A stretch of DNA of 64,000 bases from Promethearchaeota archaeon. Its GTDB lineage: Archaea; Asgardarchaeota; Lokiarchaeia; Sigyniarchaeales; SOKP01. Shown here piece after piece: positions 1 to 64,000 of this stretch. Location: contig JAHLWH010000192.1 in assembly GCA_019058015.1 (NCBI GenBank), positions 302-64,301 on the forward strand, given 5' to 3'. The notes below the pieces were generated by a model. The model was not told the origin of the DNA, did no database searches, and worked only from the letters and a program-made list of their open reading frames with translations. A program made the position numbers and the translations under genes. Within the stretch, counting starts at the first letter, position 1. Every line of letters begins with the position of its first letter.

Positions 1-510
1 ATTCTACTTGATAATAATTCTCATTTCTTTCTTTTTCAGTTGTTTCATAAATTATGTCTGGTTTAATGCTTGTTGAGAATCTTTTGGTCAAGCAGATTAC
101 CTAATTATGTTGTATTATTTTATGAATAATGGTATTTTTGAAGGTTTCTAATCTAATTAGTTATTAAATAGACTTTTTAGTTTAAAAAGGTTTTTCAACT
201 TGGTTAAAAAAAGATCATATCTATACAAAAAATTAAGATATTTGATTTTTTAAAATGCTATTGAATTTGAATTAATAATTATTAATATTCCACTTATTTT
301 GTTCTATTAAACCTTTTATAAACTCAAATTTAGGCAAATATTGGTATGAGATACAGCTGGACCTAAAGTATTATTATCGCTTAAAATTTTTACTAAAAAA
401 TTTATACAATTAGAATTTATAGAATAAATTAAATCTCTTAAATAATTAGATGGATTATATTACATTTTTGCAATAAATTATCTTTAAGTAAGTTGATATT
501 TGGGATTTAA

Positions 511-2067
511 TTGGAACAAAATAAAAGTAAAGAAAATGCGGAAACCAAAGGTCTTATATTTGAGTTTGATATTATAAAGCGGTTTTCCCTAATTTTTTTT
601 GCTAAAGCAATTGGGGAAGTTTTTTTTTTTATTGTAAGTAATATTTTATTGGTTAATTGGTTGAGTATTGAAGCGAACCGAGATTATATTATTTTTATTT
701 ATCTGGTAAATCTCTTTTTTAGTTTGATTTTTACCTTACATATTGCAATGCCAAGATTCTTACAGAGAGATTCGAGCAAAATTCAGTTGAGATATTTATA
801 TAATGGAACGATTCTTTTACTCCTTAATCTTATAATAATAATCATAGGTATTGTAATTTTTACATTTGGATTTAATTATGATTATAGAGTTTCGCTTCCA
901 GATTATGAAATTATGGTTATTTTTTTATTAGGAGGTATTGGTTATGAATTTTATCGTTTTTTTGAAGGTTGTTTGTATGGATTGAAATTATCCAGTAGAG
1001 TTGCAACAGTTATTTTTTTTTTATCGATAATTTTTTTAATACTTGGATTTAGTTTTGTTGCCATTCTTAATCTCGGATTTATCGGTGCGGCATTGAGTTA
1101 TATTTTATCGTATTTTATATTAGATGGAGTTTCTATTTTTTTTATTTTTCGTGGATCAAATCGAGACAAGAATCAAAATCGGAATTTTAAGATTAAAGGA
1201 TCTATAGATTTAAAAATACAAAAGGAGTTGATTTTATTCTGCTTACCGATTTTAGCTAGTAATATTTTTTATTATTTAAATACTCGGATTGGTCCATTTC
1301 TATTGAGTAATTTAGGTGATGAGTCTCCGCTTATTTTTGGTTTATCTTTATCTTTAACAATATACTTAATTGGTTTGCTTGGAGTAACGGTAAATGATTT
1401 ATTATTACCGTATGAATCGGACGCTTTCTATCATAATGATCAAAATAGAATAAAGAAGATTTATAAATTAATTTTCACTTTTGTTGTAGTTATAATTATT
1501 CCATTATTATTGGCATGTATAACTATGTCGAATTTAATTCTTGGATTTCTTTATCCAAGTATTTATACACAGTTTCCAATCTTCTTGGATGTTTTTCAAT
1601 TAATTTTAATAGGTGGTCTTTTTTATAGTTTGAATCAATTTACAGCGAAGTTTCTTATAGCAAAAGGATTAACTATTAGATTTTTAATAATTCAAGTAAT
1701 AGGAGCGTTGATAAATATATTATTTACCGTAATTTTCCTTCCTTATTTTGGCATTTATTCGGCAACATCAGCGTTTATTATATCAATGGCGATAATGTTT
1801 ATTTTATATTTTTATTGTTTATCGAGGATAATAGAGCAATCTTTATGGCAATTTAAATTAATTCAGACAGTTATTTCTATAATTGTAGTTATTTTTGAGT
1901 TTCTTGTTTTGAAAATAGGTTTTGGGTTTAATGATTATTTAGTTGGTGGATTATCTTTACTTTCTTATTTTTTTCTTTTATTCGGCTTTAGGATTTTAAA
2001 ATTTAGAGATTTAAAAAATTTTTTAAATGATTTTAAGGTAATGATTTTTAAAAGCAAAAAGGTTTGA
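511..2067 (+). CDS. Polytopic membrane protein, Wzx/MOP-type polysaccharide flippase-like
   Basis: 518-aa ORF (TTG start in track). It is hydrophobic throughout with many TM-length stretches and heads a same-strand run of glycosyltransferase genes. The family call rests on architecture and context only. Confidence 0.5.
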   Translation: MEQNKSKENAETKGLIFEFDIIKRFSLIFFAKAIGEVFFFIVSNILLVNWLSIEANRDYIIFIYLVNLFFSLIFTLHIAMPRFLQRDSSKIQLRYLYNGTILLLLNLIIIIIGIVIFTFGFNYDYRVSLPDYEIMVIFLLGGIGYEFYRFFEGCLYGLKLSSRVATVIFFLSIIFLILGFSFVAILNLGFIGAALSYILSYFILDGVSIFFIFRGSNRDKNQNRNFKIKGSIDLKIQKELILFCLPILASNIFYYLNTRIGPFLLSNLGDESPLIFGLSLSLTIYLIGLLGVTVNDLLLPYESDAFYHNDQNRIKKIYKLIFTFVVVIIIPLLLACITMSNLILGFLYPSIYTQFPIFLDVFQLILIGGLFYSLNQFTAKFLIAKGLTIRFLIIQVIGALINILFTVIFLPYFGIYSATSAFIISMAIMFILYFYCLSRIIEQSLWQFKLIQTVISIIVVIFEFLVLKIGFGFNDYLVGGLSLLSYFFLLFGFRILKFRDLKNFLNDFKVMIFKSKKV

Positions 2068-2133
2068 AATCTGACTAATTCAATAAGCATTTGTTATTTT
2101 GGGACATATTCCAGAGAAGCAATTCGAAATAGA

Positions 2134-3180
2134 GTGTTAATCAAAGGTTTAATTAATAATAGCATTAATATTATTGAATGTAATGAAAAAAGTAAAACAT
2201 TTGTAGAAGTTAATAAAGGAAGATATATTATTAACTCATTTAAGAACAGTTTAAAGCTATTAAAGAAGTTAATAGTTTCACATAATTTTGATTTAGTAAT
2301 AGTGGGATATCCTGGGTTCGACTCTGTGCTTCAGGTGAAGCGATTAACAAATAAACCCATTATTTATGATCCATTTATTTCTTCTTACTTGTCATATGTA
2401 TATGATTATAAATATATTAGTGAAAAGTCCTTATTAGCGAAAATTTCTTTTTTCATTGACTATTTTTCATTTAAAGAAGCAGATTTAATATTATCGGATA
2501 CAAAAATTCATGGGAAGATCTTTTCTAAGTTATTTAATCAAAAGCCAAGTAAGATCAAAACGATTTTAGTAGGTTCTGATCCTGAAATTTTTTATCCACG
2601 AGAGTATAAAAAAGATAAAAATAAATTCATTGTTGGTGTTTATGGCACATATATACCATTACAAGGCATAAAGGTTATAATAGAAGCAGCTAAAATTCTA
2701 AAGAGAGATCCTGAACTTAAATTTGAGATTATTGGTGGAAAACCAGGAAATGTTTTATTTCAAGAGATAATTAAATTTAGAAAAAAGTATAATTTAAATA
2801 ACGTTGAGTTGATACCACATATTCCTTTAAGTCAATTACCAGAAAAAATTGAACGTTCTGATGTCCAACTTGGAATTTTTGGGGGTACCTTAAAATCAAA
2901 TATTGTAATACCTAATAAAGTTTATTCCGCGTTAGCTATGAAAAAACCGATAAGAACCGCAAATACAATAGCAGGAAGGGACCTTCTGACACATGAGAAC
3001 AATGTTTATTTATGTAAAAATGCAAATGGTGTTTCATTGGTTAAATCGATCACTATATTGTATGAAGATAAAAATTTAAGAGATAAAATTGCTCGGAATG
3101 GATATAAATTATTTGAGAGAGATTTAACTCCTCAAAAATTAGGAAATGATTTAAAAAAGATTTTCTTAAAACTATTATAA
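2134..3180 (+). CDS. Glycosyltransferase, GT-B (group 1/GT4-like)
   Basis: 348-aa ORF. The C-terminal half has a GT-B-like pattern (GVYGTYIPLQGI ... VIPNKVYSALAMKKPI). It lies inside the glycan cluster. Confidence 0.55.
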   Translation: MLIKGLINNSINIIECNEKSKTFVEVNKGRYIINSFKNSLKLLKKLIVSHNFDLVIVGYPGFDSVLQVKRLTNKPIIYDPFISSYLSYVYDYKYISEKSLLAKISFFIDYFSFKEADLILSDTKIHGKIFSKLFNQKPSKIKTILVGSDPEIFYPREYKKDKNKFIVGVYGTYIPLQGIKVIIEAAKILKRDPELKFEIIGGKPGNVLFQEIIKFRKKYNLNNVELIPHIPLSQLPEKIERSDVQLGIFGGTLKSNIVIPNKVYSALAMKKPIRTANTIAGRDLLTHENNVYLCKNANGVSLVKSITILYEDKNLRDKIARNGYKLFERDLTPQKLGNDLKKIFLKLL

Positions 3181-3202
3181 TTAAAATAAATTAGAACTTT
3201 TT

Positions 3203-4351
3203 TTGGAACTCATGAAAATTTTACATATTATGGCATATCCACCTGATCATATTGGTGGCTATTCAGTTTATTGTCGAAATTTAATAAGAAATTTAAATTC
3301 TCATGGGTTTGAATGTGAAATTTTAACTTCTAATTATAATCGGATCTCTAAAAAGGGAGAATATTTTGATTCTGAAGGTATAAAAATTATTAGTAAAAGG
3401 TATTGGGGAAATCTTTTTGGAATAAATCCAATGTTTAATATTACAAGGTTTTTAAGCAAGTATTATATGAATTATGATATAATTCATGCTCATTCTTATA
3501 TTTTTTTTAGTTCAATTCAAGCTGCATTATTTAGAAAGATATGTAAATTCCCATTAGTTCTTCAATTACATGGCGGGATTCAAACTGATGCCTTTTATAC
3601 TTCAAATTTATTTGAAAATCTCCAACTTTTATTCAAAAAAATAATATTTGATCCAGTTTTTGGAAAATTTACTTTAAAAAATCCAGATTCTTTGGTATCA
3701 GTCTCAAATATAGACTTACAAACCGTTTTAAAAAGATTTAAGGTGAAACGGGAGAAAAATTATTGGATTCCAAATGGGGTTAATACCTCTCACTTCAAGC
3801 CACTTGATGGAGTTAAAAAGAGGTATCTAACTTTTATTGGTCGCTTAAGTTATATTAAGGGTTTTGATTTATTTTTAAAGATAATTGAAAAAATTTATAA
3901 AAAAAATCAGAATATTGAATTTCTTGTTGTGGGAAATGGTCCATTAAATTATATGCTTCAAAATTATAAAAAGCGAATTCCTATCAAACATTATTACAGA
4001 ATCCCATATGAAAAGATGGTCGAAATATATAATCAATCAAAAATTTTATTAATTAGTTCTCGATATGAGGGGATGCCATCAACAATGCTAGAATCAATGG
4101 CTTGTGGGACGCACGTTGTAGCTTCTAAAGTAGGAGGTATTCCTGAAGTAATTAAGGATGAAAAATACGGATTTTTGTTTGATATAAATAATTTAATGGA
4201 AGTTTCGGAAATTTGTTTAAAATTAATTGAGAATCAAACAAAAAGGACTGTAAATTCTAAAAAAATTAGGGAATACATAAAACGGAATTTTTCTTGGGAA
4301 ATAATTACCAAAAAAATGATTAGAGTTTATAAAGATTTGATAGAATCGTAA
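3203..4351 (+). CDS. Glycosyltransferase family 4 (group 1)
   Basis: Contains 'SRYEGMPSTMLESMACGTHVVASKVGGIPEVI', the E-x7-E region typical of GT4 retaining glycosyltransferases. The true start is probably the ATG at 3212 (MKILHIMAYPP). Confidence 0.8.
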   Translation: MELMKILHIMAYPPDHIGGYSVYCRNLIRNLNSHGFECEILTSNYNRISKKGEYFDSEGIKIISKRYWGNLFGINPMFNITRFLSKYYMNYDIIHAHSYIFFSSIQAALFRKICKFPLVLQLHGGIQTDAFYTSNLFENLQLLFKKIIFDPVFGKFTLKNPDSLVSVSNIDLQTVLKRFKVKREKNYWIPNGVNTSHFKPLDGVKKRYLTFIGRLSYIKGFDLFLKIIEKIYKKNQNIEFLVVGNGPLNYMLQNYKKRIPIKHYYRIPYEKMVEIYNQSKILLISSRYEGMPSTMLESMACGTHVVASKVGGIPEVIKDEKYGFLFDINNLMEVSEICLKLIENQTKRTVNSKKIREYIKRNFSWEIITKKMIRVYKDLIES

Positions 4352-4484
4352 TTTGACTAAACAATAACAATTTTATTAAAAAAATTCATAAATTTTAATA
4401 AATAATATTTCCAAATATATAATAATATTATAAATATTTATTTAACTAAATAAGTAGTTTCTTATATAAAAATAGGGTTTAATT

Positions 4485-5315
4485 TTGACGAAAGAACTCG
4501 TAGAACCATTAATTACAACAAGAAATATTTTAAACGGATTGAATCATGTTGATCGTGCAATAAAAATAATAATTCCCATCTATAATGAAGGAAATTCGAT
4601 AACAAATTTAATCAAAAGAATCCAGTATACATTTTCTAAATTAAATAAAACGGTTGAAATAATTTGTATTGATGATGGTTCAATCGATAATACAAGAGAA
4701 ATTTTAAATAAATTAGGTATAACACTCTTATGTAATGAAAGAAATCTAGGAAAGGGAGAGGCATTAAAAAAAGGTTTTGAATATTGTGATTATTATGATA
4801 CAATAATAACTCTTGATGGTGATGGAGAGCACTGTCCAGAAGATATTCCTAAATTATTAAAACCTCTTAGAAATAGAGAAGCAGATATAGTTATAGGGTC
4901 TCGATTTTTAAATACACAAAATGGAAATGGTAGTTATTTAGAAAATAAGAAATATTTGTCTCAATTAAGAAAAGTTGGAAATCAGTTATTTTCAATAATT
5001 GGTACGATGGTTACCCAAAAATATATTACCGATACCCAAAGTGGATTTAGAGCCTTTGGACCAAATATTGTTCATAATTTGAATCTTAAATCCTCGGGTT
5101 TTGAAATAGAAACAGAAATTATTATAGAAGCACTAGAAAAAGATTATACGATTAAAGAAGTTGCTATTTATAATGGAGAATCTCACAGAGATTCGTATAT
5201 GAATCTTGTATTAGATAGTCTTAAAATTGGACTTACTTTTTTTAGCGGAATTTTTCCAAAGAATCTTAAATTTATCCTTAGGTTTCTAACTGCTAAAATG
5301 AATAAAATAAGATAA
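4485..5315 (+). CDS. Glycosyltransferase family 2 (dolichyl-phosphate sugar synthase-like)
   Basis: Contains 'IIIPIYNEGNSI', 'DDGSIDNT' and 'LDGDGEH', the GT-A/GT2 DxD-type motifs. Confidence 0.8.
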   Translation: MTKELVEPLITTRNILNGLNHVDRAIKIIIPIYNEGNSITNLIKRIQYTFSKLNKTVEIICIDDGSIDNTREILNKLGITLLCNERNLGKGEALKKGFEYCDYYDTIITLDGDGEHCPEDIPKLLKPLRNREADIVIGSRFLNTQNGNGSYLENKKYLSQLRKVGNQLFSIIGTMVTQKYITDTQSGFRAFGPNIVHNLNLKSSGFEIETEIIIEALEKDYTIKEVAIYNGESHRDSYMNLVLDSLKIGLTFFSGIFPKNLKFILRFLTAKMNKIR

Positions 5316-5346
5316 TTATTAAGATACGATATTTTAATAATCATTA

Positions 5347-7548
5347 ATGAATTTTATTGAATTCATAATTAAGAACAGAATTTTAAATAAGTGTAAATCA
5401 AAATCAGAGAATTTTATTTTTTTAATTGTAAGAAATTTTGATTTATTGGTTAATTTATTTCTAGTTTTAAGTATATTTTTAATTACCATTAGTTTTTTCG
5501 GTTTTAATTTAAATTCATTGTTTATTTTATTTCCAAGCGTGTTTCTTATTTATTTTATTCCTGGATACCAACTATTCTTCAGAATATTTGAACATAAATA
5601 TAATTTCATTGAAAAAATCGCATTAACAATAATATTTAGTATGATTTTTAATATTTTGATTGGAATAATTGGGGGGTATTTAGGCATATTGATATCAGGT
5701 TTATTTTATATGATCTGTATTCTTATAGCATTTTATTTTCTTATGTTTTTAAATAAATGTATTAGAAAAACTGCACTTATTAAACAAAATGATGTAATGC
5801 ATATTGGGAACTTAATTCCTAAAAATTTCTTACTATTTATTGTATTTCTTGTGTTATTTGCATTTTTCTCAATTTCGCGATATCCCTTATTATTTGGGAC
5901 TGATCCTTGGTTCCATTTAATTTTAACTAACGAGATTATTGAAACAGGAAAAATTCCATTTGAATCATATAGAGGATTAAATGGATTACATCTTATGGGA
6001 GCTGTTATACATTTTTTTTCTGGATATCCAACTATTGAAATAGTTCGATATTTTCCAATTATTAATTATATAATTTCTGGCTTAATAGGATTGATAGTAT
6101 TTAAAAAAATTTTTAAAAATAACCAGATTGGAATTCTTAGTTCTCTATTATTATTAGTTGCTCCATATCATTATGATGAAGCACAGAGTCAATATTCTCC
6201 AACTGCTTTATGTTTATCCATTTTTCTTTTTATGATGTTTTTTTATATTGAGCGTATTAAAAATTTTAAATTTGAGATTAAACAGTCTGTGATAAGCTAT
6301 ATTTTCATAGGTATCGGTTTTTTTGCATTAATTTTTATTTCAGATATAAGTGCAATTTTATTTTTAGGTTTATTTATCTTTATTTCGTTTTTTTTTACAA
6401 TTCTTGATAAGAAAAAATTCATTGATTTGGGATTTTTTACTTTCTTATTTCTAATTTATGTAGTGTATAATATTATTGGCTTTCAAACAATTATTGTTGA
6501 AAGCTTTTTGGTTGATCTATCATTACCAATATATCTTTTCCCAATTCTTGGTGTAATTGGGATTAGTTTAATAATTTTGATTAGTAAATATTCATCTGAA
6601 CCAAAAGGGAAATTTAAATCCTGGTTGAATGTAGAACCAAATGCAAGTATTTTAAAAAAGGTTAGTTTGATATATTTGAAACCAATTTTAATCATATTAA
6701 TCATAATACTTCCGATTATTATATCAATTTTAATCACAATCAGTTTTACTATATCTTATGATTTTGTATATATATTCACATATATAGTGATTCCTATAAC
6801 AGTTATTGTTGCTTCTATGATCTTATCTGTTTTTGGAGTTATTATTTATCGTAAGAAGCATTTAGATGGCACATTAATATATCTTTGGACATACTATTCA
6901 GTTTTGATTCTTGCAGTTTATTTTATTTATGATTTATTATTTATCAAATATATGTTATGGATACGAATGATCACATATTCGAGTATTGGATTAATATGCG
7001 CAGAAATGGCATATTTATTTTATTTATATCAAGATAAATTCTTTAAACCAAAAACTTACAAAAAGTTTTATTTAATTGTTTTTAATTTAACACTTATTAG
7101 TTCATTATTGGCTACGTCAAATGTAACTCAGTTTAAAAAAAGTTATGAAATCTCAAGTGCTCAATGGTTTGGAAGACATTTAAGTAAAGAGAGTTCTTTC
7201 TTGACCGGATTTAGATGGAATTATATTTTAGATTATTATTCAGGAGAAAATCAAAGTATTTATTTTAATGAAGCATTTCTTTTATTTCCATCTAATCAAA
7301 TAAATGAAACTGGTTTTAACAATTTAAGGCAATTTCAACAAGAATTAAATGAAATTGATTTATTTTTATTGTTAGATGATAAGCAGATTATGGAAGGAAT
7401 ATTTGGTGATGTAATCGGAATTAATTTAGGAAAGTTAAATTCTACAATATTAAAAGAATATTATAATTTACCCTATTTAAATAGAATATTTACATCAAAA
7501 AATGCAATGAATCAATCGGTTCAGGTTTATTGGGTTAATGGAAATTAA
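5347..7548 (+). CDS. Large GT-C-type membrane protein, possible divergent AglB/STT3-like oligosaccharyltransferase
   Basis: 733 aa, with more than 12 hydrophobic helices followed by a ~150-aa soluble C-terminus. The first-loop motif 'GTDPWFHL' (5902-5916) resembles the STT3/AglB loop-1 acidic motif. 'SAQWFGRHLSKESSFLTGFRWNYILDYY' (FRWNY at 7210-7224) sits where WWDYG would be but is degenerate. Confidence 0.4.
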   Translation: MNFIEFIIKNRILNKCKSKSENFIFLIVRNFDLLVNLFLVLSIFLITISFFGFNLNSLFILFPSVFLIYFIPGYQLFFRIFEHKYNFIEKIALTIIFSMIFNILIGIIGGYLGILISGLFYMICILIAFYFLMFLNKCIRKTALIKQNDVMHIGNLIPKNFLLFIVFLVLFAFFSISRYPLLFGTDPWFHLILTNEIIETGKIPFESYRGLNGLHLMGAVIHFFSGYPTIEIVRYFPIINYIISGLIGLIVFKKIFKNNQIGILSSLLLLVAPYHYDEAQSQYSPTALCLSIFLFMMFFYIERIKNFKFEIKQSVISYIFIGIGFFALIFISDISAILFLGLFIFISFFFTILDKKKFIDLGFFTFLFLIYVVYNIIGFQTIIVESFLVDLSLPIYLFPILGVIGISLIILISKYSSEPKGKFKSWLNVEPNASILKKVSLIYLKPILIILIIILPIIISILITISFTISYDFVYIFTYIVIPITVIVASMILSVFGVIIYRKKHLDGTLIYLWTYYSVLILAVYFIYDLLFIKYMLWIRMITYSSIGLICAEMAYLFYLYQDKFFKPKTYKKFYLIVFNLTLISSLLATSNVTQFKKSYEISSAQWFGRHLSKESSFLTGFRWNYILDYYSGENQSIYFNEAFLLFPSNQINETGFNNLRQFQQELNEIDLFLLLDDKQIMEGIFGDVIGINLGKLNSTILKEYYNLPYLNRIFTSKNAMNQSVQVYWVNGN

Positions 7549-7569
7549 ATTATTTTTAATTTAAACCAA

Positions 7570-9951
7570 TTAAAAAATTATTTTATTTTTTTTTGTCCAA
7601 TTAATTAATTGTTCTATTCCTTCTTGAGGATTTATTTTTGGGTTCCAATTGAGTTTTTGTTTTGCTTTGGATATATCAGAGATGTAGACTTTTTGATCAC
7701 TTGGTCTCCAATCAAAAAATTCTAGATTTATTTTTTTATCTAATTTATTTTCAAGTAAAGATATTAACTCAAGTAAAGAAAGTGTATTTTCCTTTCCACC
7801 ACCCATACAAAATACTTCATGTTTTAATTTTTGAGAGTTTTTAATGAATTTATCATATGCATTAATTAAATCAGATACATATAATAAATCGCGAACTTGT
7901 TTTCCATCTCCATAGATATTGATTTTTTTATCTAATATTGCTGAAATTACAAAATGAGCAACCCATCCTGGGTCCTCAAAGCCGAATTGCCTTGTTCCGT
8001 AAATACAATTATGAACCAAAAAACCATTAGCTATAAAAATATGAGTATTTTCAACAGTAATATCATATATATCTTCCATCTCTATTTGTTTAATTTCAAT
8101 TATATTATCCCATAATAATTCTTTGGGAAGATTTTTATTATAAAACCTAAACCATTTTATAAATGATTTTTCATTGCTTTTATCCCACTCCATAAAATTA
8201 TATAATTCAGAATTTCGATAAGGATGACAAGCAAATCCGACTTTTGCAAAATTTGTTCTGTTTTTTTTTCCTGCATAAATTTTAAATACTCTTTGAATTG
8301 TTGTTACTCCAGATTTTCTTTTATAATCACCACCATTAAAAATTTCACTTGTTTTTACTCCAAACTCTTGTAAAAGTATTTTTTTTATTGTATTAAGATA
8401 ATCATATAAATTGGATCCGAGTTTTTCATCTTTACTTTGTGCAAATGAAAGACCCCCGTATCTCTCATCAGTATAAGTTATTCGAGCAAGTTCAGCAGAA
8501 AATAGACCTGTTAAAAAACATCGTCGTGTTTCTCTATCGCTTTCTAAAATCCAATTTGGAATATTAAAGGATTTTAAAGCTTTATCTCCTAATGGGACAC
8601 CCAATAATTGAAATAAAGAGCTATATTCTGCTTGAGTTATGACTATTCTTATACTTTTTCCATTTATTACTCTTCCATTAGTTAATTTAGATTTAGAAAT
8701 AGTAATTTGTTCTTTAGAATGAGGTATTCCCAATGAATCCAAAATCTTTTTTATAAAATTAATTTCTTCTTCTTTACCATAAATCTGTAATGCTAAAGAG
8801 ATATTATTCCTATTTTTAGCTTGATATGTATAAAGATTAGCATCTCCAAAACAATAACCAACTAATTCTATTATTCTTTGATAACCTCTTGCAGCTTTTG
8901 AAAAGGGAAGTAATCCTTTTTCTTCCATAGATTTTATTTTTCTTTGAATTGTTATTTCTCTAATATTTAATTTTTTTAGATTTTTATAAATATCATCCTT
9001 AGTAACTAATATTTCACAATTATCTTCAAAATCTATATATTCTTTTTCAATTTGAGGATAAATACATATTAATTCACCATAATTTAATGAATCTATTCTC
9101 TTAAATCCATTTGGTGTATAAAATCTATGGTCTCCTGTTGCTTTTATTATATGATTTCTTCTTGTAGTTATTTTATAAAGTATTTTATTTTCAGAATTTG
9201 TCCTTAATTGTTTAATTACATTAGAAAAAACAATTTTTTTACCATCAAATGAAAGAAGAATATCATTTTCATTAATATCCATTATTTTTTTAGAACCAAG
9301 TATAGTTTGAATAATTGTATCTCCTGTTAAGCACGACATTCTAAACACCCCAGTTTTTAATCCATATATGTGTCCATATTCTTGAACATAAACATCAGCA
9401 CAAAATTTAGAAGCGCCATACGGAGTATGTTCGCATAAATCTGTAGAAAATTCCTCAGATATGCCATTTTTATATTCTGAAGTAAATTCATATCTTGTTT
9501 CTTTTTCCTCAATATCACATTCATTAACGTTATTACCGAATACTTTATTTGTAGAACAAAAAACTATTGCAGGATTTGATTTCGAAATTCTCACAGCTTC
9601 CAATAGATTATAAGTTCCAATTAAATTATTCTCGAAATCTTCTTTTGGATTGGTTACTGAAGTGGTTACTGCAGTCTGTCCTGCAGCATGAATTAATACA
9701 TCAATTTCATTTTTTTTTAATAAATCCTTTAAAAAGTCAAAATCTCTTATATCTTTTTGGCAGAACTCGATATTCTTGTATTGATGCAAATAATTCCAAT
9801 TATACATTGCATTTTTATCATCTTTATGCAACAATCTTGCACGGGATAAATTATCAATTACAATGACTTTATTATTTTTTTGTTTTGCATAATATTCAGC
9901 CACGTGTGAGCCAATAAAACCCCCACCGCCAGTAACAACGATTTGATTCAT
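7570..9951 (-). CDS. NAD-dependent sugar epimerase (CDP-paratose 2-epimerase-like SDR) interrupted by an intein
   Basis: The N-extein 'MNQIVVTGGGGFIGSHV...VIDNLSRA...YGASKFCAD...GVFRMS' and C-extein 'CIYGTRQFGFEDPGWVAHF...GDGKQVRD...' join into a ~351-aa extended SDR. It has the GxxGxxG and YxxxK motifs. Confidence 0.9.
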   Translation of the reverse strand: MNQIVVTGGGGFIGSHVAEYYAKQKNNKVIVIDNLSRARLLHKDDKNAMYNWNYLHQYKNIEFCQKDIRDFDFLKDLLKKNEIDVLIHAAGQTAVTTSVTNPKEDFENNLIGTYNLLEAVRISKSNPAIVFCSTNKVFGNNVNECDIEEKETRYEFTSEYKNGISEEFSTDLCEHTPYGASKFCADVYVQEYGHIYGLKTGVFRMSCLTGDTIIQTILGSKKIMDINENDILLSFDGKKIVFSNVIKQLRTNSENKILYKITTRRNHIIKATGDHRFYTPNGFKRIDSLNYGELICIYPQIEKEYIDFEDNCEILVTKDDIYKNLKKLNIREITIQRKIKSMEEKGLLPFSKAARGYQRIIELVGYCFGDANLYTYQAKNRNNISLALQIYGKEEEINFIKKILDSLGIPHSKEQITISKSKLTNGRVINGKSIRIVITQAEYSSLFQLLGVPLGDKALKSFNIPNWILESDRETRRCFLTGLFSAELARITYTDERYGGLSFAQSKDEKLGSNLYDYLNTIKKILLQEFGVKTSEIFNGGDYKRKSGVTTIQRVFKIYAGKKNRTNFAKVGFACHPYRNSELYNFMEWDKSNEKSFIKWFRFYNKNLPKELLWDNIIEIKQIEMEDIYDITVENTHIFIANGFLVHNCIYGTRQFGFEDPGWVAHFVISAILDKKINIYGDGKQVRDLLYVSDLINAYDKFIKNSQKLKHEVFCMGGGKENTLSLLELISLLENKLDKKINLEFFDWRPSDQKVYISDISKAKQKLNWNPKINPQEGIEQLINWTKKNKIIF
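8008..9333 (-). mobile_element. Intein (442 aa) with LAGLIDADG homing-endonuclease domain
   Basis: Starts with Cys ('CLTGDTII', codon 9333-9331). Block B is 'TGDHRFYT'. The two LAGLIDADG blocks are 'LVGYCFGDANL' and 'FLTGLFSAELA'. It ends 'FLVHN' (Asn codon 8010-8008), followed by the +1 Cys (8007-8005). Confidence 0.9.
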
Positions 9952-10389
9952 TTTTAAAAAATAATTACTTTATAATATTTGGTTTACTATTAAATTAATC
10001 AATTTTCTTAATTATAGAAATTAAAATTACCCATAATAATTAAATTTTCCACATAGTCCAATAAATTATTCAAATATTCGAAATTAAATGTAGAGACTCA
10101 TATGATTTTAAAAATAATTAGAAATCGAAAAATGCATAAATACACAAATCGATAAAGATCAATTAAAAATTATATCACCCAATAAAAAGATAAAGATTAA
10201 TATAGAAAACAAAATTTTATTAATATGATTTCGCATTATTATATTACGAAAAAGAAAAAAAGAAGAAATTATAGACACAAAAACTAATTAAAGTTATTTA
10301 TACCATCTTAAAAATATAATATTTTATTGAAAATCATAGGAGTTTCATAATTTATAAGTCAAAGATTATTATGAATTATTGTATTTACA

Positions 10390-10590
10390 AGTCTCTATGA
10401 AGTATAAAGAATGTGGTGCAACTCCACGCTCACTTCCGCTCAATGTTGCTTTATGGCTATCATAGTTAGGGGAGCAAAAAGAGTCTTCATACCGAGGGAA
10501 GCAATTGGTTAGAGTAGATATAGCATACGCAGTGGAAAAGCAGTCCCAAAAGCTTCGGTAGATGGGATAGAGGGCATAGGGTTATGCCCA
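10390..10590 (+). ncRNA. Candidate structured ncRNA (unclassified)
   Basis: A ~200-nt island visibly GC-richer than its AT-rich intergenic surroundings, with no ORF above ~35 aa on either strand. Nested helices: UCCCA[AAA GC-UUCG-GU AGA]UGGGA, and the terminal hairpin GGGCAUA-GGGU-UAUGCCC followed by a U-rich tract. Strand choice is weak (UUCG loop plus downstream U-run). Confidence 0.3.
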
Positions 10591-10777
10591 TATTGTGTTA
10601 TTATTTAATAAAATGGATAACAGAATTAAACAAGATTAGTTAGGTTTTACTAGTCTTGATAACCTGGGAACTCTCAAAAATCATAAAAATCTATATTTAA
10701 ATTTCAAAAATGATGTTGAAAATCGTACAATTTCAAATCCTTCTCGCGCGGAATTATACTTCCTTTCAGCTTTTCAT

Positions 10778-10963
10778 TTGATCGAAAGCTGTACTGCAAA
10801 ATTTAAAGTACATATAAACAAACATCAAAGAGTAAGAAAAGTTTTAGAAAGGAATCATGAAATTTTTAAAGATAATACTGAAGCAATTTGGCGTTTATTT
10901 CATAGATTAGAGAATCAAATTCGACCAAAATTATGCCTAAAGGTTTTAGAAAATGAATCTTAG
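10778..10963 (+). CDS. Small ORF overlapping the downstream nucleotidyltransferase start; tentative HEPN-like partner
   Basis: 61-aa track ORF (TTG start). The same frame stays open back to 10640 ('...NPSRAELYFLSAFHLIESC...') without a canonical start. Its stop overlaps the ATG of the NTase gene. The helical, R/H-containing sequence fits a HEPN-type partner but is not diagnostic. Confidence 0.3.
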   Translation: MIESCTAKFKVHINKHQRVRKVLERNHEIFKDNTEAIWRLFHRLENQIRPKLCLKVLENES

Positions 10964-11639
10964 ATTAGAAGAAGAAAATATTAAATTCATTAAAAAAAAC
11001 GAAGAACAAGAAAAATTAATAAAATATATTAAAAATTTTATAAAAAAAAATCAATCTAAATTTAAAAATATTGATTCCATATTAGTTTTTGGTTCTTTAA
11101 CTTCTGGAACTTTTACTGATGAGAGTGATATTGATATTTGTATATTTTTAAAAAAAAATACTCCGAAAGCTATAGAAAATAATATATTTAGTAATTTTTT
11201 AGATTTAGAAAAAAAAATAGATCGATTAGTCCAGTGTATTTTTATTTATCCTGAAGAAATTGAAAATTGGGATTCAAATTTTATTGAAAATATTTTAGCT
11301 GAAGGTCGTCTAATATATGGAACTTCGAATTTTTTGGAGATTCCCTTTAAAACTTTGAAATTAAAACCATTTTTAATTATAAAATTCAATTTAAGAGAAT
11401 TGGATAAATCAATTAAAATGAAAATAAAAAGAATGTTGTATGGTTATCAAACTAAAAAGAGATATTTTAAAAAAGTATATCAATATCAAAAAGATGGATT
11501 AGTACAAGAAATAAAAGGATTTAAATTGGGGCGAGGAGCTTTTCTTATTCCTGAAAAATATTTGTGGTTAATAGAGAACAAATTTATGGAATATAATGTA
11601 AACTTTACTCACTTCCGTGTATGGCTTCAAGAAGAATAA
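10953..11639 (+). CDS. Nucleotidyltransferase-domain protein (MNT/Pol-beta superfamily) with extra C-terminal domain
   Basis: 'ILVFGSLTSGTFTDESDIDICIF' is the G-S ... DxD minimal nucleotidyltransferase signature. 228 aa. Confidence 0.7.
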   Translation: MNLRLEEENIKFIKKNEEQEKLIKYIKNFIKKNQSKFKNIDSILVFGSLTSGTFTDESDIDICIFLKKNTPKAIENNIFSNFLDLEKKIDRLVQCIFIYPEEIENWDSNFIENILAEGRLIYGTSNFLEIPFKTLKLKPFLIIKFNLRELDKSIKMKIKRMLYGYQTKKRYFKKVYQYQKDGLVQEIKGFKLGRGAFLIPEKYLWLIENKFMEYNVNFTHFRVWLQEE

Positions 11640-11651
11640 AATGATACCTAT

Positions 11652-11717
11652 ATGTCCGAAGAAGATAAATACAGCAAAAGTATGAAGCAAATAAAATCAG
11701 AATTAAAAACCAATACT
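11652..11717 (+). pseudogene. Orphan 5' fragment duplicating the start of the Roadblock-like gene at 17114
   Basis: 'atgtccgaagaagataaatacagcaaaagtatgaagcaaataaaatcagaattaaaaaccaatact' aligns base-for-base, with a few substitutions, to 17114-17179. Confidence 0.65.
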
Positions 11718-11978
11718 GTTTATTTTTTTAATATTTATATTGTTTTAACTGTTTATCAAAAACTTATAAAAATTTATAAAACACACAACTAATTCCATGA
11801 ATTAACCTTAAGGCTGGTCTTTCCAAAAGCGGAAAGATTGAGGATTGGAATAAATTTTGGAATTTTATAGAAATTACCAAATTTTTATAAACAATTAGAA
11901 GGTTGCTCTTTGTAGATTTTGAAAATATTTCTTGAAAAGGTAAAATGAAGAAGAAAAGGTAATAAATCAATTTTAAGA

Positions 11979-12475
11979 TTAGTTTATTATCAGCTTATGT
12001 TCTTTTAGCACTTTAATAGGTTTTTTATACCCAAATTTATCATATAATTCTGGTTTTAATTTTTTCATTGTTAATTGATATGTTTTTTCATTTTTTTCAG
12101 ATTTAAAAAAAAGCATATCATTTTTAACAAAGAGAAGGCTTGCGTAATATTCTAATAACTCTCTATCTCTGATTAAAGGAGTTAAGAACTCATTTGCTCG
12201 TTCTAGTATTTCCTTATCTCTATCATCAAGTGTGTAATCACTTTTTTCTCCAGAATTTAAAAAACTATCTATTTGATAATAAATATCAGCTAATTAGGAG
12301 GAATAAGGCCCATACTTATACCAATTAAATCGACTTTGAAATTTCAATCCAAATTTTTTTAGTATATAGAAAACTTTTTGAATTATAATTCTGTTAGTAA
12401 TCGTTGAAATATTAGAGTTAATTCCAAGATATTGCAAATTTGAATAAATCGTTCAATATCTTTTTTTATATACAT
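11979..12475 (-). pseudogene. Disrupted ORF (frameshift plus in-frame TAA), possibly Panacea/SocA-like
   Basis: My manual minus-strand translation gives 'MYIKKDIERFIQICNILELT...' and then, in another frame, '...KVFYILKKFGLKFQSRFNWYKYGPYSS*LADIYYQIDSFLNSGEKSDYTLDDRDKEILERANEF...KVLKEHKLIIN*'. The 'W.YGPYS' region recalls DUF4065/Panacea domains. Confidence 0.4.
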
Positions 12476-12620
12476 GCCTATACAATATTATTTTTTGATC
12501 TTAATAATATATTCTCATTATATTATTTAAATTCTAGAGTTGCTAAAATTAGTAATTTCATTTATTAATTTTAATATTCATATATTGATAATATAAGATT
12601 AATACATTAAACGTTTATAA

Positions 12621-12658
12621 ATAAATTTCGTATAATTTCGTATAATTTCGTATAATTT
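12621..12658. repeat. 10-bp tandem repeat (tataatttcg x ~3.5)
   Basis: Read directly: 'ataaatttcg tataatttcg tataatttcg tataattt'. Confidence 0.85.
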
Positions 12659-12687
12659 TCACCACAGTGTTATAATCTACGTTCCAT

Positions 12688-12993
12688 TCAATAGCAATAT
12701 TTAAGGGCAGAATAAATTCCAAGTAATGGTCCTCGATTTCTTTTGGTATTTAACTTATCATCCGTATCATCTAATATGAATGAAAGATTATCAAATTGTT
12801 TGAGGGCATCTTTATATTTTTGAATTTGGTTTTCATCATGAGCTGAGAGAAAAATCTTTTTGCTGAATTTTTCCAGTATCCCAACTTGATATTCAATAAA
12901 AGATTTACCAGATATTTTCATTAACCCTTTATCTATACCAAATCGTTTACTCATTCCACCAATTAAAATTATAAAAGCAATTTCTTTACTCAA
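12688..12993 (-). pseudogene. Truncated MobA-like nucleotidyltransferase (N-terminal half only)
   Basis: 'AFIILIGGMSKRFGIDKGLMKISGKSFIE' and '...GPLLGIYSAL' match the N-terminal half of MobA/NTP_transf_3 proteins. The ORF stops at 101 aa, about half the normal length, and has no continuation downstream. Confidence 0.55.
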
Positions 12994-13031
12994 TCTGTTT
13001 ATATCCTTTAATATTTTATTAAATTCTTCTA

Positions 13032-13964
13032 TTAATATAATGGAAAGAAAAGGATGGTAATGGAAAGAATTATTCCTATTAATATAGTAATTATTACATA
13101 GGTGATTATGTAGAATTTTTTCCTCTCATCTTTTTGTTTTTCAATAAATATTCCAACAACAAAAGCATAAAAAAGCCATTGAGAAAATTGAAACATTTTC
13201 CAAAATACAATTATAATGAGTCTTATTAGGTTTATTAAATCAAGTTCTGAAGGAAGATCACAACCAAAAAATCCTAAATTATTCAGCCATTGATACAGAT
13301 AATTTGGGATAATGAAATAAGGAATCATTATACATATGAACGGAAATATGTAGTAAAGAAATAAATCTTTAACTCTAATTTCCTTATTGATTAATATAGC
13401 AAGTAAGTAAATAATTGCATTAATTTTGAAAATCGCCAGGAAAAAATAAATTGATGCAACTCCTTTTTTTTCTTTTAATAACATTCGATATGATTGGAAT
13501 AAGAAAAAAAGTATCAGAAAATTTGCGTTGTTGAGAAATTGATCAAAATAAAAGGCAATAATTGTAAATGCAAGCCAAAAAAAGTAGTTTTTATCATTTT
13601 TTATAATCTCATCAATCTTAAAAAGAACATAAAAAATTACAGTTAATCTAAGCCCATCCCAAATAAAAAATCCAATCTCGTTAGGCAATAATGTGAGCGG
13701 ATAAAAATAAAAAAACCAGTAGTAAAGATAAGGACAATATGCATCATTTGTATTATCATATAAGTTAAAAAAACCATTTTCAATCATATCAACCCATAGG
13801 AGATAGTCTCCATCAACTAACTCAAAAAGAGAAGGAGTAATCATATGAAGAATTCTGAAGATTACTATCATTATATAAAGTATGATTATAAGAATGATAC
13901 TTAATTTTCTTAGCTGTTTTCGATTTAACATCATAATGATATGATCTTGATATTTGGCAATCAA
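13032..13964 (-). CDS. Polytopic membrane protein (DUF2029/GT87-like, tentative)
   Basis: 310 aa, rich in aromatic residues, with ~8-9 hydrophobic helices. The family assignment is by general resemblance only. Confidence 0.35.
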   Translation of the reverse strand: MIAKYQDHIIMMLNRKQLRKLSIILIIILYIMIVIFRILHMITPSLFELVDGDYLLWVDMIENGFFNLYDNTNDAYCPYLYYWFFYFYPLTLLPNEIGFFIWDGLRLTVIFYVLFKIDEIIKNDKNYFFWLAFTIIAFYFDQFLNNANFLILFFLFQSYRMLLKEKKGVASIYFFLAIFKINAIIYLLAILINKEIRVKDLFLYYIFPFICIMIPYFIIPNYLYQWLNNLGFFGCDLPSELDLINLIRLIIIVFWKMFQFSQWLFYAFVVGIFIEKQKDERKKFYIITYVIITILIGIILSITILFFPLY

Positions 13965-14118
13965 TAGTGAATTTTATTTATGCCTTTCTGTAAAAATATA
14001 TTCGCTAAGATTGAATTATTTATAACGCTTAAATAATTACGTATGCTTTAAGATTTTTTCTTCATATCACCCGGATATTATATACCCTTAAATAAAATTT
14101 TTATATGCTCTTAGAAGT

Positions 14119-14622
14119 ATGGAAAAACTTCAAATATTAAGGAGTTCTCCTAACTACGACGAGTTGGTCAAATTATATAAAAAGGAGAAAAATTTTAAGC
14201 TGAAGGAGCGATACCACGCTCTCTTTTTGATGTACGAGCTTAAAAATTGCACTAAAGTTGCAAAATTGCTCAAAAGATCCCGAAGGACGATTCAATTATG
14301 GGTAACTGTGTTTAATGAGGGAGGTATAAACGCGTCAATTCTAAATACGCCTCCCGGACGCCCATCAAGGCTTTCAAAAAGTCAAATAGAAGAATTAAAA
14401 GCGGATATTCTAACGCATCCTCGTAATTTAGGGTACGAGTTTAGCAATTGGGAGGGGAAGAGCGTATCTTACCACATTAAAAAGAAATTTGACGTGGAAC
14501 TTAAAGTGCGCCAATGCCAAAACCTTCTTCATAAAATGGGTCTCACGCTCCAGCGCCCGAAATACAAGTTTCCAAAAGCCGATCCGGAGAAACAAAAGGA
14601 GTTTGTGAAGGAATATTTTTAA
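14119..14622 (+). mobile_element. IS630/Tc1-mariner-type transposase, N-terminal DNA-binding half only
   Basis: '...ERYHALFLMYELKNCTKVAKLLKRSRRTIQLWVTVFNEGGI...GRPSRLSKSQIEELKADI...WEGKSVSYHIKKKFDVELKVRQCQNLLHKMGLTLQRPK' is the paired HTH region of IS630 transposases. No DDE domain follows. The gene is visibly GC-richer than its flanks. Confidence 0.7.
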
Positions 14623-14658
14623 TAATTTAATCACATATATAAAGAAATTATAAATTTA

Positions 14659-14770
14659 TTATAACAAGTGCAATTCCTAAACTCATGCATTAAAAAGAGA
14701 GTTTGATACCGCTCCTTGAATTTAGGATTTTTTCCATTTTGTATAACTCTACTAATTTTTCATAATTAGA
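14659..14770 (-). pseudogene. Second, inverted IS630-type transposase N-terminal fragment
   Basis: My minus-strand translation 'EGLSNYEKLVELYKMEKNPKFKERYQTLFLMHEFRNCTCYNKF' parallels 'SSPNYDELVKLYKKEKNFKLKERYHALFLMYELKNCTKVAKL' of the 14119 ORF. Confidence 0.5.
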
Positions 14771-14783
14771 GAGTCCCTCAAAA

Positions 14784-14972
14784 ACTAAAAAGAGATATTT
14801 TAAAAAAGTATATCATTATCAAAAAGAGGGAATAATACAAGAATTAAAAGGATTTAAATTAGGCCGCGGAGCTTTTCTTATTCCTGAAAAATATTTGTGG
14901 TTAATAGAGAGCAAATTTATGGGATATAATATAAATTTTACTCACTTCTGTGTTTGGCTTCAAGAAGAATAA
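14784..14972 (+). pseudogene. 3' fragment duplicating the end of the nucleotidyltransferase gene at 10953-11639
   Basis: 14784-14972 aligns to 11451-11639 with scattered substitutions, including the stop and the following 'aaaat'. No 5' part of the gene is present. Confidence 0.75.
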
Positions 14973-15005
14973 AATATATACTATATTTACTAAAATTAGG
15001 AAATT

Positions 15006-15797
15006 CTAGTAAAAAAATTCATAGTTTGGATAAAAATCCTCTATTTTTTTCTTAATTAAGGTAAATTCATCACCTACAATTTTAATAATTTTTGGTATTT
15101 TTCCTACCTGTCCTACTTTTTCCTCCCTACTAATAAAAGCTCCGAATATTCCTTCGAGATCATCCACAAGATCTAAACCCTTTTTTATTGACTTTTCAAT
15201 ATCAGAGCCTTTTACGGCATTAGCAATTTTTGTAGCAGCACCATCAGCAAGAGTGGCATTTTTTGCGAAGATAGTAACGATATCAGATTCTCCGAAACTA
15301 ATTGCATGACCAATTTTAGCGGAGCTTGAACCAATGCCAGAAGGAGAATCATTTTTAGTTATAAGGAAACCTAATTTTCCACCCAGTAGATTTTTTCCTG
15401 CATATAATCCAACTTTAATGGATTCTTTAGCATTAATTGATATTTCTCCCCCATTTTCAACAACTGCTATCTTCAATGGGAACAATCCCTCATTCATTTT
15501 CATTTTTTTTACCATTATATCAGCAAGAGCGCCAGCAACTGTAGCCATCGGACCAACATCGCATATTGCTGAATATTTAACCATAAGTCTAATAATTTCA
15601 GAAGGATTTTTGACTTTTATTGGTGAAAGAGATTTTAAAAAAATCTCATTTTTATACACAAATTTCTCAAGAATCGTTCTATGTTTATAAAAAGATTTAA
15701 TAGCTAATTTAATTGCCTTTTTTGACTCAGAGATTATAGTGACATCTGATTCCTTTTCAATGAAGTGATACGAGAATTTATTCATTAAAAATACCAT
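15006..15797 (-). CDS. UPF0280-family protein (ApbE-like fold)
   Basis: 'CDVGPMATVAGALADIM', 'ENGGEISI', 'GIGSSSAKIGHAISFGESDIVTIFAKNATLADGAATKIAN' follow the pattern I recall for archaeal UPF0280 proteins. Confidence 0.5.
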   Translation of the reverse strand: MVFLMNKFSYHFIEKESDVTIISESKKAIKLAIKSFYKHRTILEKFVYKNEIFLKSLSPIKVKNPSEIIRLMVKYSAICDVGPMATVAGALADIMVKKMKMNEGLFPLKIAVVENGGEISINAKESIKVGLYAGKNLLGGKLGFLITKNDSPSGIGSSSAKIGHAISFGESDIVTIFAKNATLADGAATKIANAVKGSDIEKSIKKGLDLVDDLEGIFGAFISREEKVGQVGKIPKIIKIVGDEFTLIKKKIEDFYPNYEFFY

Positions 15798-16014
15798 CTT
15801 TTAAATATGTATCCATACAAAGATTTATTTTATTAGATAACTCCATTCGTTTCTTTTATTATTTAATTTTATTAAGGTTATTAAAAATTTCTAAATCAAA
15901 AAAAAATAATTTCTATTAAATAAATAATCATTATAATAAAATAACAATGAAAGAAGAATTTTAATAAAAGAATGAGTATTACCGAACAGATTCAATTAAA
16001 AATCATCGTTAGAA

Positions 16015-16437
16015 TTATCCTATTTTGGCAATCCAAGATGAATTCCCTTTGATGATTTTGTACTTGTTGAATATTTTCTTATGAATTTTTTTTAAAAAAG
16101 AAAAATATTTTTTTCCAAATAAAGGTTTTCCCTCTTCCATTGCAAATAAGGTTGTACAATGCCGGTTTTCGATCATATTGATGAATTCATCGGGAGTAAA
16201 ACCGATAGGGTCAATAGGGTCAAGAGTCTCGATCAAGTCATAAAGCAATTTTGCCCTTTCATAATAATTTTTAGGTAATTTCGAAGATATCACGATTAAA
16301 TCAACATCGCTTCGCTCGTTAAAATCCCCTCTTGCCAAAGATCCATATAAAATAATGCATTTGGGATTTAATTTTTTAATAATATTTTCACAAAATTTTT
16401 TAATGCCATAATTAATAGTTTTTAAGGAAGTATTCAT
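16015..16437 (-). CDS. Minimal nucleotidyltransferase (MNT), TA-module component
   Basis: 'IILYGSLARGDFNERSDVDLIVIS' is the GS...DxD motif. 140 aa. Its start overlaps the stop of the upstream HEPN gene by 4 nt. Confidence 0.8.
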   Translation of the reverse strand: MNTSLKTINYGIKKFCENIIKKLNPKCIILYGSLARGDFNERSDVDLIVISSKLPKNYYERAKLLYDLIETLDPIDPIGFTPDEFINMIENRHCTTLFAMEEGKPLFGKKYFSFLKKIHKKIFNKYKIIKGNSSWIAKIG

Positions 16438-16829
16438 TTTTTAATACCTTTAATAAAATTAATTATTATTGACGCATTATTTAAAGCCTCTTCAGCAATA
16501 ACTTCATCATGATATTCGAATGGTGACCCTGTGGAATATGCATTTGGATATCGAGAGGGAATGTAATGTAAATCTAACTTTTTACAAGCAGTTAATATTG
16601 AAGAAACATTAATATCATGATTTTTTAGGTCGCTAGTTAATTTTGTTAAAGAGTGACCAAAAGGAGTTGATCCTAAACCATATAAAAGCGCTTTTAATGA
16701 AAACTCAGCTGCTTGTTGACATTTAAAACAGCTCCAATTGAAAAATCCATTTTTCTTATCTATTTCTGCTGATTTTAATGTATTGTCTGCTTCATTCATC
16801 CATCTATTATATTCATTATTATCAAACAT
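16434..16829 (-). CDS. HEPN-domain protein, partner of the MNT
   Basis: 131-aa helical protein ('AEFSLKALLYGLG...GHSL', 'HYIPSRYPNAY'). Translationally coupled to the MNT gene. Confidence 0.7.
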   Translation of the reverse strand: MFDNNEYNRWMNEADNTLKSAEIDKKNGFFNWSCFKCQQAAEFSLKALLYGLGSTPFGHSLTKLTSDLKNHDINVSSILTACKKLDLHYIPSRYPNAYSTGSPFEYHDEVIAEEALNNASIIINFIKGIKK

Positions 16830-17113
16830 TATTATTCATCAAATATAATAATTTTAAATTAGATTTTTAATAATACAGAAAAAATTCCTAATAATTTTGT
16901 GTATAAAAGTATTACAACCTTCTAATTATTTATAAATTTTTAAAGAACAGTGTAACAATAAAAATGAAAATTATAATAAAAAATTTGATTAGTTTGTAGA
17001 AAGAGAAACGACATTTTGTAAAAAAATTTATAACATTATATTTACATGATTTAGGTATAAGGGTAAATTATTTTTATCGCTTATATTTCAATATTCCACA
17101 GAATGATTCCCAG

Positions 17114-17608
17114 ATGTCCGAAGAAGATAAATATAGCAAAATTGTAAAACAAATTAAATCAGAATTGAAAACCAATACATTAATCGCAAATAAATATGGT
17201 GTAATATTAGGTTCTGAAATTGAAGATTTGCATAAAGGAAAAATTATTCCGCCAGAAATTTCGGATTTGATAAATCAGAGAGCGATATTCGCTAAAAGTC
17301 TTAAATTGAAAAATATAGATTCAATAACTTTAGAAAGCGAAAAATGCTTTTTCTTAATCACTAAAACTAGTGAATTAATTTTACTAGCGCAGTTAAAAAA
17401 AAGTGTAGATTTATCACAACTTATTCCAAGTGTAAAAAAGTTTCTCGAAAAATTAGCAAAAGGTATTTCAAAAAAATTTGAAATTGATGAATTCACAAAA
17501 TTTGAATTCATAAAAGAAATAATTAAGTTAGATGATTCATTAAAAACAGATGAAGATAGACAACAGAAATTTAATATTATTAAAGATTTAATTAAGTACA
17601 TTTCATAA
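17114..17608 (+). CDS. Roadblock/LC7 (MglB-like) domain protein
   Basis: 164 aa. 'LIANKYGVILGSE' ... 'ITLESEKCFFLITKTSELILLAQL' follows the roadblock alpha-beta-alpha pattern (compare MglB). It sits directly upstream of a small-GTPase gene. Confidence 0.55.
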   Translation: MSEEDKYSKIVKQIKSELKTNTLIANKYGVILGSEIEDLHKGKIIPPEISDLINQRAIFAKSLKLKNIDSITLESEKCFFLITKTSELILLAQLKKSVDLSQLIPSVKKFLEKLAKGISKKFEIDEFTKFEFIKEIIKLDDSLKTDEDRQQKFNIIKDLIKYIS

Positions 17609-17662
17609 ATTATTATAAATAAATTTAAAACGTGTATTAGGAGTTTAAGATTTAATATTTAG

Positions 17663-19519
17663 GTGAATATTATTCTAAGGCAAGTTTATATTTATAAAGA
17701 GGGTGAATTGATATATTCCAGTCAGTTTGGCAAGGCATTATCGCAAGAGGTTTTTGATAGTTTGTTCAAACAACTACGTAAAGATGCTATGGCTGCACCA
17801 AGTGATAAGATTGAATATCATGATTACTATAAATATAGAATCACATACGCTACGGAAAAAAAAATAGATTTAATGTTCTTATTTGTAACGGGTATAACTG
17901 ATTCATCCAAAGATATTAAAACTGAATTACTTAGATGTAAAAGGGAATTTCTTAATCTTTTTGGGGATATAATCAAAACTGAATTTGATTCTAAAACTTT
18001 TGAAGTATTTGACCCAACAATTGATGTAATTCATAAAAATTTACGCCCCAAAATTTCACTCGTAGGATTTTCTGGTGTTGGAAAGACAACTATAACTAGA
18101 TTAATTAGGGCTGAAGAAATACCAATGGAACATATCCCTACTATAACTGGAGACATAGCAACTATTAAAATAGGAAAACTACACTTTCATTTATGGGATT
18201 TTGCAGGACAAGAACAGTTTAGCTATTTATGGAATAACTTTATTAAAGGAAGTGATGCAGTCCTTCTCATTACAGATTCAACTTTAGAAAATATAGAAAA
18301 AAGTAAATTTTTCCTCGATTTAATAAAAGATGAAGCACCCCATGCACATACTGCAATAATTGGAAACAAACAAGATCTTTCAGATGCTATTCCTGTAACA
18401 GAAATTGAGAACATTTTAGGTTTAAAAACTTATAATATGATTGCAAATAGAAAGGAAAATCGGGATAAAATGATTACAATAATTGCTGATATCCTTGAAA
18501 TGAGTGCAGAAGTAAGCCCCTTATTGAAACCATTGATTGAGAGAGATAAATTATTACAAGAAGCCGAATTATCACTTAATGAAGGCAATTTCCAAAATGC
18601 TTTAACCTTATTTGAAAAAATTTCGGATTTATGTCTTGATTTAGGTGATGATAGTTTAGGAAATGAATTTAATGAAAAAGCCCAGAAGATTAAAGAAATT
18701 TTAGTAAAGATGGAAACAACCCCAGTTGAAATTGTTAAACAAAAAGAAGAAGCTCAACCTACATCGGTTGAATCAACATCACCTGAACCCAAAGTTGCTC
18801 CGAAACCGGCAATTCCTAAACCACCAGCAATAAAAAAAACAACTGTACCAGAACCTAAAGCTGCTCCGAAACCAACAATCCCTAAACCTCCAGCAAAAAA
18901 AAAGCCAACTGTACCAGAACCTAAAGCTACTTCCAAACCAACTACACCTAAATCACAATCCACACAGCCAAAATTAACAATTAATCTAGAAGATTTTAAA
19001 ATTAAACCTCGTCCAACAAATATCTTATCCGCAAAACCCACTGGACCTAAACAATCATTAACTATTAGCCCCTTTAGTGCTATAAAACAAGAAGAACCTC
19101 AACCAAAACCATATACTACTAAACCCAAATCACCATATCAACAACCCTTACCTGATTCTAAAAAACCATCTCCGCCAATGCAAATAGCACAACCACCCAC
19201 CCCACCGAAAGCTCCACCTCAAACCTCTGTTCCAAAGCCTCTAACTCAGCCAACCCCAGCCCCAACCGAACCCCCAACAACAACCGTAAGAGACCAAGCA
19301 GGCACACAAAAAAATGAACTTGAAAAAACCTTAATGGATTTAAAGATTAAATTTGCAAATATTGCTAAAATGGAACTCGACCTTGATATGAAAGAACTTT
19401 CGGGAGAAATAACCTCAGAAGAGTTTAATAAGAAATCACAAAAAATGAAAGCCATAAAAGAGAACATATCAAAACAAATTGACGATATTCAGAATCTGTT
19501 AAATAGTTTTAGCGCATAA
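17663..19519 (+). CDS. Multidomain small GTPase: longin-like N-domain + Arf/SR-beta-like G domain + helical region + Pro/Lys-rich repeats + coiled coil
   Basis: G1 'GFSGVGKTT', G3 'WDFAGQEQF', G4 'GNKQDL' (NKQD is typical of Arf-type GTPases). The N-terminal ~125 aa ('ILRQVYIYKEGELIYSSQFG...YKYRITYATEKKIDLMFLFVTG') looks longin/SRX-like. The C-terminus carries PEPKAAPKP repeats and a heptad-like tail. Confidence 0.8.
   Translation: MNIILRQVYIYKEGELIYSSQFGKALSQEVFDSLFKQLRKDAMAAPSDKIEYHDYYKYRITYATEKKIDLMFLFVTGITDSSKDIKTELLRCKREFLNLFGDIIKTEFDSKTFEVFDPTIDVIHKNLRPKISLVGFSGVGKTTITRLIRAEEIPMEHIPTITGDIATIKIGKLHFHLWDFAGQEQFSYLWNNFIKGSDAVLLITDSTLENIEKSKFFLDLIKDEAPHAHTAIIGNKQDLSDAIPVTEIENILGLKTYNMIANRKENRDKMITIIADILEMSAEVSPLLKPLIERDKLLQEAELSLNEGNFQNALTLFEKISDLCLDLGDDSLGNEFNEKAQKIKEILVKMETTPVEIVKQKEEAQPTSVESTSPEPKVAPKPAIPKPPAIKKTTVPEPKAAPKPTIPKPPAKKKPTVPEPKATSKPTTPKSQSTQPKLTINLEDFKIKPRPTNILSAKPTGPKQSLTISPFSAIKQEEPQPKPYTTKPKSPYQQPLPDSKKPSPPMQIAQPPTPPKAPPQTSVPKPLTQPTPAPTEPPTTTVRDQAGTQKNELEKTLMDLKIKFANIAKMELDLDMKELSGEITSEEFNKKSQKMKAIKENISKQIDDIQNLLNSFSA
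18782..18952 (+). repeat. 66-nt (22-aa) tandem repeat, ~2.6 copies, inside the GTPase gene
   Basis: Units at 18782-18847, 18848-18913 and 18914-~18952 encode 'PEPK(V/A)APKP(A/T)IPKPPA(I/K)KK(T/P)TV'. Confidence 0.85.
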
Positions 19520-19857
19520 AAGATTATAGAATAAATTCCTTAAAATTATATGTTAATAGAAATATTTTTCTTTTTTTCATTTTGAATTATAAATTTCGTT
19601 TATATAAATTATGAGAATTTTGTATTTTTAAAATTTATATAAGAGTTATTTTTTTGTTTGCTTTTTTCATGTCTACTTTCCTTTTTATCTGGGAAATATC
19701 AATCTTAGTTTAATGTGAATAACAGTAAAATATAAATACCAAAATAAAAACAAATTAACATACCAGAAATTTGGAATTAAAATAAAAATTTATAAAGATG
19801 TGAAATATAAAAATAGTTGTGAGGAAATCAACCATGGTAGTGTATAAATGATAATAG

Positions 19858-20070
19858 AATGCCTATTATCAATATACATCTATTGAAATTGTCTCAACTT
19901 CAGATAAAAATTGGGCAGATGCCGTAAGAGAAGGTTATGCCGAAGCAAAAAAGAGTTTAAAAGGTATTAGAAATATATCCATTATTCAATCTGATGTTAA
20001 AGTAAAAGAAGATAAAGATCAACTAATCTATCGAGTAAGAATGCAAATAAATTTTGAACTTGAGAAATAA
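19858..20070 (+). pseudogene. Dodecin-like ORF with no in-frame start codon after a TGA-TAA-TAG triple stop
   Basis: My manual translation 'NAYYQYTSIEIVSTSDKNWADAVREGYAEAKKSLKGIRNISIIQSDVKVKEDKDQLIYRVRMQINFELEK*' matches the dodecin pattern (Y..IE(I/L)VGTS ... V.F.LE). The frame contains no ATG, GTG or TTG before the conserved core. Confidence 0.5.
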
Positions 20071-20188
20071 ATAAGAAATAGCATTTTTTTTATTTTTTAT
20101 CTCATTTCTTTTTTTTTTAATTTAGAAAACAAAAGGGTTATTTATTTTAAATTATTAATAATCAGAATAAGCGGGGTTTTATTGATAA

Positions 20189-21592
20189 ATGGCAATTGTT
20201 ATAATGAAATTTGGTGGTAGCTGCTTACAAGACGCAGATTCATTTAAAAACATATTAAATATTACGGAAATCTATAAAGAGCATAAAAAAGTTTATGTAG
20301 CATCTGCATTTAAAGGGATCACGGATTTATTATTAGATATGGGCAAAAAAGCAGAAAAGGGAATTGATATTGATAAAAATATTGCCTTTATCGAAAAAAA
20401 AAATTATGATATAATCAATGAGATTTTTGGTGATAATGAAGAAAATGCAAATGTCGCTAAAGAATATATTGACAAGAAAATTAGCGAACTCGAAGATGCG
20501 TTAATTGATGTTAATGAGTTTGGATTTGAGCCATATTATCAGGATTATGTCCTAAGTTTTGGAGAGATCTTTTCTACTTACATTTTACATCTATATCTTA
20601 AAATAAATGGGTATAATATAGTGTTTATCCCTGCAACTGAATTGATAATAACAGATGATAATTTCGGGAATGCTTTTCCACTTTATAAATATACACAAAA
20701 CCGAATTAGGAAGAAAATGGTCCCACTCCTGGATAATCCAGATGACATTACAATATTTTGTATTACCGGGTTTATTGGTCGTAATAAAATTGGCTATATA
20801 ACTACACTAGGTCGAGGTGGGTCTGATTATACAGCAACAATTCTCGCCCATGTGATTTATGAGACCTGTAAATTTAAAGAGATTAAAGTTATTCTCTGGA
20901 AGAATGTTGATGGACTGCTTGTTTCTGACCCAAAATATATAAATAATTCCGAGCCACAATTAGTTAAAATTCTTGATTATAACGAAGCAAAAGAACTGGC
21001 ATTTTTCGGCGCAAAAATTCTACACCCGAAATGTCTGGAAGCAATAGAACCATATAAAATCCCCTTAGAGATTAGAAATTTCAATAAACCTCTCGAAAAA
21101 TCTCAATTTACCATAATATCTGAAAAAACAGACAAATCAAATATAAAAGGGATCTCCACCGTCGAAGAAGTTGCGATGATAACTGTTTCTTCAGGAAGTA
21201 TGGTCGAAGTTCCCGGCGTTCTTGCCAAAATATTTAACATTATGGGAGATAATAAAATAAATGTTTCTTTAGTCGCTCAAAGCTCCAGTGAAATTAATAC
21301 CACATTTATTGTAGATGTGAATGATGGAAAAAAAGCAACAAATTTAATCAAAGAAAATGAATTCTTCAAGAATTTCTTTGAAATCAAAATTGAATACGTC
21401 GGAATACTTGCAGTCATTGGATTACAAGTTCTTGATATAAAAATTAAGGCACGCATCTTTAATGCTCTTAGTTCAAATGATATCAATGTTAAATCAATTT
21501 CACAATCCTCCGAAGGATTAAATATATCATTGGTTATTAATAAGGAAGATATCGAAAAAGCTGTGAACACCCTCCATGAAGAATTTCATTAG
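20189..21592 (+). CDS. lysC: Aspartate kinase with C-terminal ACT domains
   Basis: 'VIMKFGGSCL', 'LGRGGSDYTATILA' and 'FGAKILHPK' are amino-acid-kinase/aspartokinase signatures. The C-terminus holds duplicated ACT-like segments. Confidence 0.9.
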   Translation: MAIVIMKFGGSCLQDADSFKNILNITEIYKEHKKVYVASAFKGITDLLLDMGKKAEKGIDIDKNIAFIEKKNYDIINEIFGDNEENANVAKEYIDKKISELEDALIDVNEFGFEPYYQDYVLSFGEIFSTYILHLYLKINGYNIVFIPATELIITDDNFGNAFPLYKYTQNRIRKKMVPLLDNPDDITIFCITGFIGRNKIGYITTLGRGGSDYTATILAHVIYETCKFKEIKVILWKNVDGLLVSDPKYINNSEPQLVKILDYNEAKELAFFGAKILHPKCLEAIEPYKIPLEIRNFNKPLEKSQFTIISEKTDKSNIKGISTVEEVAMITVSSGSMVEVPGVLAKIFNIMGDNKINVSLVAQSSSEINTTFIVDVNDGKKATNLIKENEFFKNFFEIKIEYVGILAVIGLQVLDIKIKARIFNALSSNDINVKSISQSSEGLNISLVINKEDIEKAVNTLHEEFH

Positions 21593-21877
21593 CATTTAAG
21601 TTACCCTTTTAATATTATAATTTTTAATAATTTGTAAAAATGAGATCCAACCTGGAAAATTATAAATAAAGACTATACTATATTCAATTTGAGTTGAAAA
21701 TGACAGAAAAGACTATTGAAAAGGAAAAAAAAGAAATTAAAAAGTTAAATGATAAAGAAATAACAAAATCAATAATAGATGATATAATAAAAGAACATAA
21801 AGATGTTCTTGATGCATTGGGAGAAGATTAATCTTTTTCCCAACTTATAATCACAAAATAAAAGCAATTCTTGCAAA

Positions 21878-22408
21878 TTAGTGCCCTGAACGAGATTTAA
21901 TAATTCGCCGGGTCAATTCACCAAAAGCCTCCTCAACATGCACTCCAGTCTTAGCAGATGTCTCAATGTAAATTGAATTCTCGGCCTCAGCAAATCTTTT
22001 CGCTTCCTCCCTGTCAATAACTTCACCAACATCCTCAATTAAATCAATTTTATTACCTGCAAGAACAAATGGTATGTGTTCTCCAGCAAATTGCCGAATC
22101 TCCGCTAACCATTTTCGAATATCAGCATAAGTCTGTGCCCTTGAGAGATCGAAAACTAGAAGAACACCCGCTGCACCCTTATAAAACGTGCTTCTAATGA
22201 ACTCAAATCTTTGTTGCCCCCCAATATCCCATATACTCAAAGTCGCAATCTCGTCTCCCTCATAATTAACATCCTTTGTCAAAATATCAACACCAACAGT
22301 TAGTTTATAGTTTGTAGCAAATCGATTCTTGATAAAACGCTGAACTAAAGAGGTCTTTCCCACTGCGGCAGCACCACATAAAAGAACCTTAAGCTTGTAT
22401 GAAGACAT
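21878..22408 (-). CDS. Rab/Ras-like small GTPase (stand-alone G domain)
   Basis: G1 'GAAAVGKTS', G2 'TVGVD', G3 'WDIGGQQRF', G4 'GNKIDL', G5 'ETSAKTG'. 176 aa. The C-terminus ends '...KSRSGH' with no Cys prenylation motif. Confidence 0.85.
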   Translation of the reverse strand: MSSYKLKVLLCGAAAVGKTSLVQRFIKNRFATNYKLTVGVDILTKDVNYEGDEIATLSIWDIGGQQRFEFIRSTFYKGAAGVLLVFDLSRAQTYADIRKWLAEIRQFAGEHIPFVLAGNKIDLIEDVGEVIDREEAKRFAEAENSIYIETSAKTGVHVEEAFGELTRRIIKSRSGH

Positions 22409-22431
22409 AATTAACCAATTCCTATAAATTA

Positions 22432-22470
22432 AGTTATAACGTTATTATTTTAGTTATAATGTTATTATTT
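22432..22470. repeat. Two tandem ~20-nt direct repeats just upstream of the Rab-like gene
   Basis: 'agttataacgttattattt t agttataatgttattattt', located 24-62 nt upstream of the ATG at 22408 (minus-strand gene). Confidence 0.75.
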
Positions 22471-22691
22471 AAATTATACCCCAATATAAAAATACTTTTT
22501 TATTAGATTTATATTCTTATAATCAATTTCGAATTTTTAAATTATTTTTTTTTGCCTTTATATATAAGTTATTATACGGTTTTGAATTAAAATTTTCTTA
22601 TCCTTGAGTTATTTTTAAAATAATTAAGCCTAAAAATTACTTAAATAATTAATATTTCTATCTAGTTAATAAAATAATTTAATTTAAATAA

Positions 22692-23666
22692 TTATATCGT
22701 GTAATTCCTACTTTTAGACCATTCTATATATTTTTTAAGCCCTGTTTGAATATTATATTTTGGCTCAAATTTTAAAATTTTCCTCGCTTTTGTAATATCC
22801 GCAAAACTATCTCGAATATCACCTGGTCTGGGATCTGTAAAATCAACCCCTAAATACTCCTTCTCGCATATTTTTTTTATAATATCTGCAAGTTCATTTA
22901 CAGTAATCGGAGAACTCGCTCCTATATTGAATACCTCACCTGCGATGTTATTAGCAACTCCCGAAAGTAAATTTGCATTAACTACATCTTTAATGTAAGT
23001 AAAATCCCTCCGTTGCTCTCCGTCCCCAAATACAATCGGATTTTCATCTCGATATATCCGTCCGAGCCAAATCGGTATAACTCCACTATACGTCGAATCC
23101 TTCTGTCTCGGACCATAAACATTGAAATACCTTAATGCTACAGTGTTTAACCCATAAACTTTATAAAAAGCATATAGATATTTCTCACACGCCAATTTGG
23201 CTACACCATATGGAGAAATTGGGATAAGATTCATATCTTCCTTTTTAGGTAAGGTTGGCGTATCACCATAAACAGATGAACTCGATGCAAAAATGATTGT
23301 TTCCACATCCCGAATCCTTGCTGCATTTAGTATATTGAGTGTACCATTAACATTTACCTCATTACAAGAAATGGGCATTTTGACAGATTGGGGAACACTC
23401 GTAAAAGCAGCTTCATGAAAAATGATATCAATATCCTTGCAAATCTCTAATAAAAAATCATAATCACGGATATCTGCCTTATGAAAAGTAAAATTTTGGT
23501 TTTGCAAAGAATCTTTTATATTATCCATACGTCCATTGAAAAAATTATCAATTCCAATTACACTTGCTTTCTTCTCTAATAACTCATCAGATAGATTACT
23601 CCCAATAAATCCAGCAACACCAGTTACTAAGATCCTTTTACCTTCTAATTCTAAAATATAAAACAC
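22692..23666 (-). CDS. NAD-dependent nucleotide-sugar 4-epimerase (WbpP/TviC-like SDR)
   Basis: 'ILVTGVAGFIGSNL', 'SPYGVAKLACE' (YxxxK), 'RYFNVYGPRQ'. Confidence 0.85.
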   Translation of the reverse strand: MFYILELEGKRILVTGVAGFIGSNLSDELLEKKASVIGIDNFFNGRMDNIKDSLQNQNFTFHKADIRDYDFLLEICKDIDIIFHEAAFTSVPQSVKMPISCNEVNVNGTLNILNAARIRDVETIIFASSSSVYGDTPTLPKKEDMNLIPISPYGVAKLACEKYLYAFYKVYGLNTVALRYFNVYGPRQKDSTYSGVIPIWLGRIYRDENPIVFGDGEQRRDFTYIKDVVNANLLSGVANNIAGEVFNIGASSPITVNELADIIKKICEKEYLGVDFTDPRPGDIRDSFADITKARKILKFEPKYNIQTGLKKYIEWSKSRNYTI

Positions 23667-23946
23667 CTAATTGAAAAAATCATTTTTATTATTATAAATT
23701 TACCTTTTTGAATAAGAATTTAATGAACTGCTAATTTCCTTTCCGACCAATGGTTATATTATATATTATTACATTGTATATGTTAGAAAATACAAGTGGG
23801 GCTCTACGGAGTTGAATGGTGTTAAAAATGTTTTTAAAAATTCATGGATTTAATTATAGATTTAGGAATTAAATCAAAGATAAGTAAAGAAGATTTACTT
23901 AAAGTTAATGAGAATTTTAAAAAAAAAAATTAGTCTTTTTTTCTGA

Positions 23947-24903
23947 TTAAAAGTTAATTTGCCATTGAAAATGATGTTTTAATCCTTCAGAAATTTTTAT
24001 TTTTGGGGAATATCCTAAGATTTTTTTTGCTTTATCGACGTTAGAGTATGTGATATCGACATCACCCAGTTGTTTTTCAATAAATTGAATTTTCTTCTGT
24101 TTATTTGCGATGGAATACATTTGATTGACTAATTCATTTACGGTTATCGGACTCGAGCAGCCGAGATTAAACACCTCTCCAACTGCCTCTGGTTTTTCTC
24201 CTGCGGCGATTACTCCCTCGATTATATCTGATATGTATGTGAAATCTCTAAGTTGTTCTCCATCTCCAAATATGGTTATCCCATGGTTATTAAGGATGAA
24301 ATCAAAAAATTTTCGAATTGCCATATCGGGGCGTTGGCGGGCGCCATACACAGTAAAAAAGCGTAGTGAGGTGATTGGTAGTCCATATAGTCTGTGGTAA
24401 AACTCGGCGTATTTTTCGCAGCATAGTTTTGACACGGCGTATGGTGAGATTGGGTTTTTGGGGTGGTTTTCATCTACGGGGGTATATTCCGGGTTGCCAT
24501 AGACGGAGGATGAAGAGGCGTTTACAATTTGTTTTATACTTTTATTTAAACAGAATTCAAATAATTTAACGGTTGATTTGATATTGTTGTCCATTACTTC
24601 TATTGGATGGATAATTGAATAGCGCACGCCTGCTTGTGCCGCCAGATGGAATATTATATCGATGTCATGGTCAATTTCTTGTAGAGTAGAATCATCTCTG
24701 AGGTCTTTCTTAATTAAAATAAAGTCTTCCCCGTTCTTATATTTTTGAGTTAAATCGAGCAAATTTTTTTCTTTCCCTGTGTAATATTCATTGAAGTTAT
24801 CGATTAGTATTAGAAAATTTCCGTTTCCGTTTAGCTTTTCCGCCAGATGGGAACCAATAAAGCCAGAGGCTCCAGTAATTAAGATTGTTTGATTTTTTAT
24901 CAT
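23947..24903 (-). CDS. NAD-dependent epimerase (UDP-glucuronate 4-epimerase-like SDR)
   Basis: 'ILITGASGFIGSHL', 'SPYAVSKLCCE', 'RFFTVYGARQRPDMAIRKF'. Confidence 0.85.
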   Translation of the reverse strand: MIKNQTILITGASGFIGSHLAEKLNGNGNFLILIDNFNEYYTGKEKNLLDLTQKYKNGEDFILIKKDLRDDSTLQEIDHDIDIIFHLAAQAGVRYSIIHPIEVMDNNIKSTVKLFEFCLNKSIKQIVNASSSSVYGNPEYTPVDENHPKNPISPYAVSKLCCEKYAEFYHRLYGLPITSLRFFTVYGARQRPDMAIRKFFDFILNNHGITIFGDGEQLRDFTYISDIIEGVIAAGEKPEAVGEVFNLGCSSPITVNELVNQMYSIANKQKKIQFIEKQLGDVDITYSNVDKAKKILGYSPKIKISEGLKHHFQWQINF

Positions 24904-25074
24904 GGATTTGTCGCTGATATTGTTTGCACTATTAAATTTATAAACAATTTGAATATCTTATTAGTATAAAAAATAAAAATTCGATGTTTAAGATATTAAT
25001 ATTATCGGAGTTATTTATTTTTAAATCATGATTTAATTATTTTACATATTATTTTAAAAATCAAGGTATTTTAA

Positions 25075-28000
25075 ATGTTTGAGAAACCATCACCCCAGCA
25101 ATTAGCCGAGGAGGCAGTTCGGCACTTAGATTTAGCCGAGAAATATGAGTCTCAGCAGAATTGGGCGAAAGCTATTGTAGAATATAAGAGGGCTGTTGAG
25201 TTATTAAAACAAAGTGGGTTATTATCAGTTCATGTTGATGATATAAATGAGCGGATTATGCGTTTAACTCAAGTAGCTCAACAGGAGAAGGCATTACAGC
25301 GAAAGAAAGCCGAAGCTGAGTTTTCTGGTATAAGGGATGAAGCATTTCACTTTTTGGATAAGGCAAAGTCTTTAGAAGTCAATGGTCGTTATCAAGAAGC
25401 CATATCTCGTTATTCCTCAGCTATAAAGTTATTGGAACAGGCTAAATGGGATGAGAGTTTATTAGGACAAATCAAGTTAAAACTTGAAAAATTAATGGAG
25501 ATCTTCAAACAGCAACAAATTATGGCCCATCAAAGAGCATTACGGGCTGAACAGACACCCACCAAGGTTGAAAAGTCTTTTGGAGCTCCGGAAACTACAA
25601 TTATTCCTGCAGGACTTGATAAACGAAGTAAATTACGAATGGAATTTGAGACCCAAAAACGAAAGGAAGAGGATATACAAAATCGTGCTTTTGAATCAAT
25701 TGATATGGGTAAAAAGTTTTTGGAGGAAAAGAATTTTGATGTAGCAAAATCAAAATATCTCGAAGCTTTAGATCTATTGAGATCTATTAGATGGACTGAC
25801 GAGAATTTGTCTTATTTATATAGCGATATTGATTCGGTTGAAAGGCAGAGGGTAGCATTTGAAAAAGCAGAAAGTCAGAAAGTTGAGCAAGCTGCTAGAG
25901 CTACACCCCAACCCGTTACTTCGGAAATAGCTCCTCAGAAAGAAATAGTTCCAGAAATTATGGATGTACAATCAAAAGCAATAATGAAATATGAAGCGAA
26001 GAAAAGACGTGAGGAGGAGGTTCAAAAGAAAGCATTTGAATTGATGGATGAGGGTGAGCGTTTAATAAAGGTCAAGGAATTTGATGAAGCCATGGAAAAG
26101 TATGGTATGGCTGGGCGGCTCTTAGAATCTATTGGGTGGGCTGACCAATTAGTTCATATTAATAAAATCATTGATAAGATATATAAAGATAGAGTAAATT
26201 ATAAAAAGTTGCAAGCACAGCAAATTAAAGCAAAAGAAGCAGCGGTTACTGCACCAGTCCCTGAAATCTCAGTAAAAGCAAAAGCGAATATTGAATTTAA
26301 AAAGCAGAAAATAGTAGAGTTTGAAGAACGAAATAAGCATGAAGAGCATATTCAAGAAGAAGCTTTTAAGATGATTGATATTGCAAAACGATTTGAGCGA
26401 GAGAAGCAATATGATGGGGCAATCGAGAATTTTAATAGAGCAATTGATTTATTACAATCAATAGGGTGGACTGATTATGTTAAGCCAATATACAAGTTCA
26501 TCTCTGATATTAGAAGGAGACAAGAAAATGAACAGAAAGTTCTCGAGGAGAAAAAATCTCGAGAGAAAGAGTATTTAAAATTCCAAGAGATTATAAAAAA
26601 GCATGAAAAGATTCAGGTAGACCAGGAAGTAGAAGGAATTTCCCTAAAACAGAAAGAGCTTGAAAAGACACGGGAAATAGATCACGCAAAAGAGAAAAAA
26701 GCTTTTAATGTAATAAATGAAGCCGATGAATTGGTAAGAAAAGGCAATTATGAAAAGGCAATTAAAAATTATAAAAAGGCACGTGATATTTTTAGAGAGA
26801 TAGGTTGGGCTGATCAAATTGCGACAATTGAAACTACATTAAACACGGTTCAATATAAATATCGTGAATTTTTGAAAAATGAGGAGACAGCCAAGGAATT
26901 AAAAGTTAAGCGTGCTAAGGAAGATGAAGAATTTCGAAAAACAATTGCCGAACAGATTAGAAAAGAGAGGGAAAAGTTAGAGAAGAAAAAGATCGAAATA
27001 AGAGAATATGAAACAGAGATTGAATATCGGAAGAAAAGAAAGGTTGAAGCTTTTAAAATTTTAGATGAGGCAGAAGAATACACATTACGCGGGGATTTTG
27101 ATATTGCCATAGAAAAATATTCCATGGCATTAATGATTTTTGCAGAAATTCAATGGACTGATGAATTATCACTCATTCAAGATGCTATTCGAGATCTTGA
27201 AAACAGAAAGAAAGAAATGAGACTTCTAAAACTAAAAGAAAGAGAAGATGCTTTAAAAAGAGAAAAGGAAACAAAAGAGTTTCAGGATAAAATTTCTGAA
27301 CAATTAAGAGAGGAACGTATGAAGTTAAGAGAAAAAGAGATTACAGTTAGAGAATATGAAAAAGAAGTGAAATATCGGGAAAAACAAAAGGAGAAAGCAT
27401 TTAAGATCTTAGATGAAGCTCAAAAATTGACAATCAGTGGAGATTTTGATGATGCTATAGAAAAATATGAAGTAGCTTCGATTATTTTTGCAGAAATTCA
27501 ATGGGATGATGAGTTAGCACTTATTCAGAATGCGATTCGAGAACTTGAGAATAAAAAAATTGAAAGAGAATTATGGGAACAGAAGACTCGAGAGGTATTA
27601 TTGAAACGTGAGCAAGAAACCCAAGAATTTCAGGATATGATTGCTGAAGAATTAAGGATGGAGCGTGAAAAGTTAAGAGAGGGTCAAATTGGACTAAGAG
27701 AACACGAAGCTGAAGTAAAATATCGTGAAAATCGAAAAAATGAGGCTTTTGATATTTTAGATGCAGCAGAGATGTTAATAATGAGGGGGGATTTAGATGC
27801 TACGATTGAAAAATATCATGAGGCATCGATTATTTTTGCTGAAATTCGGTGGACAGAAGAGTTGGCACTTATTCAAGGTGCAATACGCAAACTTGAGCAA
27901 CAAAAGAAAGAGAAAGAACTGTGGGAACAAATAGTAAGAGAGGAAGCTATCAAAAGGGAACAAGAAGCAAGAGAATTTCAGCATGAAATTGCTTTAATCA

Positions 28001-31000
28001 AGAGTCAGCAAGAAGAGAAAGTAAAATTTGCGCAATATATTCAGGAACAGAAAAAAATCTTATCAGAGCAGAAATTAAAGAAACAAGAAGAAGCATTGAA
28101 AATGCTTGAGAGTTCAGATGAGCATATAAGGGAAGGAAATTTAGATGAGGCTATTAGAATTCACAAATCGGCAATAGAAATTTTTAATCAAATTGGTTGG
28201 AAAGGTCCTTATCTTAGGGTAATTAAAGATACACTAGAGAATTTAAATAGACGTAAAGTTGAAATCTCACAAAAGTTGCAACGAAGGAAGGAATTAGCAG
28301 TTAAACATGAAGCTGAAGAAAGAGAATTTCAAGCGAGAATTACTCATAATATTGAGTTAGAAAAGAAAAAAATGCTTGTTAAAAAAATCACGACTCAGAC
28401 TAAAGAACGATTACTTGCTTATCGAGAAAAAAAGCGTATTGAAGCATTTGATGTAATGAATAAGGCGGAGATTTTAACAAAACGTGGAAATTTTGATGAA
28501 TCTTTAGACCATTATCGTCAAGCTGATATTATTTTAAGTGAAATTCAATTTCCCTCACAGGCAGTTAAAGAAATGATACAGAAAATTAAATTGAAACAAA
28601 AGGAACAAAAGGAGTTATTACGGAAAGAAAGAAAGCTTCAAATTCATAGGCAATTAGAGGAGGAGACATTTCAAAAAGAAATTACTCGTCGGTTAGCACT
28701 TGAGAGAGAGAAGATGATGGTGAAGAAGATAGCAATCGAAACACGCGAGAAGATAGAAGTATATCGTGAGCAAAAACGAGAGGAAGCATTTAAGATATTG
28801 GATGAGGCGGAAGATTTAACTAAAACCGGGAATTTTGAGTTGGCAATTAATGCATATCGAAATGCCGTGCTTCTTTTAAGTAAAATACAATATCCTATTG
28901 ATTCGATTCATGAAATGATTAGAAAGGTCCGGTTAAAAAAGGTTGAACAAGAGGAACTTAAACGAAGAGAAATTAAACTGGCAGCCCAAAGGGAGAGAGA
29001 ATCAAGAGAATTTCGGGATAAAATCGCTTGGGAATTAAGAAGAGAGAGTGAGAGATTAAGAAGAAGGACAATTGCACTTATAGAATATGAAGCTGAAGTA
29101 GAATATCGTGAAGATAGAAAAAAGGAAGCTTTTGATGTGTTAGATTCAGCAAAGTTATTAACACTTAGAGGAGATTTTGATGCATCTATTGAGAAATATC
29201 GGAAAACTTCTATAATATTAGCGGAAATTCAATGGACAGAAGAATTAACACTAATTCAAAATACAATTCGTCAACTGGAAAATAGGAAGAAAGAACAAGA
29301 ACTTTGGGAACAACAATCTCGAGAAGAAGCAATTAAACGAGAACTTGAAGAGAGAGAATTTCAAGAAAAAATTACTGAGGCATTAAGAAAGGAGGGTGAA
29401 AAATTAAGAGAAAAAGAGATTGCACTTAGGGAATATGAACAAGAAAAAGAATATCGAGAAAAAAGGAGGGATGAGGCATTAAAGATTTTGGATAAAGCAG
29501 AAAAATCGACTATTGCTGGAGATTTTGATACAGCTATAGAAAAATATCATGAAGCATCAATCATTTTCGCTGAAATACAATGGACAGAGGAATTAGCACT
29601 TATTCAGAACGCAGTTCGCGATCTTGAGTATAAAAAGAAAGAACGGGTGTTTTGGCAACAAAAAGCTCGAGAAGATGCAATTTGGAGGGAATTAGAAGCA
29701 AAAAAATTTCAAACAGAGATTACTGAGGCATTAAGAAAGGAACGTGAAAGATTAAAGGATAAAGAGATTGCAATCAGAGAGTATGAAGAAGAAGTAAAAT
29801 ATCGGGAGATAAGAAAAGAGGAAGCATTTCATATTTTAGATTCAGCACAAATTTTAACAATGAGGGGAAATTTCGATGGGGCTATTGAGAAATATCATGA
29901 AGCCTCAATAATTTTAGCAGAAATTCAATGGACAGAAGAATTAGAACATATTCAAAATGCAATTAGTGAGCTTAATAAGAAAGAGAAAGAAAGAGAGCTT
30001 TGGCAACTAAAATTAAGAGAGGCAGTACTTAAACAAGAGCATGAAATAAGAGAATTTCAGCATAAAATTTCCATAATGAAAAAGAATGAAGAAGATAAAG
30101 TAAAAATGGCGCAGTTTTTACAAAAACAGCAAAAGGTTTTATCAGAACAACAACTAAAAAAGCAAAATGACGCGTTGAAGATGCTTGAAGTTGCAGATAC
30201 TCATATAAAAAGAGGTCAATTAGATGATGCTATTGAAATTTATAAATCAGCAGTAGATATTTTTAATAAGATAGGTTGGAAGGGTCCTTATCTTAAAGTT
30301 TTCCAAGATACATTTGATAATTTAACTAAACGCAAACTTGAAATCGAACAATTAAAACAACATCAAATACAATTAGCAGCTAAACGTGAAGCAGAGGAAA
30401 GAGAATTTCAAGCTAAAATTGCTCGAAGTATAGAGTCTAAAAAGAAGAAGATGCTAGCAAAAGAAATTGCTATTCAAACTAGGGAAGAAATAATTGCTCA
30501 TCGAGATAATCGACGTAATAAAGCATTTGATATTATGGATAAAGCAGAGGAATTAACTAAAGCTGGAAAATTTGATGAATCATTAACGCTTTATCGCCAA
30601 GCTGATATAATATTAAGTGAAATTCAATTTCCATCATATGCGGTAAGAGAAATGATACAGAAAATCAAAATGAAGCAAAAGGAACAAGAGGAATTACGTC
30701 AAAAAGAGAGCGAACTTCAAATAAAAAGACAATTAGAAGAAGAGGCATTTCAAAGAGAAATTGCTCGTCAGGTAGCACTTGAGAGAGAGAAGATGATAGT
30801 GAAGGAAATTGAGATTGAAACTCAAGAAAATATAAGGGCATACCGAGAAAAACGCCGAGATGAAGTATTTAAAGTATTAGATGAAGCGGAATTCTTAACA
30901 AAAAGAGGAAACTTAGATTTAGCTATTGAAACCTATCGCAAAGCAGCTCTTTATCTAACTGAAATTCAATATCCAGTTGATGCAATTTATGAAATGATTA

Positions 31001-33858
31001 AAAAACTTCGCATTAAAAAAATAGAAGAAGATCAAATGAGACAGAGAAAAATTGAAGCACCTACTCAGAGAGAGCTTGAATATAGACGTTTTCAGGAAGA
31101 GATTACTCTAGAATTGAAAAGAGAAGAGGAAAGACTCAAAGAAAAAGAAATCATACTTAGAGAATATGAAAAAGAAAAGGAATATCGTGAAACAAGAAAG
31201 AATGAAACATTCAATATTTTAGATACTGCAAAACAATTTACAATTAGGGGAAATTTTGATGCCGCTATAGAAAAATATCACGAGGCTTCAATAATTTTGG
31301 CTGAAATTCAATGGACTGAGGAATTAACAAATATTCAAAATGCTATTCGTGAACTTGAAAGGAGAAAGAAGGAAAGAGAACTTTTGGAGCAAAAAGCAAG
31401 AGAAGAAGCGCTTAGGAGGGAACAAGAAACGAGAGAATTTCAATACAACATTGTGCAAATGAAGGCAATGAACGCAGAAAAAATAAAAATGGCACAATAT
31501 ATTCAAGAACAACAAAAGGTTTTATCAGAAGCAAATTATTTAAGACAAAATGAAACGCTAAAAATGCTTGAAGCTGCAGATACATATATAAAAAGGGATA
31601 AATTAGATGATGCTATTGAAATATACATATCTGCTATGGGAATACTTAATGAAATAGGATGGAAAGGACCATATTTAAAAGTAATTCAAGACACACTAGA
31701 TAATTTAAATAAGCGCAAACTCGAAATTGAACAAATCAAACAACAGCAAATTGAGTTAGCAGTTAAACGTGATGCAGAGGAGAGAGACTTTCAGGCTAAA
31801 ATCGCACGAAGTATAGAGAATGAAAGACAGAAAATGTTAGCAAAAAAAATTGTTATTCAGACTCAGGAAGAATTACTTGCTCATCGTGAAAATAGGCGTA
31901 AGGAAGGATTTGACATTATAGATAAAGCTAAAGAAATGACGAAAGAAGAAAATTTTGAGGAAGCATTAAGACTATACCGTCAAGCCGATATAATTTTAAG
32001 TGAAATTCAATTCCCATCAAACGTTGTAAAAGAAATGATTCAAAAAGTCAAATTGAAACAAAGGGAACAAGAAGAATTACGTCAAAGAGAAAGAGAGATT
32101 CAAATTCAGAAGCAATTAGAAGAAGAAGGATTTCAAAGGGAAATTGCTTATCACATAAAGCTTGAGAAAGAAAAAATGAGGTCAAAAAAGATTGCGCTTG
32201 AAGCACAAGAAATGATTAAAGATTATCGCGAACAAATAAGAGAAGAAGCATTTAGAGTACTAGAAGAGGCAGGACAATTAACCAACTCTGGAAAATATGA
32301 ATTAGCGATTAGTGCTTATAGAAATGCCACGTTAATTCTTAGCGAGATTCAATATCCTATCGATTCAATTAATGAGATGATTAAAAAAGTTCAGAATAAA
32401 AAATTAGAGCAAGAACAGCTTAAACATATAGAAATGGAGGCAGCGTTCCAAAGAGAGCAAGAAGAAAAGTACCTTGAAGAGGAAATTGGCCAAAAAGTTC
32501 AGTTAGAACAAGAAAGAATGATGAAGAAGTTAAAAGCTATTGTATCACGTGAAAAACTACAAGTACGTTTTGAACAACGAAGAGAAGAAGCATTCAAGGT
32601 ATTAGAAGAAGCAGAACAATTAATTAAGACTGGTAACTTTGATGAAGCAATTGAAACATACCGAAAAGCTTCATTAATTCTAAGTGAAATTCAATATCCC
32701 TTAGAGTCAATCAATGAGATGATCAGAAAAGTACAAATGAGAAAGTTCCAACAAGAACAGATTATTCAACAAGGAAGGGAAGCACAACTTCAGAGAGAAA
32801 GAGAAGAGGCCGATCTTAGAAGAATTATTGAAGAACGTCAGCGTCAAGAAGAGGAAATGAAAAGAGCAAGATATTTGGCTCTAAAGCAAAGAGAAGAATT
32901 AATTGCAAGAGTAGAAAGCCGTAGAGAAGTTGCATTTTCCCTATTGGAGAATGCTGATAAATTTTTAAAGCAATTTCCTCCTGATTTTGATAAATCAATT
33001 GAGTTATATTTAGAAGCTAGAAATATTCTTTTAGAAATAAATTGGGAGCCAGAAATTGCGAATTTAGACACTTTAATCAGAAATTTAAGAGAAGAAAAAC
33101 AAAAATTTATTATTCAACAAAAGCAGGAAGAGGAGGTCCGAATTCGTGCTGCTGAAGAATATGAGAAATTTAAGCAGGAAATCCTAAGAAAAAAGTTAGA
33201 AGTTAAAAGAGTTCAAGAAGAACAACGGATAAAGCTTGAAGCATTTAAATTTGAACAAGAACAACGAGAAAAACTTCAACAAGAGGGTTTTAATCTTCTT
33301 GATGATGCAAAAAAATCAGTTTTAATGCATCAGTTTAATTTTGCTTACAAACAATTTGATCAGGCTGTTGAAAAATTTAAAAGTATTGGCTGGTTTGAAC
33401 AGATAAAATATATTGAAAAGGAAATAGAAACTACTAAGAAATTAGAAGAAAATGCAATAAAAGCACAGGAAGAGGTTAAAAGAGCTCAAGAGGCACTCTT
33501 AAAACAAAAAGGATTAGAAGAACAGCGGCGAATAGAAGAAGAAACAATGAAAATACAATCAGTTAAGGAAATTACAGCAATTTCAGATGACATTATCAAA
33601 TCATTAAGACAACAACGATTAGAACAAGAAAGTATTCAAGTTGTTACTAAAGAACAAATAAAATCAGATGCTGCAAGTTTTGCAAAAGAGTTAACAAAAA
33701 TGATTAAAATTAAACAAAATTTAGTAGCAGAAATTGAAAAAGCTGAAGAGGACGAGAAACAAAAAGCAATAGAGAAAGAAAAACAAAAAACCAAGGAAGA
33801 ACTAAAAGATCTACATAAAAGGATAAAAGATGCTGCCAAAAAATCAAAGAAAAAATAA
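25075..33858 (+). CDS. Giant (2,927 aa) cytosolic repeat protein: ~25 MIT-like three-helix modules separated by Glu/Arg/Lys-rich helices
   Basis: Uninterrupted 8,784-nt ORF with no TM or signal segment. The recurring unit is 'EAFxxLDxAExLxxxGxFDxAIExYxxAxxIxxEIxW..EL..IQxAIxxLE', followed by 'REFQxxI...REYExExEYRExRK'. Confidence 0.9.
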   Translation: MFEKPSPQQLAEEAVRHLDLAEKYESQQNWAKAIVEYKRAVELLKQSGLLSVHVDDINERIMRLTQVAQQEKALQRKKAEAEFSGIRDEAFHFLDKAKSLEVNGRYQEAISRYSSAIKLLEQAKWDESLLGQIKLKLEKLMEIFKQQQIMAHQRALRAEQTPTKVEKSFGAPETTIIPAGLDKRSKLRMEFETQKRKEEDIQNRAFESIDMGKKFLEEKNFDVAKSKYLEALDLLRSIRWTDENLSYLYSDIDSVERQRVAFEKAESQKVEQAARATPQPVTSEIAPQKEIVPEIMDVQSKAIMKYEAKKRREEEVQKKAFELMDEGERLIKVKEFDEAMEKYGMAGRLLESIGWADQLVHINKIIDKIYKDRVNYKKLQAQQIKAKEAAVTAPVPEISVKAKANIEFKKQKIVEFEERNKHEEHIQEEAFKMIDIAKRFEREKQYDGAIENFNRAIDLLQSIGWTDYVKPIYKFISDIRRRQENEQKVLEEKKSREKEYLKFQEIIKKHEKIQVDQEVEGISLKQKELEKTREIDHAKEKKAFNVINEADELVRKGNYEKAIKNYKKARDIFREIGWADQIATIETTLNTVQYKYREFLKNEETAKELKVKRAKEDEEFRKTIAEQIRKEREKLEKKKIEIREYETEIEYRKKRKVEAFKILDEAEEYTLRGDFDIAIEKYSMALMIFAEIQWTDELSLIQDAIRDLENRKKEMRLLKLKEREDALKREKETKEFQDKISEQLREERMKLREKEITVREYEKEVKYREKQKEKAFKILDEAQKLTISGDFDDAIEKYEVASIIFAEIQWDDELALIQNAIRELENKKIERELWEQKTREVLLKREQETQEFQDMIAEELRMEREKLREGQIGLREHEAEVKYRENRKNEAFDILDAAEMLIMRGDLDATIEKYHEASIIFAEIRWTEELALIQGAIRKLEQQKKEKELWEQIVREEAIKREQEAREFQHEIALIKSQQEEKVKFAQYIQEQKKILSEQKLKKQEEALKMLESSDEHIREGNLDEAIRIHKSAIEIFNQIGWKGPYLRVIKDTLENLNRRKVEISQKLQRRKELAVKHEAEEREFQARITHNIELEKKKMLVKKITTQTKERLLAYREKKRIEAFDVMNKAEILTKRGNFDESLDHYRQADIILSEIQFPSQAVKEMIQKIKLKQKEQKELLRKERKLQIHRQLEEETFQKEITRRLALEREKMMVKKIAIETREKIEVYREQKREEAFKILDEAEDLTKTGNFELAINAYRNAVLLLSKIQYPIDSIHEMIRKVRLKKVEQEELKRREIKLAAQRERESREFRDKIAWELRRESERLRRRTIALIEYEAEVEYREDRKKEAFDVLDSAKLLTLRGDFDASIEKYRKTSIILAEIQWTEELTLIQNTIRQLENRKKEQELWEQQSREEAIKRELEEREFQEKITEALRKEGEKLREKEIALREYEQEKEYREKRRDEALKILDKAEKSTIAGDFDTAIEKYHEASIIFAEIQWTEELALIQNAVRDLEYKKKERVFWQQKAREDAIWRELEAKKFQTEITEALRKERERLKDKEIAIREYEEEVKYREIRKEEAFHILDSAQILTMRGNFDGAIEKYHEASIILAEIQWTEELEHIQNAISELNKKEKERELWQLKLREAVLKQEHEIREFQHKISIMKKNEEDKVKMAQFLQKQQKVLSEQQLKKQNDALKMLEVADTHIKRGQLDDAIEIYKSAVDIFNKIGWKGPYLKVFQDTFDNLTKRKLEIEQLKQHQIQLAAKREAEEREFQAKIARSIESKKKKMLAKEIAIQTREEIIAHRDNRRNKAFDIMDKAEELTKAGKFDESLTLYRQADIILSEIQFPSYAVREMIQKIKMKQKEQEELRQKESELQIKRQLEEEAFQREIARQVALEREKMIVKEIEIETQENIRAYREKRRDEVFKVLDEAEFLTKRGNLDLAIETYRKAALYLTEIQYPVDAIYEMIKKLRIKKIEEDQMRQRKIEAPTQRELEYRRFQEEITLELKREEERLKEKEIILREYEKEKEYRETRKNETFNILDTAKQFTIRGNFDAAIEKYHEASIILAEIQWTEELTNIQNAIRELERRKKERELLEQKAREEALRREQETREFQYNIVQMKAMNAEKIKMAQYIQEQQKVLSEANYLRQNETLKMLEAADTYIKRDKLDDAIEIYISAMGILNEIGWKGPYLKVIQDTLDNLNKRKLEIEQIKQQQIELAVKRDAEERDFQAKIARSIENERQKMLAKKIVIQTQEELLAHRENRRKEGFDIIDKAKEMTKEENFEEALRLYRQADIILSEIQFPSNVVKEMIQKVKLKQREQEELRQREREIQIQKQLEEEGFQREIAYHIKLEKEKMRSKKIALEAQEMIKDYREQIREEAFRVLEEAGQLTNSGKYELAISAYRNATLILSEIQYPIDSINEMIKKVQNKKLEQEQLKHIEMEAAFQREQEEKYLEEEIGQKVQLEQERMMKKLKAIVSREKLQVRFEQRREEAFKVLEEAEQLIKTGNFDEAIETYRKASLILSEIQYPLESINEMIRKVQMRKFQQEQIIQQGREAQLQREREEADLRRIIEERQRQEEEMKRARYLALKQREELIARVESRREVAFSLLENADKFLKQFPPDFDKSIELYLEARNILLEINWEPEIANLDTLIRNLREEKQKFIIQQKQEEEVRIRAAEEYEKFKQEILRKKLEVKRVQEEQRIKLEAFKFEQEQREKLQQEGFNLLDDAKKSVLMHQFNFAYKQFDQAVEKFKSIGWFEQIKYIEKEIETTKKLEENAIKAQEEVKRAQEALLKQKGLEEQRRIEEETMKIQSVKEITAISDDIIKSLRQQRLEQESIQVVTKEQIKSDAASFAKELTKMIKIKQNLVAEIEKAEEDEKQKAIEKEKQKTKEELKDLHKRIKDAAKKSKKK
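25438..33420 (+). repeat. In-frame array of 24 modules at 330-351-nt spacing (plus one shorter N-terminal module)
   Basis: The anchor is the codon three residues before the conserved W/F/Y. Anchors start at 25438, 25783, 26128, 26458, 26797, 27145, 27493, 27841, 28189, 28540, 28882, 29224, 29572, 29920, 30268, 30619, 30961, 31303, 31651, 32002, 32344, 32686, 33034 and 33382. I checked all of them to be in frame with 25075. Confidence 0.9.
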
Positions 33859-33883
33859 TTCTTTATTTCTAATTTATAACTGT

Positions 33884-35464
33884 TTAAATATTTTTTATTT
33901 CAATAAAGTATTTTTTAAGATTTCTGTTTATATAAATTATTCCAATTATCATTAGAGCCGAAATTGCTACTACAATTAATAATCTATAATCAAAAATTAT
34001 TGATAATATAAAACTTCCTGAACCACTGCCAAATATCAATTTTACAACTAAGAAATAATCATGATTGTTTGGTACAAAAATTCCGCATCTTCTATAGAAA
34101 TCGAATTGGTTAATGGTTGAAGCAGTTATTATAGGTTCTCCATAATAATTAGGATTGGTATCAAAAATATAAAGCTCTGCTTCTGCATCATTTAATAGAG
34201 CTAGATCAAAAAAATAATGCATTCCACCTTGTAAGTTAATTTTTCTACACCACACTTTTTTTTGATTAGAATTATCTCCCAAGGAAAAACAAACACTATT
34301 ATTGTTTTCAAAACTTACATATAGGTCCAATGCATCTATAGCAGCATAACCTTGAATCATTCCCCATCCTTGATAATTATCTTTAATAGCTCTTGGATAG
34401 ATGGTTTTTATGGAAGTTAAAGAAATAATACTTTTTACTTCAAGGGGTTTTAAGGAAGGGTCTTTTTCAAGCATTAATGATGCTAAGCCGCTAACCATAG
34501 GCGCTGCTACAGATGTCCCTGAAGCATATATATAAGTATCATTTCTCCCAAAATCATCCTTTGTAGCTCCATATATATCGACAGCAGGTGCGCATAAATC
34601 CGGTTTGATAATATTTTCACTAGAAGGACCTTTACTGCTTTTTGAATACATTATTCCATTGCTTTTCACACCACCGACACCAATAACCGATTTTGCATCA
34701 GCTGGAGAAGTAATTGTGTGAAAACCTGTTCCCTCTTCTCCATCATTCCCTACAGCAGCTACTACAACTATTCCTGCTTCCATCAAGGATTCTGTGATTG
34801 AATTTAAGAGTTTTATTGAATTACTATCTGTGGAAGCTTCTAACCCAAAACTCATACTCACTATTTTAATATTATATTTAATTTTATTCTCAAGAACCCA
34901 ATCAATCCCATTTTCAACGGCTTGAATAGAAGATATTAATTCATCATCCTCTTCAGAGAATTCAAAAACTTTTATGGCCACCAAATTTGCCTCAGGGGCT
35001 ACTCCAAGATATTGGGGTGAATTTCCTGCTGCAATTGATGAAACGTATGTTCCATGCGAATTAATATCCTCCGGACTTTTTTCTTTTTGATCAAAAGCAT
35101 CGTAAAACGCAACAATTTTTTCATTCCAAGAGATGGTTCCATTATTTGTGAAAACATCATGATATGGATAAATTCCCGTGTCAAATATTGCAATAGTTGA
35201 ATTTTTTCCGCTTAAATCATCATCGATAAAAGATTTATTTAAGCTAATTAAATCACTCACTTGAAATTGAGAAACAGCAGCTGTCTTAATGGGTGCTTGA
35301 TTGGTTTGAAGATTCAAATTATAATTTGGATTTAATGAAAAAGTTATTTGATTTAAATGATTCATTAAAAAAAGATAGGGAGAATTAAGCCAGATTACTA
35401 TTAACCAGAAGAAAATCCATTTTTTATTTAAAAATTGTTTGCACCCATTTGAATAGTAAAACAT
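33884..35464 (-). CDS. Subtilisin-like serine protease (peptidase S8), N-terminal signal/anchor and C-terminal TM
   Basis: Catalytic triad contexts are 'IAIFDTGI' (Asp), 'NSHGTYVSSIAAG' (His) and 'SGTSVAAPMVSGLASL' (Ser). There is a hydrophobic N-terminus and a C-terminal 'LLIVVAISALMIIGIIYI' segment. Confidence 0.85.
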   Translation of the reverse strand: MFYYSNGCKQFLNKKWIFFWLIVIWLNSPYLFLMNHLNQITFSLNPNYNLNLQTNQAPIKTAAVSQFQVSDLISLNKSFIDDDLSGKNSTIAIFDTGIYPYHDVFTNNGTISWNEKIVAFYDAFDQKEKSPEDINSHGTYVSSIAAGNSPQYLGVAPEANLVAIKVFEFSEEDDELISSIQAVENGIDWVLENKIKYNIKIVSMSFGLEASTDSNSIKLLNSITESLMEAGIVVVAAVGNDGEEGTGFHTITSPADAKSVIGVGGVKSNGIMYSKSSKGPSSENIIKPDLCAPAVDIYGATKDDFGRNDTYIYASGTSVAAPMVSGLASLMLEKDPSLKPLEVKSIISLTSIKTIYPRAIKDNYQGWGMIQGYAAIDALDLYVSFENNNSVCFSLGDNSNQKKVWCRKINLQGGMHYFFDLALLNDAEAELYIFDTNPNYYGEPIITASTINQFDFYRRCGIFVPNNHDYFLVVKLIFGSGSGSFILSIIFDYRLLIVVAISALMIIGIIYINRNLKKYFIEIKNI

Positions 35465-35572
35465 GAATTATATTTATCCATAAAAAATTGATTTATTTAT
35501 TGAATAAGAATAAAAGTTAATAATTATATGAATCACTTAATTTTATTTTTAATCCAATAAGTTGTAGGTATT

Positions 35573-37165
35573 ATGGAACCGATGGAAAAAAGGGAATTTT
35601 CCTTAGAAGAAAGAAAGATGTATGCTCGTCAGCAGCTCGTTGAAGGCTGGGATCAAGAGACTATAAAAAATAGTTGTGCTTTGATTATTGGAGTTGGTGC
35701 TCTCGGGTGCGAGATCGCTAAGGATTTAGCTTTAATGGGTATAGGGAAATTAATTTTAGTTGATATGGATAAAATTGAAACCTCAAATCTCTCAAGACAA
35801 ATGTTATTTCATGCAGGAGATGAGGGTAGAACAAAAGTTGAGGTTGCCGCAGAGCGTTTAAAATTGATGGCTCCGTTTCTCGAAGTTGAGTATTATTTTG
35901 ATAAATTACAAAATCTTCCAATGAAGGTGTATGAAGAATCGGATGTTATTGTTGCTGCATTAGATAATGTTAGGGCAAGAATGGATTTAAACAAGATTGC
36001 TTTAAGATTAAAAAAACCAATGGTTGAGGGTGGTACTGTAGGATTTGAGGGGCACGTTCAAAACATTATCCCAAAAGGCTCAAATATAAAATTCCATGAG
36101 AGAGAAAAAGTTATAGATGAAATAGTGCAAGAGAAATTATGGAATTTATCTGAAGAAGAATATACTGAATATTTTGCTGCTCAAGAAAGTATAGAAAAGC
36201 TTGAGGAGCGAATATCTCTATTAAAATCTCAATTTATCGAGCAGGTTGTTGAAAAAGTACGCCAGCAAGTTGGAAATGAGTTTGATGAAAAATATTCTGA
36301 AGATTATCTTGATCAAACAGCTTGTTATAGGTGTCTAGTTCCTATTCCACCACCTGATGATAAATTAATTGCAGCATGCACATTAAAAGGTATTCCGAGA
36401 AATAGAAATCATTGTGTTTTAAAAGCAGAGTTAAATTTTGAAAAGAAATATGGACGGATGCCAGATTTGGATAATGATGAGGATATATACAAATTAATGG
36501 AATTGGCTCAAGAGGAATTAGAATTATTACAAGAACGAGTTTTTAAAGAAAACGTCTCTGATGAGCAATTATCAACATTATCAGAAGAAGAAATGCAAAA
36601 GTGGAAGATTAATATTCGAGATACTTTCGGTCCAAATTATGTATTTGAAGATATGGAAAATATTTTAGGAAATAAAATCGCTGCGGTTCAGACTGTTAGT
36701 TCAATTATCGCAAGTATTCAATCCCAGGAGGCACTAAAATTAATATTTAGAGCAAAGGGAAGGGATATTGGTCCCCCCATGGATCCTCCTTATGTAAATT
36801 ATAGCGGAATTTATGGAATATTCGAGCAGGTTCCGGTGTTTAAACGAGAAGATTGTATTGATTGTGGGGATATTGAAGGAGAGGAAAATGTTAGTATTGT
36901 AGTTCCATTTAATTCAAAGGTTAAAGACATTTTTAGTGCATTGGATGTTTCTGGTTATAAATTAGATTCCGAAAAGTGGATGATCACGAATTCAATGAAT
37001 AAAGAGATTCTTTGGCATCCCTCAATTCCCACTTTTAAAGATCCTGAAGCTCTATTACAAAGCCTAAAAATAACGAGTAATGACGTTGTAACATTTACAC
37101 CTTTAAGTAACGATATTGGTGAATTAGAAATAAAAAAATATAATGTAATCGTTTCCTATTTGTAA
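35573..37165 (+). CDS. Ubiquitin-activating-enzyme (E1)-like protein, ThiF/MoeB/UBA family
   Basis: Adenylation domain: 'IIGVGALGCEIAKDLALMGIGKLILVDMDKIETSNLSRQMLF' and 'LDNVRARMDLN'. Zn-type Cys pairs: 'CYRC' and 'CIDC'. Eukaryote-type active-site context: 'AACTLKGIPRNRNHC' (Cys codon 36377-36379). There is also a ~90-aa C-terminal domain. Confidence 0.85.
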   Translation: MEPMEKREFSLEERKMYARQQLVEGWDQETIKNSCALIIGVGALGCEIAKDLALMGIGKLILVDMDKIETSNLSRQMLFHAGDEGRTKVEVAAERLKLMAPFLEVEYYFDKLQNLPMKVYEESDVIVAALDNVRARMDLNKIALRLKKPMVEGGTVGFEGHVQNIIPKGSNIKFHEREKVIDEIVQEKLWNLSEEEYTEYFAAQESIEKLEERISLLKSQFIEQVVEKVRQQVGNEFDEKYSEDYLDQTACYRCLVPIPPPDDKLIAACTLKGIPRNRNHCVLKAELNFEKKYGRMPDLDNDEDIYKLMELAQEELELLQERVFKENVSDEQLSTLSEEEMQKWKINIRDTFGPNYVFEDMENILGNKIAAVQTVSSIIASIQSQEALKLIFRAKGRDIGPPMDPPYVNYSGIYGIFEQVPVFKREDCIDCGDIEGEENVSIVVPFNSKVKDIFSALDVSGYKLDSEKWMITNSMNKEILWHPSIPTFKDPEALLQSLKITSNDVVTFTPLSNDIGELEIKKYNVIVSYL

Positions 37166-37174
37166 AACTTTCAA

Positions 37175-37804
37175 TTATACTTTATTTTTTACTTGTGCTT
37201 TCCTAATATTCGCAATGAATTTTTCAATAAAGTAAGTTTTTATTTTAGCATTTTTACCTGCTTCCATATCAAACTCAGAATCCCCTATATAAATAGCTTG
37301 TTCGTTAGAAATATTAAAATGTTTTAGAATTTTGTAAAGACCCTCGGGATCGGGTTTCCATTCAACAACATCTTCTCTTCCAACTATATATTGAAATTTT
37401 CCTAAGAGATTCTGTTTAGACAAAATAGAAAAAATTGTTGAGCGAAAGTTTAAAGAAAAGATTGCTAATTTAATATCTGAATTCAATCCCAACTTTTCTA
37501 AATTCTCGATAAAAAAAACGATTTCTTCAAAGAAGGTATATTCTTTTATATTATCTCTTTCAAATTTTTCAATAGTTCGAATATAAGATTCAATTAATTC
37601 GGGATCTCCTCTCGCTACAACTTTTTGTAAACCTAAAGTAATTCTACTAAATGTTTGTTCTTCTCCAAAATCATCCATATATTTATCACTAAGTAATTTA
37701 CGCAGAGCATCCCAATCAACATGTAATTTTACAAGAGTTCCATCAAAATCAAAAACTACTACTCGCAAATCTTTTGGAAAATCCAATAATTCACTTAGCA
37801 ACAT
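37175..37804 (-). CDS. HAD-superfamily phosphatase
   Basis: Motif I 'VVVFDFDGTLV' and motif IV 'GDSEFDMEAG'. Confidence 0.8.
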   Translation of the reverse strand: MLLSELLDFPKDLRVVVFDFDGTLVKLHVDWDALRKLLSDKYMDDFGEEQTFSRITLGLQKVVARGDPELIESYIRTIEKFERDNIKEYTFFEEIVFFIENLEKLGLNSDIKLAIFSLNFRSTIFSILSKQNLLGKFQYIVGREDVVEWKPDPEGLYKILKHFNISNEQAIYIGDSEFDMEAGKNAKIKTYFIEKFIANIRKAQVKNKV

Positions 37805-37911
37805 TAATTAATTTATTTTTATTTTTTATTCATTTATTATTATGGTGGATTAATTTTTGAAAGAAAAGAAAAGAAAAATGAAGTCTTTAAAGATATTTCT
37901 ATAAAAGATTT

Positions 37912-38421
37912 CTAATCCATGGCGTATTTTTTTGTCCAGCTCTCTGCTTTTTTATCAAATTTCGATTTTTGTCTAAAATATTGTTCTCCCGCTTCATGAT
38001 TTAAAGGATCGCCAGGATTAAAAAATGGTGGTTCCACATGCATCATTCCCTTCAATGCTTCGACAATATTTGTTAAAGTTTTAGAAGGAGTCCATCCTGA
38101 AGCTCCAGTAGAGGCATCAACCTTACCTACAAGATCGGGATTTATAAGATCAAGACAGATATTCAATTTTCCTGGCGGAATTGAAGAGTCGATATTAGGA
38201 TGCCACATTAAAGTATGGGCATAAACATATGGAGGTGCAAAAGGATAATTCTCAGGCATTTTTATCTCAAACAAGAATCTACCCCCACTATATGGAGTTG
38301 CTGGTTTTCCAATTATAGTAAGCCTTAAATGATCTATTGATCTTCCCCAAGGTTCGATAATTACAAAATTAATTTCTTTAAATGCCTCAATTGCTTCTGC
38401 ATAATCAGTTTCTTCTCTAAT
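37912..38421 (-). CDS. Ubiquitin-conjugating enzyme (E2, UBC fold)
   Basis: 'GKPATPYSGGRFLFEIKMPENYPFAPPYVYAHTLMWHPNIDSS...GKLNICLDLI' is the UBC HPN...C signature (Cys codon 38157-38155). The C-terminus 'AESWTKKYAMD' resembles UBE2D '...REWTQKYAM'. The track ORF (TTG at 38274) removes the first ~50 residues of the fold, and the frame is open up to 38424. Confidence 0.8.
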   Translation of the reverse strand: MREETDYAEAIEAFKEINFVIIEPWGRSIDHLRLTIIGKPATPYSGGRFLFEIKMPENYPFAPPYVYAHTLMWHPNIDSSIPPGKLNICLDLINPDLVGKVDASTGASGWTPSKTLTNIVEALKGMMHVEPPFFNPGDPLNHEAGEQYFRQKSKFDKKAESWTKKYAMD

Positions 38422-38664
38422 TTTTTACACCTTATAAGTTTAATTGTAGTCTCTATTTAAAATTATATTATAAAAATCATTATGTTAAGTATTTTTATTA
38501 TAATTGAGTATAGTTAAAACTTTATTTAATTATACATCTTGATTTTTATTAATAAATCTTTTTAATAGATTTTTAGTTTAGTTAATTTCTTTAATATTTA
38601 ATTTAATAGACCAATGAAATATTTTAAAGAATATATTTAATAAATAGCCTAGTATTATTACCAA

Positions 38665-39120
38665 TTGGTTATTATGGGAAAAGAATTACCTAAGAAACAT
38701 TTAAAGGAGAGAATTTTAAAATTTTTGAATAAGAGGAAGGTTTTAGTCTTATGCACATGCAATAATAATATTCCTCGCGCAACTCCGCTTGATTTTTACA
38801 ATGATGGATTAGACATATATATGACACCTGTAGGTGGAGCGAAAGTAGAAAATCTAAAAGCGAACCCTATAGCTAGTATAGGAATATATACTCCGCTTTC
38901 CGAAGGTGAGGTTCAAGGATTGCAAATAACATCAGCTAAAATAAAATTTATTTTTCCGGATGATGAGGATTATGAACATGCGAGAAAGATAGTTAAAAGG
39001 AAAGCAAAAATGTTTTTGAAGATAGTCCCTGAAAAAATCGATTATTTAGATTATTCCTTAAGTAAAGAGGGATTTTCAAGGTTTCAAGTTTTAGAATTGA
39101 ATAATAGTCAAAAAAAATGA
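38665..39120 (+). CDS. Pyridoxamine-5'-phosphate-oxidase-like FMN-binding split-barrel protein
   Basis: 'VLVLCTCNNNIPRATPLDFYNDGLDIYMTPVGGAKVENLKANPIASIGIY' fits the PNPOx-like pattern. The ATG at 38674 is the likelier start. Confidence 0.55.
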   Translation: MVIMGKELPKKHLKERILKFLNKRKVLVLCTCNNNIPRATPLDFYNDGLDIYMTPVGGAKVENLKANPIASIGIYTPLSEGEVQGLQITSAKIKFIFPDDEDYEHARKIVKRKAKMFLKIVPEKIDYLDYSLSKEGFSRFQVLELNNSQKK

Positions 39121-39219
39121 GCTTTGAATTATTATCTATAAATATTTTTTAAGCTAAGTTTTATTAAAGACTTATAAACTGACAAAAATTAAATATTTTA
39201 TAATTTTAAAAAAAGATTT

Positions 39220-40578
39220 GTGAAAAAAATGGTTACAAAAATAGTAGTCATTGGAATGGGATATGTTGGAATTCCAATGGCAGTACTTTTAGCGGACATT
39301 GAAGATTTTCAGGTTATAGGAATACAACGTCGCTCAGAAAGATCTGGTTGGAAAATTGATTGTCTTAATGCTGGAAAGAATCCATTCGAGGGTGAGGAGC
39401 CTGGGCTCGATGAATTGCTTGCCAGAGTGGTAAAGAATGGCAAATTTAGAGTTATTGATGATTATTCGGTTTGCAAGAATGCAGAGTATATTTTAATTGA
39501 TGTTCAAACTCCCGTAGATGCAAAAAAGATACCTCGCTATGAAGCTTTAAGAGAAGTTTCAGAAAATATATCGAAATATTTATCCAAAGGGACTACTATA
39601 ATAATTGAATCAACCGTGGCTCCTGGAACAACCAATAATTTAGTTAAACCAATTCTGGAAGAGGGGAGTGATTTAGAAAGGGGAAAAGATTTCTATCTGG
39701 TATTTTCATTTGAGAGACTTATGCCTGGAGCATTAATAGATTATATTGTAAATATGCCAAGGGTGATTGGTGGAGGTTGTGAAGAAGCAAATAAGCGAGC
39801 ATTAACATTATATAGTCGTGTGATAAAATCTGAACTTCATATTACAGATACATTGACTGCGGAATTAACTAAAGTTATAGAAAATACATATAGAGATATA
39901 AATATTGCATTTTCAAACGAAATGGCATTATTATGTGAAGATTTTAATCGAAATATTTTTGAAATTATCAATCTTATCAATATGAGAAAAGATAGAATGA
40001 TGCATATACCTGGTTCAGGCGTTGGAGGTCATTGTTTGACCAAAGATCCATGGTTATTAGTATATGGGCATGATAAATACACAGAAAAGAAGTATTGTAC
40101 TAAAATGGTGCCACTCTCGAGAAAAGTTAATGAATTTATGCCAGTTCATACAAGTGAGTTGCTTGACGAGGCTTTTATAGAAGCAGGAATAGATGAAAAC
40201 CCTTTTAAAATTGCAATTTTAGGGGTTGCATATAAAGGAGATTGTGATGATACCAGAAATACTCCAGTAGTATCGATTGTTGAAAAGGTTAAGCGTCTAT
40301 TTTCATATAATAAAATCGAAATCATTGCTCATGATCCATATGTTAAACCGATGGACTATAATACTTCAGAATTGACCAGAGATCTTGATAAAGCAGTTAT
40401 AGGTGCTGATGCAATAATTATCGCTACAGATCATAGTATGTATAAACATTTAGATTTAGCTGACATCAGAAAGAAAATGAGACATTCCGTAATTATTGAT
40501 GGTCGCAATATTCTTACTAAAAAAGAATGTCAAGAACTTGGGTTCATCTATAGAAAAGTCGGAGAAGGACCAAATTAA
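39220..40578 (+). CDS. Nucleotide-sugar dehydrogenase (UDP-ManNAc/UDP-glucose dehydrogenase family)
   Basis: 'KIVVIGMGYVGIPMAVLLA' (Rossmann fold) and 'GSGVGGHCLTKDP' (catalytic Cys region). Confidence 0.85.
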   Translation: MKKMVTKIVVIGMGYVGIPMAVLLADIEDFQVIGIQRRSERSGWKIDCLNAGKNPFEGEEPGLDELLARVVKNGKFRVIDDYSVCKNAEYILIDVQTPVDAKKIPRYEALREVSENISKYLSKGTTIIIESTVAPGTTNNLVKPILEEGSDLERGKDFYLVFSFERLMPGALIDYIVNMPRVIGGGCEEANKRALTLYSRVIKSELHITDTLTAELTKVIENTYRDINIAFSNEMALLCEDFNRNIFEIINLINMRKDRMMHIPGSGVGGHCLTKDPWLLVYGHDKYTEKKYCTKMVPLSRKVNEFMPVHTSELLDEAFIEAGIDENPFKIAILGVAYKGDCDDTRNTPVVSIVEKVKRLFSYNKIEIIAHDPYVKPMDYNTSELTRDLDKAVIGADAIIIATDHSMYKHLDLADIRKKMRHSVIIDGRNILTKKECQELGFIYRKVGEGPN

Positions 40579-40662
40579 TCCTAACTTCTCTTTTTAGAAA
40601 AACTAAAAAATAAATATTAATTACACATATTAATTGATATTTGTTGGAAAAAATTTAAACAA

Positions 40663-40794
40663 CCCCTGGTAGCTCAGTGGTAGTAGCGCACGGCTGTAGA
40701 TTTTTATCGCGTATTGAGAAAAGAATCAATGAAAATACGTCAGCTAAAGCGAATAGATACCGTGTGGTCGCTGGTTCAAATCCGGCCCAGGGGA
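40663..40794 (+). tRNA. tRNA-Tyr (anticodon GUA) with ~59-nt intron at the canonical 37/38 position
   Basis: My manual fold: acceptor CCCCTGG/CCAGGGG; D arm GCTC-AGTGGTAG-TAGC; anticodon stem CACGG/CCGTG with loop CT-GTA-GA; T arm GCTGG-TTCAAAT-CCGGC; discriminator A. The intron spans ~40700-40758. No CCA is encoded. Confidence 0.85.
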
Positions 40795-40832
40795 CTTTCT
40801 ACTTTTTTTTATTTTTAGAAAACTTAGAAAAT

Positions 40833-41309
40833 TTAAAGCTTCTCAGTTGATTTCTCCCATTTTTTAAATTCTGAGTCAAGTGTTGCAATAAAATCATCTG
40901 TTTTATCTACATCGAACTCTATTATATCTTTATCGATTTTAAAATTAAATTCCTCAGCCCAATCAAAAATAAAGTCCCATAGATCGCTTTCTTTCATTTT
41001 AAGAACCTCAGCCATCCGAGATACCTCCAATCGCCGTGATACTCTAACTATTGTTGCCAATTTTGCGAGCCGCTGTTGTTGCAGCTGCTCTTGTTGTTCT
41101 TCTTCCATGATGGGTTGTAATTTTTCTGGAACTGCTTTTATTTCTTTTTTAGTCGGTCTAAATTTATATAAGCTTATCGTAACAACAATATATCCGCACC
41201 AGGTGATTTGTATTGGAAACACATAGCTAAACCTTAAAAAAATTATTGTGATTATTAATAATATACATCCAAGTATCCCAAATACAATAGAACTATTTAC
41301 TTTTAACAA
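40833..41309 (-). CDS. Membrane-anchored protein with C-terminal PCI-like winged-helix domain (tentative)
   Basis: Two N-terminal TM helices are followed by 'VRVSRRLEVSRMAEVLKMKESDLWDFIFDWAEEFNFKIDKDIIEF'. This resembles the winged-helix end of PCI domains. Confidence 0.4.
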   Translation of the reverse strand: MLKVNSSIVFGILGCILLIITIIFLRFSYVFPIQITWCGYIVVTISLYKFRPTKKEIKAVPEKLQPIMEEEQQEQLQQQRLAKLATIVRVSRRLEVSRMAEVLKMKESDLWDFIFDWAEEFNFKIDKDIIEFDVDKTDDFIATLDSEFKKWEKSTEKL

Positions 41310-41704
41310 TTGTGCAAATAAAATTGAGAGAAAAATGAAAAGGGGGCTACTCCATAAAACACTGTTGGTATAAAAATTATAAGAAAGATTAAATAAATTA
41401 ATCCAATCTTGCGAAATATTCGTTTGTATTTTTCTTGAATAACCGAATGTATTGATGTATCCTTTAATTCCATCAATTTATATAAATATAAGTCAATTGT
41501 AACCAAATAAAAACCAACAAATAAAGGTAATAATACTATATCAGCAGAACCATGTAAAAAATCACCAATAATCAGGGGAATTCCAATACCAATACATCCA
41601 AGTGCCCCGGATACTATAGCTTTATTTACTTTTGTAAAGAAAGCAAATATAATTGAAAGAAAAATAAAAAAAAGACCTTGCCAGCCACCATAAACGAAAA
41701 GCAT
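41303..41704 (-). CDS. Small polytopic membrane protein, unknown function
   Basis: 133 aa, about 4 hydrophobic helices. It overlaps the downstream gene start by 7 nt. Confidence 0.5.
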   Translation of the reverse strand: MLFVYGGWQGLFFIFLSIIFAFFTKVNKAIVSGALGCIGIGIPLIIGDFLHGSADIVLLPLFVGFYLVTIDLYLYKLMELKDTSIHSVIQEKYKRIFRKIGLIYLIFLIIFIPTVFYGVAPFSFFSQFYLHNC

Positions 41705-42208
41705 ATATCCCCCTCCAGGTGGGATTGGTAAAAACGCGACTATTATAAAAAAAATAATAACGATTAAATGTTTTAATCAAATATTGCGAAACTTCTGTTT
41801 ATTTTTCGCATTATCCATTAATTTTTTCACTGAATAATTTAAATTATTAATTAATTCTTTCTATTCAATTATAATATTTGATTATATCAAATTTAATTTA
41901 TTCCAAATCTATATAAATATTTTTTAAATATTTATGTAGTGAACCATCTAGCGAATTAAGTGGAGTTGATTTTATTTTCTCTGTTATTAAAAATTAATAT
42001 TTCCAAAGGGAGGAAGGACGCCCTAATATTTCTAACAATATTTATATTGATCTTGCCCAATTCTTAGAAGTTAATGGAATTCTTATTTAATTTTAAGGAT
42101 TAAACTTTTTGTGAGTTAAATTTCTGCGTAAATTTTATTTTCTTTAATAATAATACTTTATAATAATTTGGATTTGCTAATCTAAAAAAAATAAATTAAG
42201 GAGCAAAC

Positions 42209-43141
42209 TTGCTAAAAAACAATGATAAGATTGATATAAACGATTTAGAAATCAATCCTTTATTACAACAGCTTAGGGAAAATCCTATTGCAGGGAATGG
42301 AGAAAATCATTATTTCACAAGTTTTGATGGGACAAAAATTTTTTATCGAGTTTGGAAGCCGATCATTAAGATAAATAAGATTATTATTATAAGTCATGGG
42401 ATGGGGGGACATGGAGAGTTTTTTGTGCTCTTGGCGGATAAAGTATTTAATGAAGGAATTATGGTTATCGCTCCAGATTACAGGAATCATGGTCATTCGG
42501 ATGGAAAAAAAGGAGATTTAAAGAGATTTAAGTATATTTTACAAGATCTTCATGAATTCATAAATTATATTTCTGAGCAATATCCAGATACGCCACTTTA
42601 TTTGTTGGGAGAAAGCATGGGTGGTGCAGTCAATATAAATTATGTAGCAGAATATCCTGAAAATTTAACTGGAATGATTTTATTTTCTCCGGCCGTGAAA
42701 ATTAAATTTTCACTAAAGAGAAGAATATTATTGATACTTATTGCGCTACCTTTACTAATTTTAAGAATTTTTGCACCAAGTTCAAGGATAATTGGCGCAA
42801 AAGGAAGGGAGGAAAACGGAATTAGGAACCCCATTCATCAACAATATGATAAAACGGATTCATATCATTTAGAAAAGATATCAATTCGATATTTATTTCA
42901 ACTTTTTAAATATATTAGAAAATCAACCTCAAAGGCTTCAAAAATAAATATTCCGAATGTTATTTTTCAGGGAACATTAGACATGGGAGTTTCTCCAGAA
43001 GCGGTATCTAAATTTTATGAAAAACTAAATTCAAATATGAAAGAATTATATTTAATTGAAGGAGGTTACCATTGTCTTTTTACAGATCCAAATTTTCGAG
43101 ATAAATGGCATTTATTAATTGGATGGCTAAAAAAACATTAG
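42209..43141 (+). CDS. Alpha/beta hydrolase (lysophospholipase/monoacylglycerol-lipase-like)
   Basis: 'SHGMGGHG', nucleophile elbow 'GESMGG', and C-terminal 'GGYHCLF' (His). Confidence 0.8.
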   Translation: MLKNNDKIDINDLEINPLLQQLRENPIAGNGENHYFTSFDGTKIFYRVWKPIIKINKIIIISHGMGGHGEFFVLLADKVFNEGIMVIAPDYRNHGHSDGKKGDLKRFKYILQDLHEFINYISEQYPDTPLYLLGESMGGAVNINYVAEYPENLTGMILFSPAVKIKFSLKRRILLILIALPLLILRIFAPSSRIIGAKGREENGIRNPIHQQYDKTDSYHLEKISIRYLFQLFKYIRKSTSKASKINIPNVIFQGTLDMGVSPEAVSKFYEKLNSNMKELYLIEGGYHCLFTDPNFRDKWHLLIGWLKKH

Positions 43142-43200
43142 CAAAGGATTATTTAATTATTTGTTATTTGATTATCTAAGATTAGAAGTTATAAAAAAAA

Positions 43201-44136
43201 TTGATTTTCGAAATGAAAGATAAAAGAACTGCAGTTGTTGGAGCGGGATGGTTTGGTCGAGCGCATATAAGGAATTATAATCAAGTTTCCAAATTGGTTG
43301 CTGTTTGTGATGCAAATAAAGAGAATTTAGAGCTTGTAAAAGGACTATATGATAATATTAACGTTTATACTAATGTAGATGATATGATTAAAAGTGAAGA
43401 TATAGATGCAGTTAGTGTAGTTACACCACCATCAAATATTCCAGCAATATCTAGGAAGTTTGCTGAGAAAGGTATAGATGTATTGATGGAGAAACCTATG
43501 GCATTAAAATTATCTGATTTAGAACAATTTAAAGAATTTACAAATTGCCGTATCATGCCCGGTTTTATTGAATTATATAACCCCGTTTTTGATAAACTAT
43601 TAGAGAATCTTCCAGAGATTGGCGAGATCATTACTATTACCTCAAAAAGGATAGGTCTTTATCCAAAAAGAGATTGGAATATAGGAGTTATTTTGGATTT
43701 ATCAATTCATGATATTTATTTGCAAGAGAGAATTCTAGGTGAAGTAAAAAATGCTATTGGAATGGTAAATCGGTTTGTTGATAACAAACATGAGGATGCA
43801 GCATTTATTTTATTAGATTTTGGAAAAGCAAAAGGTTCAATTGAATCTAATTGGTATACTCCAACAAAATTTCGAAGAATGTATGTTCATGGAGCTAAAG
43901 GAACTATTGAGATAAATTTTATATCTCAAACATTTAATTTTAGAAGAGGTTTGAATTTATTGGGAGACAACCCAGCGACTAAGGATGAGACATATTCTCC
44001 ATTAAAACTGGAAGAACCATTAAAGAGAGAAATCTTAAATTTCCTATATGATAAGGATAAAGATATTAAAGTAACTCTAGATGATGGAATACGAACTCTA
44101 AAGACTGCATTGGAAGTTATTGAGAAAGCAAAGTAA
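43201..44136 (+). CDS. Gfo/Idh/MocA-family NAD(P)-dependent oxidoreductase
   Basis: 'AVVGAGWFGRAHIRNY' and 'LMEKPMA'. The ATG at 43213 is the likelier start. Confidence 0.75.
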   Translation: MIFEMKDKRTAVVGAGWFGRAHIRNYNQVSKLVAVCDANKENLELVKGLYDNINVYTNVDDMIKSEDIDAVSVVTPPSNIPAISRKFAEKGIDVLMEKPMALKLSDLEQFKEFTNCRIMPGFIELYNPVFDKLLENLPEIGEIITITSKRIGLYPKRDWNIGVILDLSIHDIYLQERILGEVKNAIGMVNRFVDNKHEDAAFILLDFGKAKGSIESNWYTPTKFRRMYVHGAKGTIEINFISQTFNFRRGLNLLGDNPATKDETYSPLKLEEPLKREILNFLYDKDKDIKVTLDDGIRTLKTALEVIEKAK

Positions 44137-44217
44137 AAATGGAAAGATTAATTACCAATAAAGTATTGCATTAAATTAAGTCTTGATAAACTTTTAGCAG
44201 AACTAGTGAATTAGAAA

Positions 44218-44637
44218 TTGTCTGAAGATGAAAAAGAGGAACATGAATTAGAGAAAATTCGATTGAATAAATTAAAAATGATGATGGAAAAGAAAAAGAT
44301 ACACGAAATTCAAAATGTACAACAAAAACAAATTTATGATAAAATTGATGTGGTATTTCGTGCAATTCTCAGCCCCGATGCTTATAATCATTTAATTAAT
44401 TTAAAAAATTCAGATCCAAAAGTTTACTGGGCGATCTTTAATACTTTAGTGACTCCAAGTGTAATTGAACAGATTGATTTATTATTAATGATAATCAATG
44501 AAAGAAATGCCTTATTAAGAAGAATGCCTCTTGAAACTATTGTATATTTAGAAAGAAAGTTTAAAGGGACAAAAATATCAATTAAAGTTAAAAGACGAGA
44601 CGAGGAAGCTGTTGACCTATCGTCTTATTTAAAATAG
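44218..44637 (+). CDS. PDCD5/TFAR19-like DNA-binding protein (tentative)
   Basis: A charged N-terminal helix, then 'ILSPDAYNHLINLK' and a terminal 'ISIKVKRR'. This resembles archaeal PDCD5 homologues. Confidence 0.45.
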   Translation: MSEDEKEEHELEKIRLNKLKMMMEKKKIHEIQNVQQKQIYDKIDVVFRAILSPDAYNHLINLKNSDPKVYWAIFNTLVTPSVIEQIDLLLMIINERNALLRRMPLETIVYLERKFKGTKISIKVKRRDEEAVDLSSYLK

Positions 44638-44663
44638 ATGGATTTTTAAAAAAAATACACTAA

Positions 44664-45218
44664 TTATTGCTCTCTTCCTGAGATAATTGCAGTCACTTTA
44701 TAGCTGTTATCATTTATCTTTTCTCCGTCAATTGAAAAAAATTGAAATGCAAATGGCCGATTAAAGATTTGTTCGACTATATATCCATAGGAGCTTATTG
44801 CAAAAATAAAAAGTCGTTTAAAGATACTCTCAACAGAAACATCAAGATGTAATTCCTTTAGGACCTCTTCTAATACCTCAATTTCTTTTTCGTTATATTT
44901 ATAAGAAAATACAAGTTTGAAATCTACTGGCGTTGGAGCTTCAGGATCATCATATGAAAGGTCAGATTTTCGAAAAGGAAAAAGTGTAGATAAATAAAAA
45001 TTAAAAAATTCACGATAATGATTTTTTAAGAGATGAGAGATTTTAAAGCCCTCAGCATATTTTGGCCAATGCTCTCTCATAGCTTCAAATAATCTGGGAT
45101 AATTTTTTCTCTTTCGTTCGCTTTCTTTTTTTAAAAATAATAATAGCTTATTCTCTATTGGTTTAAACTCACAATCTTTTCCAACTCGTAATAAAAATTG
45201 CTTAAAGCGAACGGACAT
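44664..45218 (-). CDS. Hypothetical protein
   Basis: 184-aa ORF with ordinary composition. I recognise no motif. Confidence 0.45.
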   Translation of the reverse strand: MSVRFKQFLLRVGKDCEFKPIENKLLLFLKKESERKRKNYPRLFEAMREHWPKYAEGFKISHLLKNHYREFFNFYLSTLFPFRKSDLSYDDPEAPTPVDFKLVFSYKYNEKEIEVLEEVLKELHLDVSVESIFKRLFIFAISSYGYIVEQIFNRPFAFQFFSIDGEKINDNSYKVTAIISGREQ

Positions 45219-45516
45219 AGTTTTTTAATAAATTAAGTTAATTTTTAATATATTTTTAGACAGTAAGAACTTACTTTTTATGTTAACACCTATTAAGATC
45301 TATTAAATTTTATTTTTTTGATTTTATATTTAGGTATATTATGAAAATATTATGTTATGCCTTTTTTTATCTTCTTGTTATGAATTTTGAATATCTTTTT
45401 TGAAAGTAAATTTATTTAAATTTAAAATGGAAATTAAAGTAAATATTATTATGCAAATATAGTTAATTCATTCCTATTGAATGATATTACACTTTTTTAA
45501 TCCTTGAGTAAAAATT

Positions 45517-47001
45517 ATGAAAAGACATACAACTTCTCTCTTGTTTATTATAATTTTGTGTTTCAATGTTATAATTGTTGGAAATTCTTTAGTCTGTGCA
45601 AATGAGAATGAAACAATTGATGAGACAATAGCAAATGTAAGAGCAAAAAATATTTTTCTACAGACTAAATTATTCTTACATGAAATAGAAAACGGATTAA
45701 AGGGAGTTGGATATGATGATTATAGTGGGTTAATTGATATTGAAGCAGAAAATAATTCATATGCCCAAGAAAAAATCTTTACATTGGCTGCGTTTTATCA
45801 TAGATATGTTATATCAGGAACTACGATGACTTATGCATGGGCAGAAAATGAGCTATTAACAACATTACAATCAAATTTTTGGAAGTATCACAAGATTTTG
45901 AGAGCGGAAAGTGAAAAAAATAAGAGTATATATTTTACAATTGATAGTATGATTGCTTTAGAATTTTTAACAAGTGCATATCGTGATTCTCAAAACAATA
46001 TCATTAAAAACCAATTATTGGACCCTTTATTCATTCAGCGAGAATCTATGAAAGCAAATAATACGCCCGAATATCAAGGTCCATCTCAATCTGATCATTT
46101 AGCGTTCTGGACTGCAATTAAAGGAGAAGGCTATGAAACAGGACTTAATTCCTATTATAAATATACATCTGGAGGAGATCCAAATTTTCAATATTGTTTA
46201 GCAAATACCTCTTTATGGGCTATTGCAGGTATGCTAAATTATGGATTGTTGGGTAGAGGATCTTCAATCGATGTTGAGCAAGAAATTTTTGATGCATCTC
46301 TTAACGATGCTCAGAAAACGATGAAATATCTTGAAGATGTATTGTTTATTAATGGAAAAGGGTTTAAAGAATATAGTAATGCATCAACAGATAAAATAAT
46401 CTTCAGAACACAAGCTTTATCATTATTATCTTATGTAAGACTATATCAAGCCACTGGAAATGTGGTTTATATTGATAAAGCAGAAAATGTTATCGTTAAT
46501 ATTATAAAACCCTATTTTATTGATTCTGAAAAGGGGGGAGCTGTTGTATGGTTTAACTCAACTTCAGGAATAGGTGCAAATATTAAAGAAGGATATGGGA
46601 ATGCGCTCTATGCATATAGTTTAATGGAATTATTTAAGGCATCTGGACAAGAAAAATATTTAACTACAGCCACAGAAGTAATCAATTTTTTGGGTAATTA
46701 TATGTATAAAAAGAGTTCTGATGAATTGAATGAGGGATATATAGAGTTTATTCAAAAAAATGGAACGATTTACGATCCCCCAGGATTTCTAAGTAATACA
46801 ACTAGATTGTGGAAAACTAATGCGTTAATATTTTATATCAATGAAGATATCTATTTTATTTTTCAACCTTTATTTGTCAAAAATATGGTTTGGATAATAA
46901 CCGGCATAATAGCTCTTATTGGAGTAATTGTAATTGTACTACTTATTAATAAATACAGAGTTAAAGGCAAGAAATTGTCGAAAACAATCAAAACTTCATA
47001 A
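45517..47001 (+). CDS. Secreted/surface protein with N-terminal signal peptide and C-terminal TM anchor
   Basis: 'MKRHTTSLLFIIILCFNVIIVGNSLVCA' is signal-like. 'VWIITGIIALIGVIVIVLLI' followed by basic residues lies at the C-terminus. There are many N-x-S/T sequons. Confidence 0.6.
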   Translation: MKRHTTSLLFIIILCFNVIIVGNSLVCANENETIDETIANVRAKNIFLQTKLFLHEIENGLKGVGYDDYSGLIDIEAENNSYAQEKIFTLAAFYHRYVISGTTMTYAWAENELLTTLQSNFWKYHKILRAESEKNKSIYFTIDSMIALEFLTSAYRDSQNNIIKNQLLDPLFIQRESMKANNTPEYQGPSQSDHLAFWTAIKGEGYETGLNSYYKYTSGGDPNFQYCLANTSLWAIAGMLNYGLLGRGSSIDVEQEIFDASLNDAQKTMKYLEDVLFINGKGFKEYSNASTDKIIFRTQALSLLSYVRLYQATGNVVYIDKAENVIVNIIKPYFIDSEKGGAVVWFNSTSGIGANIKEGYGNALYAYSLMELFKASGQEKYLTTATEVINFLGNYMYKKSSDELNEGYIEFIQKNGTIYDPPGFLSNTTRLWKTNALIFYINEDIYFIFQPLFVKNMVWIITGIIALIGVIVIVLLINKYRVKGKKLSKTIKTS

Positions 47002-47041
47002 TAAAAATCAATTTATAATAAAACAAAACATATGATTATTT

Positions 47042-48256
47042 ATGGAAAAAAAGGTCGGATTACTATATTCTGAAGATTTCATAACATATAATTTTGGCAA
47101 AACACACCCTCTAAAACCAATAAGATTAGAGTTAACTTATAAATTATTTAAGGAGCTTGGTCTTATGTCCCACCCTAAGATTGAGATAATTGCTCCAGAA
47201 ATGGCTACCGAGCAAGATTTGATGATGCTGCATTCGGAAGAATATGTTAAAACTGTAAAAAAATTAAGTGAAGATCCAGCTAATCCAGCCGTGAATGGTT
47301 GGAAATACGGATTAGGCCCAGGAGATAACCCAATTTTTGAGGGAATGTATGAGGCTTCGGCTTTAATCGCTGGTGCAAGTATTAAAGCTGCTGAAATGAT
47401 CATGAATCAATCTGAAAATTATAATATAATTTTCAATCCTGCTGGAGGTTTACATCATGCACATAAAGATCAAGCGTCAGGGTTTTGTATTTTTAATGAC
47501 GTGGCTTTAGCTATCAAGAAAATGAAGTTATTAAAACCCGATATACGAATCACATATTTAGATATTGATGCACACCATGGAGATGGTGTACAATGGTTTT
47601 ATTATAAAGATCCTAATGTTTTAACTATATCTTTTCATGAAAGTGGAAGGTATCTATTCCCCGGAACTGGCGATATAAATGAAATTGGAGATGGAGATGG
47701 GAAATACTTCTCTATTAATTTTCCGTTATTGCCTGGCTTTTACGATGATCTATATCTAAATCTTCTCAGAAACATTATTCCAGAAATCCTAAATATATAT
47801 AAACCAGATGTCTTAGTTACACAACTTGGTGTAGATGCTTATAATTTGGACCCTCTTACTCAATTAGGTTTATCTCTTTCAGGCTATCGTGAAATTGCTA
47901 AAGAAATACATCAATATAGTAAAAAATATTGCAAAAATAAATGGCTCGCCGTTGGGGGTGGAGGCTATTTAGTAACAGTTGTTCCTCGGGCTTGGTCTAT
48001 TTTTCTTGCAGAAATGCTTGACGTTGAGCTCAATAACGACCTTCCTAAAGAATGGAAAAAAGAATGTCATATAAATGCTTCAGATGAAATACCTCCAAAA
48101 ACAATGTTCGATAAAAATGATAAATTAGTATTAGAACTTTTTTCCCATACTGAATTGAAAAAAAGAATGATGGATTATTATAACATGCTAATTAAAGTTA
48201 GTCGTGAAAAATATATTCCAAATTTAAAAAACGCCGTAAAAAAGTTGAATTTTTAG
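47042..48256 (+). CDS. Histone-deacetylase-family protein (AcuC/class I HDAC-like)
   Basis: 'HPLKPIRL', 'AGGLHHAHKDQASGFCIFNDVA', 'DIDAHHGDGVQ'. Confidence 0.9.
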   Translation: MEKKVGLLYSEDFITYNFGKTHPLKPIRLELTYKLFKELGLMSHPKIEIIAPEMATEQDLMMLHSEEYVKTVKKLSEDPANPAVNGWKYGLGPGDNPIFEGMYEASALIAGASIKAAEMIMNQSENYNIIFNPAGGLHHAHKDQASGFCIFNDVALAIKKMKLLKPDIRITYLDIDAHHGDGVQWFYYKDPNVLTISFHESGRYLFPGTGDINEIGDGDGKYFSINFPLLPGFYDDLYLNLLRNIIPEILNIYKPDVLVTQLGVDAYNLDPLTQLGLSLSGYREIAKEIHQYSKKYCKNKWLAVGGGGYLVTVVPRAWSIFLAEMLDVELNNDLPKEWKKECHINASDEIPPKTMFDKNDKLVLELFSHTELKKRMMDYYNMLIKVSREKYIPNLKNAVKKLNF

Positions 48257-48781
48257 AACAAAAAAAAAATAAAATTTTTAATAATTACTTGAAAAAGAGT
48301 ATATCTAAAAAAAAATTCCTTCAAATAAAAAAAATTAAAAAAAAAATCAGTAAAAAATTTACTTTAATTTAATTATCTTTAAGAATATATTAATAATAAA
48401 TTAATGATTTTTTTCTAAAATTGGCATCAAATTTAAGTTTTTTTTACATTAATATGTACATTTTCGATTTTCCCGTTTTTCTCGGGACAAACGAAAACTT
48501 TATATACAATTAGGTTTCATATAGAACTTAAGAAGTTAAAAACTTTTTATTTAATATTCGGACACTGGAGAAATAAAACATGTATTCTTATACCTCAACC
48601 CTTAACCCTATTGTTAGAAACTACATCTCCCTCATTCTAGAATAGTTTTTAAATTATTTCTTCAAACCGAATATACTCCCTTTTCCTTATAACGCCGACA
48701 TTTTTAAGTTTTTTTCCAAATTTAAATATTAATTTTGATATATTAAGAAATGTCAAAAATAACTCTTTTTTCTAGATTTAT

Positions 48782-49147
48782 TTGAAGAGATTGTTTAAAA
48801 ATTTCCCTTCATGTCCCTCAACAACAAATCTTTTATATAAAGTTATATCAAAGCTAAATGATCTTATACCTTCTATTCAAAGTCATAGTTTGGAAGAAGA
48901 TGTATCGGGTTGTGTAGAATTGCTCGAATTTATTAACCCTTTTAACACTAAAGAGATGTTAAAAATAAAAATTAGTGCTGATTTGATATACAACCTTAAT
49001 TTTGTTGGATTAATAACTAGATTTCCAGAAGATATTATTAAAGGAGATAAAAACTCGTGGTTATTTGTTGGAGACATTAAAATTAGTGGAAAAATTTACC
49101 CAAATGAAATCCACTACGTTTTAAGACGATTTAAAAGCAGTTTGTAA
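48782..49147 (+). CDS. Hypothetical ORF adjacent to integrase remnant
   Basis: 121-aa ORF (TTG start) with no recognisable motif. Confidence 0.3.
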   Translation: MKRLFKNFPSCPSTTNLLYKVISKLNDLIPSIQSHSLEEDVSGCVELLEFINPFNTKEMLKIKISADLIYNLNFVGLITRFPEDIIKGDKNSWLFVGDIKISGKIYPNEIHYVLRRFKSSL

Positions 49148-49148
49148 A

Positions 49149-49300
49149 AGATTGGATGTTAAGAATATAACACTAAGAACCTCACGTAGATATTTTAACC
49201 AATCAATTAAAACTGGTATTGACACCAATGAGATTGAAATTGCTGAGAGAATGATGGGACATGAGTTAAATGGAAGTTAATTAGCATACTAAACATTATA
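49149..49300 (+). pseudogene. Possible tyrosine-recombinase C-terminal remnant
   Basis: My manual translation 'KRLDVKNITLRTSRRYFNQSIKTGIDTNEIEIAERMMGHELNGS*LAY*' resembles the integrase box II region (h.LR.sf.t.l...G.....i...mGH......Y). A stop falls before the catalytic Tyr position. Confidence 0.35.
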
Positions 49301-49464
49301 CGACAACCCCGAAGAGTTTATAATGCGGTAAATAGATAATATTGAAGGGAAGACATTAATATTAGGAGAAAACGGGAATATAAAAATTTATTAATACGAA
49401 TATTAATATAGCTAATTTTTACTTTTTTAAGAATAGAGAAATAAGATTATAATTATAGTTTTGG

Positions 49465-50268
49465 GTGGAAAAAATAACTATTACATTTAGTTTTGTTAAC
49501 ATTTTCTCATTTCTAAATACTTTACCTACGTTTATTTTAATTATAACTAATTTATTTATAATTAAATCTGGCATGAACCAATCAGATGAGGTGCGATTCT
49601 CCAAATTATTAATATTAGCGGGTAAAATTAATATTTGTTGTGAGATTATAAAATATTTAATCCCTAATATCTCTATGACTGATATAAATTTTAATTATGC
49701 AGTAGAATATCAATTTTTTCTAAGTTATCAGATTTTTCGATCATTATTATTTGGAATACCAGCCATTATAACTTATGGAATTTTTTTTATAATTTTTGGA
49801 AAGGAAAATCGAGAACATTTTAGAAATTACCTGATAATTGTAGGAATTTTATGGACTTTTAGCAACATATTAAGCACCATTTTCTGGAATGGTGAATTAT
49901 TTACATTTTTATTTGTTGAAGGAATTAGCGTTAATATTATGGTTATACTATATATCATATATAATCTCGTCTGGGGCATACCATATTTAGTCTCAGTAAT
50001 TTTTTTAATAATTCATGGCATAAAAAATAAGGATAGATTTCTTACTTATACTGGTATCTTCTTTTTATTTGAAGTTATTTTTAAATTGATGGTTTTACCT
50101 TTACTTATAGCTACAGCCTTAATCTTTTACGCTGCTGGTGTGATAATTTATGAGCCGGCATTGATTCATCCTCTTTTAAACATGATTGGTTTTATAGTTT
50201 TGCTATTCTTAATCCTGGCAATTGGAATTGTTATTGCGTTTCTTTTTAAAAAAGAAAAGGAAATTTAA
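49465..50268 (+). CDS. Polytopic membrane protein, unknown function
   Basis: 267 aa, about 7 hydrophobic helices. Confidence 0.55.
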   Translation: MEKITITFSFVNIFSFLNTLPTFILIITNLFIIKSGMNQSDEVRFSKLLILAGKINICCEIIKYLIPNISMTDINFNYAVEYQFFLSYQIFRSLLFGIPAIITYGIFFIIFGKENREHFRNYLIIVGILWTFSNILSTIFWNGELFTFLFVEGISVNIMVILYIIYNLVWGIPYLVSVIFLIIHGIKNKDRFLTYTGIFFLFEVIFKLMVLPLLIATALIFYAAGVIIYEPALIHPLLNMIGFIVLLFLILAIGIVIAFLFKKEKEI

Positions 50269-50328
50269 ATTTCAATTATTTAAGCCGTATTTTTTTTTTT
50301 CTATATTTTTATTTTATATCTCTCCTTT

Positions 50329-51444
50329 ATGATAAATATGAGAATTAATAAACTTTTATTGAATGAGAAGATTACTTCTAACCAAATAAAGGTTGATGCG
50401 TTTTTTATCAAGAAACCAGAGAACTTATTATACTTACTAGGCTTTAAAATTGAAACCGATTCGCTTTTACTAATACCAAATGTGGATTTTGAAAATTTTA
50501 GCATACCAAAATTTTTTGTTACTGAATTAGATTATGAGATGGCTCATTCGAAGCTTAAGGATTTAGACATTTTAGAGAAGTTAGAGTTGGTAAAGATACC
50601 TAAGGGAAATCCGGATTTTATTAAAAAGGAAGTAGGCAAATTAAAGTTAAAAAGATTAGGATTTGAAGATGGGTTTGTAACATATAAAAACTATAATGAT
50701 TTAATACAAAAATTTAAAGGTGTTAAGTTTAAAGGAATATCTGACATAATCCAAGAAGCGCGCATGAGCAAAGATGAAGATGAGATCATAAAAATAAAGG
50801 AAGCTGCCAGATTAGGAGATATTGGTCTTAAGGTTGCGATTGAATATATTAAAGATGGAATTACTGAATTGGATCTTGCCGCGGAGGCTGAATATCATAT
50901 GAGAAAGAATGGTTCAAGTAAGGTAGCATTTGAAACAATAGTTGCTTCAGGTGAAAGATCTTGGCTTCCTCATGGAACATCGACTTCGCGAAAGATAAAA
51001 GATGGTGATATAATTACTATAGATATTGGAGCGGTATATGATGGATATTGCTCTGATATGACGAGAACCTTTATTCATGGAAAGGTCTTGGATGAGAAAG
51101 CGGAAATTATTAATTTTGTTAATAAGGCACAACAAGCTGTTTTAGATGTTATTAAGGCAGGTGAGAAATGTTCAGAAATGGACCGCATTGCATGTGATTC
51201 ATTTAAGGAGGATGGAGTTGCGGAGTATTTTATTCATGGATTGGGGCACGGAGTAGGGATTGATATTCATGAAGATCCCTATTTAAACGCAACCTCAAAA
51301 TTCGTTTTAAAGAAAAATATGGTTGTAACAGTCGAACCAGGAATTTATATACCTGGAAAAGGTGGCGCTCGTACAGAAGATTTAATAATTGTTAAAGAAG
51401 ATGGTTTTGAGTGTTTATCTAAATCAGAAATTAAGCAATATTAA
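50329..51444 (+). CDS. Xaa-Pro aminopeptidase/dipeptidase (peptidase M24B)
   Basis: 'DIGAVYDGYCSDMTRTF', 'HGLGHGVGIDIHEDP', 'VEPGIYIPGKGGARTEDLIIV' are the pita-bread metal ligands. Confidence 0.85.
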   Translation: MINMRINKLLLNEKITSNQIKVDAFFIKKPENLLYLLGFKIETDSLLLIPNVDFENFSIPKFFVTELDYEMAHSKLKDLDILEKLELVKIPKGNPDFIKKEVGKLKLKRLGFEDGFVTYKNYNDLIQKFKGVKFKGISDIIQEARMSKDEDEIIKIKEAARLGDIGLKVAIEYIKDGITELDLAAEAEYHMRKNGSSKVAFETIVASGERSWLPHGTSTSRKIKDGDIITIDIGAVYDGYCSDMTRTFIHGKVLDEKAEIINFVNKAQQAVLDVIKAGEKCSEMDRIACDSFKEDGVAEYFIHGLGHGVGIDIHEDPYLNATSKFVLKKNMVVTVEPGIYIPGKGGARTEDLIIVKEDGFECLSKSEIKQY

Positions 51445-51659
51445 TGAAAAAAATCTCAATATTATTTAAATAAAACTAAGATATTGAGTTTTTTTTTTTA
51501 TTGAATAAAAGACTGTTGGGTTTTACTTTATTTAAAGTTGATTTTTATCTCTTGGACTTTTTATGGTTTAAGTATTTATACTAGACGAGTATTAATAGAT
51601 TAAAGCCGATTAAGACAAAATAAATTCGAATAAAGAGATATCTTAAATAATCGATATTT

Positions 51660-52718
51660 TTGATAAGGATGGAAAAAAGCCCTATTGAAGGAATTATTTA
51701 TTCGCAATTCCAAGAAACCGAAGGTCCAACAACACTGTTATGGGAACCTGATGATTTATCTGAAGATATAAAAAGATTAGTTAATAAAAAATCAATTTCT
51801 CTATTAAGAGGAGAAAGAGGATTTATTCCCAAATCGTTAATTATCATTCCATTCCCATCCTTTAACCTAAAAATTATTGTAAAATATTTACATGTTAAAG
51901 ATAAAAGTTATACAGGAGGATTTCGAATCACTGCGATCAATTTACTTTTCAATGATATTGAGGATGTTATTTTTTACAAGTATCATAGAAATTTTGAATC
52001 AGTTTTTAAAAAAATTACTAAAAAAATCACTCAATTAGAAAAATCAAGAGCTGATATAAAATTGATTGCAGGAGAACTAAAGATTTTTAAAATTGATTTA
52101 TTGAATTTAATAAAAGAACTGCGAGATGAGGAAATTTCCACTTTCCATGGAGAGGAATTTCCTGAAACTAAAGAAGATATATCTAAATTTAGAGGTTTTA
52201 AATTTAAGTTAATTATTTGCGGCGATCCAGAGGTTGGAAAGACCTCAGCTTTTTTGAGATTCAACGATAAAGCGTTTAAGAGAACTTATCTTCCAACAAT
52301 TGGGGTAAATATAAGCGAGAAAAAAGTTCAATTAAAAAAATTTAACATGGAAATTGCTTTTATGATTTGGGATATTGCTGGGCAACAAAAATTCCAATCT
52401 ATGAGAAAACATTTCTATACTGGAGCTGAAGGTGTATTTTTAATGTTTGATTTAACAAGTCACGAATCTTTTCTGAATATATCTAATTGGCATAAAGATA
52501 TTAAATTAAAATTAAAGGATGATTTTGTAGGTTTTTTATTAGGAAACAAAAGAGATTTACGTGTTGAGAGAAGAGTAGGTATAGATGAGATACATAAACT
52601 CGCAAAAGATTTGAATTTGGATTATATAGAGACATCTGCTTTAACGGGGTTAAATATTGATAAAACCTTTTATGATATGAGTAAGGCTATAGTCTCGCTT
52701 AATGAATTAAAATCTTAA
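51660..52718 (+). CDS. Rab-like small GTPase with ~180-aa N-terminal extension
   Basis: G1 'GDPEVGKTS', G2 'TIGVN', G3 'WDIAGQQKF', G4 'GNKRDL', G5 'ETSALTG'. The N-terminal alpha/beta-looking domain plus a short coiled coil precede it. The ATG at 51669 is the likelier start. Confidence 0.85.
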   Translation: MIRMEKSPIEGIIYSQFQETEGPTTLLWEPDDLSEDIKRLVNKKSISLLRGERGFIPKSLIIIPFPSFNLKIIVKYLHVKDKSYTGGFRITAINLLFNDIEDVIFYKYHRNFESVFKKITKKITQLEKSRADIKLIAGELKIFKIDLLNLIKELRDEEISTFHGEEFPETKEDISKFRGFKFKLIICGDPEVGKTSAFLRFNDKAFKRTYLPTIGVNISEKKVQLKKFNMEIAFMIWDIAGQQKFQSMRKHFYTGAEGVFLMFDLTSHESFLNISNWHKDIKLKLKDDFVGFLLGNKRDLRVERRVGIDEIHKLAKDLNLDYIETSALTGLNIDKTFYDMSKAIVSLNELKS

Positions 52719-52741
52719 AATGAGATATAAAACGGAAAAGA

Positions 52742-53557
52742 TTATGACACATCAACCAATTTTGTTATTCTACTGATTGTTGTATCTAAAAATGTACTAT
52801 CTTCTATTTTTAATTCAATCGCATTTTGAGGACAAATTAGAACACATCTTCCACATCCTCTGCATTCATTACTAATAGTGGCATGTTTATTAATCAATTT
52901 GATTGCATTAACAAAACATATATTTTTAGTGCATGTTCCGCAACCTATACATTTCTCAGTTACCTTAATGGAGGCACCAGGCATCCTTGTAAATTTTTCT
53001 CCAATTTCTGATGTGACATAAGGTAATATCCTATAAAGACAACAGCATGGGCAACAATTACAGATACTTAAAAGCTTATTTCCTGGGTTAACATTAAGCC
53101 AAGACGAATCCAACTTATTTCTGCCTATTAAATGAACAAGACCGGCTTCTCGACAGCGTCTCACATGTTCTAATGCTTCCTCTTTTGTAACACGACGTCC
53201 TAATTGTGGATTGATGCCCATTACAGCTTCTCCAAGAAAGAGACAACCAAGATTAATAGGATAATCTTTACATTTCATCGAATCTCGACATATACAAAAA
53301 TTCATAATCCAATGATAATTGGCTGTCTCAATGAAATATTCGACTATTTTAGATGGTAATATTATTTCATCTTGAGGTTTCAAGCTTTCATTAATTTGTA
53401 TTACTTTATCCTTGGGCAAAAAGATTATATCATCACCCTCAAAGAGCATCTTCTCGATTAATTTTCCTATGATTGGAAACCTTGTCATCTTAGCAATAAT
53501 AATTATATGAGGAAATGTCTTTTTTAGAATTTTTACAAACCATAACGGGCGTGCCAT
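52742..53557 (-). CDS. Cys-rich Fe-S protein with 2x[4Fe-4S] ferredoxin domain
   Basis: 'CIGCGTCTKNC' and 'CRGCGRCVLICPQNAI', plus the upstream Cys clusters 'FCICRD' and 'CNCCPCCC'. Confidence 0.7.
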   Translation of the reverse strand: MARPLWFVKILKKTFPHIIIIAKMTRFPIIGKLIEKMLFEGDDIIFLPKDKVIQINESLKPQDEIILPSKIVEYFIETANYHWIMNFCICRDSMKCKDYPINLGCLFLGEAVMGINPQLGRRVTKEEALEHVRRCREAGLVHLIGRNKLDSSWLNVNPGNKLLSICNCCPCCCLYRILPYVTSEIGEKFTRMPGASIKVTEKCIGCGTCTKNICFVNAIKLINKHATISNECRGCGRCVLICPQNAIELKIEDSTFLDTTISRITKLVDVS

Positions 53558-53586
53558 ATAATATCATTATTGTTATGAAATAGAAA

Positions 53587-54390
53587 TTAGAGATTTATTT
53601 TTTTAGCCGTATTATATAAGTAGCTATAATAATATGTTGCAGCCGGTCCAAAAGCAAGGTGGTCAGTTACTATTCCAAAATATGAAATTTTTTCAAAGAA
53701 TTGCTGAGAAAAGATTAAGAATGCGTTTTTTCCACCGTCAATAACAATGCCATTTCCAAATATTTGATCTCTTGCTCTAACTTCTGCAATTTCAGTGTAT
53801 TTTGTTAAAATCTCTTTATAAGCACCATCTTTAATTGATTTTTCTTCAACTAATAGTTTGATTTCAATAACTCCCCTTGCGCGAGCTTTCTTTATTGCTT
53901 CATAACAATCTACTAAAAATTCCAGGTCTGGAGTAGCAAAAGATATCGATTTTTTTGCTATCTTAAATAGACTTAAAACAGTATTTAAACAAGTTTCCTT
54001 ACCTCTATGTATATAAAGTGCTATTTTGATTGGACTTTTTTGGCTTTGATATATTGGATTTAACTCTCTAATAACAAGATTAGAATCTTCTTCATATTCT
54101 TTTAACATTTCCTGTTTGGCAATTAATAAGGCTTCATCAGGTGATTTTGCATGATATTTTGAGGGCCTAGATTCTTCTTCTTTTATAATAAAAGATTTTT
54201 CTTTTTCCAAAATACTTAAAATATTATAAATTCGGGAATATGGAACGCCAGATACATCAGAAAGATTGCGTGCATCCATAGCTCCCTCTGAAACAAGTGC
54301 TAAATAGATGGAAATTTCATAATCCGTCAAACCAATTCTCTTTAGACTTTCTTTGACATTTTCTGGAATTCCTCTTACTTCTTGCTCCAT
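53587..54390 (-). CDS. TrmB-family transcriptional regulator
   Basis: 'LKRIGLTDYEISIYLALVSEGAMDARNLSDVSGVPYSRIYNILSILEKE' is the TrmB N-terminal wHTH. Confidence 0.8.
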   Translation of the reverse strand: MEQEVRGIPENVKESLKRIGLTDYEISIYLALVSEGAMDARNLSDVSGVPYSRIYNILSILEKEKSFIIKEEESRPSKYHAKSPDEALLIAKQEMLKEYEEDSNLVIRELNPIYQSQKSPIKIALYIHRGKETCLNTVLSLFKIAKKSISFATPDLEFLVDCYEAIKKARARGVIEIKLLVEEKSIKDGAYKEILTKYTEIAEVRARDQIFGNGIVIDGGKNAFLIFSQQFFEKISYFGIVTDHLAFGPAATYYYSYLYNTAKKINL

Positions 54391-54669
54391 TTTCTAAAGC
54401 CTTTTTATTAAAGATAATGCTAAATTTTTCTTAAGATTAATTCAAAAATAAATTAATTAAATATTAATAGTTTTTCTGTACTATTAAAGGTTCATCACTT
54501 TATTATTTAAGAATAATTGTAATAACTCAGTATTGTTGATAGATTTAATATTGAGTTATATTATATAATTATAACGAGAGAGCGATTTATTGCCTTAATC
54601 ATAAAGGAATTAGATTTAAAAGGTCATAAAATAAATTTCTTTTAGAGAAATTATAAGATGTAATGAGTT

Positions 54670-55854
54670 ATGGTTGATGAATTAGATATTTTAACAAAAA
54701 AATTAGAGGATAGAAATATTAAAATTGAAACGGTTTTTCAAAAATTAGATAATTTCAAGATTGCAACGCCTTCTTGGGGTTATTCAGAAGGAGGAACCAG
54801 ATTTCATATATTTCGGGATAAATTTGCAGCAAGAGATTTAATGGAGAGGTTAGATGATGCAGCGCAGGTGAATAAATTTACAGGGATTGCACCAGAGGTT
54901 GCAATTCATATACCATGGGATAAAGTTGATACATTCAATGAGATTGCCGACTATACTCAAAATTTAGGATTAAAAATAACTGCAATAAATCCAAACTTAT
55001 TTCAAGAAGAAGAATATAAATTGGGAAGTATAACTAATTCTAAACCAGAGATTAGAAAGAAGGCAATTGGTCATATCATGGAATGTATTGATATTGGTCG
55101 AATTTTAAGGGCGTCTTATCTAAGTCTTTGGTTCGCCGATGGAACAAATTTTCCCGGTCAGGGAGATTTCATAAAAAGAAAAAAATGGATGTTACACTCA
55201 CTTCGAGAGATTTATTCAGCAATGCCTGATTTTATGAGCATGTTATTAGAATATAAATTTTTTGAGCCTGCATTTTATCACACGGATTTACCAGATTGGG
55301 GGCAATCCTATATATTTTGTAAGAATCTGGGAGAAAAAGCAAAGGTTTTAGTGGATTTGGGGCACCATCCTCAAGGAACAAATATTGAATTCATTGTTGC
55401 AAATCTAATAGATGAAGATATATTAGGAGGATTTCACTTAAATTGTAGAAAATATGGTGATGACGATTTAACAACAGGTTCATTGAATATATATGAATTA
55501 TTTCTAATTTTTCATGAATTAATTAAAGGGAATGCTGATGATTACAGAAAGACTGCATTTATGTTGGATCAAAGTCATAATATTAAACCAAAAATCGAAG
55601 CAATGATTCAATCAGTAATTTCTACACAAGAAATTTATACTAAAGCTCTTACAATTGATAATGAATGTTTAGAAGAAGCCCAGGAAAATCAAGATATTAT
55701 CAGAGCAGAATCATGTTTAAAAGAAGCATTTTTTACAGATGTCAGTTCAATATTGCTTAAATTTAGAGAGGATAAAAACATACCTAGAAATCCACTTAAA
55801 ATGTTCATAAATTCTGGATATAAAGCTCAAATATCAAAAAAACGAAATAGATAA
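54670..55854 (+). CDS. L-rhamnose isomerase (Pseudomonas stutzeri-type TIM-barrel sugar isomerase)
   Basis: 'ATPSWGYSEGGTRF', 'IHIPWDK', 'GTNFPGQ', 'YKFFEPAFY', 'VDLGHHPQGTNIE', 'KYGDDDLTTGS' and 'LDQSHN' parallel the P. stutzeri L-RhI sequence as I recall it. Confidence 0.8.
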   Translation: MVDELDILTKKLEDRNIKIETVFQKLDNFKIATPSWGYSEGGTRFHIFRDKFAARDLMERLDDAAQVNKFTGIAPEVAIHIPWDKVDTFNEIADYTQNLGLKITAINPNLFQEEEYKLGSITNSKPEIRKKAIGHIMECIDIGRILRASYLSLWFADGTNFPGQGDFIKRKKWMLHSLREIYSAMPDFMSMLLEYKFFEPAFYHTDLPDWGQSYIFCKNLGEKAKVLVDLGHHPQGTNIEFIVANLIDEDILGGFHLNCRKYGDDDLTTGSLNIYELFLIFHELIKGNADDYRKTAFMLDQSHNIKPKIEAMIQSVISTQEIYTKALTIDNECLEEAQENQDIIRAESCLKEAFFTDVSSILLKFREDKNIPRNPLKMFINSGYKAQISKKRNR

Positions 55855-56049
55855 AAAAAGAGAATAAAATTTATTGTTGAATTAATAAAAAAATATATTC
55901 TACCTATTTAATTTCACAATTTTTTCTTATTTGATATATATTATTTTTAAAATTTTATTTTTTTATTTATGAAACTGAAAATTTTTATATAGAATGTTAA
56001 TTTTATTTCCCATAGTATAAGAAGGTTTATCAAAAAATAACATATAAAA

Positions 56050-56499
56050 ATGGAAGTTGTTAAAAAAATGGACCCAATTGATATAAAAATTTTAGAAGAA
56101 TTAAAAGATAATTCTAGAATGTCATTTAATGAAATTGCGGAAAGTGTTGGTAGAACTGAGGCAACTGTTCGAAGAAGAGTTAATCACTTGAAAGAGGCTG
56201 GAGTAATAAAAAGGTTTACAATTGTATATGAAGCAGATAGTAAACCCAAAATAAAGGCAACTGTAAAAATTGAGCCAGATTTTAAGAGGATAAAAGAGAT
56301 TTGTGCAGCACTCTCAAAAATTGAAGAAGTTACTGATATCTGGCGCCTAAGTGGAGATTGTGGTATCTTTTTAAAAGTTGAAATTGATTCCATAGAGAAA
56401 TTTAATCCATTAATCGAAACAAAAATCTCACAAATTGATGGAATATCTATTAAAGAAACATGTTTTATCACACAAGAGATTAAAAGCAAATTTCTTTAA
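56050..56499 (+). CDS. Lrp/AsnC-family transcriptional regulator
   Basis: 'DPIDIKILEELKDNSRMSFNEIAESVGRTEATVRRRVNHLKEAGVIKRF' plus a C-terminal RAM-like domain. Confidence 0.85.
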   Translation: MEVVKKMDPIDIKILEELKDNSRMSFNEIAESVGRTEATVRRRVNHLKEAGVIKRFTIVYEADSKPKIKATVKIEPDFKRIKEICAALSKIEEVTDIWRLSGDCGIFLKVEIDSIEKFNPLIETKISQIDGISIKETCFITQEIKSKFL

Positions 56500-56625
56500 G
56501 ATTACTCAATATCCAACTCAATTTTTATGTCTTCTTCTTTTATTTTAATTACAGCTTGTTTTATAAAAGATAAAAATAATAAAATATTTTCTATTTTAAC
56601 AGTTAAAAATCATCTATAAATTAAA

Positions 56626-57951
56626 ATGAGCTATAAATTCACAAAAGAGGAATTATCAAAATTACTTTTTGATTATAATTCCCTTAAAGATGTGCTCCCT
56701 ACATATAAACCTTCAAAAGTATATATTTGGGATGAAACATTACGTGATGGTGAGCAATCTCCCGCAGTCTTCCTTACATTGGATGAAAAAATCCATCTTT
56801 CAAAACTTCTTGATGAAGCTGGAGTAAAATTAATAGCTGTTGGTTTTCCAGCTGTCTCTAAATCGCAAAAAGATATTGTTAGGGCACTAATGAAAGAAAA
56901 ACATGATAATGCATCAATACTAGCTATTGCAAGACCGAAGAAAGAAGATATTGATGCTTGTATCGATAGTGATGCAAAAGAAATTGTAATTTTTATGCCA
57001 ATTTCCGATTTTTTTATGAAACTTCTAAAATTGGATGAAGAGAAAGAATTGTCAATAATCGAAGAAGCGATTATTTGTGCTAAAGATCACGGTTTAAAGG
57101 TAAATTGGGTGTCTGAAGATTGTACAAGAGCAAAATTAGATCATATTTTTAATGTGTTCAACACAGCAATAGATACTGGTGCGGATCGCATTATAATAGG
57201 CGACACTGTTGGCGTATTAACTCCATATTCAACAAAATTCCTTGTCAACCAAATTATGGAAAATGTAATAAGAAAAAATAAAAATAAAGCAGATATTGGA
57301 ATACACTGTCATGATGACTTTGGATTAGCCACATGTAATACCATCGTAGGCGTATTTGAGGGTTGTGTCTATCCTCATACATGTGTAAACGGTTATGGTG
57401 AAAGAGCAGGAAATGCAGCTCTTGAAGAGGTTGTTTTAATATTGGAAAGGAATGGAATTGATACTGGTATAAAAATGGACAAATTAATGGAGTTAAGTGA
57501 AATAACGGAGAAATATTTTAACCAACCTCTCGCTTTAAATAAAGCAATTGTTGGACGTTATGCCTTTAGTCATGAAAGCGGACTTCACATCGCAGGAATA
57601 TTAGCACATCCTTTAAGTTATGAACCGATAAATCCAAAGATAATTGGAAGACGACGAAAATTTTATCTTGGAAAGGGAAGTGGGTCTCATTCAATTATCA
57701 ATGCAATTAAAGAGAAGATAAAAGTTCTTGATTTAGATATTCCTGATGAGATTATTAAAAAGATTGTAGCTGCAGTAAAAGCAGCCCATGAAGAATCAAG
57801 TAAGGAAGATGTGCAAAAAAGTTTTCAAATAATAAAGAAAGAGTTAGATAATATATCCAAGGGAGTCTCTGATAAAGATTTTTTTAAAATTGTTAACAAA
57901 TATGCCCAGCCATATGTACCTGATGAATTTAAGCCAAAAAAAAAAAATTAA
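56626..57951 (+). CDS. 2-isopropylmalate/homocitrate/citramalate synthase family (HMGL-like)
   Basis: 'IWDETLRDGEQSP', 'HCHDDFGLATCNT', 'GERAGNAALEE'. Confidence 0.85.
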   Translation: MSYKFTKEELSKLLFDYNSLKDVLPTYKPSKVYIWDETLRDGEQSPAVFLTLDEKIHLSKLLDEAGVKLIAVGFPAVSKSQKDIVRALMKEKHDNASILAIARPKKEDIDACIDSDAKEIVIFMPISDFFMKLLKLDEEKELSIIEEAIICAKDHGLKVNWVSEDCTRAKLDHIFNVFNTAIDTGADRIIIGDTVGVLTPYSTKFLVNQIMENVIRKNKNKADIGIHCHDDFGLATCNTIVGVFEGCVYPHTCVNGYGERAGNAALEEVVLILERNGIDTGIKMDKLMELSEITEKYFNQPLALNKAIVGRYAFSHESGLHIAGILAHPLSYEPINPKIIGRRRKFYLGKGSGSHSIINAIKEKIKVLDLDIPDEIIKKIVAAVKAAHEESSKEDVQKSFQIIKKELDNISKGVSDKDFFKIVNKYAQPYVPDEFKPKKKN

Positions 57952-58092
57952 AGAATAGAAATTATTATTACTTTTCTCGTTAAAAGATGGTTTTAATAAA
58001 TAATTATCATAAGAATTTTGATAAATAGTTAGAAATTTATTTGTAATTTTTTATTAAATATTTAGTATTCATTATTTTTATGAGAGATTTCA

Positions 58093-59673
58093 ATGTTTAA
58101 ACATGAAGATATAATTGCTGGAAAACTAATCGGTAAAACAACAACACATACGGTTAATCTTTTAATTGTGGATAAAAATCTAGGGCGAAACGATCATTTA
58201 GTGATTTATACTGATTCTGATAGTAAGGAAGAGAAAGATTATTATTTATTTAAGATAAGTGATATCTGGAATGATAAACAAGGATTAATGGCAACAATAA
58301 AAGTTCTTGGTCATATGCCGAAAAGACCATTTAAGATCGGAAGTGAAGTTTATCTTGCTAAAAAGGAGCAAATTATAGAAACTTTAGGGATTGATAATCC
58401 CGAAGAAGAATCATTACATTTTGGAACTCTACTTGGTTATTCTAAATATGATGTGCGTTTATTAGTAAAAAATTTTGGTAGAATTTTTATTACGGGGAAA
58501 TCTGGCTCGGGGAAATCGTATACAATGGGAGTGTTAATTGAGGAATTCCTCAAAAAAGGAATTCCTATAGTCATTTTTGATCGACATGGTGAATATTCTA
58601 GTTTAAAAATTTCTAGAGAAATTTCAGAATCTGATGAAGAAATTCCTAATGAACAGCCAGAACTTGAATATTGGGATATAAGTAAATCTTCAGAACCAAT
58701 TGAAGAATTACCAAGTGTTCCTTCAGATTCCGAAGCGGAAATTCCAATTGAGGAATTAGAAAAGGAAAAAATATCTCCTAGTGAATTTGTTGAAAAAATA
58801 ATAGAATTTGCTGATTTGAATATGAATGAGGGAGCGGATGTGGACATAAAATACATTTTTTCTTTAGAGGCAACTGATTTAGTAGCTTCAAATTTATGTA
58901 CAATTATAAATTTTAGAGGTTTACCATTGGAACTTCAAGAGGTTATTGCCAATGATATTCTTATGAAATTATATAATGCGAGCACCTCAAAACAAATTCA
59001 ACCATTTTATCTTTTTATAGATGAGGCTCATCTTTTTGCAGGTAAAAAGAAAACAGACACATCTGAAACTGTAAAACTATTTTCTCAAGAAGGAAGAAAA
59101 TTTGGTGCAAATCTCGTTATTTCTACTCAAAAACCCCAACTATTAGATGTTACGATAAGAGGTCAGGCAGGGACATGGATAATACATCAATTAACTGATA
59201 TAAGAGATGTTGATATAACTATTTCAAGTGCTGAAGATTTAGGTCCAGAATATAAAGAAGAAATTCAAAGATTAGACCCAAGTGAATGTATAATTTGTGG
59301 TGATGCCGTTAAGATCGCACCTTTATTTCTAAAAATTAGAAAACGAAAAACAGAACATGGAGGCATAGGATTTAATCCTCTCGATTTTCTTTCTAAAGAA
59401 ACTATTGAAGATTTAAAGAAGAAGAGACTTAAAATATTAGAAGCCAAATCAGAAGGTGAATTGGTAGAAGCGGAATCTCTCTTTCAAAAATATTTTGCTG
59501 GAAAAGATATACAAAAATCGGCTAAAGAAATAGCACTTTTAACAAAAAAAATAGACGAATTAGATTCTGAAGTAAAAATATGGAAAGATAAATATAAAAA
59601 ACAAAAAGAAAAGGCAAATAAGGCTACAAAATTAGCAGAAAAAGCTTTAACTGAAGCAAAGAGAAAATTATAA
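58093..59673 (+). CDS. HerA/FtsK-like (DUF87) P-loop ATPase with acidic insert and C-terminal coiled coil
   Basis: Walker A 'ITGKSGSGKSYT', Walker B 'LFIDEAHLF', 'ISTQKPQ', and an N-terminal barrel-like ~120 aa. An acidic insert 'SESDEEIPNEQPELE...' lies between the Walker motifs. Confidence 0.75.
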   Translation: MFKHEDIIAGKLIGKTTTHTVNLLIVDKNLGRNDHLVIYTDSDSKEEKDYYLFKISDIWNDKQGLMATIKVLGHMPKRPFKIGSEVYLAKKEQIIETLGIDNPEEESLHFGTLLGYSKYDVRLLVKNFGRIFITGKSGSGKSYTMGVLIEEFLKKGIPIVIFDRHGEYSSLKISREISESDEEIPNEQPELEYWDISKSSEPIEELPSVPSDSEAEIPIEELEKEKISPSEFVEKIIEFADLNMNEGADVDIKYIFSLEATDLVASNLCTIINFRGLPLELQEVIANDILMKLYNASTSKQIQPFYLFIDEAHLFAGKKKTDTSETVKLFSQEGRKFGANLVISTQKPQLLDVTIRGQAGTWIIHQLTDIRDVDITISSAEDLGPEYKEEIQRLDPSECIICGDAVKIAPLFLKIRKRKTEHGGIGFNPLDFLSKETIEDLKKKRLKILEAKSEGELVEAESLFQKYFAGKDIQKSAKEIALLTKKIDELDSEVKIWKDKYKKQKEKANKATKLAEKALTEAKRKL

Positions 59674-59695
59674 AAATTAAAATGCTCGATAAATC

Positions 59696-60994
59696 TTATT
59701 TTTTCTTAAGTAATTTTTTTAACTCATATATTTTATTGGTAGCATTTTCTAAATCATACTTTAATTTTTTCATTTGCTTATTGTAATCATTTTGTTTAAT
59801 TTTTCCGTCTCTTTTCTTTTTCTTCAAGAATTTAATTAAATTATTAACTGTTTTTACTTTACTCTCTAATCCTTCTAATTCCGCAGTTAATTCTTCCTTA
59901 GACCGTTTCTTTTTTATAGAAGGCATTCCTTTCGGTCTTGGAGGTAACGGCTTTTCAGTTGATGGTTTTTCAGGTAATTCAGTTAATTCTAAAAGTTCAT
60001 TGTCCTCTTCAACGGCTTCCGCTTCAACTTCCTTTTTTAATTTCTCAAAATCTATTCCAAGATCTGGGGGTTTTTCCAACTGTGGTGGTTGTTGAATTTT
60101 TTCTTGCATTTCTTTGATTGCCTGTAATTCAATAATTTCATCTTCTGATCCTATTACTGAATCTATTAATTTATTTACAACATCACTTAAAGCATTTAAT
60201 TCATCTAATACTGAATATAGAGTTTGTATAAGGTCACTTTTTGAGGAGATTTTAATTTCTGATTTTACAGTAATTGGTGAATACGGTTGAGAACCAACTT
60301 TTTCTTCAGCATCAGAAAACGCAGGATGTAAGCTTGAACCATATGCCAGTCCAGGTTTTTTGGTTGGAATTGTAGAAATTCCTTTTTCCTTTAATTTCAA
60401 TCGATGTTCAGAAATCAACCAATTAAATAAATTTAAAGCGAGTTTTTGATGTTGTTCATTTTCAATTCCACAGCCAATTTCATCTCTAAAGATTTCATAA
60501 CTACCAATTGCGCATACTAACCCATTATCAGCTTCTGATATAGCTATCAAAGGAACTGAGAAGGGATCCGCATCTGGATCACTCATAGCAATTGGAATAG
60601 AACCCCCAATTGTTGTAAGAGAACAACCTGCACGATAGCAAATTTCATTAATTCCTTCATTGATTGGATGAGGTGGTGTAAATGTAGAAGCCTTTGGTAA
60701 ATTTTCCATACCATAATTATTAGGTGAAAGCACTTGATCATTTTCAAATGTAATTCCAAACCGTTCAGCAAGAGCGGAAAGGTTAGTTTGACGACCCTTA
60801 TCACCTCCAGCATGATTTAATAATAATAATCCACCACCATCTTCTCTCACCCAATTCTCAATTTCATTTAATTCCTGAGGTGCAATTTTTACAAAATCAG
60901 GACAAGCAAACACCAAAATATCATAAGGTTTTAGAGATTCATGAGTAATTGGAAATTCTGAAAATTGATATGATTCAAAACCTTGAGAATCCAA
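59696..60994 (-). CDS. GATase1-like/DUF4350-like domain protein with long acidic-basic coiled-coil tail
   Basis: 'YDILVFACPD...EIENWVREDGGGLLLLNHAGGD' has the pattern of DUF4350/ThuA-like domains. The frame stays open upstream to 61084 ('TITYYIAWNESHKPRGRIDINYKTIKQL'), so the TTG start in the track probably truncates the domain. Confidence 0.5.
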   Translation of the reverse strand: MDSQGFESYQFSEFPITHESLKPYDILVFACPDFVKIAPQELNEIENWVREDGGGLLLLNHAGGDKGRQTNLSALAERFGITFENDQVLSPNNYGMENLPKASTFTPPHPINEGINEICYRAGCSLTTIGGSIPIAMSDPDADPFSVPLIAISEADNGLVCAIGSYEIFRDEIGCGIENEQHQKLALNLFNWLISEHRLKLKEKGISTIPTKKPGLAYGSSLHPAFSDAEEKVGSQPYSPITVKSEIKISSKSDLIQTLYSVLDELNALSDVVNKLIDSVIGSEDEIIELQAIKEMQEKIQQPPQLEKPPDLGIDFEKLKKEVEAEAVEEDNELLELTELPEKPSTEKPLPPRPKGMPSIKKKRSKEELTAELEGLESKVKTVNNLIKFLKKKKRDGKIKQNDYNKQMKKLKYDLENATNKIYELKKLLKKK

Positions 60995-61192
60995 GAGTTG
61001 TTTTATTGTTTTGTAATTAATATCAATTCTTCCTCGCGGCTTGTGTGATTCATTCCATGCGATATAATAAGTAATTGTTAAAAGTCACCTTTTTTCTTTA
61101 AAAATAAAAATTATATAAATAATCAATAAATCTTCTTGCTTTAATCTTTATTTTTATTTAATTTAAAATTTTATTTCATTTCGGGCGTTTAC

Positions 61193-62317
61193 TTATTTGT
61201 CATTGTTTAAAACTAGTTGGCATTTATCGCCAATCATCAAATTATCTTTAGAAAGATTATCAATTTTAACATAACTCCCGATAATTGAATTCTCTGTAAT
61301 TATTTTTGAGAGATAGGCGCCATCTTCGATTATGCAATTTTTTAAGATACATTTCTTTAATTTACAATTTTTACCAATCGAGACATATGGTCCAATAATA
61401 GAATGAGTAATTTCAGTGTTTTCTTCAATATTTACTGGCGAATTAATTACGCTATATTTGAAATTTCCATATTGTGTTGGAGATTTTTCATTTATTTGAA
61501 CCATATGCTCTAATATATAGCGGTTGCCTTTCAAAAGTTCGGTAGTTCTCCCAAAATCTAAAATACCTTTTTTCAATTCGACTGCAGCAATTTTGTAATT
61601 TTGATCTATTAAATCTTGAAGTGCTGGAGTCATATAAATTTCACCAGAAGTTTCAGATTTGTTGTCCAAATAATTTTTTATGTTGTTAAATAAAGCTTTG
61701 GTTGTTTTTCTACTAAATGCATAGATTCCTGCGATTGCCAGATCAGAGATAAATTCCTTAGGCTTCTCAACCAAATTCTTGATTATCATATTATCATCAA
61801 CAGACACAATTCCATAAGAACTAGCTTCTTCCTTTGGAACTCTCATAACAGTTATTATTCCATCCACATCTGATTCATAATATCGATATAAAATAAATGA
61901 ATACTCATCAAGTGGAATCATATCACCTAAGAAAATCAAACATCCATCCTTTTTTTCATTTATACTTTTCTTATTCAAATCATCTTCTTGAAAATTGAAC
62001 TGTTTCTTGGCAAGATAAATTGCTTCACCGAGCCCCCAATAATATGGAACATCTCCATCAAAACCTCTGGGAGTTTGTTCAATAAATGTTAAATTAAAAT
62101 CCTTTGAGTAATTTTTATTTATGTAATCAATTATTTGATCTTTCTTATAACCAACGATCAATATTAATTCGGTATCTTCATCGAATGTGTTTTTTAATTT
62201 ATCTAGAATATGATCTAAGACAGTTTTTCCTGCGACTTTGATAAAAGCCTTAGGTTTTTTGAACGTAAAAGGTCTTAAACGCGTTCCCGTGCCGGCTATT
62301 GGTCCAATAATTTTCAT
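61193..62317 (-). CDS. Sugar-phosphate nucleotidyltransferase with C-terminal left-handed beta-helix
   Basis: 'GPIAGTGTRLRPFTFKKPKAFIKVAGK' is the NTP-transferase G-loop. C-terminal hexapeptide-like repeats include 'IIGPYVSIGKNCKL' and 'IIGSYVKIDN'. Confidence 0.8.
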   Translation of the reverse strand: MKIIGPIAGTGTRLRPFTFKKPKAFIKVAGKTVLDHILDKLKNTFDEDTELILIVGYKKDQIIDYINKNYSKDFNLTFIEQTPRGFDGDVPYYWGLGEAIYLAKKQFNFQEDDLNKKSINEKKDGCLIFLGDMIPLDEYSFILYRYYESDVDGIITVMRVPKEEASSYGIVSVDDNMIIKNLVEKPKEFISDLAIAGIYAFSRKTTKALFNNIKNYLDNKSETSGEIYMTPALQDLIDQNYKIAAVELKKGILDFGRTTELLKGNRYILEHMVQINEKSPTQYGNFKYSVINSPVNIEENTEITHSIIGPYVSIGKNCKLKKCILKNCIIEDGAYLSKIITENSIIGSYVKIDNLSKDNLMIGDKCQLVLNNDK

Positions 62318-62384
62318 ATTAAAGATACAATTCTTTCTGTGCTATTTTAATAAAAAAATCTTTAAAATTTAAAACTATTTTTAT

Positions 62385-63161
62385 TCAATAAAACTCTGAT
62401 TTATCCGAATCAAAAATGCGTTGAAGAGTCCCAAATAAAATGTCTAAACCATCTTCTCTTAACGTTGTGATTGGAATTAATTCAGATGTAGAGCCTAGTT
62501 GAGAAAATACTTCGGATATTAAAAGAGATAATTCACGTATTAAACCTTTTTCTCTTTCATTGGCAGCCTCACTTAATTTTTGAAAGTCTGTGCTCCACTC
62601 AAGAACCATATCAATTAAATCATCATCTAATAAATCGATTTTAGAAAGAGCGTTAATTTGTGGGATATTTAGAAATCGATATTGAACTGAAGCAGCTAAT
62701 AACAGGGTAGATATAAACCCATTCGGTCGTTTTACCATATGTGAATCAAATAAAAAAGTTGTTGATCTCTGAACATCACCGAAACCTAAGGAACTTGCGA
62801 TAATTGGACCCACTTCCCTGAAAGCAAATAATTCTAACTGACCTGCAGTGTCAATTAAAACCCAATCAGGTTGATATTGATTTATCTCATATTTGAGATC
62901 TTCTAAATAATTTATCATTAAATCCGAGGCTAATATCATTCCTCCATTTGGACCTAAATTATATTTTCTCATAACTTCATCTAATGTGATATAATCCCTT
63001 ATATCAATCTCTGGATTAAACTTTAAATCTAACGCTCCCGGATCAAGATTAATTGCAATTACAGTTATTTCTGAATCTCTCATCGAGATGTAGTCTTTTA
63101 ACTGAGCAACCAATGTGGATTTTCCGCTTCCCGCTGGTCCGATTACATAATTAAATAACAT
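62385..63161 (-). CDS. GPN-loop GTPase
   Basis: 'VIGPAGSGKSTL', 'NLDPG', 'LGPNGGMI' (the GPN motif), 'DTAGQLELF'. Confidence 0.85.
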   Translation of the reverse strand: MLFNYVIGPAGSGKSTLVAQLKDYISMRDSEITVIAINLDPGALDLKFNPEIDIRDYITLDEVMRKYNLGPNGGMILASDLMINYLEDLKYEINQYQPDWVLIDTAGQLELFAFREVGPIIASSLGFGDVQRSTTFLFDSHMVKRPNGFISTLLLAASVQYRFLNIPQINALSKIDLLDDDLIDMVLEWSTDFQKLSEAANEREKGLIRELSLLISEVFSQLGSTSELIPITTLREDGLDILFGTLQRIFDSDKSEFY

Positions 63162-63447
63162 TAGGCTTGAAAATTGTGATTTGCTCTGTAATAAATAAAA
63201 TAATCTTTTAAAGATTATAAAATCAATTGATACGATTTGGATTTTATTTTTTACTCAATGAAAATCTATTCTATATTTAATAAATTCATTAAAAGAATGG
63301 TATTATTGGGTCGTTCTAATGCAATTAAAGAGAGTAGAGTCGAAAAATATTAGAATTATTTATGGAAAAAAATCAAAATCAAAAGAAAATTCTAAAAAAA
63401 AGCATTTATATTAGTAAAAAAACCTATTATACTTATTAGGTATAAGA

Positions 63448-63618
63448 ATGGTTTCTACAAATTTGAGAAATAAACAAACCATATTAAATGACCAAATAGG
63501 TTTGAAAATATGCGAAAAGTGTGGGAGCATATTAGTTAATCGTATATTAATATTAAAAAACGGGAGAAAACAGAGAATATTGCAGTGTATTGTCTGTAAA
63601 TATTGGTATCCCGCTTAA
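63448..63618 (+). CDS. Small zinc-ribbon protein (56 aa)
   Basis: My manual translation 'MVSTNLRNKQTILNDQIGLKICEKCGSILVNRILILKNGRKQRILQCIVCKYWYPA*' has CxxC...CxxC. It falls below the track length cut-off. Confidence 0.4.
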   Translation: MVSTNLRNKQTILNDQIGLKICEKCGSILVNRILILKNGRKQRILQCIVCKYWYPA

Positions 63619-63724
63619 ACTATTATATTTTAATTTTAAAATTTTATTTTATATTTTTTTTATATCTTTGAATGGATGATAAAAATTAATCTTGAATCCA
63701 CTGCAGTGATAAAGGATAAATAAA

Positions 63725-63827
63725 TGGGGATGATGGGATTTATTCAAAATAGCGAAGCGCCTATTTTTTTGAACCCATGATCACCAACTCTGGAGGCTGG
63801 CGCCGTACCGGGCTAGGCCACATCCCC
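63725..63827 (-). tRNA. tRNA-Trp (anticodon CCA) with 29-nt intron inside the T-loop
   Basis: Reverse complement: GGGGATG-TG-GCCT-AGCCCGGTA-CGGC-G-CCAGC-CT CCA GA-GTTGG-TGATC-ATGGG-[TTCAA...AT with 29 extra nt]-CCCAT-CATCCCC-A. Without the insert all arms have standard lengths. Confidence 0.8.
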
Positions 63828-63934
63828 TTAATTTGATAATAATAAATTATCTAAATCTAAAAAATTTTACTAAGTAAACATTTTTTTCAATGAAACATTA
63901 TCTTTAATTGTTTTTAAAAAAGTGATTAGGTTTA

Positions 63935-64000
63935 ATGAGCAACAAGGAAGATGAAATAATCTTTTTAGGATCGGGAGGTGGCCGTATTCATATTAGAACG
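63935..64000 (+). CDS. 5' end of an ORF running off the window (possibly MBL-fold hydrolase)
   Basis: 'MSNKEDEIIFLGSGGGRIHIRT' shows the beta-strand plus Gly-rich start seen in metallo-beta-lactamase-fold proteins. Only 22 codons are visible. Confidence 0.3.
   Translation, partial: MSNKEDEIIFLGSGGGRIHIRT

Follow-up and report, generated by a model that had tools for sequence, protein, structure and literature searches.

The stretch analysed here (the window) is 64,000 nt of archaeal DNA in which the end of a nucleotidyltransferase (NTase) gene and the start of a Roadblock-like gene each occur twice. The features of the region, with coordinates and strand, are as follows.

10953..11639, +, intact NTase gene, 228 aa (Pfam Polbeta 2e-12, NTP_transf_2 3e-11)
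11449..11645, +, repeat A, 190 nt from the NTase gene end and 6 nt beyond it
11640..11716, +, repeat B (Roadblock stub), a 12-nt leader and the first 22 codons
11717..11802, no strand, segment s, 86 nt
11803..11904, -, segment z, 97% identical, inverted, to DNA directly upstream of the HEPN gene of relative L003
11979..12437, -, 152-codon ORF with one in-frame TAA (12294-12296)
12688..12993, -, fragment of a MobA-like guanylyltransferase gene, N-terminal half (Pfam NTP_transf_3, positions 2-83/160)
13032..13964, -, GT87-like membrane protein, 310 aa (Pfam GT87 4.5e-6)
14119..14622, +, IS630 fragment 1, only the N-terminal HTH half of a transposase (NCBIfam transpos_IS630 5e-27, positions 2-133/299)
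14609..14781, -, f2 block, containing IS630 fragment 2
~14668-14782, -, IS630 fragment 2, residues ~8-44 (~38 codons), frameshifted
14782..14978, +, repeat A', 5'-truncated NTase stub
15006..15797, -, UPF0280 gene (NCBIfam PRK04334 models, E=3e-65)
16015-16437, -, MNT (Pfam NTP_transf_2 2e-9), forming a toxin-antitoxin pair with HEPN (pair span 16015..16829)
16434-16829, -, HEPN (Pfam HEPN 2e-31)
17102..17178, +, repeat B', where the functional Roadblock-like gene begins
17114..17608, +, Roadblock/LC7-fold protein, 164 aa, assigned by PDB profile match and predicted fold, with a helical C-terminal extension
17663..19519, +, Arf/Ras-like GTPase, 618 aa (Pfam Arf 4e-21, also Roc and Ras)

Most of the gene identities proposed earlier from the letters alone (the sequence-only reading) are borne out by profile matches, those of the NTase, UPF0280 and HEPN/MNT among them. 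The NTase is MNT-like (MntA_antitoxin model 1e-9, under that model's cut-off), and the gene upstream of it, its partner, is decayed. NTase alleles are mosaic among relatives; this copy is 96.7% identical to that of L009, the closest syntenic relative. The Roadblock-like protein has no Pfam match, but its name is backed by a profile match to the Roadblock of PDB 7yh1 (E=5e-5) and by its fold: a Foldseek search with the AF2 model (pLDDT 79) returned 9jue, Prometheoarchaeum Roadblock3, at the top (TM 0.79), followed by LAMTOR and MglB. The GTPase has a Pro/Lys-rich repeat linker and a coiled-coil tail, and its gene carries 66-nt tandem repeats at 18771-18968. Between the copies, the supposed half-length MobA-like gene does cover only the N-terminal half (NCBIfam MobA positions 4-84/200), and the reported membrane protein proves to be GT87-like; a search for viral relatives of the latter found none. 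The presumed frameshifted pseudogene at 11979-12437 has no frameshift: it is a single ORF interrupted by one stop codon, with a weak match to the PADLOC DarG model, and the sister strain, L017, has it uninterrupted (152 aa). Segment s matches nothing in any related locus, the sister strain excepted. The L003 copy of segment z stops at TA, with unrelated GC-richer DNA beyond.

The duplicated gene ends are real. A repeat search of the window gave one pair of 212 nt (D1, 11449-11660 and 14782-14993, ~90%, spacing 3333) and one of 77 nt (D3, 11640-11716 and 17102-17178, 87%, spacing 5462). Local alignment of the copies gave 205/234 identities for D1 (score 170; best of 200 shuffles 25) and 67/77 for D3 (score 57; best of 200 shuffles 29). 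Thus, both the recurrence of the NTase gene end with its spacer and that of the Roadblock gene start, as read from the letters, hold. The aligned blocks are G/C-bearing coding sequence and do not consist of low-complexity AT words, and self-BLAST of the whole 64-kb window found no further copies. The stub ORF that begins in repeat B continues as far as 11792.

The chance that the structure arose in assembly, by the fusion of two strain haplotypes into one chimeric metagenome contig, is close to negligible. The source is evidently a MAG contig, and the bin GCA_019058215.1 contains two UPF0280-MNT haplotypes, L001 and L017, which overlap at 96-97% identity. However, the 99.8-kb L017 contig of that assembly, which is independent, is 99-100% identical over window positions 9900-15121 and so reproduces the entire structure, which starts at the NTase, includes A' and reaches into UPF0280. 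The A-B-s junction is present in L018 (Logan SRR14803106), which covers the NTase, the Roadblock stub and the downstream junction, and in L004 (ENA metagenome), which has the same NTase-Roadblock junction next to a different NTase allele. The L004 sequence ends 66 nt into the Roadblock gene and is identical to B there (66/66). The right-hand copy is covered by L002 and L001. Repeats that have diverged by 10% are, moreover, not collapsed by assemblers.

Comparison of gene order reverses what had been taken as ancestral. The sequence-only reading started from a simple NTase-Roadblock-GTPase arrangement and regarded the junction of the second copy as split by UPF0280. In eight related loci, to 60% protein identity, UPF0280(-) adjoins the Roadblock-like(+) and GTPase(+) genes (L009, L010, L011, L012, L014, L016; the distant L019/L020, 60% identity, and L021, 71%), which makes UPF0280 ancestral and not an insert. 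The ancestral order is epimerase(-), UPF0280(-), Roadblock(+), GTPase(+). Distant NTase homologues are never beside Roadblock; from this and the conserved UPF0280-Roadblock synteny it follows that UPF0280 split no junction. The direct NTase-to-Roadblock junction of copy 1 is the derived state.

The site between the conserved sugar-epimerase gene and the UPF0280/Roadblock-like/Arf-like GTPase core is a flexible cassette site. Throughout this clade the NTase (MNT-like) cassette occupies the left side of UPF0280, and in a subclade MNT/HEPN occupies the right. A single, intact NTase-UPF0280-MNT/HEPN-Roadblock-GTPase locus is present in L009; MNT/HEPN is missing from the otherwise like loci of L011 and L016, and L014, L019/L020 and L021 have UPF0280-Roadblock-GTPase without the NTase. 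MNT/HEPN, missing from L011, L014 and L016, is the sole accessory cassette between UPF0280 and the Roadblock-like gene. A' runs on into the UPF0280 flank just as in L009 and L003. Although extra and partly decayed DNA is bracketed by the copies, it is not the single insert of ~5.4 kb once proposed: relative to L009 only exactly 3,333 nt (11646-14978) are extra.

The two IS630 transposase fragments reported between the copies are both present, both internal and both decayed. The view that the DNA was inserted or remodelled by an IS630 element, through its transposition or through recombination of two such copies, is in keeping with their presence in the extra DNA, one right at the A' boundary, and with the GC-rich IS-like DNA that begins in L003 at the TA beside segment z. 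We consider it very unlikely. Fragment 1 ends at about residue 165 of roughly 300 (the gene call in L017 is only 131 aa), and fragment 2 is cut within the transposase ORF exactly where A' begins. Neither contains the DDE domain, the boundaries of the region show no IS630 terminal inverted repeat or TA duplication, no junction falls at an IS630 end, and the 64-kb window has no intact IS630. Fragment 2 must also predate the event, because L003 and L010 have it at the same place, in an f2 block upstream of the cassette adjoining UPF0280. The region shares IS630-derived sequence with an IS630/Tc1-mariner insertion or a composite transposon, but differs from these in its lack of intact ends, TA duplication and catalytic domain, and in junctions inside the transposase ORF. 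The IS630 pieces are best explained as passengers and not the agent. Of the earlier idea, recombination stands; its mediation by an IS and the simple ancestor do not.

The alleles of the four gene ends have different affinities. Over 194 nt, A differs from L009 by 1 nt and from L003 by 2 nt, whereas A' differs from both by 15-17. B' differs from 11 related full-length Roadblock genes by 0-4 nt of 77, and B from every full-length Roadblock 5' end by 10-13 nt (13%). Both stubs thus lie apart from all sampled alleles (~8% and 13%), in agreement with the suggestion that the event is not recent or that the donor was diverged. Divergence from L009 and L003 is 7.7-8.2% for A' and 8-9% for the 3' 700 nt of UPF0280, while the NTase of copy 1 and MNT/HEPN are 3% and 1-3% diverged, respectively. 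Since A' and the adjacent UPF0280 sequence are equally diverged, they form one haplotype block, and the place of f2 in L003 and L010 indicates that the f2-A'-UPF0280 unit is organised like another haplotype. Of nine private changes in A', six are non-synonymous and three synonymous; they include R->C within the invariant FRVW motif. In B, both non-synonymous changes hit family-conserved I and V residues, and outgroup states are retained at three sites where the sampled full-length genes share a derived state.

These affinities make it quite unlikely that the segment from NTase end to Roadblock start was tandemly duplicated in place, with later deletion of UPF0280-MNT/HEPN from the first copy, insertion of foreign sequence where the two copies met and long neutral decay. 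The repeats are direct, in the same order and orientation, and the stubs are under relaxed selection, as such a duplication would have it. Against a recent duplication of this kind stands the distance of the stubs from the sampled alleles, which is far greater than that of A and B' from their L009 counterparts; copy A is only 0.5% from L009, which lacks the structure (the whole NTase, 3%), and B has the outgroup states just mentioned. At least four independent extra steps would be required, and the position of f2 in L003 and L010 would be left without explanation.

Three junctions bear on the mode of joining. A and B meet at a shared AAT, f2 and A' at what is, relative to L003, a 738-nt deletion with TCAAA microhomology, and B and s within a codon. 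These joins are illegitimate and speak for the best explanation given below; in DNA of 25% G+C, microhomologies of 3-5 nt are weak evidence.

The extra DNA is also an exact circular permutation, starting after the TAAAAT of A and ending with the TAAAAT of A'. It could accordingly be read as a Campbell-type integration, in which a circularised fragment from a diverged relative, carrying A'-B-s-z-X-f1-f2, entered an L009-like chromosome by a single homologous crossover in the NTase 3' end, duplicating the 200-nt homology. A' and B, both outlier alleles, would be contiguous on the circle. Even so, this route is unlikely. Because A is wholly L009-type and A' wholly divergent, the crossover is forced into the last ~10 nt of homology. 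The route predicts a UPF0280 of the haplotype of NTase copy 1, whereas UPF0280 is 8-9% diverged, like A'; f2-A'-UPF0280 is organised as in L003 and L010; and the well-resolved event in L017 is incompatible with it, the left copy there stopping at 15121, before a crossover near 15190.

We prefer, by a modest measure, the view that the region is a layered recombination scar, formed by sequential displacement through homology-facilitated illegitimate recombination at a toxin-antitoxin cassette hotspot. The stubs are best explained as leftovers of repeated import from ~10%-diverged relatives in an uncultured Asgard (Promethearchaeota; Lokiarchaeal) archaeon. In a first step, the recipient would have lost UPF0280-MNT/HEPN at the AAT microhomology, joining its NTase directly to Roadblock, with a gap of 12 nt from the stop codon of the one to the ATG of the other. 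Next, a linear block would have recombined in from a ~10%-diverged relative. With it would have come what lay upstream in the donor (the 152-aa ORF, the MobA fragment, GT87 and IS630 remains), an NTase that the 738-nt deletion had previously shortened (A'), and then UPF0280, MNT/HEPN and Roadblock. On the right the block would have ended in a homologous crossover, within the Roadblock gene or past it; on the left it would have been joined illegitimately to the resident Roadblock at codon 22. A resident stub of 66 nt (B) would thus stay beside the resident NTase (A), with the donor NTase stub (A') and the full Roadblock (B') ending up downstream. Afterwards, the functional genes would have been kept alike by allelic homologous recombination, and the stubs would have decayed. 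The right-hand crossover of this older event is no longer locatable, because the alleles are heavily mosaic, and none of the fetched loci is a donor genome in which the 152-aa ORF, MobA, GT87 and IS630 precede f2. Among 24 related proteins, moreover, there was neither a genome with a full-length Roadblock directly after the NTase nor one with the SKSMKQ N-terminus of the stub. At least one further rearrangement lies outside this model, as is shown by segment z, which is HEPN-upstream DNA in inverted orientation, and by an inverted match in L003 to window positions 1-102.

The sister strain has a further, nested import. In L017, window-type sequence to 15121 is followed by a 23-nt filler, a VapBC cassette and then a full UPF0280, leaving a 128-nt stub. 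For its first ~200 nt that UPF0280 is of donor type, with 96-97% identity to L010 and L012 and 89-93% to the window; past them the gene is 99-100% window-type. One end is thus illegitimate, with filler, and the other a homologous crossover ~70 nt beyond. The VapBC addition has the geometry of the older event, the process being almost caught in the act. Also in line with the scar model, a methyltransferase gene of L015 lies between 109-nt repeats (90% identity) in the same intergenic region. L017 also has a serine recombinase, which belongs to an IS607-like insertion that is separate and has boundaries of its own.

A further feature goes against the scar model: the first base of VapBC (GGCAAAAATTATTGA) is constant although its left neighbour differs in each of L010, L012 and L017, which is not expected of random illegitimate ends. 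In L003 and L010, moreover, NTase and VapBC cassettes take each other's place within one pair of boundaries, and three independent insertion-with-repeat structures occur at the one locus. A dedicated, integron-like or site-specific exchange moving toxin-antitoxin cassettes beside UPF0280, with stubs as by-products, would account for such regularity, but is highly improbable. Window 11.6-17.1 kb has no integrase or recombinase, the recombinase of L017 belongs to its own insertion, and the cassette ends share no conserved att-like sequence. The right boundary merely coincides with the UPF0280 3' end, and the alternation is explained by ordinary homologous replacement through conserved flanks.

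To our knowledge, no DNA-uptake route is known in Asgard archaea. The recombination scar favoured here has counterparts in bacteria. Homology-facilitated illegitimate recombination is described in transformable bacteria (de Vries and Wackernagel, 2002; Prudhomme et al., 2002; Meier and Wackernagel, 2003; all as cited in PMC5361080) and in an E. coli conjugation case (PMC3240628). The geometry in L017 is alike, with a homologous crossover on one side, a filler or microhomology join on the other and kilobases added; here, in contrast, it comes from comparative genomics alone, and the older event of the window shows the illegitimate end only. Sequential displacement at T6SS and Rhs loci of Vibrio has been attributed to this mechanism (Kirchberger et al., 2017; PMC5361080), as have the arrays of 'orphan' modules that effector-immunity loci of the Rhs, CDI and T6SS types carry (Jackson et al., 2009, as cited in PMC5361080). 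As in those arrays, cassettes enter beside a conserved anchor gene with one end homologous and the other illegitimate, displaced resident DNA is kept as stubs that share short homology with the new copy, events are nested (one layer in the window, two in L017), and mosaic alleles reflect frequent homologous recombination. The differences are that the modules here are type II/VII-like toxin-antitoxins (NTase, MNT/HEPN, VapBC) and not polymorphic toxins, that UPF0280 and the Roadblock-like gene are the anchors and an Asgard archaeon the host, and that the stubs show no sign of usefulness, whereas orphan immunity genes are useful. The event is thus of a known kind but new for this lineage, an ordinary type of genome scar that is unusually well documented. 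Replacement and additive flexible genomic islands of bacterial pangenomes, e.g., in Alteromonas (PMC4898812), likewise have a fixed site between conserved genes, strain-specific cassettes and exchange via conserved flanks; at the present locus, unlike in those islands, partial gene duplications record failed or imprecise exchanges.

Two pairs of diverged repeats mark the locus, and both lie where the sequence-only reading had placed them, as confirmed by repeat search and by pairwise alignment against shuffled sequences. The first pair, at the 3' end of the nucleotidyltransferase (NTase) gene, consists of A (11449-11660) and A' (14782-14993), 212 nt at 90% identity and spaced by 3333 nt in repeat search. 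Gapped local alignment gave 205/234 identities and a score of 170, against a maximum of 25 in 200 shuffles. The second pair, at the 5' end of the Roadblock gene, consists of B (11640-11716) and B' (17102-17178), 77 nt at 87% identity; its alignment gave 67/77 identities and a score of 57 (shuffle maximum 29, n = 200). Self-comparison found no further copies elsewhere in the 64-kb window. A is the last 63 codons of a 228-aa NTase gene, and B is a 12-nt leader plus the first 22 codons of a 164-aa gene whose full copy lies at 17114-17608; A' and B are stubs. The remaining features of the region are:

10953-11639: NTase gene (Polbeta/NTP_transf_2 match)
11979-12437, minus strand: 152-codon ORF interrupted by one in-frame TAA; uninterrupted in the sister strain (L017)
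12688-12993, minus strand: N-terminal half of a MobA-like enzyme (profile matches)
13032-13964, minus strand: GT87-like membrane protein (Pfam)
14119-14622, plus strand: N-terminal HTH half of an IS630 transposase (fragment 1; profile positions 2-133 of 299)
about 14668-14782, minus strand: frameshifted IS630 remnant of ~38 codons (fragment 2)
15006-15797, minus strand: UPF0280 (PRK04334 family models)
16015-16829, minus strand: MNT/HEPN pair (HEPN 2e-31, NTP_transf_2 2e-9)
17663-19519, plus strand: Arf-like GTPase (Pfam)

The half-length MobA-like gene, the membrane protein and the two partial IS630 fragments reported earlier between the copies were all recovered. The supposed frameshifted pseudogene is the 152-codon ORF, which has no frameshift. 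A Panacea-like identity for this ORF found no Pfam support and was dropped, the sole match being a weak one to a PADLOC DarG model. Scans of viral contigs found no relatives of the GT87 gene or of this ORF, so the intervening gene block (block X) is not recognisably viral. Within 12600-12699 there is a 10-nt tandem repeat (cgtataattt, about 3 copies), and the alignment of this segment to L017 has a 10-nt gap, consistent with a difference of one repeat unit.

UPF0280 matches NF003321 with E = 3e-65 and 220 bits, which falls short of the NCBI equivalog cut-off of 262. Its homologue in a related locus (L003) has a precomputed match to the Pfam ApbE-like family PF27030, and a Pfam scan of the window gave none. 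The HEPN and minimal nucleotidyltransferase (MNT) genes are adjacent and overlap by 4 nt (16434-16437); by gene layout and domains, 16015-16829 is a predicted HEPN/MNT type VII toxin-antitoxin pair. Exact-protein look-ups for the NTase, GT87 and UPF0280 proteins of the window returned no match. Two AT-rich indels also occur here: one of 147 nt (15841-15987) in the gap between UPF0280 and MNT, which the window and L001 have and L003, L009, L010, L012 and L017 lack, and one of 64 nt (16849-16912) upstream of HEPN, absent from L001.

The label "Roadblock" holds at the level of fold, not of Pfam: neither the 164-aa protein nor any of 30 relatives matches Robl_LC7. A profile of the 30-sequence family found the PDB Roadblock/LC7 protein 7yh1 (E = 5e-5). 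A first AF2 run with a 10-sequence alignment reached a pLDDT of 48; with the 30 sequences from an exhaustive profile search the pLDDT was 79, and the top Foldseek matches of that model were Prometheoarchaeum Roadblock3 (9jue; TM 0.79, E = 2e-5), LAMTOR2 and MglB. The profile and fold matches together are why we accept the label. Roadblock/LC7 (MglB-like) genes are expected to pair with a small Ras/Arf-like GTPase gene, and a GTPase gene lies directly downstream in the window, L001, L009-L016, L020 and L021. In the window it encodes a 618-aa Arf-like GTPase with a Pro/Lys-rich linker, specified by three 66-nt tandem repeats (18771-18968; 64-82% identical to the reference copy), and with a weak CdvA-like coiled-coil match at the C-terminus. 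BLAST offsets suggest that the repeat copy number differs among relatives.

The relatives are Promethearchaeota/Lokiarchaeota MAGs. An assembly chimera is very unlikely because independent assemblies reproduce the junctions. The 99.8-kb contig of the sister strain L017 (GCA_019058215.1) matches window 9900-15121 at 99-100% identity and holds the NTase, the Roadblock stub, the entire intervening block, A' and the start of UPF0280. A Logan assembly (L018; SRR14803106) spans the junction of NTase, stub and downstream sequence; an ENA metagenome (L004) has the same NTase-stub junction but another NTase allele; and the right-hand copy is present at 99-100% in L001 and L002.

The closest syntenic relative, L009 (912-kb contig), has epimerase, NTase, UPF0280, MNT, HEPN, Roadblock and GTPase genes, each in single copy, with an NTase 96.7% identical to that of the window. 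Relative to L009 the window has exactly 3,333 nt extra (11646-14978), which upholds the earlier claim of added DNA and shortens it from ~5.4 kb. L011 and L016 have the L009 order without MNT/HEPN, L014 has UPF0280-Roadblock-GTPase and lacks the NTase, and L010 and L012 carry a VapBC pair in place of the NTase. In distant Roadblock-like relatives (L019 and L020 at 60% identity, L021 at 71%), UPF0280 on the minus strand is immediately upstream and a GTPase downstream. Distant NTase homologues (about 55% identity) stand in unrelated contexts, behind a small partner gene. Gene order across these loci identifies UPF0280, the Roadblock-like gene and the Arf-like GTPase as the conserved core, to which NTase and MNT/HEPN are accessory cassettes. 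In copy 1, the direct junction of NTase and Roadblock is a derived state. The idea of a simple ancestral NTase-Roadblock-GTPase operon thus had the polarity reversed, as UPF0280 adjoins the Roadblock-like gene even in distant relatives, and the conserved unit is corrected to these three core genes.

The stubs differ from the functional alleles. Over 194 nt, A is 1 nt different from L009 and 2 nt from L003, and A' is 15-17 nt different from all three. Polarised against L011, A' shows nine changes of its own, of which three are synonymous and six non-synonymous; among the latter is R->C in the invariant FRVW motif, which argues for relaxed selection. A codon-position test of A against A' (5:2:7 for positions 1/2/3) was by estimate not significant. 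Over 77 nt, the 5' ends of all eleven full-length Roadblock genes differ from one another by 0-4 nt; B is identical to the L004 copy and 10-13 nt away from all full-length alleles. Against the outgroups L021 and L019, four changes in B are derived, and both its amino-acid changes are at conserved residues (I and V). At three sites B retains the outgroup state where every full-length gene has a common derived base, so the stub predates the common ancestor (or the last sweep) of the sampled functional alleles. Among 24 relatives no full-length protein has the stub's SKSMKQ N-terminus.

Divergence from L009 and L003 is the same for A' (7.7-8.2%) as for the 700 nt of UPF0280 next to it (8-9%); for NTase copy 1 it is about 3% and for MNT/HEPN 1-3%. 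To the left of A' is a 173-nt block with IS630 fragment 2 (f2, 14609-14781); L003 and L010 have this block too, upstream of the cassette that adjoins UPF0280. Compared with L003, the window is missing 738 nt between f2 and A', with TCAAA common to the ends. The equal divergence and the position of f2 in these relatives indicate that f2-A'-UPF0280 is one unit, organised like a different haplotype in which the NTase was already truncated. NTase alleles are strongly mosaic among relatives, which points to frequent short-tract homologous recombination among lineages. An identity switch at ~11250 in the NTase against L003 and L004 was considered as the crossover of the event and rejected: it separates two allele classes shared with L009 and L011, and is thus not informative on the event.

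What agent brought in the extra DNA? The sequence-only reading, which described the scar correctly and missed its polarity, proposed IS-mediated insertion or recombination. The IS630 fragments do lie within the insert, but none of its boundaries (11645/6, 11716/7, 14781/2) is an IS end, and neither a full DDE transposase nor the terminal inverted repeats and TA duplication of IS630 (Tc1/mariner) were found at them. The sole inverted repeat (I1) is coding homology between the two fragments. A site-specific integrative element was likewise rejected, the A/A' repeats being long and diverged rather than short and exact. ORF and Pfam searches found no recombinase domain in 11.6-14.8 kb. There is no tRNA gene in the window and an Rfam scan of 9500-20000 (E<=1) returned nothing, hence no att-type target.

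A more recent insertion at the same locus is instructive. L017 tracks the window as far as 15121, a point 128 nt inside the 3' end of UPF0280; there follow a 23-nt filler and a VapBC cassette of the L010/L012 type, interrupted by a 3.5-kb IS607-like element (L017 14319-17859) with GT at both junctions. Past VapBC is a complete UPF0280. Over the first ~200 nt this gene is donor-type (96-97% to L010/L012, 89-93% to the window) and the remainder is 99-100% window-type, and this allele-type switch inside UPF0280 marks a homologous crossover. The resident stub matches the window type at 100% and L017's own full copy at about 89%. With the window as the state before and L010/L012 as carriers of donor-like alleles, the event reads as an illegitimate join at one end and a homologous crossover some 70 nt beyond it, its outcome being a resident-gene stub with a complete new copy next to it. 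The crossover lies past the end of the left copy, which excludes a Campbell product for this event. The IS607-like element carries a gene for a MerR-HTH serine recombinase (186 aa) together with an ORF of unusually large size (898 aa), whose sole match is a weak C-terminal one to a Cas12f1-like TNB zinc-finger domain (E = 5e-4).

In a third case (L015), a class I SAM methyltransferase gene (292 aa) has inserted between UPF0280 and the Roadblock-like gene; on either side of it is a 109-nt direct repeat (L015 666-774 and 1878-1986), the two copies being 90% identical. At L010 132, L012 19 and L017 14182 the VapBC cassette has one and the same starting base (GGCAAAAATTATTGA), preceded by three different left-hand sequences. 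This identical boundary in three contexts leaves a small chance of a site-specific mechanism. That the site beside UPF0280 is served in Lokiarchaeia by a dedicated, integron-like insertion mechanism, with defined cassette ends and no recognisable integrase, we consider very improbable; if it were, toxin-antitoxin cassettes would move with defined ends and the gene stubs would be footprints of the mechanism.

We prefer homologous recombination at one end and illegitimate joining at the other. The core synteny and the L017 event are directly observed. The geometry of B and B' is that of L017 (a distally cut resident stub, foreign DNA, a complete copy), and from it we infer four steps. First, UPF0280-MNT/HEPN would have disappeared from one lineage, joining the NTase stop to the Roadblock start at a shared AAT. 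Second, a donor lineage would have possessed f2, a truncated NTase and UPF0280. Third, a donor block may have recombined in, comprising segments s (11717-11802) and z (11803-11904), the 152-aa ORF, MobA, GT87, IS630 debris, f2, A', UPF0280, MNT/HEPN, Roadblock and beyond; its right end would be homologous and its left end illegitimate, at codon 22 of the resident Roadblock gene. Fourth, allelic recombination would have homogenised the functional genes while the stubs decayed.

The break between B and s is inside Roadblock codon 23, where similarity ends, as befits an illegitimate junction. Further such joins are those at 15121 in L017, with its filler, and between f2 and A', with its TCAAA microhomology. 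B, A' and the L017 stub are what a diverged donor and a retained stub would leave. The homologous crossover of the window's older event is no longer locatable by allele comparison. Among the related loci compared none has block X upstream of f2, as a donor would, and among the related loci and proteins examined no full-length Roadblock gene directly follows the NTase, as in a recipient before the event. At least one inversion is unaccounted for by the model: z corresponds to L003 sequence from upstream of HEPN, turned the other way round, and L003 3-104 matches window 102-1, also inverted, only 4.8 kb from the L003 NTase. GC-rich, IS-like DNA begins at a TA right after z in L003 (7442-7589), which ends 148 nt beyond z. 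The inverted match and the IS-like DNA imply a larger inversion or rearrangement between the genomes.

Sequential displacement is known at Rhs, CDI and T6SS loci, where it has been attributed to homology-facilitated illegitimate recombination (PMC5361080). The window and L017 share that pattern. Our literature search found no paper linking Asgard archaea with illegitimate recombination. The scar is real and well supported, and adds Promethearchaeota to the groups in which this known kind of event is documented.

The locus reveals no new molecular system and its significance is modest. It is a base-resolved record of chromosomal DNA uptake from roughly 10%-diverged relatives, incorporated on at least two occasions at one site through a homologous junction and an illegitimate one, on top of very frequent short-tract allelic recombination. 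To our knowledge, Asgard archaea are uncultured or barely cultured and their route of DNA exchange is essentially unknown; for gene flow and pangenome dynamics in Promethearchaeota the locus offers a useful case study. It also calls for care in annotation, because the 46-aa "gene" at 11652-11792 is a stub, as is the NTase fragment at 14782-14975.

The left flank has insertions of its own. The NAD-dependent sugar epimerase gene (7570-9951, minus strand; 793 aa in total) carries an intein (8008-9331; Intein_splicing domain) that is present in L017 and absent from the L009, L011 and L016 orthologues, whose alignments skip from 8007 to 9332. An insertion of ~390 nt (10275-10666) with a 43% G+C core (10400-10600) separates a promoter-proximal conserved piece from the NTase partner gene; it is present in L009 and L017, absent from L011 and L016, and has no Rfam match. 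A structured RNA at the GC-rich patch was rejected, the fold being no better than shuffles (z = -0.25). The partner, a small gene upstream of the NTase (window 10640-10963), encodes 123-148 aa in the distant L005 and L008 and there overlaps the start of the NTase gene. The copy in the window no longer has its ATG or the C-terminal ~30 residues, and in L009 the gene is deleted. It had no family match in any library searched, and a HEPN-like identity was dropped for want of support in Pfam and PDB searches. The NTase cassette looks like a decaying two-gene module. Far to the right, 26920-32807 has internal repeats (matches of roughly 350 nt to 2.4 kb at 69-76% identity) and a strong purine and G skew, and is probably a single giant repetitive gene.

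Follow-up and report, generated by a model that had tools for sequence, protein, structure and literature searches.

A conserved two-gene module of Promethearchaeota: a Roadblock gene followed by a longin/Arf-like GTPase with a proline-rich tail

Small GTPases number from dozens to about a hundred in Asgard archaea, which also encode many Roadblock and longin proteins; as Tran et al. noted, the lack of operons makes it difficult to match these regulators to GTPases. The locus described here raises the question of whether a Roadblock gene lying directly in front of a longin-bearing GTPase gene encodes the partner of that GTPase and, if so, which part of the GTPase would receive it. Both genes lie on the + strand of a 64,000-nucleotide stretch of lokiarchaeal DNA (the window, to whose positions and strand all coordinates below refer). 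ORF1 (17114-17608) encodes 164 aa and ORF2 (17663-19519), starting at a GTG codon, encodes 618 aa. The sequence-only reading that preceded this work had the coordinates of both ORFs right and put the gap between them at 55 nt; the intergenic spacer (17609..17662) measures 54 nt. ORF2 is not a chance reading frame, because it extends over 618 codons of DNA with ~28% G+C and has hundreds of homologues at 60-95% identity. The 54-nt spacer holds no oligo-T tract, and T-runs are found downstream of the ORF2 stop codon (~19563-19585), a pattern that agrees with co-transcription of the two genes and that in AT-rich DNA is weak evidence. Taken as a whole, the two genes form a module that is conserved in the Promethearchaeota (Lokiarchaeia), in which a Roadblock gene is followed by a longin/Arf-like GTPase gene with a Pro-rich tail.

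The ORF2 family is large and highly conserved. It comprises 958 homologous protein clusters, of which upwards of 120 share 59-95% identity with ORF2 across aa 1-351, and species-representative genomes contribute 381 stretches; all named homologues and loci belong to Asgard archaea, mostly labelled Promethearchaeota. The cultured archaeon MK-D1 possesses an orthologue, WP_147664160.1, with 64% identity to aa 1-351 of ORF2 over 99% of the length. This protein was labelled “LGX” (longin-GTPase-unknown) by Tran et al. (2024) and classed as ArfL by Vargova et al. (Table S3), and Klinger et al. (2016), as summarised in Dey et al. (2016; PMC4917890), had already described Arf-like GTPases of lokiarchaea that are fused to longin domains. 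ORF2 is directly orthologous to the ArfL/LGX proteins of Klinger et al. (2016), Vargova et al. (2024/2025), and Tran et al. (2024), shares their longin-G-X order and is no different from them at the protein level, being one more member. The architecture, formerly taken to be an unusual four-part arrangement, is thus the standard form of a large orthologue group whose MK-D1 member has already been catalogued. No mention of the accessions of the MK-D1 orthologue was found in the texts of the papers, and the accessions adjoining WP_147664160.1, guessed to be those of its Roadblock partner, are absent from the supplement of Tran et al.. In the literature searched, the upstream Roadblock gene, the make-up of the “X” portion and the covariation of the Roadblock protein with part of it appear to be undescribed, as do the missing Roadblock gene beside three tail-less relatives and the family-private C-terminal domain; these features are set out below. 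ORF2 is made up of five parts: the longin domain comes first, followed by the Arf-like G domain, the TPR-like helical segment, the Pro-rich spacer, and the C-terminal helical domain.

The G domain (aa 127-282; 18041..18508) is a small-GTPase domain of the ArfL class, matched by the Pfam Arf model at E=3.7e-21. The P-loop GFSGVGKTT (aa 135-143; 18065-18091), WDFAGQ (aa 178-183; 18194-18211), and the G4 motif NKQD (aa 235-238; 18365-18376) were found where they had been read from the sequence and are invariant in 32 aligned family members; with the switch I motif IPTITG (18134-18151), whose PTITG is likewise invariant, and the switch II glutamine, all catalytic motifs are intact. The Pfam scores amounted to 75.8 bits for Arf, 53.6 for Ras, and 22.5 for Gtr1/RagA, the last being borderline against a cut-off of 22 and 53 bits below the Arf model. 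The best 60 matches among PDB sequences were all Arf, Arl, or ArfR proteins, with the Asgard HodArfR1 structures 8OUN and 8OUM at the head and Arf1 among the best, and the alignment to Arf1 is gap-free from the switch I Thr to the G3 Asp. The earlier choice of an Arf-type G domain over an MglA or Era type is thereby upheld in terms of nearest matches, although its wording as “Arf/SR-beta-type” was overstated, since published trees put ArfL outside the true Arf clade: ArfL was said by Vargova et al. not to be directly related to eukaryotic Arf, and Zhu et al. placed Arfl near Rag and Rup2. The Arf-type N-terminal amphipathic helix is absent from ORF2, where a 126-aa longin domain stands instead, and the N-terminus is without a Gly for myristoylation. 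Tran et al. grouped the MK-D1 orthologue by structure with “Rag-like” GTPases, and a likeness to Rag/Gtr with Ragulator/EGO does exist in that a small GTPase is combined with platforms of the Roadblock/longin superfamily. The platform domain of ORF2, however, is an N-terminal longin rather than a C-terminal Roadblock domain, its G4 reads NKQD, and in profile searches its post-G region matched only helical/TPR-type families, which argues against its being a Rag protein.

The N-terminal domain of ORF2 (aa 1-126; 17663..18040) matched no Pfam or NCBIfam family and gave chance-level matches only in a PDB profile search. Its AlphaFold2 (AF2) model, obtained with a pLDDT of 88.9 and a pTM of 0.83, has the element order b-b-a-b-b-b-a-a, and Foldseek matched it to the longin domains of VAMP7 (TM 0.74-0.77), SYBL1 (0.76), and Sec22b (0.70-0.74), with AP sigma subunits, SRX, Ykt6, and Bet5 ranking lower; matches to Roadblock and LAMTOR proteins were weaker (TM 0.42-0.55). 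On the strength of this model, the domain is identified as a longin domain; the longin likeness first suspected thus holds at the level of the predicted fold rather than of sequence profiles. SRX is not the closest of the longins, being outscored by those of VAMP7 and Sec22b. Longin domains acting directly on Arf or Rag GTPases occur in FLCN-FNIP, GATOR1 Nprl2/3, and C9orf72-SMCR8, and those of the GAP type are marked by an arginine finger and by a GP motif conserved within their beta1-beta2 loop (PMC12290439). A GAP longin of the FLCN/SMCR8/Nprl2 type was considered and set aside for ORF2, whose beta1-beta2 loop reads YKEGEL (family consensus K-E/D-G-E, with no GP); in contrast to these eukaryotic complexes, the family also has no DENN domain.

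ORF1 is likewise invisible to sequence profiles: it has no match in Pfam or NCBIfam, none of 50 family members matched Pfam Robl_LC7 at E<=1, and a PDB search with the family profile gave chance-level matches only. The sole link to Roadblock by sequence is that between the MK-D1 orthologue of ORF1 and the MK-D1 Roadblock protein 7yh1 (E=0.005). At the fold level, the Roadblock/LC7 likeness attributed to it earlier is borne out. The AF2 model of the core (aa 1-121; 17114..17476), with a pLDDT of about 87-91 across aa 10-110, follows the a-b-b-a-b-b-b-a order of the Roadblock/LC7 fold (H3-18, E21-26, E30-34, H47-62, E70-74, E78-84, E88-95, and H100-121), and the top 50 Foldseek matches in the PDB were all Roadblock, MglB, LAMTOR, or dynein LC7 proteins. 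The best was MK-D1 Roadblock3 (9jue; TM on target 0.78-0.80, E=7e-6), other leading ones being MglB (6hjm), the MK-D1 and Thorarchaeota Roadblock proteins 7yh1 and 7f8m, and LAMTOR2. By its predicted structure, ORF1 is a stand-alone Roadblock-fold protein. It continues into a family-specific C-terminal extension (aa 122-164 plus the stop codon; 17477..17608), delimited by alignment and model, in which an F127-x-x-F130-x-F132 motif is invariant across 50 aligned homologues and the terminal helix is conserved, the two helices at 132-163 being modelled with low confidence. No counterpart of this extension is seen in generic Roadblock structures, which span about 110-135 aa.

The “X” portion of ORF2 begins with a post-G segment (aa 283-351; 18509..18715) composed of an SPLLKPL motif, with S285, P286, L287, L288, P290, and R294 invariant in 32 aligned family members, and of a helical stretch (aa 295-350). 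The family profile of the latter matched designed or consensus TPR proteins and the TPR of DNAJC3 at E-values of 1e-3 to 3e-2, and weak Pfam matches to TPR_7 and TPR_12 were obtained, all of which points to a TPR-like segment. An MIT domain was entertained at the same place and rejected: hhalign against the MIT domain of human VPS4A returned a probability of 4.5%, and the match to the VPS4B MIT domain, at E of about 0.7, covered the last helix only. The Pro-rich basic spacer that follows (aa 352-544; 18716..19294) has 50 Pro and 29 Lys among its 193 residues. Within it, a 22-aa unit (PEPKAAPKP...) is tandemly repeated at aa 374-431 (18782-18955); Tandem Repeats Finder reported a 66-nt unit in 2.7 copies at 18781-18956 (83% matches, score 233). 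A conserved linear motif identified by family alignment (aa 437-476; 18971-19090) contains L.L.PEDF.VK in 41 of 72 members. For the motif “L..L.GEIT.EEF..K” of ORF2, a SHOCT domain was considered and dropped, with a single weak match (13 bits) in one of 28 members. Across the family, spacer length ranges from 56 to 231 aa (median 200) and the repeat units are lineage-specific, the alignments indicating a spacer of fast sequence turnover whose length (~200 aa) is kept.

Where a terminal coiled coil had been predicted, a helical domain of ~70 aa is conserved across the family (aa 545-618 plus the stop codon; 19295..19519). Only 95 cluster representatives among 1.84 billion contain it, and almost every one of these is an LGX protein or a fragment of one, so that the domain would appear to be essentially private to the LGX family; its profile gave chance-level matches only against the PDB. 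A resemblance to the CdvA-like coiled coil (PF18822) was noted and goes no further than that, ORF2 scoring 24-25 bits against the Pfam gathering threshold of 30, and the matches at E<=0.01 in 13 of 28 members being all sub-threshold.

As to whether the two genes belong together, a homologue of ORF1 lies directly upstream of the GTPase gene in 74 of 80 loci (74 of the 78 with upstream sequence), on the same strand and with a short spacer throughout. The six exceptions consist of two contig ends, two tandem GTPase duplications, and the loci L061 and L063, in which another protein of 444-550 aa is encoded upstream of the GTPase. Adjacency of this kind partly reflects gene-order conservation in general, because most of the 80 loci share a wider syntenic block made up of U263, the Roadblock and LGX genes, aspartate kinase, and a Rab-like GTPase (2.4 kb downstream in the window); the notion that adjacency by itself proves coupling is weakened accordingly. 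Three controls were used in its place, namely distant lineages in which the flanks differ, relatives that have no tail, and partial Mantel tests. The pair is also present in MK-D1, Harpocratesius, and the locus L083, where the flanks differ, no Rab-like gene is near, and the Roadblock homologue is recognised with E-values of 1e-34 to 1e-40; in MK-D1 its two members are WP_147664160.1 and a 171-aa protein encoded immediately in front of it on CP042905.2. Three tail-less relatives of ~345 aa have no Roadblock gene upstream and have kept the TPR-like segment, so that either their Roadblock partner is encoded elsewhere or the segment functions alone.

The third control concerns divergence. With the shared history removed by means of aspartate kinase and U263, the divergence of the Roadblock protein tracks that of the TPR-like segment with a partial r of 0.77 (permutation p<=0.0005), which stands at 0.65 when the LGX longin and G domains are also controlled for and at 0.80 within the largest clade (n=35); on jackknife it ranges over 0.61-0.80. 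The syntenic Rab-like control yielded 0.04, and the Roadblock protein versus the Rab-like protein 0.21 (-0.14 within the largest clade). The value for the Roadblock protein and the G domain, 0.28 (0.14 within the largest clade), is not decisive, since strong conservation leaves little signal in that domain. The covariation favours the post-G helical segment over the longin domain as the partner surface of the Roadblock protein, bearing in mind that mirror-tree correlations can also come from shared rate shifts without contact. Together with the conserved adjacency, it supports the functional pairing of the two genes that had been proposed from the sequence.

In light of the above, the Roadblock protein is probably the cognate partner of the ArfL/LGX GTPase in a two-gene module, and their complex would be carried on a flexible tether. 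The Roadblock protein would bind the LGX GTPase directly, with the TPR-like segment as the main contact and the longin domain possibly adding to it. A Roadblock/longin platform would thereby be assembled around one G domain and would either set its nucleotide state, as a GAP or GEF, or read it out, much as MglB does with MglA and Ragulator with Rag. The Pro-rich spacer would serve as the flexible tether, while the C-terminal domain may oligomerise or anchor the protein to a further partner. What the sequence comparisons and models show are the folds, the intact motifs, the family membership, the conserved gene pair, the joint occurrence of Roadblock gene and tail, and the covariation of the Roadblock protein with the TPR-like segment; that the two proteins bind, which way the regulation runs, what the tail does, and which process of the cell is served are inferred.

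A closer copy of the bacterial system, in which a Roadblock homodimer acts as GAP or GEF on the switch face and LGX homodimerises via its longin domain, with neither longin/Roadblock pairing nor a contact at the TPR-like segment, is rather unlikely. The ORF1 model can be superposed on MglB, with a TM on target of about 0.70, as well as on the MK-D1 Roadblock homodimer structures, the gene order of a Roadblock-fold protein beside a small GTPase mirrors mglB-mglA, and Tran et al. modelled longin-containing GTPases of MK-D1 with AF2 as longin-mediated homodimers with typical longin dimer interfaces. Against it, the Roadblock protein tracks the TPR-like segment far better than the G domain, and the latter is Arf-like and not MglA-like. 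MglA, a bacterial Ras-like GTPase, is without the longin, TPR-like, and tail modules, and MglB, its Roadblock GAP/GEF, without the C-terminal extension of ORF1.

The longin domain could instead bind its own G domain according to the nucleotide, replacing the Arf amphipathic helix as in a cis version of SRX/SR-beta, with the Roadblock protein as an accessory; this reading, close to the cis regulator first suggested from the sequence, is judged unlikely as a sole account, and it is compatible with the preferred pairing of Roadblock protein and GTPase. In the Arf layout, the amphipathic helix occupies the position just before the run into the P-loop. The last longin helix of ORF2 ends at residue 125 and the conserved “KISLVG” run into the P-loop begins at 130, the interswitch is of Arf length, as seen in the gap-free Arf1 alignment, and SRX is among the significant structural matches of the longin domain (1nrj, 5ck3; TM 0.51-0.66); the combination of a longin fold with an Arf-like G domain is common to both systems. 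SNARE-type longins nevertheless match better than SRX and the published phylogenies place ArfL outside the Arf/SR-beta clade; the two domains, moreover, are separate polypeptides in eukaryotes and fused in ORF2, which has no transmembrane anchor.

That the two genes are neighbours through block conservation of gene order in Lokiarchaeia alone, the Roadblock protein serving other GTPases such as the downstream Rab-like one, is very unlikely: U263, aspartate kinase, Rab-like GTPase, and epimerase genes are indeed syntenic too (47-69 of 80 loci), and the GTPase genes of MK-D1 were found by Tran et al. to be generally outside operons with Roadblock or longin genes, but the pair is kept amid different flanks with no Rab-like gene nearby, always on one strand with a short spacer, and after syntenic-gene control the Roadblock protein covaries with the LGX segment and not with the Rab-like protein.

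The pairing of Roadblock protein and LGX GTPase may also be taken further, into a form that is itself improbable. Instead of acting on the switch face in the MglB style, the Roadblock protein would dock behind the G domain, on the TPR-like segment, and would constitute with the cis longin an Asgard-specific three-part platform; through the Pro-rich tether and the private, CdvA-like coiled coil, the switch would be linked to an assembly for membrane remodelling, division, or the cytoskeleton. If true, this would be a mode of wiring a Roadblock protein to a small GTPase that has not been described before, and no GTPase-regulator pair would have been assigned earlier in a cultured Asgard archaeon.

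The Roadblock-LGX module is an exception among Asgard GTPases and provides a rare testable match of a GTPase with its likely regulator; because the pairing is conserved across the Promethearchaeota and present in the cultured MK-D1, a concrete protein pair is on offer. Should the complex prove real, it would reveal how Arf-like G domains came to be connected to Roadblock and longin platforms before the rise of eukaryotes, and the tail could be used to find what the switch attaches to in the cell.

The Roadblock gene (ORF1, 17114-17608, plus strand, 164 aa) and the longin-GTPase gene that follows it (ORF2, 17663-19519, plus strand, 618 aa, GTG start) exist as the sequence-only reading had described them and lie 54 nt apart in a window of ~24-36% G+C; the spacer carries no oligo-T tract, the T-runs coming after ORF2. 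Both domain calls made by eye, Roadblock for ORF1 and longin for the N-terminal domain of ORF2, proved correct at the fold level because the predicted structures match those folds, to which sequence profiles were blind: Pfam and NCBIfam gave no match for ORF1 or for ORF2 residues 1-126, none of 50 ORF1 homologs reached the Pfam Robl_LC7 model, and comparison of the two family profiles with the PDB found no relatives. The ORF1 core was modelled from a 50-sequence alignment (pLDDT ~87-91, order a-b-b-a-b-b-b-a, followed by two C-terminal helices of low confidence), and its top structural matches were MK-D1 Roadblock3, Roadblock2 and Roadblock crystal structures, MglB, Thorarchaeota Roadblock and LAMTOR2. 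The N-terminal domain of ORF2, modelled from 28 sequences (pLDDT 88.9, pTM 0.83, order b-b-a-b-b-b-a-a), had longin domains as its top Foldseek PDB matches (VAMP7, TM 0.74-0.77; SYBL1, 0.76; Sec22b, 0.70-0.74), followed by AP sigma subunits, SRX, Ykt6 and Bet5, with Roadblock and LAMTOR chains lower.

The initial interpretation is supported in part. The four-part architecture, at first regarded as unusual, turned out to be common, ordinary for Lokiarchaeia and already catalogued. Residues 1-351 of ORF2 retrieved 958 protein clusters, of which over 120 show 59-95% identity; most are of 540-615 aa, and nearly all are labelled Promethearchaeota or Lokiarchaeota (NCBI Promethearchaeota includes the class Promethearchaeia). 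With each species represented by a single genome, scanning yielded 381 stretches encoding relatives. The family retains this architecture in full, C-terminal domain included; a tail-less form of ~345 aa also occurs. As relayed by Dey et al. (PMC4917890), Klinger et al. (2016) counted 41 longin domains in Lokiarchaeum, five fused to Arf-like GTPases. The cultured Asgard strain MK-D1 has 74 small GTPases, all of them modelled by Tran et al. (2024; PMC10933270), who found 26 fused to Roadblock or longin domains and described that class as "Rag-like but close to Arf". In MK-D1 the ortholog of ORF2 is WP_147664160.1 (cluster P0062, 64% identical), which is labelled LGX (longin-GTPase-unknown) in their supplement and classed as ArfL by Vargova et al. 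(Table S3); ORF2 therefore belongs to an already catalogued protein type.

The G motifs were confirmed at residues 135-143 (GFSGVGKTT), 178-183 (WDFAGQ) and 235-238 (NKQD) and, together with IPTITG at 158-163, are invariant across a 32-member family alignment. Pfam scored the G domain highest as Arf (75.8 bits), ahead of Roc (58.7), Ras (53.6) and Gtr1/RagA (22.5); its best 60 PDB sequence matches were all Arf/Arl proteins, led by 8OUN and 8OUM, two structures of Asgard HodArfR1 from Vargova et al.; the alignment with Arf1 runs without a gap from the switch I threonine to the G3 aspartate; and the catalytic glutamine, Q183, is present. An MglA- or Era-like G domain, an outcome that would have overturned the initial view, is thereby ruled out. 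The designation "Arf/SR-beta-type" stands as a statement of sequence similarity and fails as one of clade membership, as Vargova et al. state that ArfL has no direct relationship to eukaryotic Arf, and Zhu et al. (PMC11914678) put it close to Rag and Rup2 and outside the Arf clade.

Behind the G domain, residues 283-351 comprise a SPLLKPL motif, invariant in the family alignment, and a TPR-like helical segment (the hairpin), whose family profile matches designed or consensus TPR proteins and the DNAJC3 TPR, with weak Pfam TPR matches; an MIT domain was examined by profile comparison and rejected. The Pro-rich spacer (residues 352-544; 193 residues, 50 Pro, 29 Lys) contains the 22-aa tandem repeat PEPKAAPKP... 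noted earlier (residues 374-431, 18781-18956), recovered by Tandem Repeats Finder as a 66-nt unit in 2.7 copies with 83% matches. Repeat number does vary among relatives, P0001 (95% identical to ORF2) having about six copies versus 2.6 in ORF2. Across 72 full-length members the spacer spans 56-231 aa (median 200) with 6-34% proline, and its tandem units are lineage-specific and mutually unrelated; 41 of the 72 spacers share a conserved linear motif of ~40 aa, "L.L.PEDF.VK.KPK..." (residues 437-476 in ORF2). One member, P0116 (609 aa), carries a second TPR-like segment inside its own spacer. When 1.84 billion cluster representatives were searched exhaustively by profile, the conserved helical domain at residues 545-618 (consensus "DLKIK.ANI.K..LDLEMKEL.GEI..EE...K") turned up in 95 proteins only, always at the extreme C-terminus; most of the longer matches scanned were LGX GTPases or their fragments. 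P0346 and P0308 are rare non-LGX proteins that carry the domain once or twice after a different N-terminal part, which in P0346 is Cys/His-rich and followed by a Pro-rich linker. Sub-threshold matches to a CdvA-like coiled coil (13 of 28 members) and matches to GvpG (4 of 28) are a resemblance, not membership.

In 74 of the 80 loci surveyed, the gene immediately before that of the GTPase, in the same orientation, is matched by a profile of ORF1 homologs. The six exceptions are two contig ends, two tandem GTPase duplications with the paralogs head to tail (L050:1114-4881 and L078:4178-7890) and two loci (L061:40-1374 and L063:3854-5506) where a 444-550-aa protein with no Pfam match replaces the Roadblock gene; on inspection by eye its N-terminal part appears hydrophobic, and it may be an alternative partner. 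None of the three tail-less relatives with upstream sequence has a Roadblock gene there, all three being preceded by UDP-glucose dehydrogenase and a non-coding gap. Tran et al. found MK-D1 GTPase genes to lie generally outside operons with Roadblock or longin genes, and the Roadblock-LGX pair goes unmentioned in their paper (PMC10933270).

Mirror-tree analysis of 40-46 loci, with shared history removed using aspartate kinase and U263 (AbpE-like neighbour) distances, gave a partial r of 0.77 between Roadblock and the TPR-like segment (residues 301-350; permutation p<=0.0005), which was 0.65 with the LGX longin and G domains also controlled, 0.80 within the largest clade (n=35) and 0.61-0.80 on jackknifing; the Rab-like control gave 0.04 against the hairpin, and Roadblock gave 0.15 against the C-terminal domain. 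Against the longin domain Roadblock gave 0.45, which drops to 0.03 with the hairpin controlled. The hairpin lies farther than the longin domain from the Roadblock gene on the DNA, so linkage does not explain the covariation pattern. From these observations we infer that Roadblock and LGX probably form a cognate complex. Roadblock would contact the TPR-like segment, perhaps the longin domain too, and would thereby regulate or sense the nucleotide state of the Arf-like G domain, which is catalytically intact. The Pro-rich spacer, acting as a flexible tether, and the C-terminal domain, serving for oligomerisation or anchoring, may link the switch to some further partner.

A Roadblock homodimer that works on the switch face in MglB fashion, alongside LGX homodimers joined by the longin domain, would fit the AF2 homodimers of Tran et al.; Roadblock covaries with the G domain at 0.28, and we consider this arrangement rather unlikely. 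Somewhat less likely still is a cis switch of the SRX/SR-beta kind; SRX is among the fold matches of the longin domain. Synteny without function is improbable. Adjacency on its own is weak evidence, because the entire block of U263, Roadblock, LGX, aspartate kinase and Rab-like GTPase is syntenic in most of the 80 loci. Three controls bear on this: the tail-less relatives, the mirror-tree correlations, and the distant lineages MK-D1, Harpocratesius and L083, where the flanks differ and yet the Roadblock gene keeps its place just before LGX (E 1e-34 to 1e-40; 33% identity to ORF1 in MK-D1). A cis-GAP longin of the FLCN/SMCR8 type is unlikely because the GP motif that those longins carry (PMC12290439) is absent from the beta1-beta2 loop of ORF2.

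Elsewhere in the window, the Rab-like GTPase (21878-22408, minus strand, 176 aa, Pfam Ras E=3.2e-48) is unusually conserved, at 79-84% identity across loci where LGX shows ~50% and aspartate kinase ~58%, and its gene keeps adjoining aspartate kinase. Between the AbpE-like gene (15006-15797) and ORF1, a HEPN/nucleotidyltransferase pair of toxin-antitoxin type (16015-16829, minus strand) is probably a recent insertion, since among the relatives only the closest two, L001 and L003, have it. A dodecin reading frame (19861-20070, plus strand, PF07311 E=4.5e-14) has no in-frame ATG, GTG or TTG start; it could represent a pseudogene or a frameshift, or else a gene that uses a non-canonical start; in L087 a 68-aa dodecin gene also comes after a tail-less GTPase gene. 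Further features are an intein-interrupted NAD-dependent epimerase/dehydratase (7570-9951, minus strand, 792 aa; Pfam Intein_splicing, residues 222-647), a giant ORF (25075-33858, plus strand, 2927 aa) with homologs in 40 of the 80 loci, and a 167-aa ORF (14119-14622, plus strand) whose winged-helix and homeodomain-like HTH make-up (HTH_33, HTH_29, HTH_32) is typical of the N-terminal part of transposases and which may be a mobile-element remnant.

What is new here is modest: that the Roadblock and LGX genes form a conserved pair, that this pairing is linked to the tail, that Roadblock covaries with the hairpin, and what makes up the "X", that is, everything after the G domain. Its value is practical, because a testable GTPase-regulator pair is thereby named in a cultured Asgard archaeon.

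Follow-up and report, generated by a model that had tools for sequence, protein, structure and literature searches.

MIT domains act as adaptors through which enzymes are brought to ESCRT-III in both eukaryotes and archaea. To our knowledge, the proteins that carry them have one to three copies, and tandem arrangements are known in calpain-7, ULK3 and Vta1. The domain (PF04212) is an up-down-up three-helix bundle of ~75–80 aa shared by VPS4/CdvC, katanin p60, spastin, MITD1, NRBF2, USP8 and calpain-7. Here we describe a gene, in a 64,000-nt stretch of DNA (the window) from a Promethearchaeota archaeon (GenBank assembly GCA_019058015.1, contig JAHLWH010000192.1), whose giant product is best read as a new architecture made from this known domain type. 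A first-pass annotation, made from the DNA letters alone, knew of no described equivalent and placed the DNA in an archaeon akin to eukaryotes in its membrane-remodelling genes. The host is indeed an Asgard archaeon, NCBIfam has no family naming the protein, a literature search found no description of a giant MIT-like family, and surveys of ESCRT proteins do not mention it (PMC10936438, PMC8970359, PMC9192718).

The gene is a single ATG-to-stop ORF of 2,927 aa (ORF list and translation; coordinates are in the table). With stops making up ~8% of random codons at ~30% GC, the probability that a frame stays open over 2,927 codons by chance is ~1e-105. As first annotated, the frame is uninterrupted and its product is devoid of transmembrane or signal segments, no 19-aa window in the 2,927-aa protein exceeding 0.94 on the Kyte-Doolittle scale; cysteine is absent from the whole protein as well. 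Six independent assemblies (P0001–P0006, drawn from JGI, NCBI and Logan assemblies) all encode 2,927-aa versions at 89–93% identity, and comparison with two gap-free 2,927-aa versions, L001 (95.3% nucleotide identity) and L002 (92.5%), gave dN/dS values of 0.27 and 0.23, respectively. Orthologues, which keep the same N-terminus, are also found on the closed chromosomes CP070805 and CP070831. This giant protein of Loki-type Asgard archaea is real and conserved.

An HMM built from the protein's own modules finds 25 of them in frame, with successive spacings of 76, 115, 115, 110, 113, 116 (four times), 117, 114, 114, 116 (three times), 117, 114, 114, 116, 117, 114 (three times) and 118 aa. This agrees to within one residue with the first-pass count of 24 repeats at 110–117 aa after a shorter N-terminal copy, and the motifs quoted there (AFxxLDxA...GxFDxAIxxY...EIQW in the module, REFQ and EYRE in the spacer) were all found, the string given for module 6 (KGNYEKAIKNYKKARDIFREI) being present in the translation. 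That annotation had not picked up a higher-order repeat, in which the modules from the seventh onwards fall into four subtypes arranged as AAABCD, AAABCD and ABCDD. These blocks are 59–62% identical in protein and 70–74% in DNA, and a 348-nt period is in evidence for block 2 (TRF). By sequence, no modules come closer to MIT than the first two, which score 21.6 and 29.9 bits, respectively, against Pfam MIT, and this tandem pair, whose 76-aa spacing is kept in essentially all orthologues, recalls the tandem MIT domains mentioned above. The 118/119-aa spacing ahead of the final module is kept in all orthologues.

Features of the giant gene and its conserved neighbours (window coordinates)
Feature	Coordinates	Strand	Evidence
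Giant repeat protein gene, 25 modules and C-terminal tail	25075..33858	+	ORF list, orthologues of equal length
Modules 1–2, tandem MIT-like pair, 76 aa apart, no rod between	25084..25569	+	
Modules 3–6, divergent bundles	25663..27018	+	Spacer composition, module identity matrix
Block 1, modules 7–12, A A A B C D, periods 116/116/116/117/114/114 aa	27019..29097	+	AF2 model residues 649–1075
Block 2, modules 13–18, A A A B C D; 61% aa and 72% nt identity to block 1	29098..31176	+	
Block 3, modules 19–23, A B C D D	31177..32901	+	
Terminal modules 24–25, divergent	32902..33486	+	
Non-repeat C-terminal tail, ~123 aa, conserved	33487..33855	+	Orthologue C-termini alignment
Extreme C-terminal amphipathic helix and polybasic end (ELKDLHKRIKDAAKKSKKK)	33799..33855	+	Conserved across orthologues
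ThiF-type E1-like enzyme	35573..37165	+	Pfam; in 69/79 loci
Ras-family small GTPase, conserved upstream neighbour	21878..22408	-	Pfam; in 58/79 loci
Arf/Roc-like GTPase protein	17663..19519	+	Pfam, sequence; in 46/79 loci

The search of Asgard genomes for orthologues of varying copy number that had been suggested at the outset was productive. At least 79 genomes of Asgard archaea (Promethearchaeota) carry orthologues, which form about 50 protein clusters and are all annotated as 'hypothetical', and the family appears to be restricted to Asgard archaea as far as named sequences show. Their module numbers fall into block-wise classes of 14, 17–18, 20 or 25, the 14-module form being common, and the pitch (...116, 116, 116, 117, 114, 114, 114, 119) is kept nearly residue for residue among orthologues that are only 32–37% identical. 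Together with the dN/dS values and with the invariant spacer residues and hydrophobic seam described below, this conserved spacing supports a functionally constrained pitch. Paralogous families built to the same bundle-plus-long-helix plan are encoded alongside it in these genomes, and the cultured Promethearchaeum syntrophicum MK-D1 has one such paralogue, DSAG12_01611. The MK-D1 protein P0138 was considered as a positional orthologue and rejected; it is a paralogue, since its neighbourhood is unrelated. Likewise rejected was the idea that the periods of the paralogues (116, 127, 130 and 138 aa) differ by whole helical turns in the spacer: the 127- and 130-aa modules owe their extra residues to a loop, DKIPYECPYP, that is inserted between helices 1 and 2, and the long helix is nearly constant between these modules and the 116-aa type (77 versus 80 aa).

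What does a module look like? A single module is predicted by AF2 to be a three-helix bundle (helices 2–28, 31–47 and 52–82; pLDDT 89.3, pTM 0.71). More than half of its top 40 Foldseek matches in the PDB are MIT domains, with TM scores of 0.45–0.70 and E-values all above 0.2 (0.2–1), as small helical bundles usually give. Among these MIT domains are VPS4B (4u7y), Sulfolobus Vps4 (2w2u/2v6y), Vps4 (4niq), NRBF2, MITD1, USP8 and spartin, as well as katanin p60 (TM 0.70, rmsd 1.5 Å), archaeal Vps4 being a fold neighbour at 24–26% identity. In profile searches, the whole protein scores highest against Pfam MIT (147.5 bits, E 1e-43, eight stretches), which is also the commonest family per module, being found in 36 of 72 modules at E <= 0.01 against 17 for TPR_2. 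On single modules it peaks at 29.9 bits, none reaching the 30-bit cut-off, and its alignments span helices 1–2 only (profile positions about 2–45 of 66), leaving helix 3 unmatched. Full-length, single-domain sequence matches in the PDB are the MIT domains of VPS4A, calpain-7, CdvC and NRBF2. Searches of the PDB by phmmer with single modules returned only insignificant matches, to TPR fragments and full-length MIT domains alike (E 0.06–0.9). The initial assignment of the unit to MIT is partly supported: its three-helix MIT-type fold and its top Pfam family speak for it, while the sub-threshold scores of single modules, the restriction of the profile matches to helices 1–2 and the Foldseek E-values weaken it, as does the quoted motif, G-x-Y-x-x-A-I-x-x-Y-x-K-A, which fits CdvC no better than it fits consensus TPR designs. 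On balance, the models support an MIT-type three-helix bundle that stands free, rather than a stacked TPR solenoid.

How these bundles may be joined is suggested by an AF2 monomer model of residues 649–1075 (mean pLDDT 82), with helices at 2–24, 27–43, 50–140, 143–159, 163–256, 259–275, 279–371, 375–391 and 397–426. In this prediction of consecutive modules, which had been proposed at the outset as a test of fold and spacer, MIT-type bundles sit on long helices and there is no solenoid stacking; compared with the PDB, the four-bundle model has no global match (TM <= 0.16) and only local MIT ones. Helix 3, the spacer and helix 1 of the following bundle are modelled as one helix of ~92 residues (91–94) free of proline and glycine, and in 183 orthologous modules these two residues make up 0.75% of the long-helix columns, while the turn between helices 1 and 2 is 70% glycine and the helix-3 cap 44% proline. 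Each ~116-aa module would consist of a short middle helix of ~17 aa and one long helix of ~92 aa, which would start as helix 3 of bundle n, run through a ~40-residue free spacer and end as helix 1 of bundle n+1, and the chain would therefore be a series of 25 MIT-type bundles held at fixed pitch on unbroken helices. With a rise of 0.15 nm per residue and the back-tracking middle helix subtracted, the chain would advance ~11 nm per module and could reach ~0.25 micrometre with 25 modules or ~0.15 micrometre with 14, figures that are uncertain, as is the orientation of the bundles, because the pTM is only 0.32. Spacers 2–4, which contain proline or glycine, are probably flexible.

The spacers had been described as ER/K helices. 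They are helical and charged, but they are not clean ER/K helices because they carry a conserved hydrophobic seam: E, K and R make up 35–62% and bulky hydrophobics 20–30% of each spacer. The seam (columns 88, 92, 96, 103, 110 and 117) runs along one face of the helix from column 88 to helix 1 of the next bundle. F88, conserved in 95% of the 183 orthologous modules, is one of five invariant spacer residues, with Q89, E99, E116 and Y119. AF2 was run on the monomer, and the seam could instead belong to a coiled-coil oligomer, which would alter the geometry.

We tentatively favour the possibility, which falls short of an even expectation, that the protein is a cytoplasmic, rod-like, fixed-pitch and multivalent peptide-binding scaffold whose candidate ligands are MIM-type tails of ESCRT-III. 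MIT domains take up MIM-type motifs in the helix 2/3 or helix 1/3 groove; each bundle would likewise bind a short helical or proline-rich motif in its groove, and a partner in many copies, or a polymer through many of its subunits, would be kept at regular distances along the protein. The best candidates for such ligands would be the MIM-type tails of the Asgard ESCRT-III proteins, since Asgard Vps2/24/46 and Vps20/32/60 bear MIM1- and MIM2-like tails (PMC7240154). The downstream ubiquitin-type E1 gene of 69 of the 79 loci is compatible with a ubiquitin/ESCRT-type pathway, though weak as evidence. Against an ESCRT link, a domain search of the ~45 ORFs of the window found no Snf7, Vps4 or ESCRT-I/II domains. 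Within the giant protein itself, strict and relaxed MIM1 and MIM2-like patterns gave no matches. The hydrophobic pattern occurs once, in the C-terminal DLHKRIKDAAK, outside the canonical MIM1 regular expression, and the extreme C-terminal helix could be either MIM1-like in this pattern or a membrane-binding tail. The conserved basic amphipathic tail might tether the rod to a membrane or engage the bundles of another copy, and block-wise changes in module number (14, 18, 20 or 25) would alter reach or valency.

The foremost alternative, which we consider less likely but credible, is a spectrin-like structural or cytoskeletal rod in which the bundles are purely architectural joints with no MIM-type ligand. 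Such a rod could self-associate through the spacer seams into a dimeric or higher coiled coil and act as a stiff or elastic strut, a tether or a membrane skeleton. Helix continuity between three-helix bundles is what defines spectrin-repeat rods and is precisely what the AF2 multi-module model predicts, helix C being continuous with the next helix A. The spacers, with their 20–30% of bulky hydrophobics, their one-faced seam of 4-4-7-7-7 spacing and their invariant residues, point the same way because an isolated helix would not need such residues, and both the polybasic C-terminal tail and the paralogous families built on the same bundle-plus-long-helix plan in the same genomes would be in keeping with it. 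However, neither Pfam nor Foldseek gave a Spectrin match (PF00435), and the three helices of ~30 aa that fill a spectrin repeat are not seen: the middle helix has only 17 aa, which leaves ~40 residues per module unpaired in the monomer model. Moreover, with one hydrophobic per heptad and charged residues at would-be 'd' positions, the seam is weak for a canonical coiled coil, while the many conserved polar positions on the surface of the bundle fit a binding site.

A more specific and rather improbable version of the scaffold is a ruler or template running along ESCRT-III or another Asgard polymer and gripping one MIM-type tail approximately every 11 nm. Were this true, module number (14, 18, 20 or 25) would set the length, the curvature or the cross-linking distance of membrane-remodelling assemblies, and a nebulin-like principle would be at work in the closest archaeal relatives of eukaryotes.

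We find it improbable that the protein is a generic TPR-type interaction scaffold, not specifically related to MIT or ESCRT, its modules being single hairpins with a capping helix. This reading draws on the top-scoring PDB sequence matches of the module profile, which are consensus TPR designs matched through a 22-aa stretch, G-x-Y-D-E-A-I-x-x-Y-x-K-A-L-E, and on additional matches to Pfam TPR_11, TPR_2 and TPR_1. The 34-aa helix-turn-helix signature of TPR is found through this stretch, at 13–18 bits per repeat. The high scores, however, are sums of such fragments over the repeats of the target. There is one hairpin per 116 aa (110–118), adjacent hairpins occurring only in modules 1–2, AF2 predicts no stacking, and no run of three or more adjacent stacked 34-aa repeats was found by module spacing, AF2 or Foldseek. 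TPR structures align globally only in a nonsensical manner (rmsd >70 Å) and, in the profile comparison that had been proposed to decide the matter, MIT ranks above every TPR family, per protein as well as per module.

Equally doubtful is a role as adaptor of the Asgard ubiquitin-like system, with the rod serving the adjacent E1 and E2 by recruiting or spacing substrates or enzymes. Several of the MIT proteins found in eukaryotes, AMSH and USP8 among them, are deubiquitinases, and across the 79 loci no neighbour is more conserved than the E1-like gene, which mostly lies directly downstream on the same strand at a distance of 100–300 nt; an E2 gene is present in 50 of the loci. However, a subtilase gene on the opposite strand lies between the giant and E1-like genes in this window and at 23 other loci, and Pfam and NCBIfam reveal no ubiquitin-binding domain in the giant protein. 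Conserved around the giant gene are GTPases, E1/E2 and housekeeping genes. One of these neighbours, the Arf/Roc-like protein, combines its GTPase with one TPR/MIT-like hairpin, a proline-rich repeat region and a C-terminal coiled coil, the proline-rich region and the C-terminal helix being conserved. The entire 25-kb block is syntenic, in mixed orientations, and also includes unrelated genes (an aspartokinase, a RACo-like gene, a HAD hydrolase, an oxidoreductase and a deacetylase). Because it mixes such genes, synteny may reflect slow rearrangement rather than shared function and carries little weight as functional evidence.

Finally, that the gene is an assembly artefact (the collapse or expansion of a shorter gene) or a non-coding repeat array, for which only the general risk of repeats in metagenome assemblies speaks, is refuted to near certainty by its identical length in six independent assemblies, repeat blocks that are merely 70–74% identical in DNA, dN/dS values of 0.23–0.27 and orthologues in 79 genomes, including the closed chromosomes CP070805 and CP070831.

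If its bundles bind ESCRT-III tails or another polymer, as the favoured scaffold reading would have it, the protein would reveal a novel means of arranging membrane-remodelling or cytoskeletal assemblies in the lineage closest to eukaryotes; if they bind no such ligand, it remains a long helical rod of a new type, an analogue of spectrin, and would be a clean natural example of bundles spaced by a rigid helix. Set against known systems, it resembles each in part. With TPR repeats (PF00515, PF07719, PF13414) it has in common the helix 1-turn-helix 2 signature G-x-[YF]-[DE]-x-A-I-x-x-Y-x-x-A, but neither stacking nor superhelix. Modular rulers (nebulin on actin, CCDC39/40 in axonemes) also have many modules at strict pitch and block-wise length classes, a likeness without homology in which association with a filament is by analogy alone. 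Like the ER/K single helices of myosin VI/X and caldesmon, its spacer is a charged helix free of proline and glycine that stands alone in the monomer model, but with only 35–62% E, K and R, a conserved seam and invariant residues. The rods of spectrin, alpha-actinin, dystrophin and bacterial EzrA are likewise chains of three-helix bundles with a ~110-aa repeat, whereas here the bundles are short and set apart by ~40 residues of unpaired helix, since the middle helix is short (17 aa). From the MIT proteins, its best fold neighbours, it differs in having 14–25 copies of the bundle instead of one to three, in lacking any enzymatic or other domain and in the predicted sharing of helices 1 and 3 between neighbouring bundles through a continuous helix of ~92 residues.

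The giant protein is, on our tentative reading, a rod-like, fixed-pitch, multivalent scaffold, with MIT-type bundles that would each bind one short motif, supplied by a partner that is itself repetitive or polymeric. Delimited by an A-F-x-x-L-D anchor motif and alignment, its modules number 25, and a module HMM run on the protein finds exactly 25 copies, spaced by 76, 115, 115, 110, 113, 116 (four times), 117, 114, 114, 116 (three times), 117, 114, 114, 116, 117, 114 (three times) and 118 residues. The first-pass annotation was therefore correct, to within one residue, in describing a shorter N-terminal copy and then 24 recurrences at 110–117 aa. Modules 1 and 2 form a tandem pair with no intervening rod, Pro/Gly are present in the spacers (helical stretches between successive bundles) following modules 2–4, and a non-repeat tail of ~123 residues follows module 25. 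Absent from that annotation was a higher-order repeat: from module 7 on, four subtypes, A (EIQWTEEL), B (IGWKGPYL), C (EIQFPS) and D (IQYPID), succeed each other as AAABCD / AAABCD / ABCDD. Since identity between these blocks is down to 59–62% in protein and 70–74% in DNA, their duplications are old.

AlphaFold2 predicts with good confidence that each module is a three-helix bundle (module 8 with 72 aligned modules; helices 2–28, 31–47 and 52–82; pLDDT 89.3, pTM 0.71) and that successive bundles are linked by continuous helices. In a model of four bundles (residues 649–1075, 18 orthologous sequences, mean pLDDT 82), whose relative orientation is undefined because pTM is low (0.32), each module comprises a 17-residue middle helix and a single continuous helix of 91–94 residues, which runs from helix 3 of one bundle through a ~40-residue free stretch into helix 1 of the following bundle. 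This continuity is independently supported by 183 orthologous 116-aa modules, because Pro/Gly are scarce (0.75%) over the 89 alignment columns of the long helix; Gly reaches 70% at the turn between helices 1 and 2 and Pro 44% at the helix-3 cap. From the helix lengths, each module would advance the chain by ~11 nm and 25 modules by up to ~0.25 µm, a maximum that holds if the chain is straight.

The spacers had been described as ER/K helices, which holds in so far as a continuous charged helix is predicted (E+K+R 35–62% per spacer), but they are not plain ER/K since bulky hydrophobics make up 20–30% of each and form a seam on one face. Hydrophobic columns are fixed in the 183 modules at 69, 75, 79, 88 (Phe, 95%), 92, 96, 103, 110 and 117; those from column 88 on occupy a single helical face (160–240 degrees), on which the Phe that points into the core from the following helix 1 also lies, and F88, Q89, E99, E116 and Y119 do not vary in alignments of orthologues. 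Because hydrophobics are fixed on one face, something packs on it, the candidates being another copy of the protein, a ligand and the loop Trp of the bundle that follows. The conserved seam is the main support for a purely structural, self-associating rod of the spectrin-like or coiled-coil type. However, there is only one hydrophobic per heptad, with charged residues at the would-be second core position, and the seam is not a canonical coiled coil. We regard such a rod as the second most likely reading, after the binding scaffold.

We conclude that the fold of the modules is of the MIT type, with MIT as best family, while proof of membership in the strict, per-domain sense is lacking and any ligand binding is putative. 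Although Foldseek finds no PDB match for the module 8 model at E ≤ 1e-3, poor E-values are commonplace for bundles this small, and MIT domains dominate the ranking, with TPR domains only further down. The matches include VPS4B (4u7y), Sulfolobus Vps4/CdvC (2w2u, 2v6y; 20–24% identity), yeast Vps4 (4niq, 2v6x, 5fvl), katanin p60 (TM 0.70, rmsd 1.5 Å over 73 columns), NRBF2, MITD1, USP8 and spartin. MIT also scores best in Pfam over the whole protein (147.5 bits, E 1e-43, against 99.9 for TPR_11 and 75 for TPR_2), and half of the single modules match it at E ≤ 0.01 (36/72, against 17 for TPR_2 and 14 for TPR_1). Where a sequence match extends over the three helices together, its target is an MIT domain (VPS4A/B, calpain-7, chitin synthase, NRBF2, CdvC), each with a weak E-value. 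The MIT assignment of the first-pass annotation is thus borne out by fold and best family, but no single module reaches the 30-bit Pfam cut-off (the top one, module 2, scores 29.9), the alignments span profile helices 1–2 only, and the G-x-Y-x-x-A-I-x-x-Y-x-K-A stretch, the module-6 example that it had likened to CdvC included, is matched at least as well by consensus TPR designs as by CdvC. The scores of these TPR designs are sums of 13–18-bit fragments over the target's repeats. Homologues already carried precomputed Pfam labels of both kinds. A generic TPR scaffold nevertheless has a smaller weight: the four-bundle model has no global PDB counterpart in Foldseek (TM ≤ 0.16, rmsd >70 Å) and matches MIT domains locally only, which excludes a TPR solenoid.

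ESCRT-III tails would be the leading ligand candidate for a multivalent MIT-type scaffold, because Asgard ESCRT-III proteins have MIM1- and MIM2-like tails (PMC7240154). The C-terminal 123 residues of the giant protein are themselves conserved in all orthologues, and end in a conserved amphipathic helix and a lysine run, which read ELKDLHKRIKDAAKKSKKK in the window and ADEIKKMLKDISKKKK or VDNLKRMIKEAGKKKK in other orthologues. MIM1 motifs have hydrophobics at i, i+4 and i+7 and are located at the very C-terminus; the tail shares both features, and may be a MIM1-like motif. It fails the canonical MIM1 expression, with Met at the key Arg position in most orthologues, and a membrane-binding amphipathic, polybasic segment would be an equally good reading. 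We infer the dimensions of the scaffold, the type of its ligand, the role of its tail and the meaning of its copy-number classes.

The window is clearly Asgard in origin: its genes include those for Ras- and Arf/Roc-type GTPases, a ThiF-type E1, a UQ_con E2, an IFT52-GIFT protein and a tRNA that presumably has an intron. Genes for ESCRT components are absent from its 64 kb. The giant gene lies in a block syntenic across 79 loci, its neighbours encoding E1 (69/79), Ras (58), aspartokinase (54), a HAD hydrolase (52), E2 (50) and a GTPase/coiled-coil protein (46). Most genomes have the E1 gene downstream on the same strand, within 100–300 nt. Upstream, the epimerase pair is a local replacement within the otherwise syntenic block, other genomes having a gene for a 655-aa RACo-like ferredoxin/ATPase at this site (6594–8561 in L015, a relative's locus). 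Since unrelated housekeeping genes, in mixed orientations, are part of the block, synteny is only a weak hint of a link to E1/E2 and GTPases, and a role as ubiquitin-pathway adaptor has a smaller weight. The GTPase protein could be a candidate partner. Its architecture is unusual: an N-terminal domain, an Arf/Roc-like small GTPase and one TPR/MIT-like hairpin (EAELSLNEGNFQNALTLFEKI) are followed by a long Pro-rich repeat region (PEPKAAPKPTIPKPPAKKKPTV...) and, at the C-terminus, a coiled coil that is strongly conserved and has a weak CdvA-like Pfam match; the Pro-rich region and C-terminal helix are retained in 44 orthologues.

Features of the window, in order of position
Feature	Position	Strand	Remarks
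Glycosylation island	1-14000		GC 24%; MurJ-like flippase, GT1/GT4/GT2/GT87 glycosyltransferases; 733-aa ORF with no Pfam match
NAD-dependent sugar epimerase/dehydratase	7570-9951	-	793 aa; interrupted by intein (Pfam Intein_splicing, residues 223-648)
Transposase-like wHTH gene	14119-14622		follows the island
GTPase/coiled-coil protein	17663-19519	+	618 aa
Two epimerase/dehydratase genes	22692-24903	-	directly upstream of giant gene; only in closest relatives (L001, L002)
Giant gene	25075-33858	+	one ATG-to-stop ORF, 2,927 codons (ORF list, translation)
C-terminal helix and lysines	33799-33855	+	orthologue C-terminus alignment
Subtilase	33884-35464	-	between giant and E1 genes; 24/79 loci, window included
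tRNA	40663-40794	+	Rfam, 46 bits; presumably intron-containing, being 132 nt long; no tRNA found in window by ARAGORN
Second Ras-family GTPase	51660-52718	+	180-aa N-terminal extension; eukaryote-signature type
IFT52 GIFT-domain protein	59696-60994	-	eukaryote-signature type

A scan of one genome per species gave 106 confirmed loci, 79 of which were kept. All carry the label Promethearchaeota/Promethearchaeia (the Asgard phylum), among them MAGs labelled Loki-, Hermod- and Hod- and a single one labelled Odin-, and two are on closed chromosomes. Genes not running off a contig end have 14 modules (28 loci), 17–18 (29, some 18-module genes probably being counted as 17 owing to first-ATG ORF calling), 20 (3), 25 (2) or, in a few cases, other numbers, the longer forms exceeding the 14-module form by entire blocks, each of four to six modules. 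Pitch is conserved: core-module spacing (...116, 116, 116, 117, 114, 114, 114, 119) is near residue-exact in orthologues of only 32–37% identity, and 114, 116, 117 and 119 are the dominant periods across all orthologues. The family is restricted to Asgard archaea: of 1.84 billion representative proteins, searched exhaustively with a profile, only 420 match at E ≤ 1e-3 (74 at E ≤ 1e-30), and all matches that have a name are Asgard 'hypothetical protein'. Among the matches are paralogous families with the same architecture, in which the period is 127, 130 or 138 aa. One paralogue, P0079, shares a 912,750-bp contig with L001, and another, DSAG12_01611 (2,547 aa), is found in an unrelated neighbourhood in cultured Promethearchaeum syntrophicum MK-D1. 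The latter, P0138 (L080, 10001–17644), is one of the giant paralogues (with P0107, P0131 and P0169; 1,900–2,900 aa, 127- or 130-aa modules) that have a conserved DKIPYECPYP loop between helices 1 and 2 and one Cys per module, whereas the 2,927-aa window protein has no Cys.

The giant gene is real and under purifying selection. At ~30% GC, ~8% of random codons would be stops, and the chance of a 2,927-codon open frame is ~1e-105. Purines are strongly enriched on the coding strand (GC skew +0.2 to +0.38, AT skew +0.3), which fits a product with 17% Glu, 12.5% Lys and 8% Arg. This has no membrane or signal segment over its full length, since Kyte-Doolittle hydropathy peaks at only 0.94 (19-residue windows). 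A length of exactly 2,927 aa is shared by six protein clusters (89–93% identity) drawn from JGI, NCBI and Logan assemblies, and gap-free versions are present in two species-level genomes, L001 (95.3% nucleotide identity, dN/dS 0.27) and L002 (92.5%, 0.23). The mis-assembly considered in the first-pass annotation is ruled out by these versions, and as DNA identity between repeat blocks is only ~73%, an assembly error that collapses or expands them is no realistic concern; an artefact has essentially no weight.

We found no description of this family in the literature, ESCRT surveys included. MIT is already known as a domain type; what is new is the architecture, 14–25 MIT-type bundles sharing helices via rigid spacers at a near residue-exact pitch, and a lineage-specific family with several paralogues built on it, which are of clear interest for the ESCRT, Asgard cytoskeleton and protein design fields.
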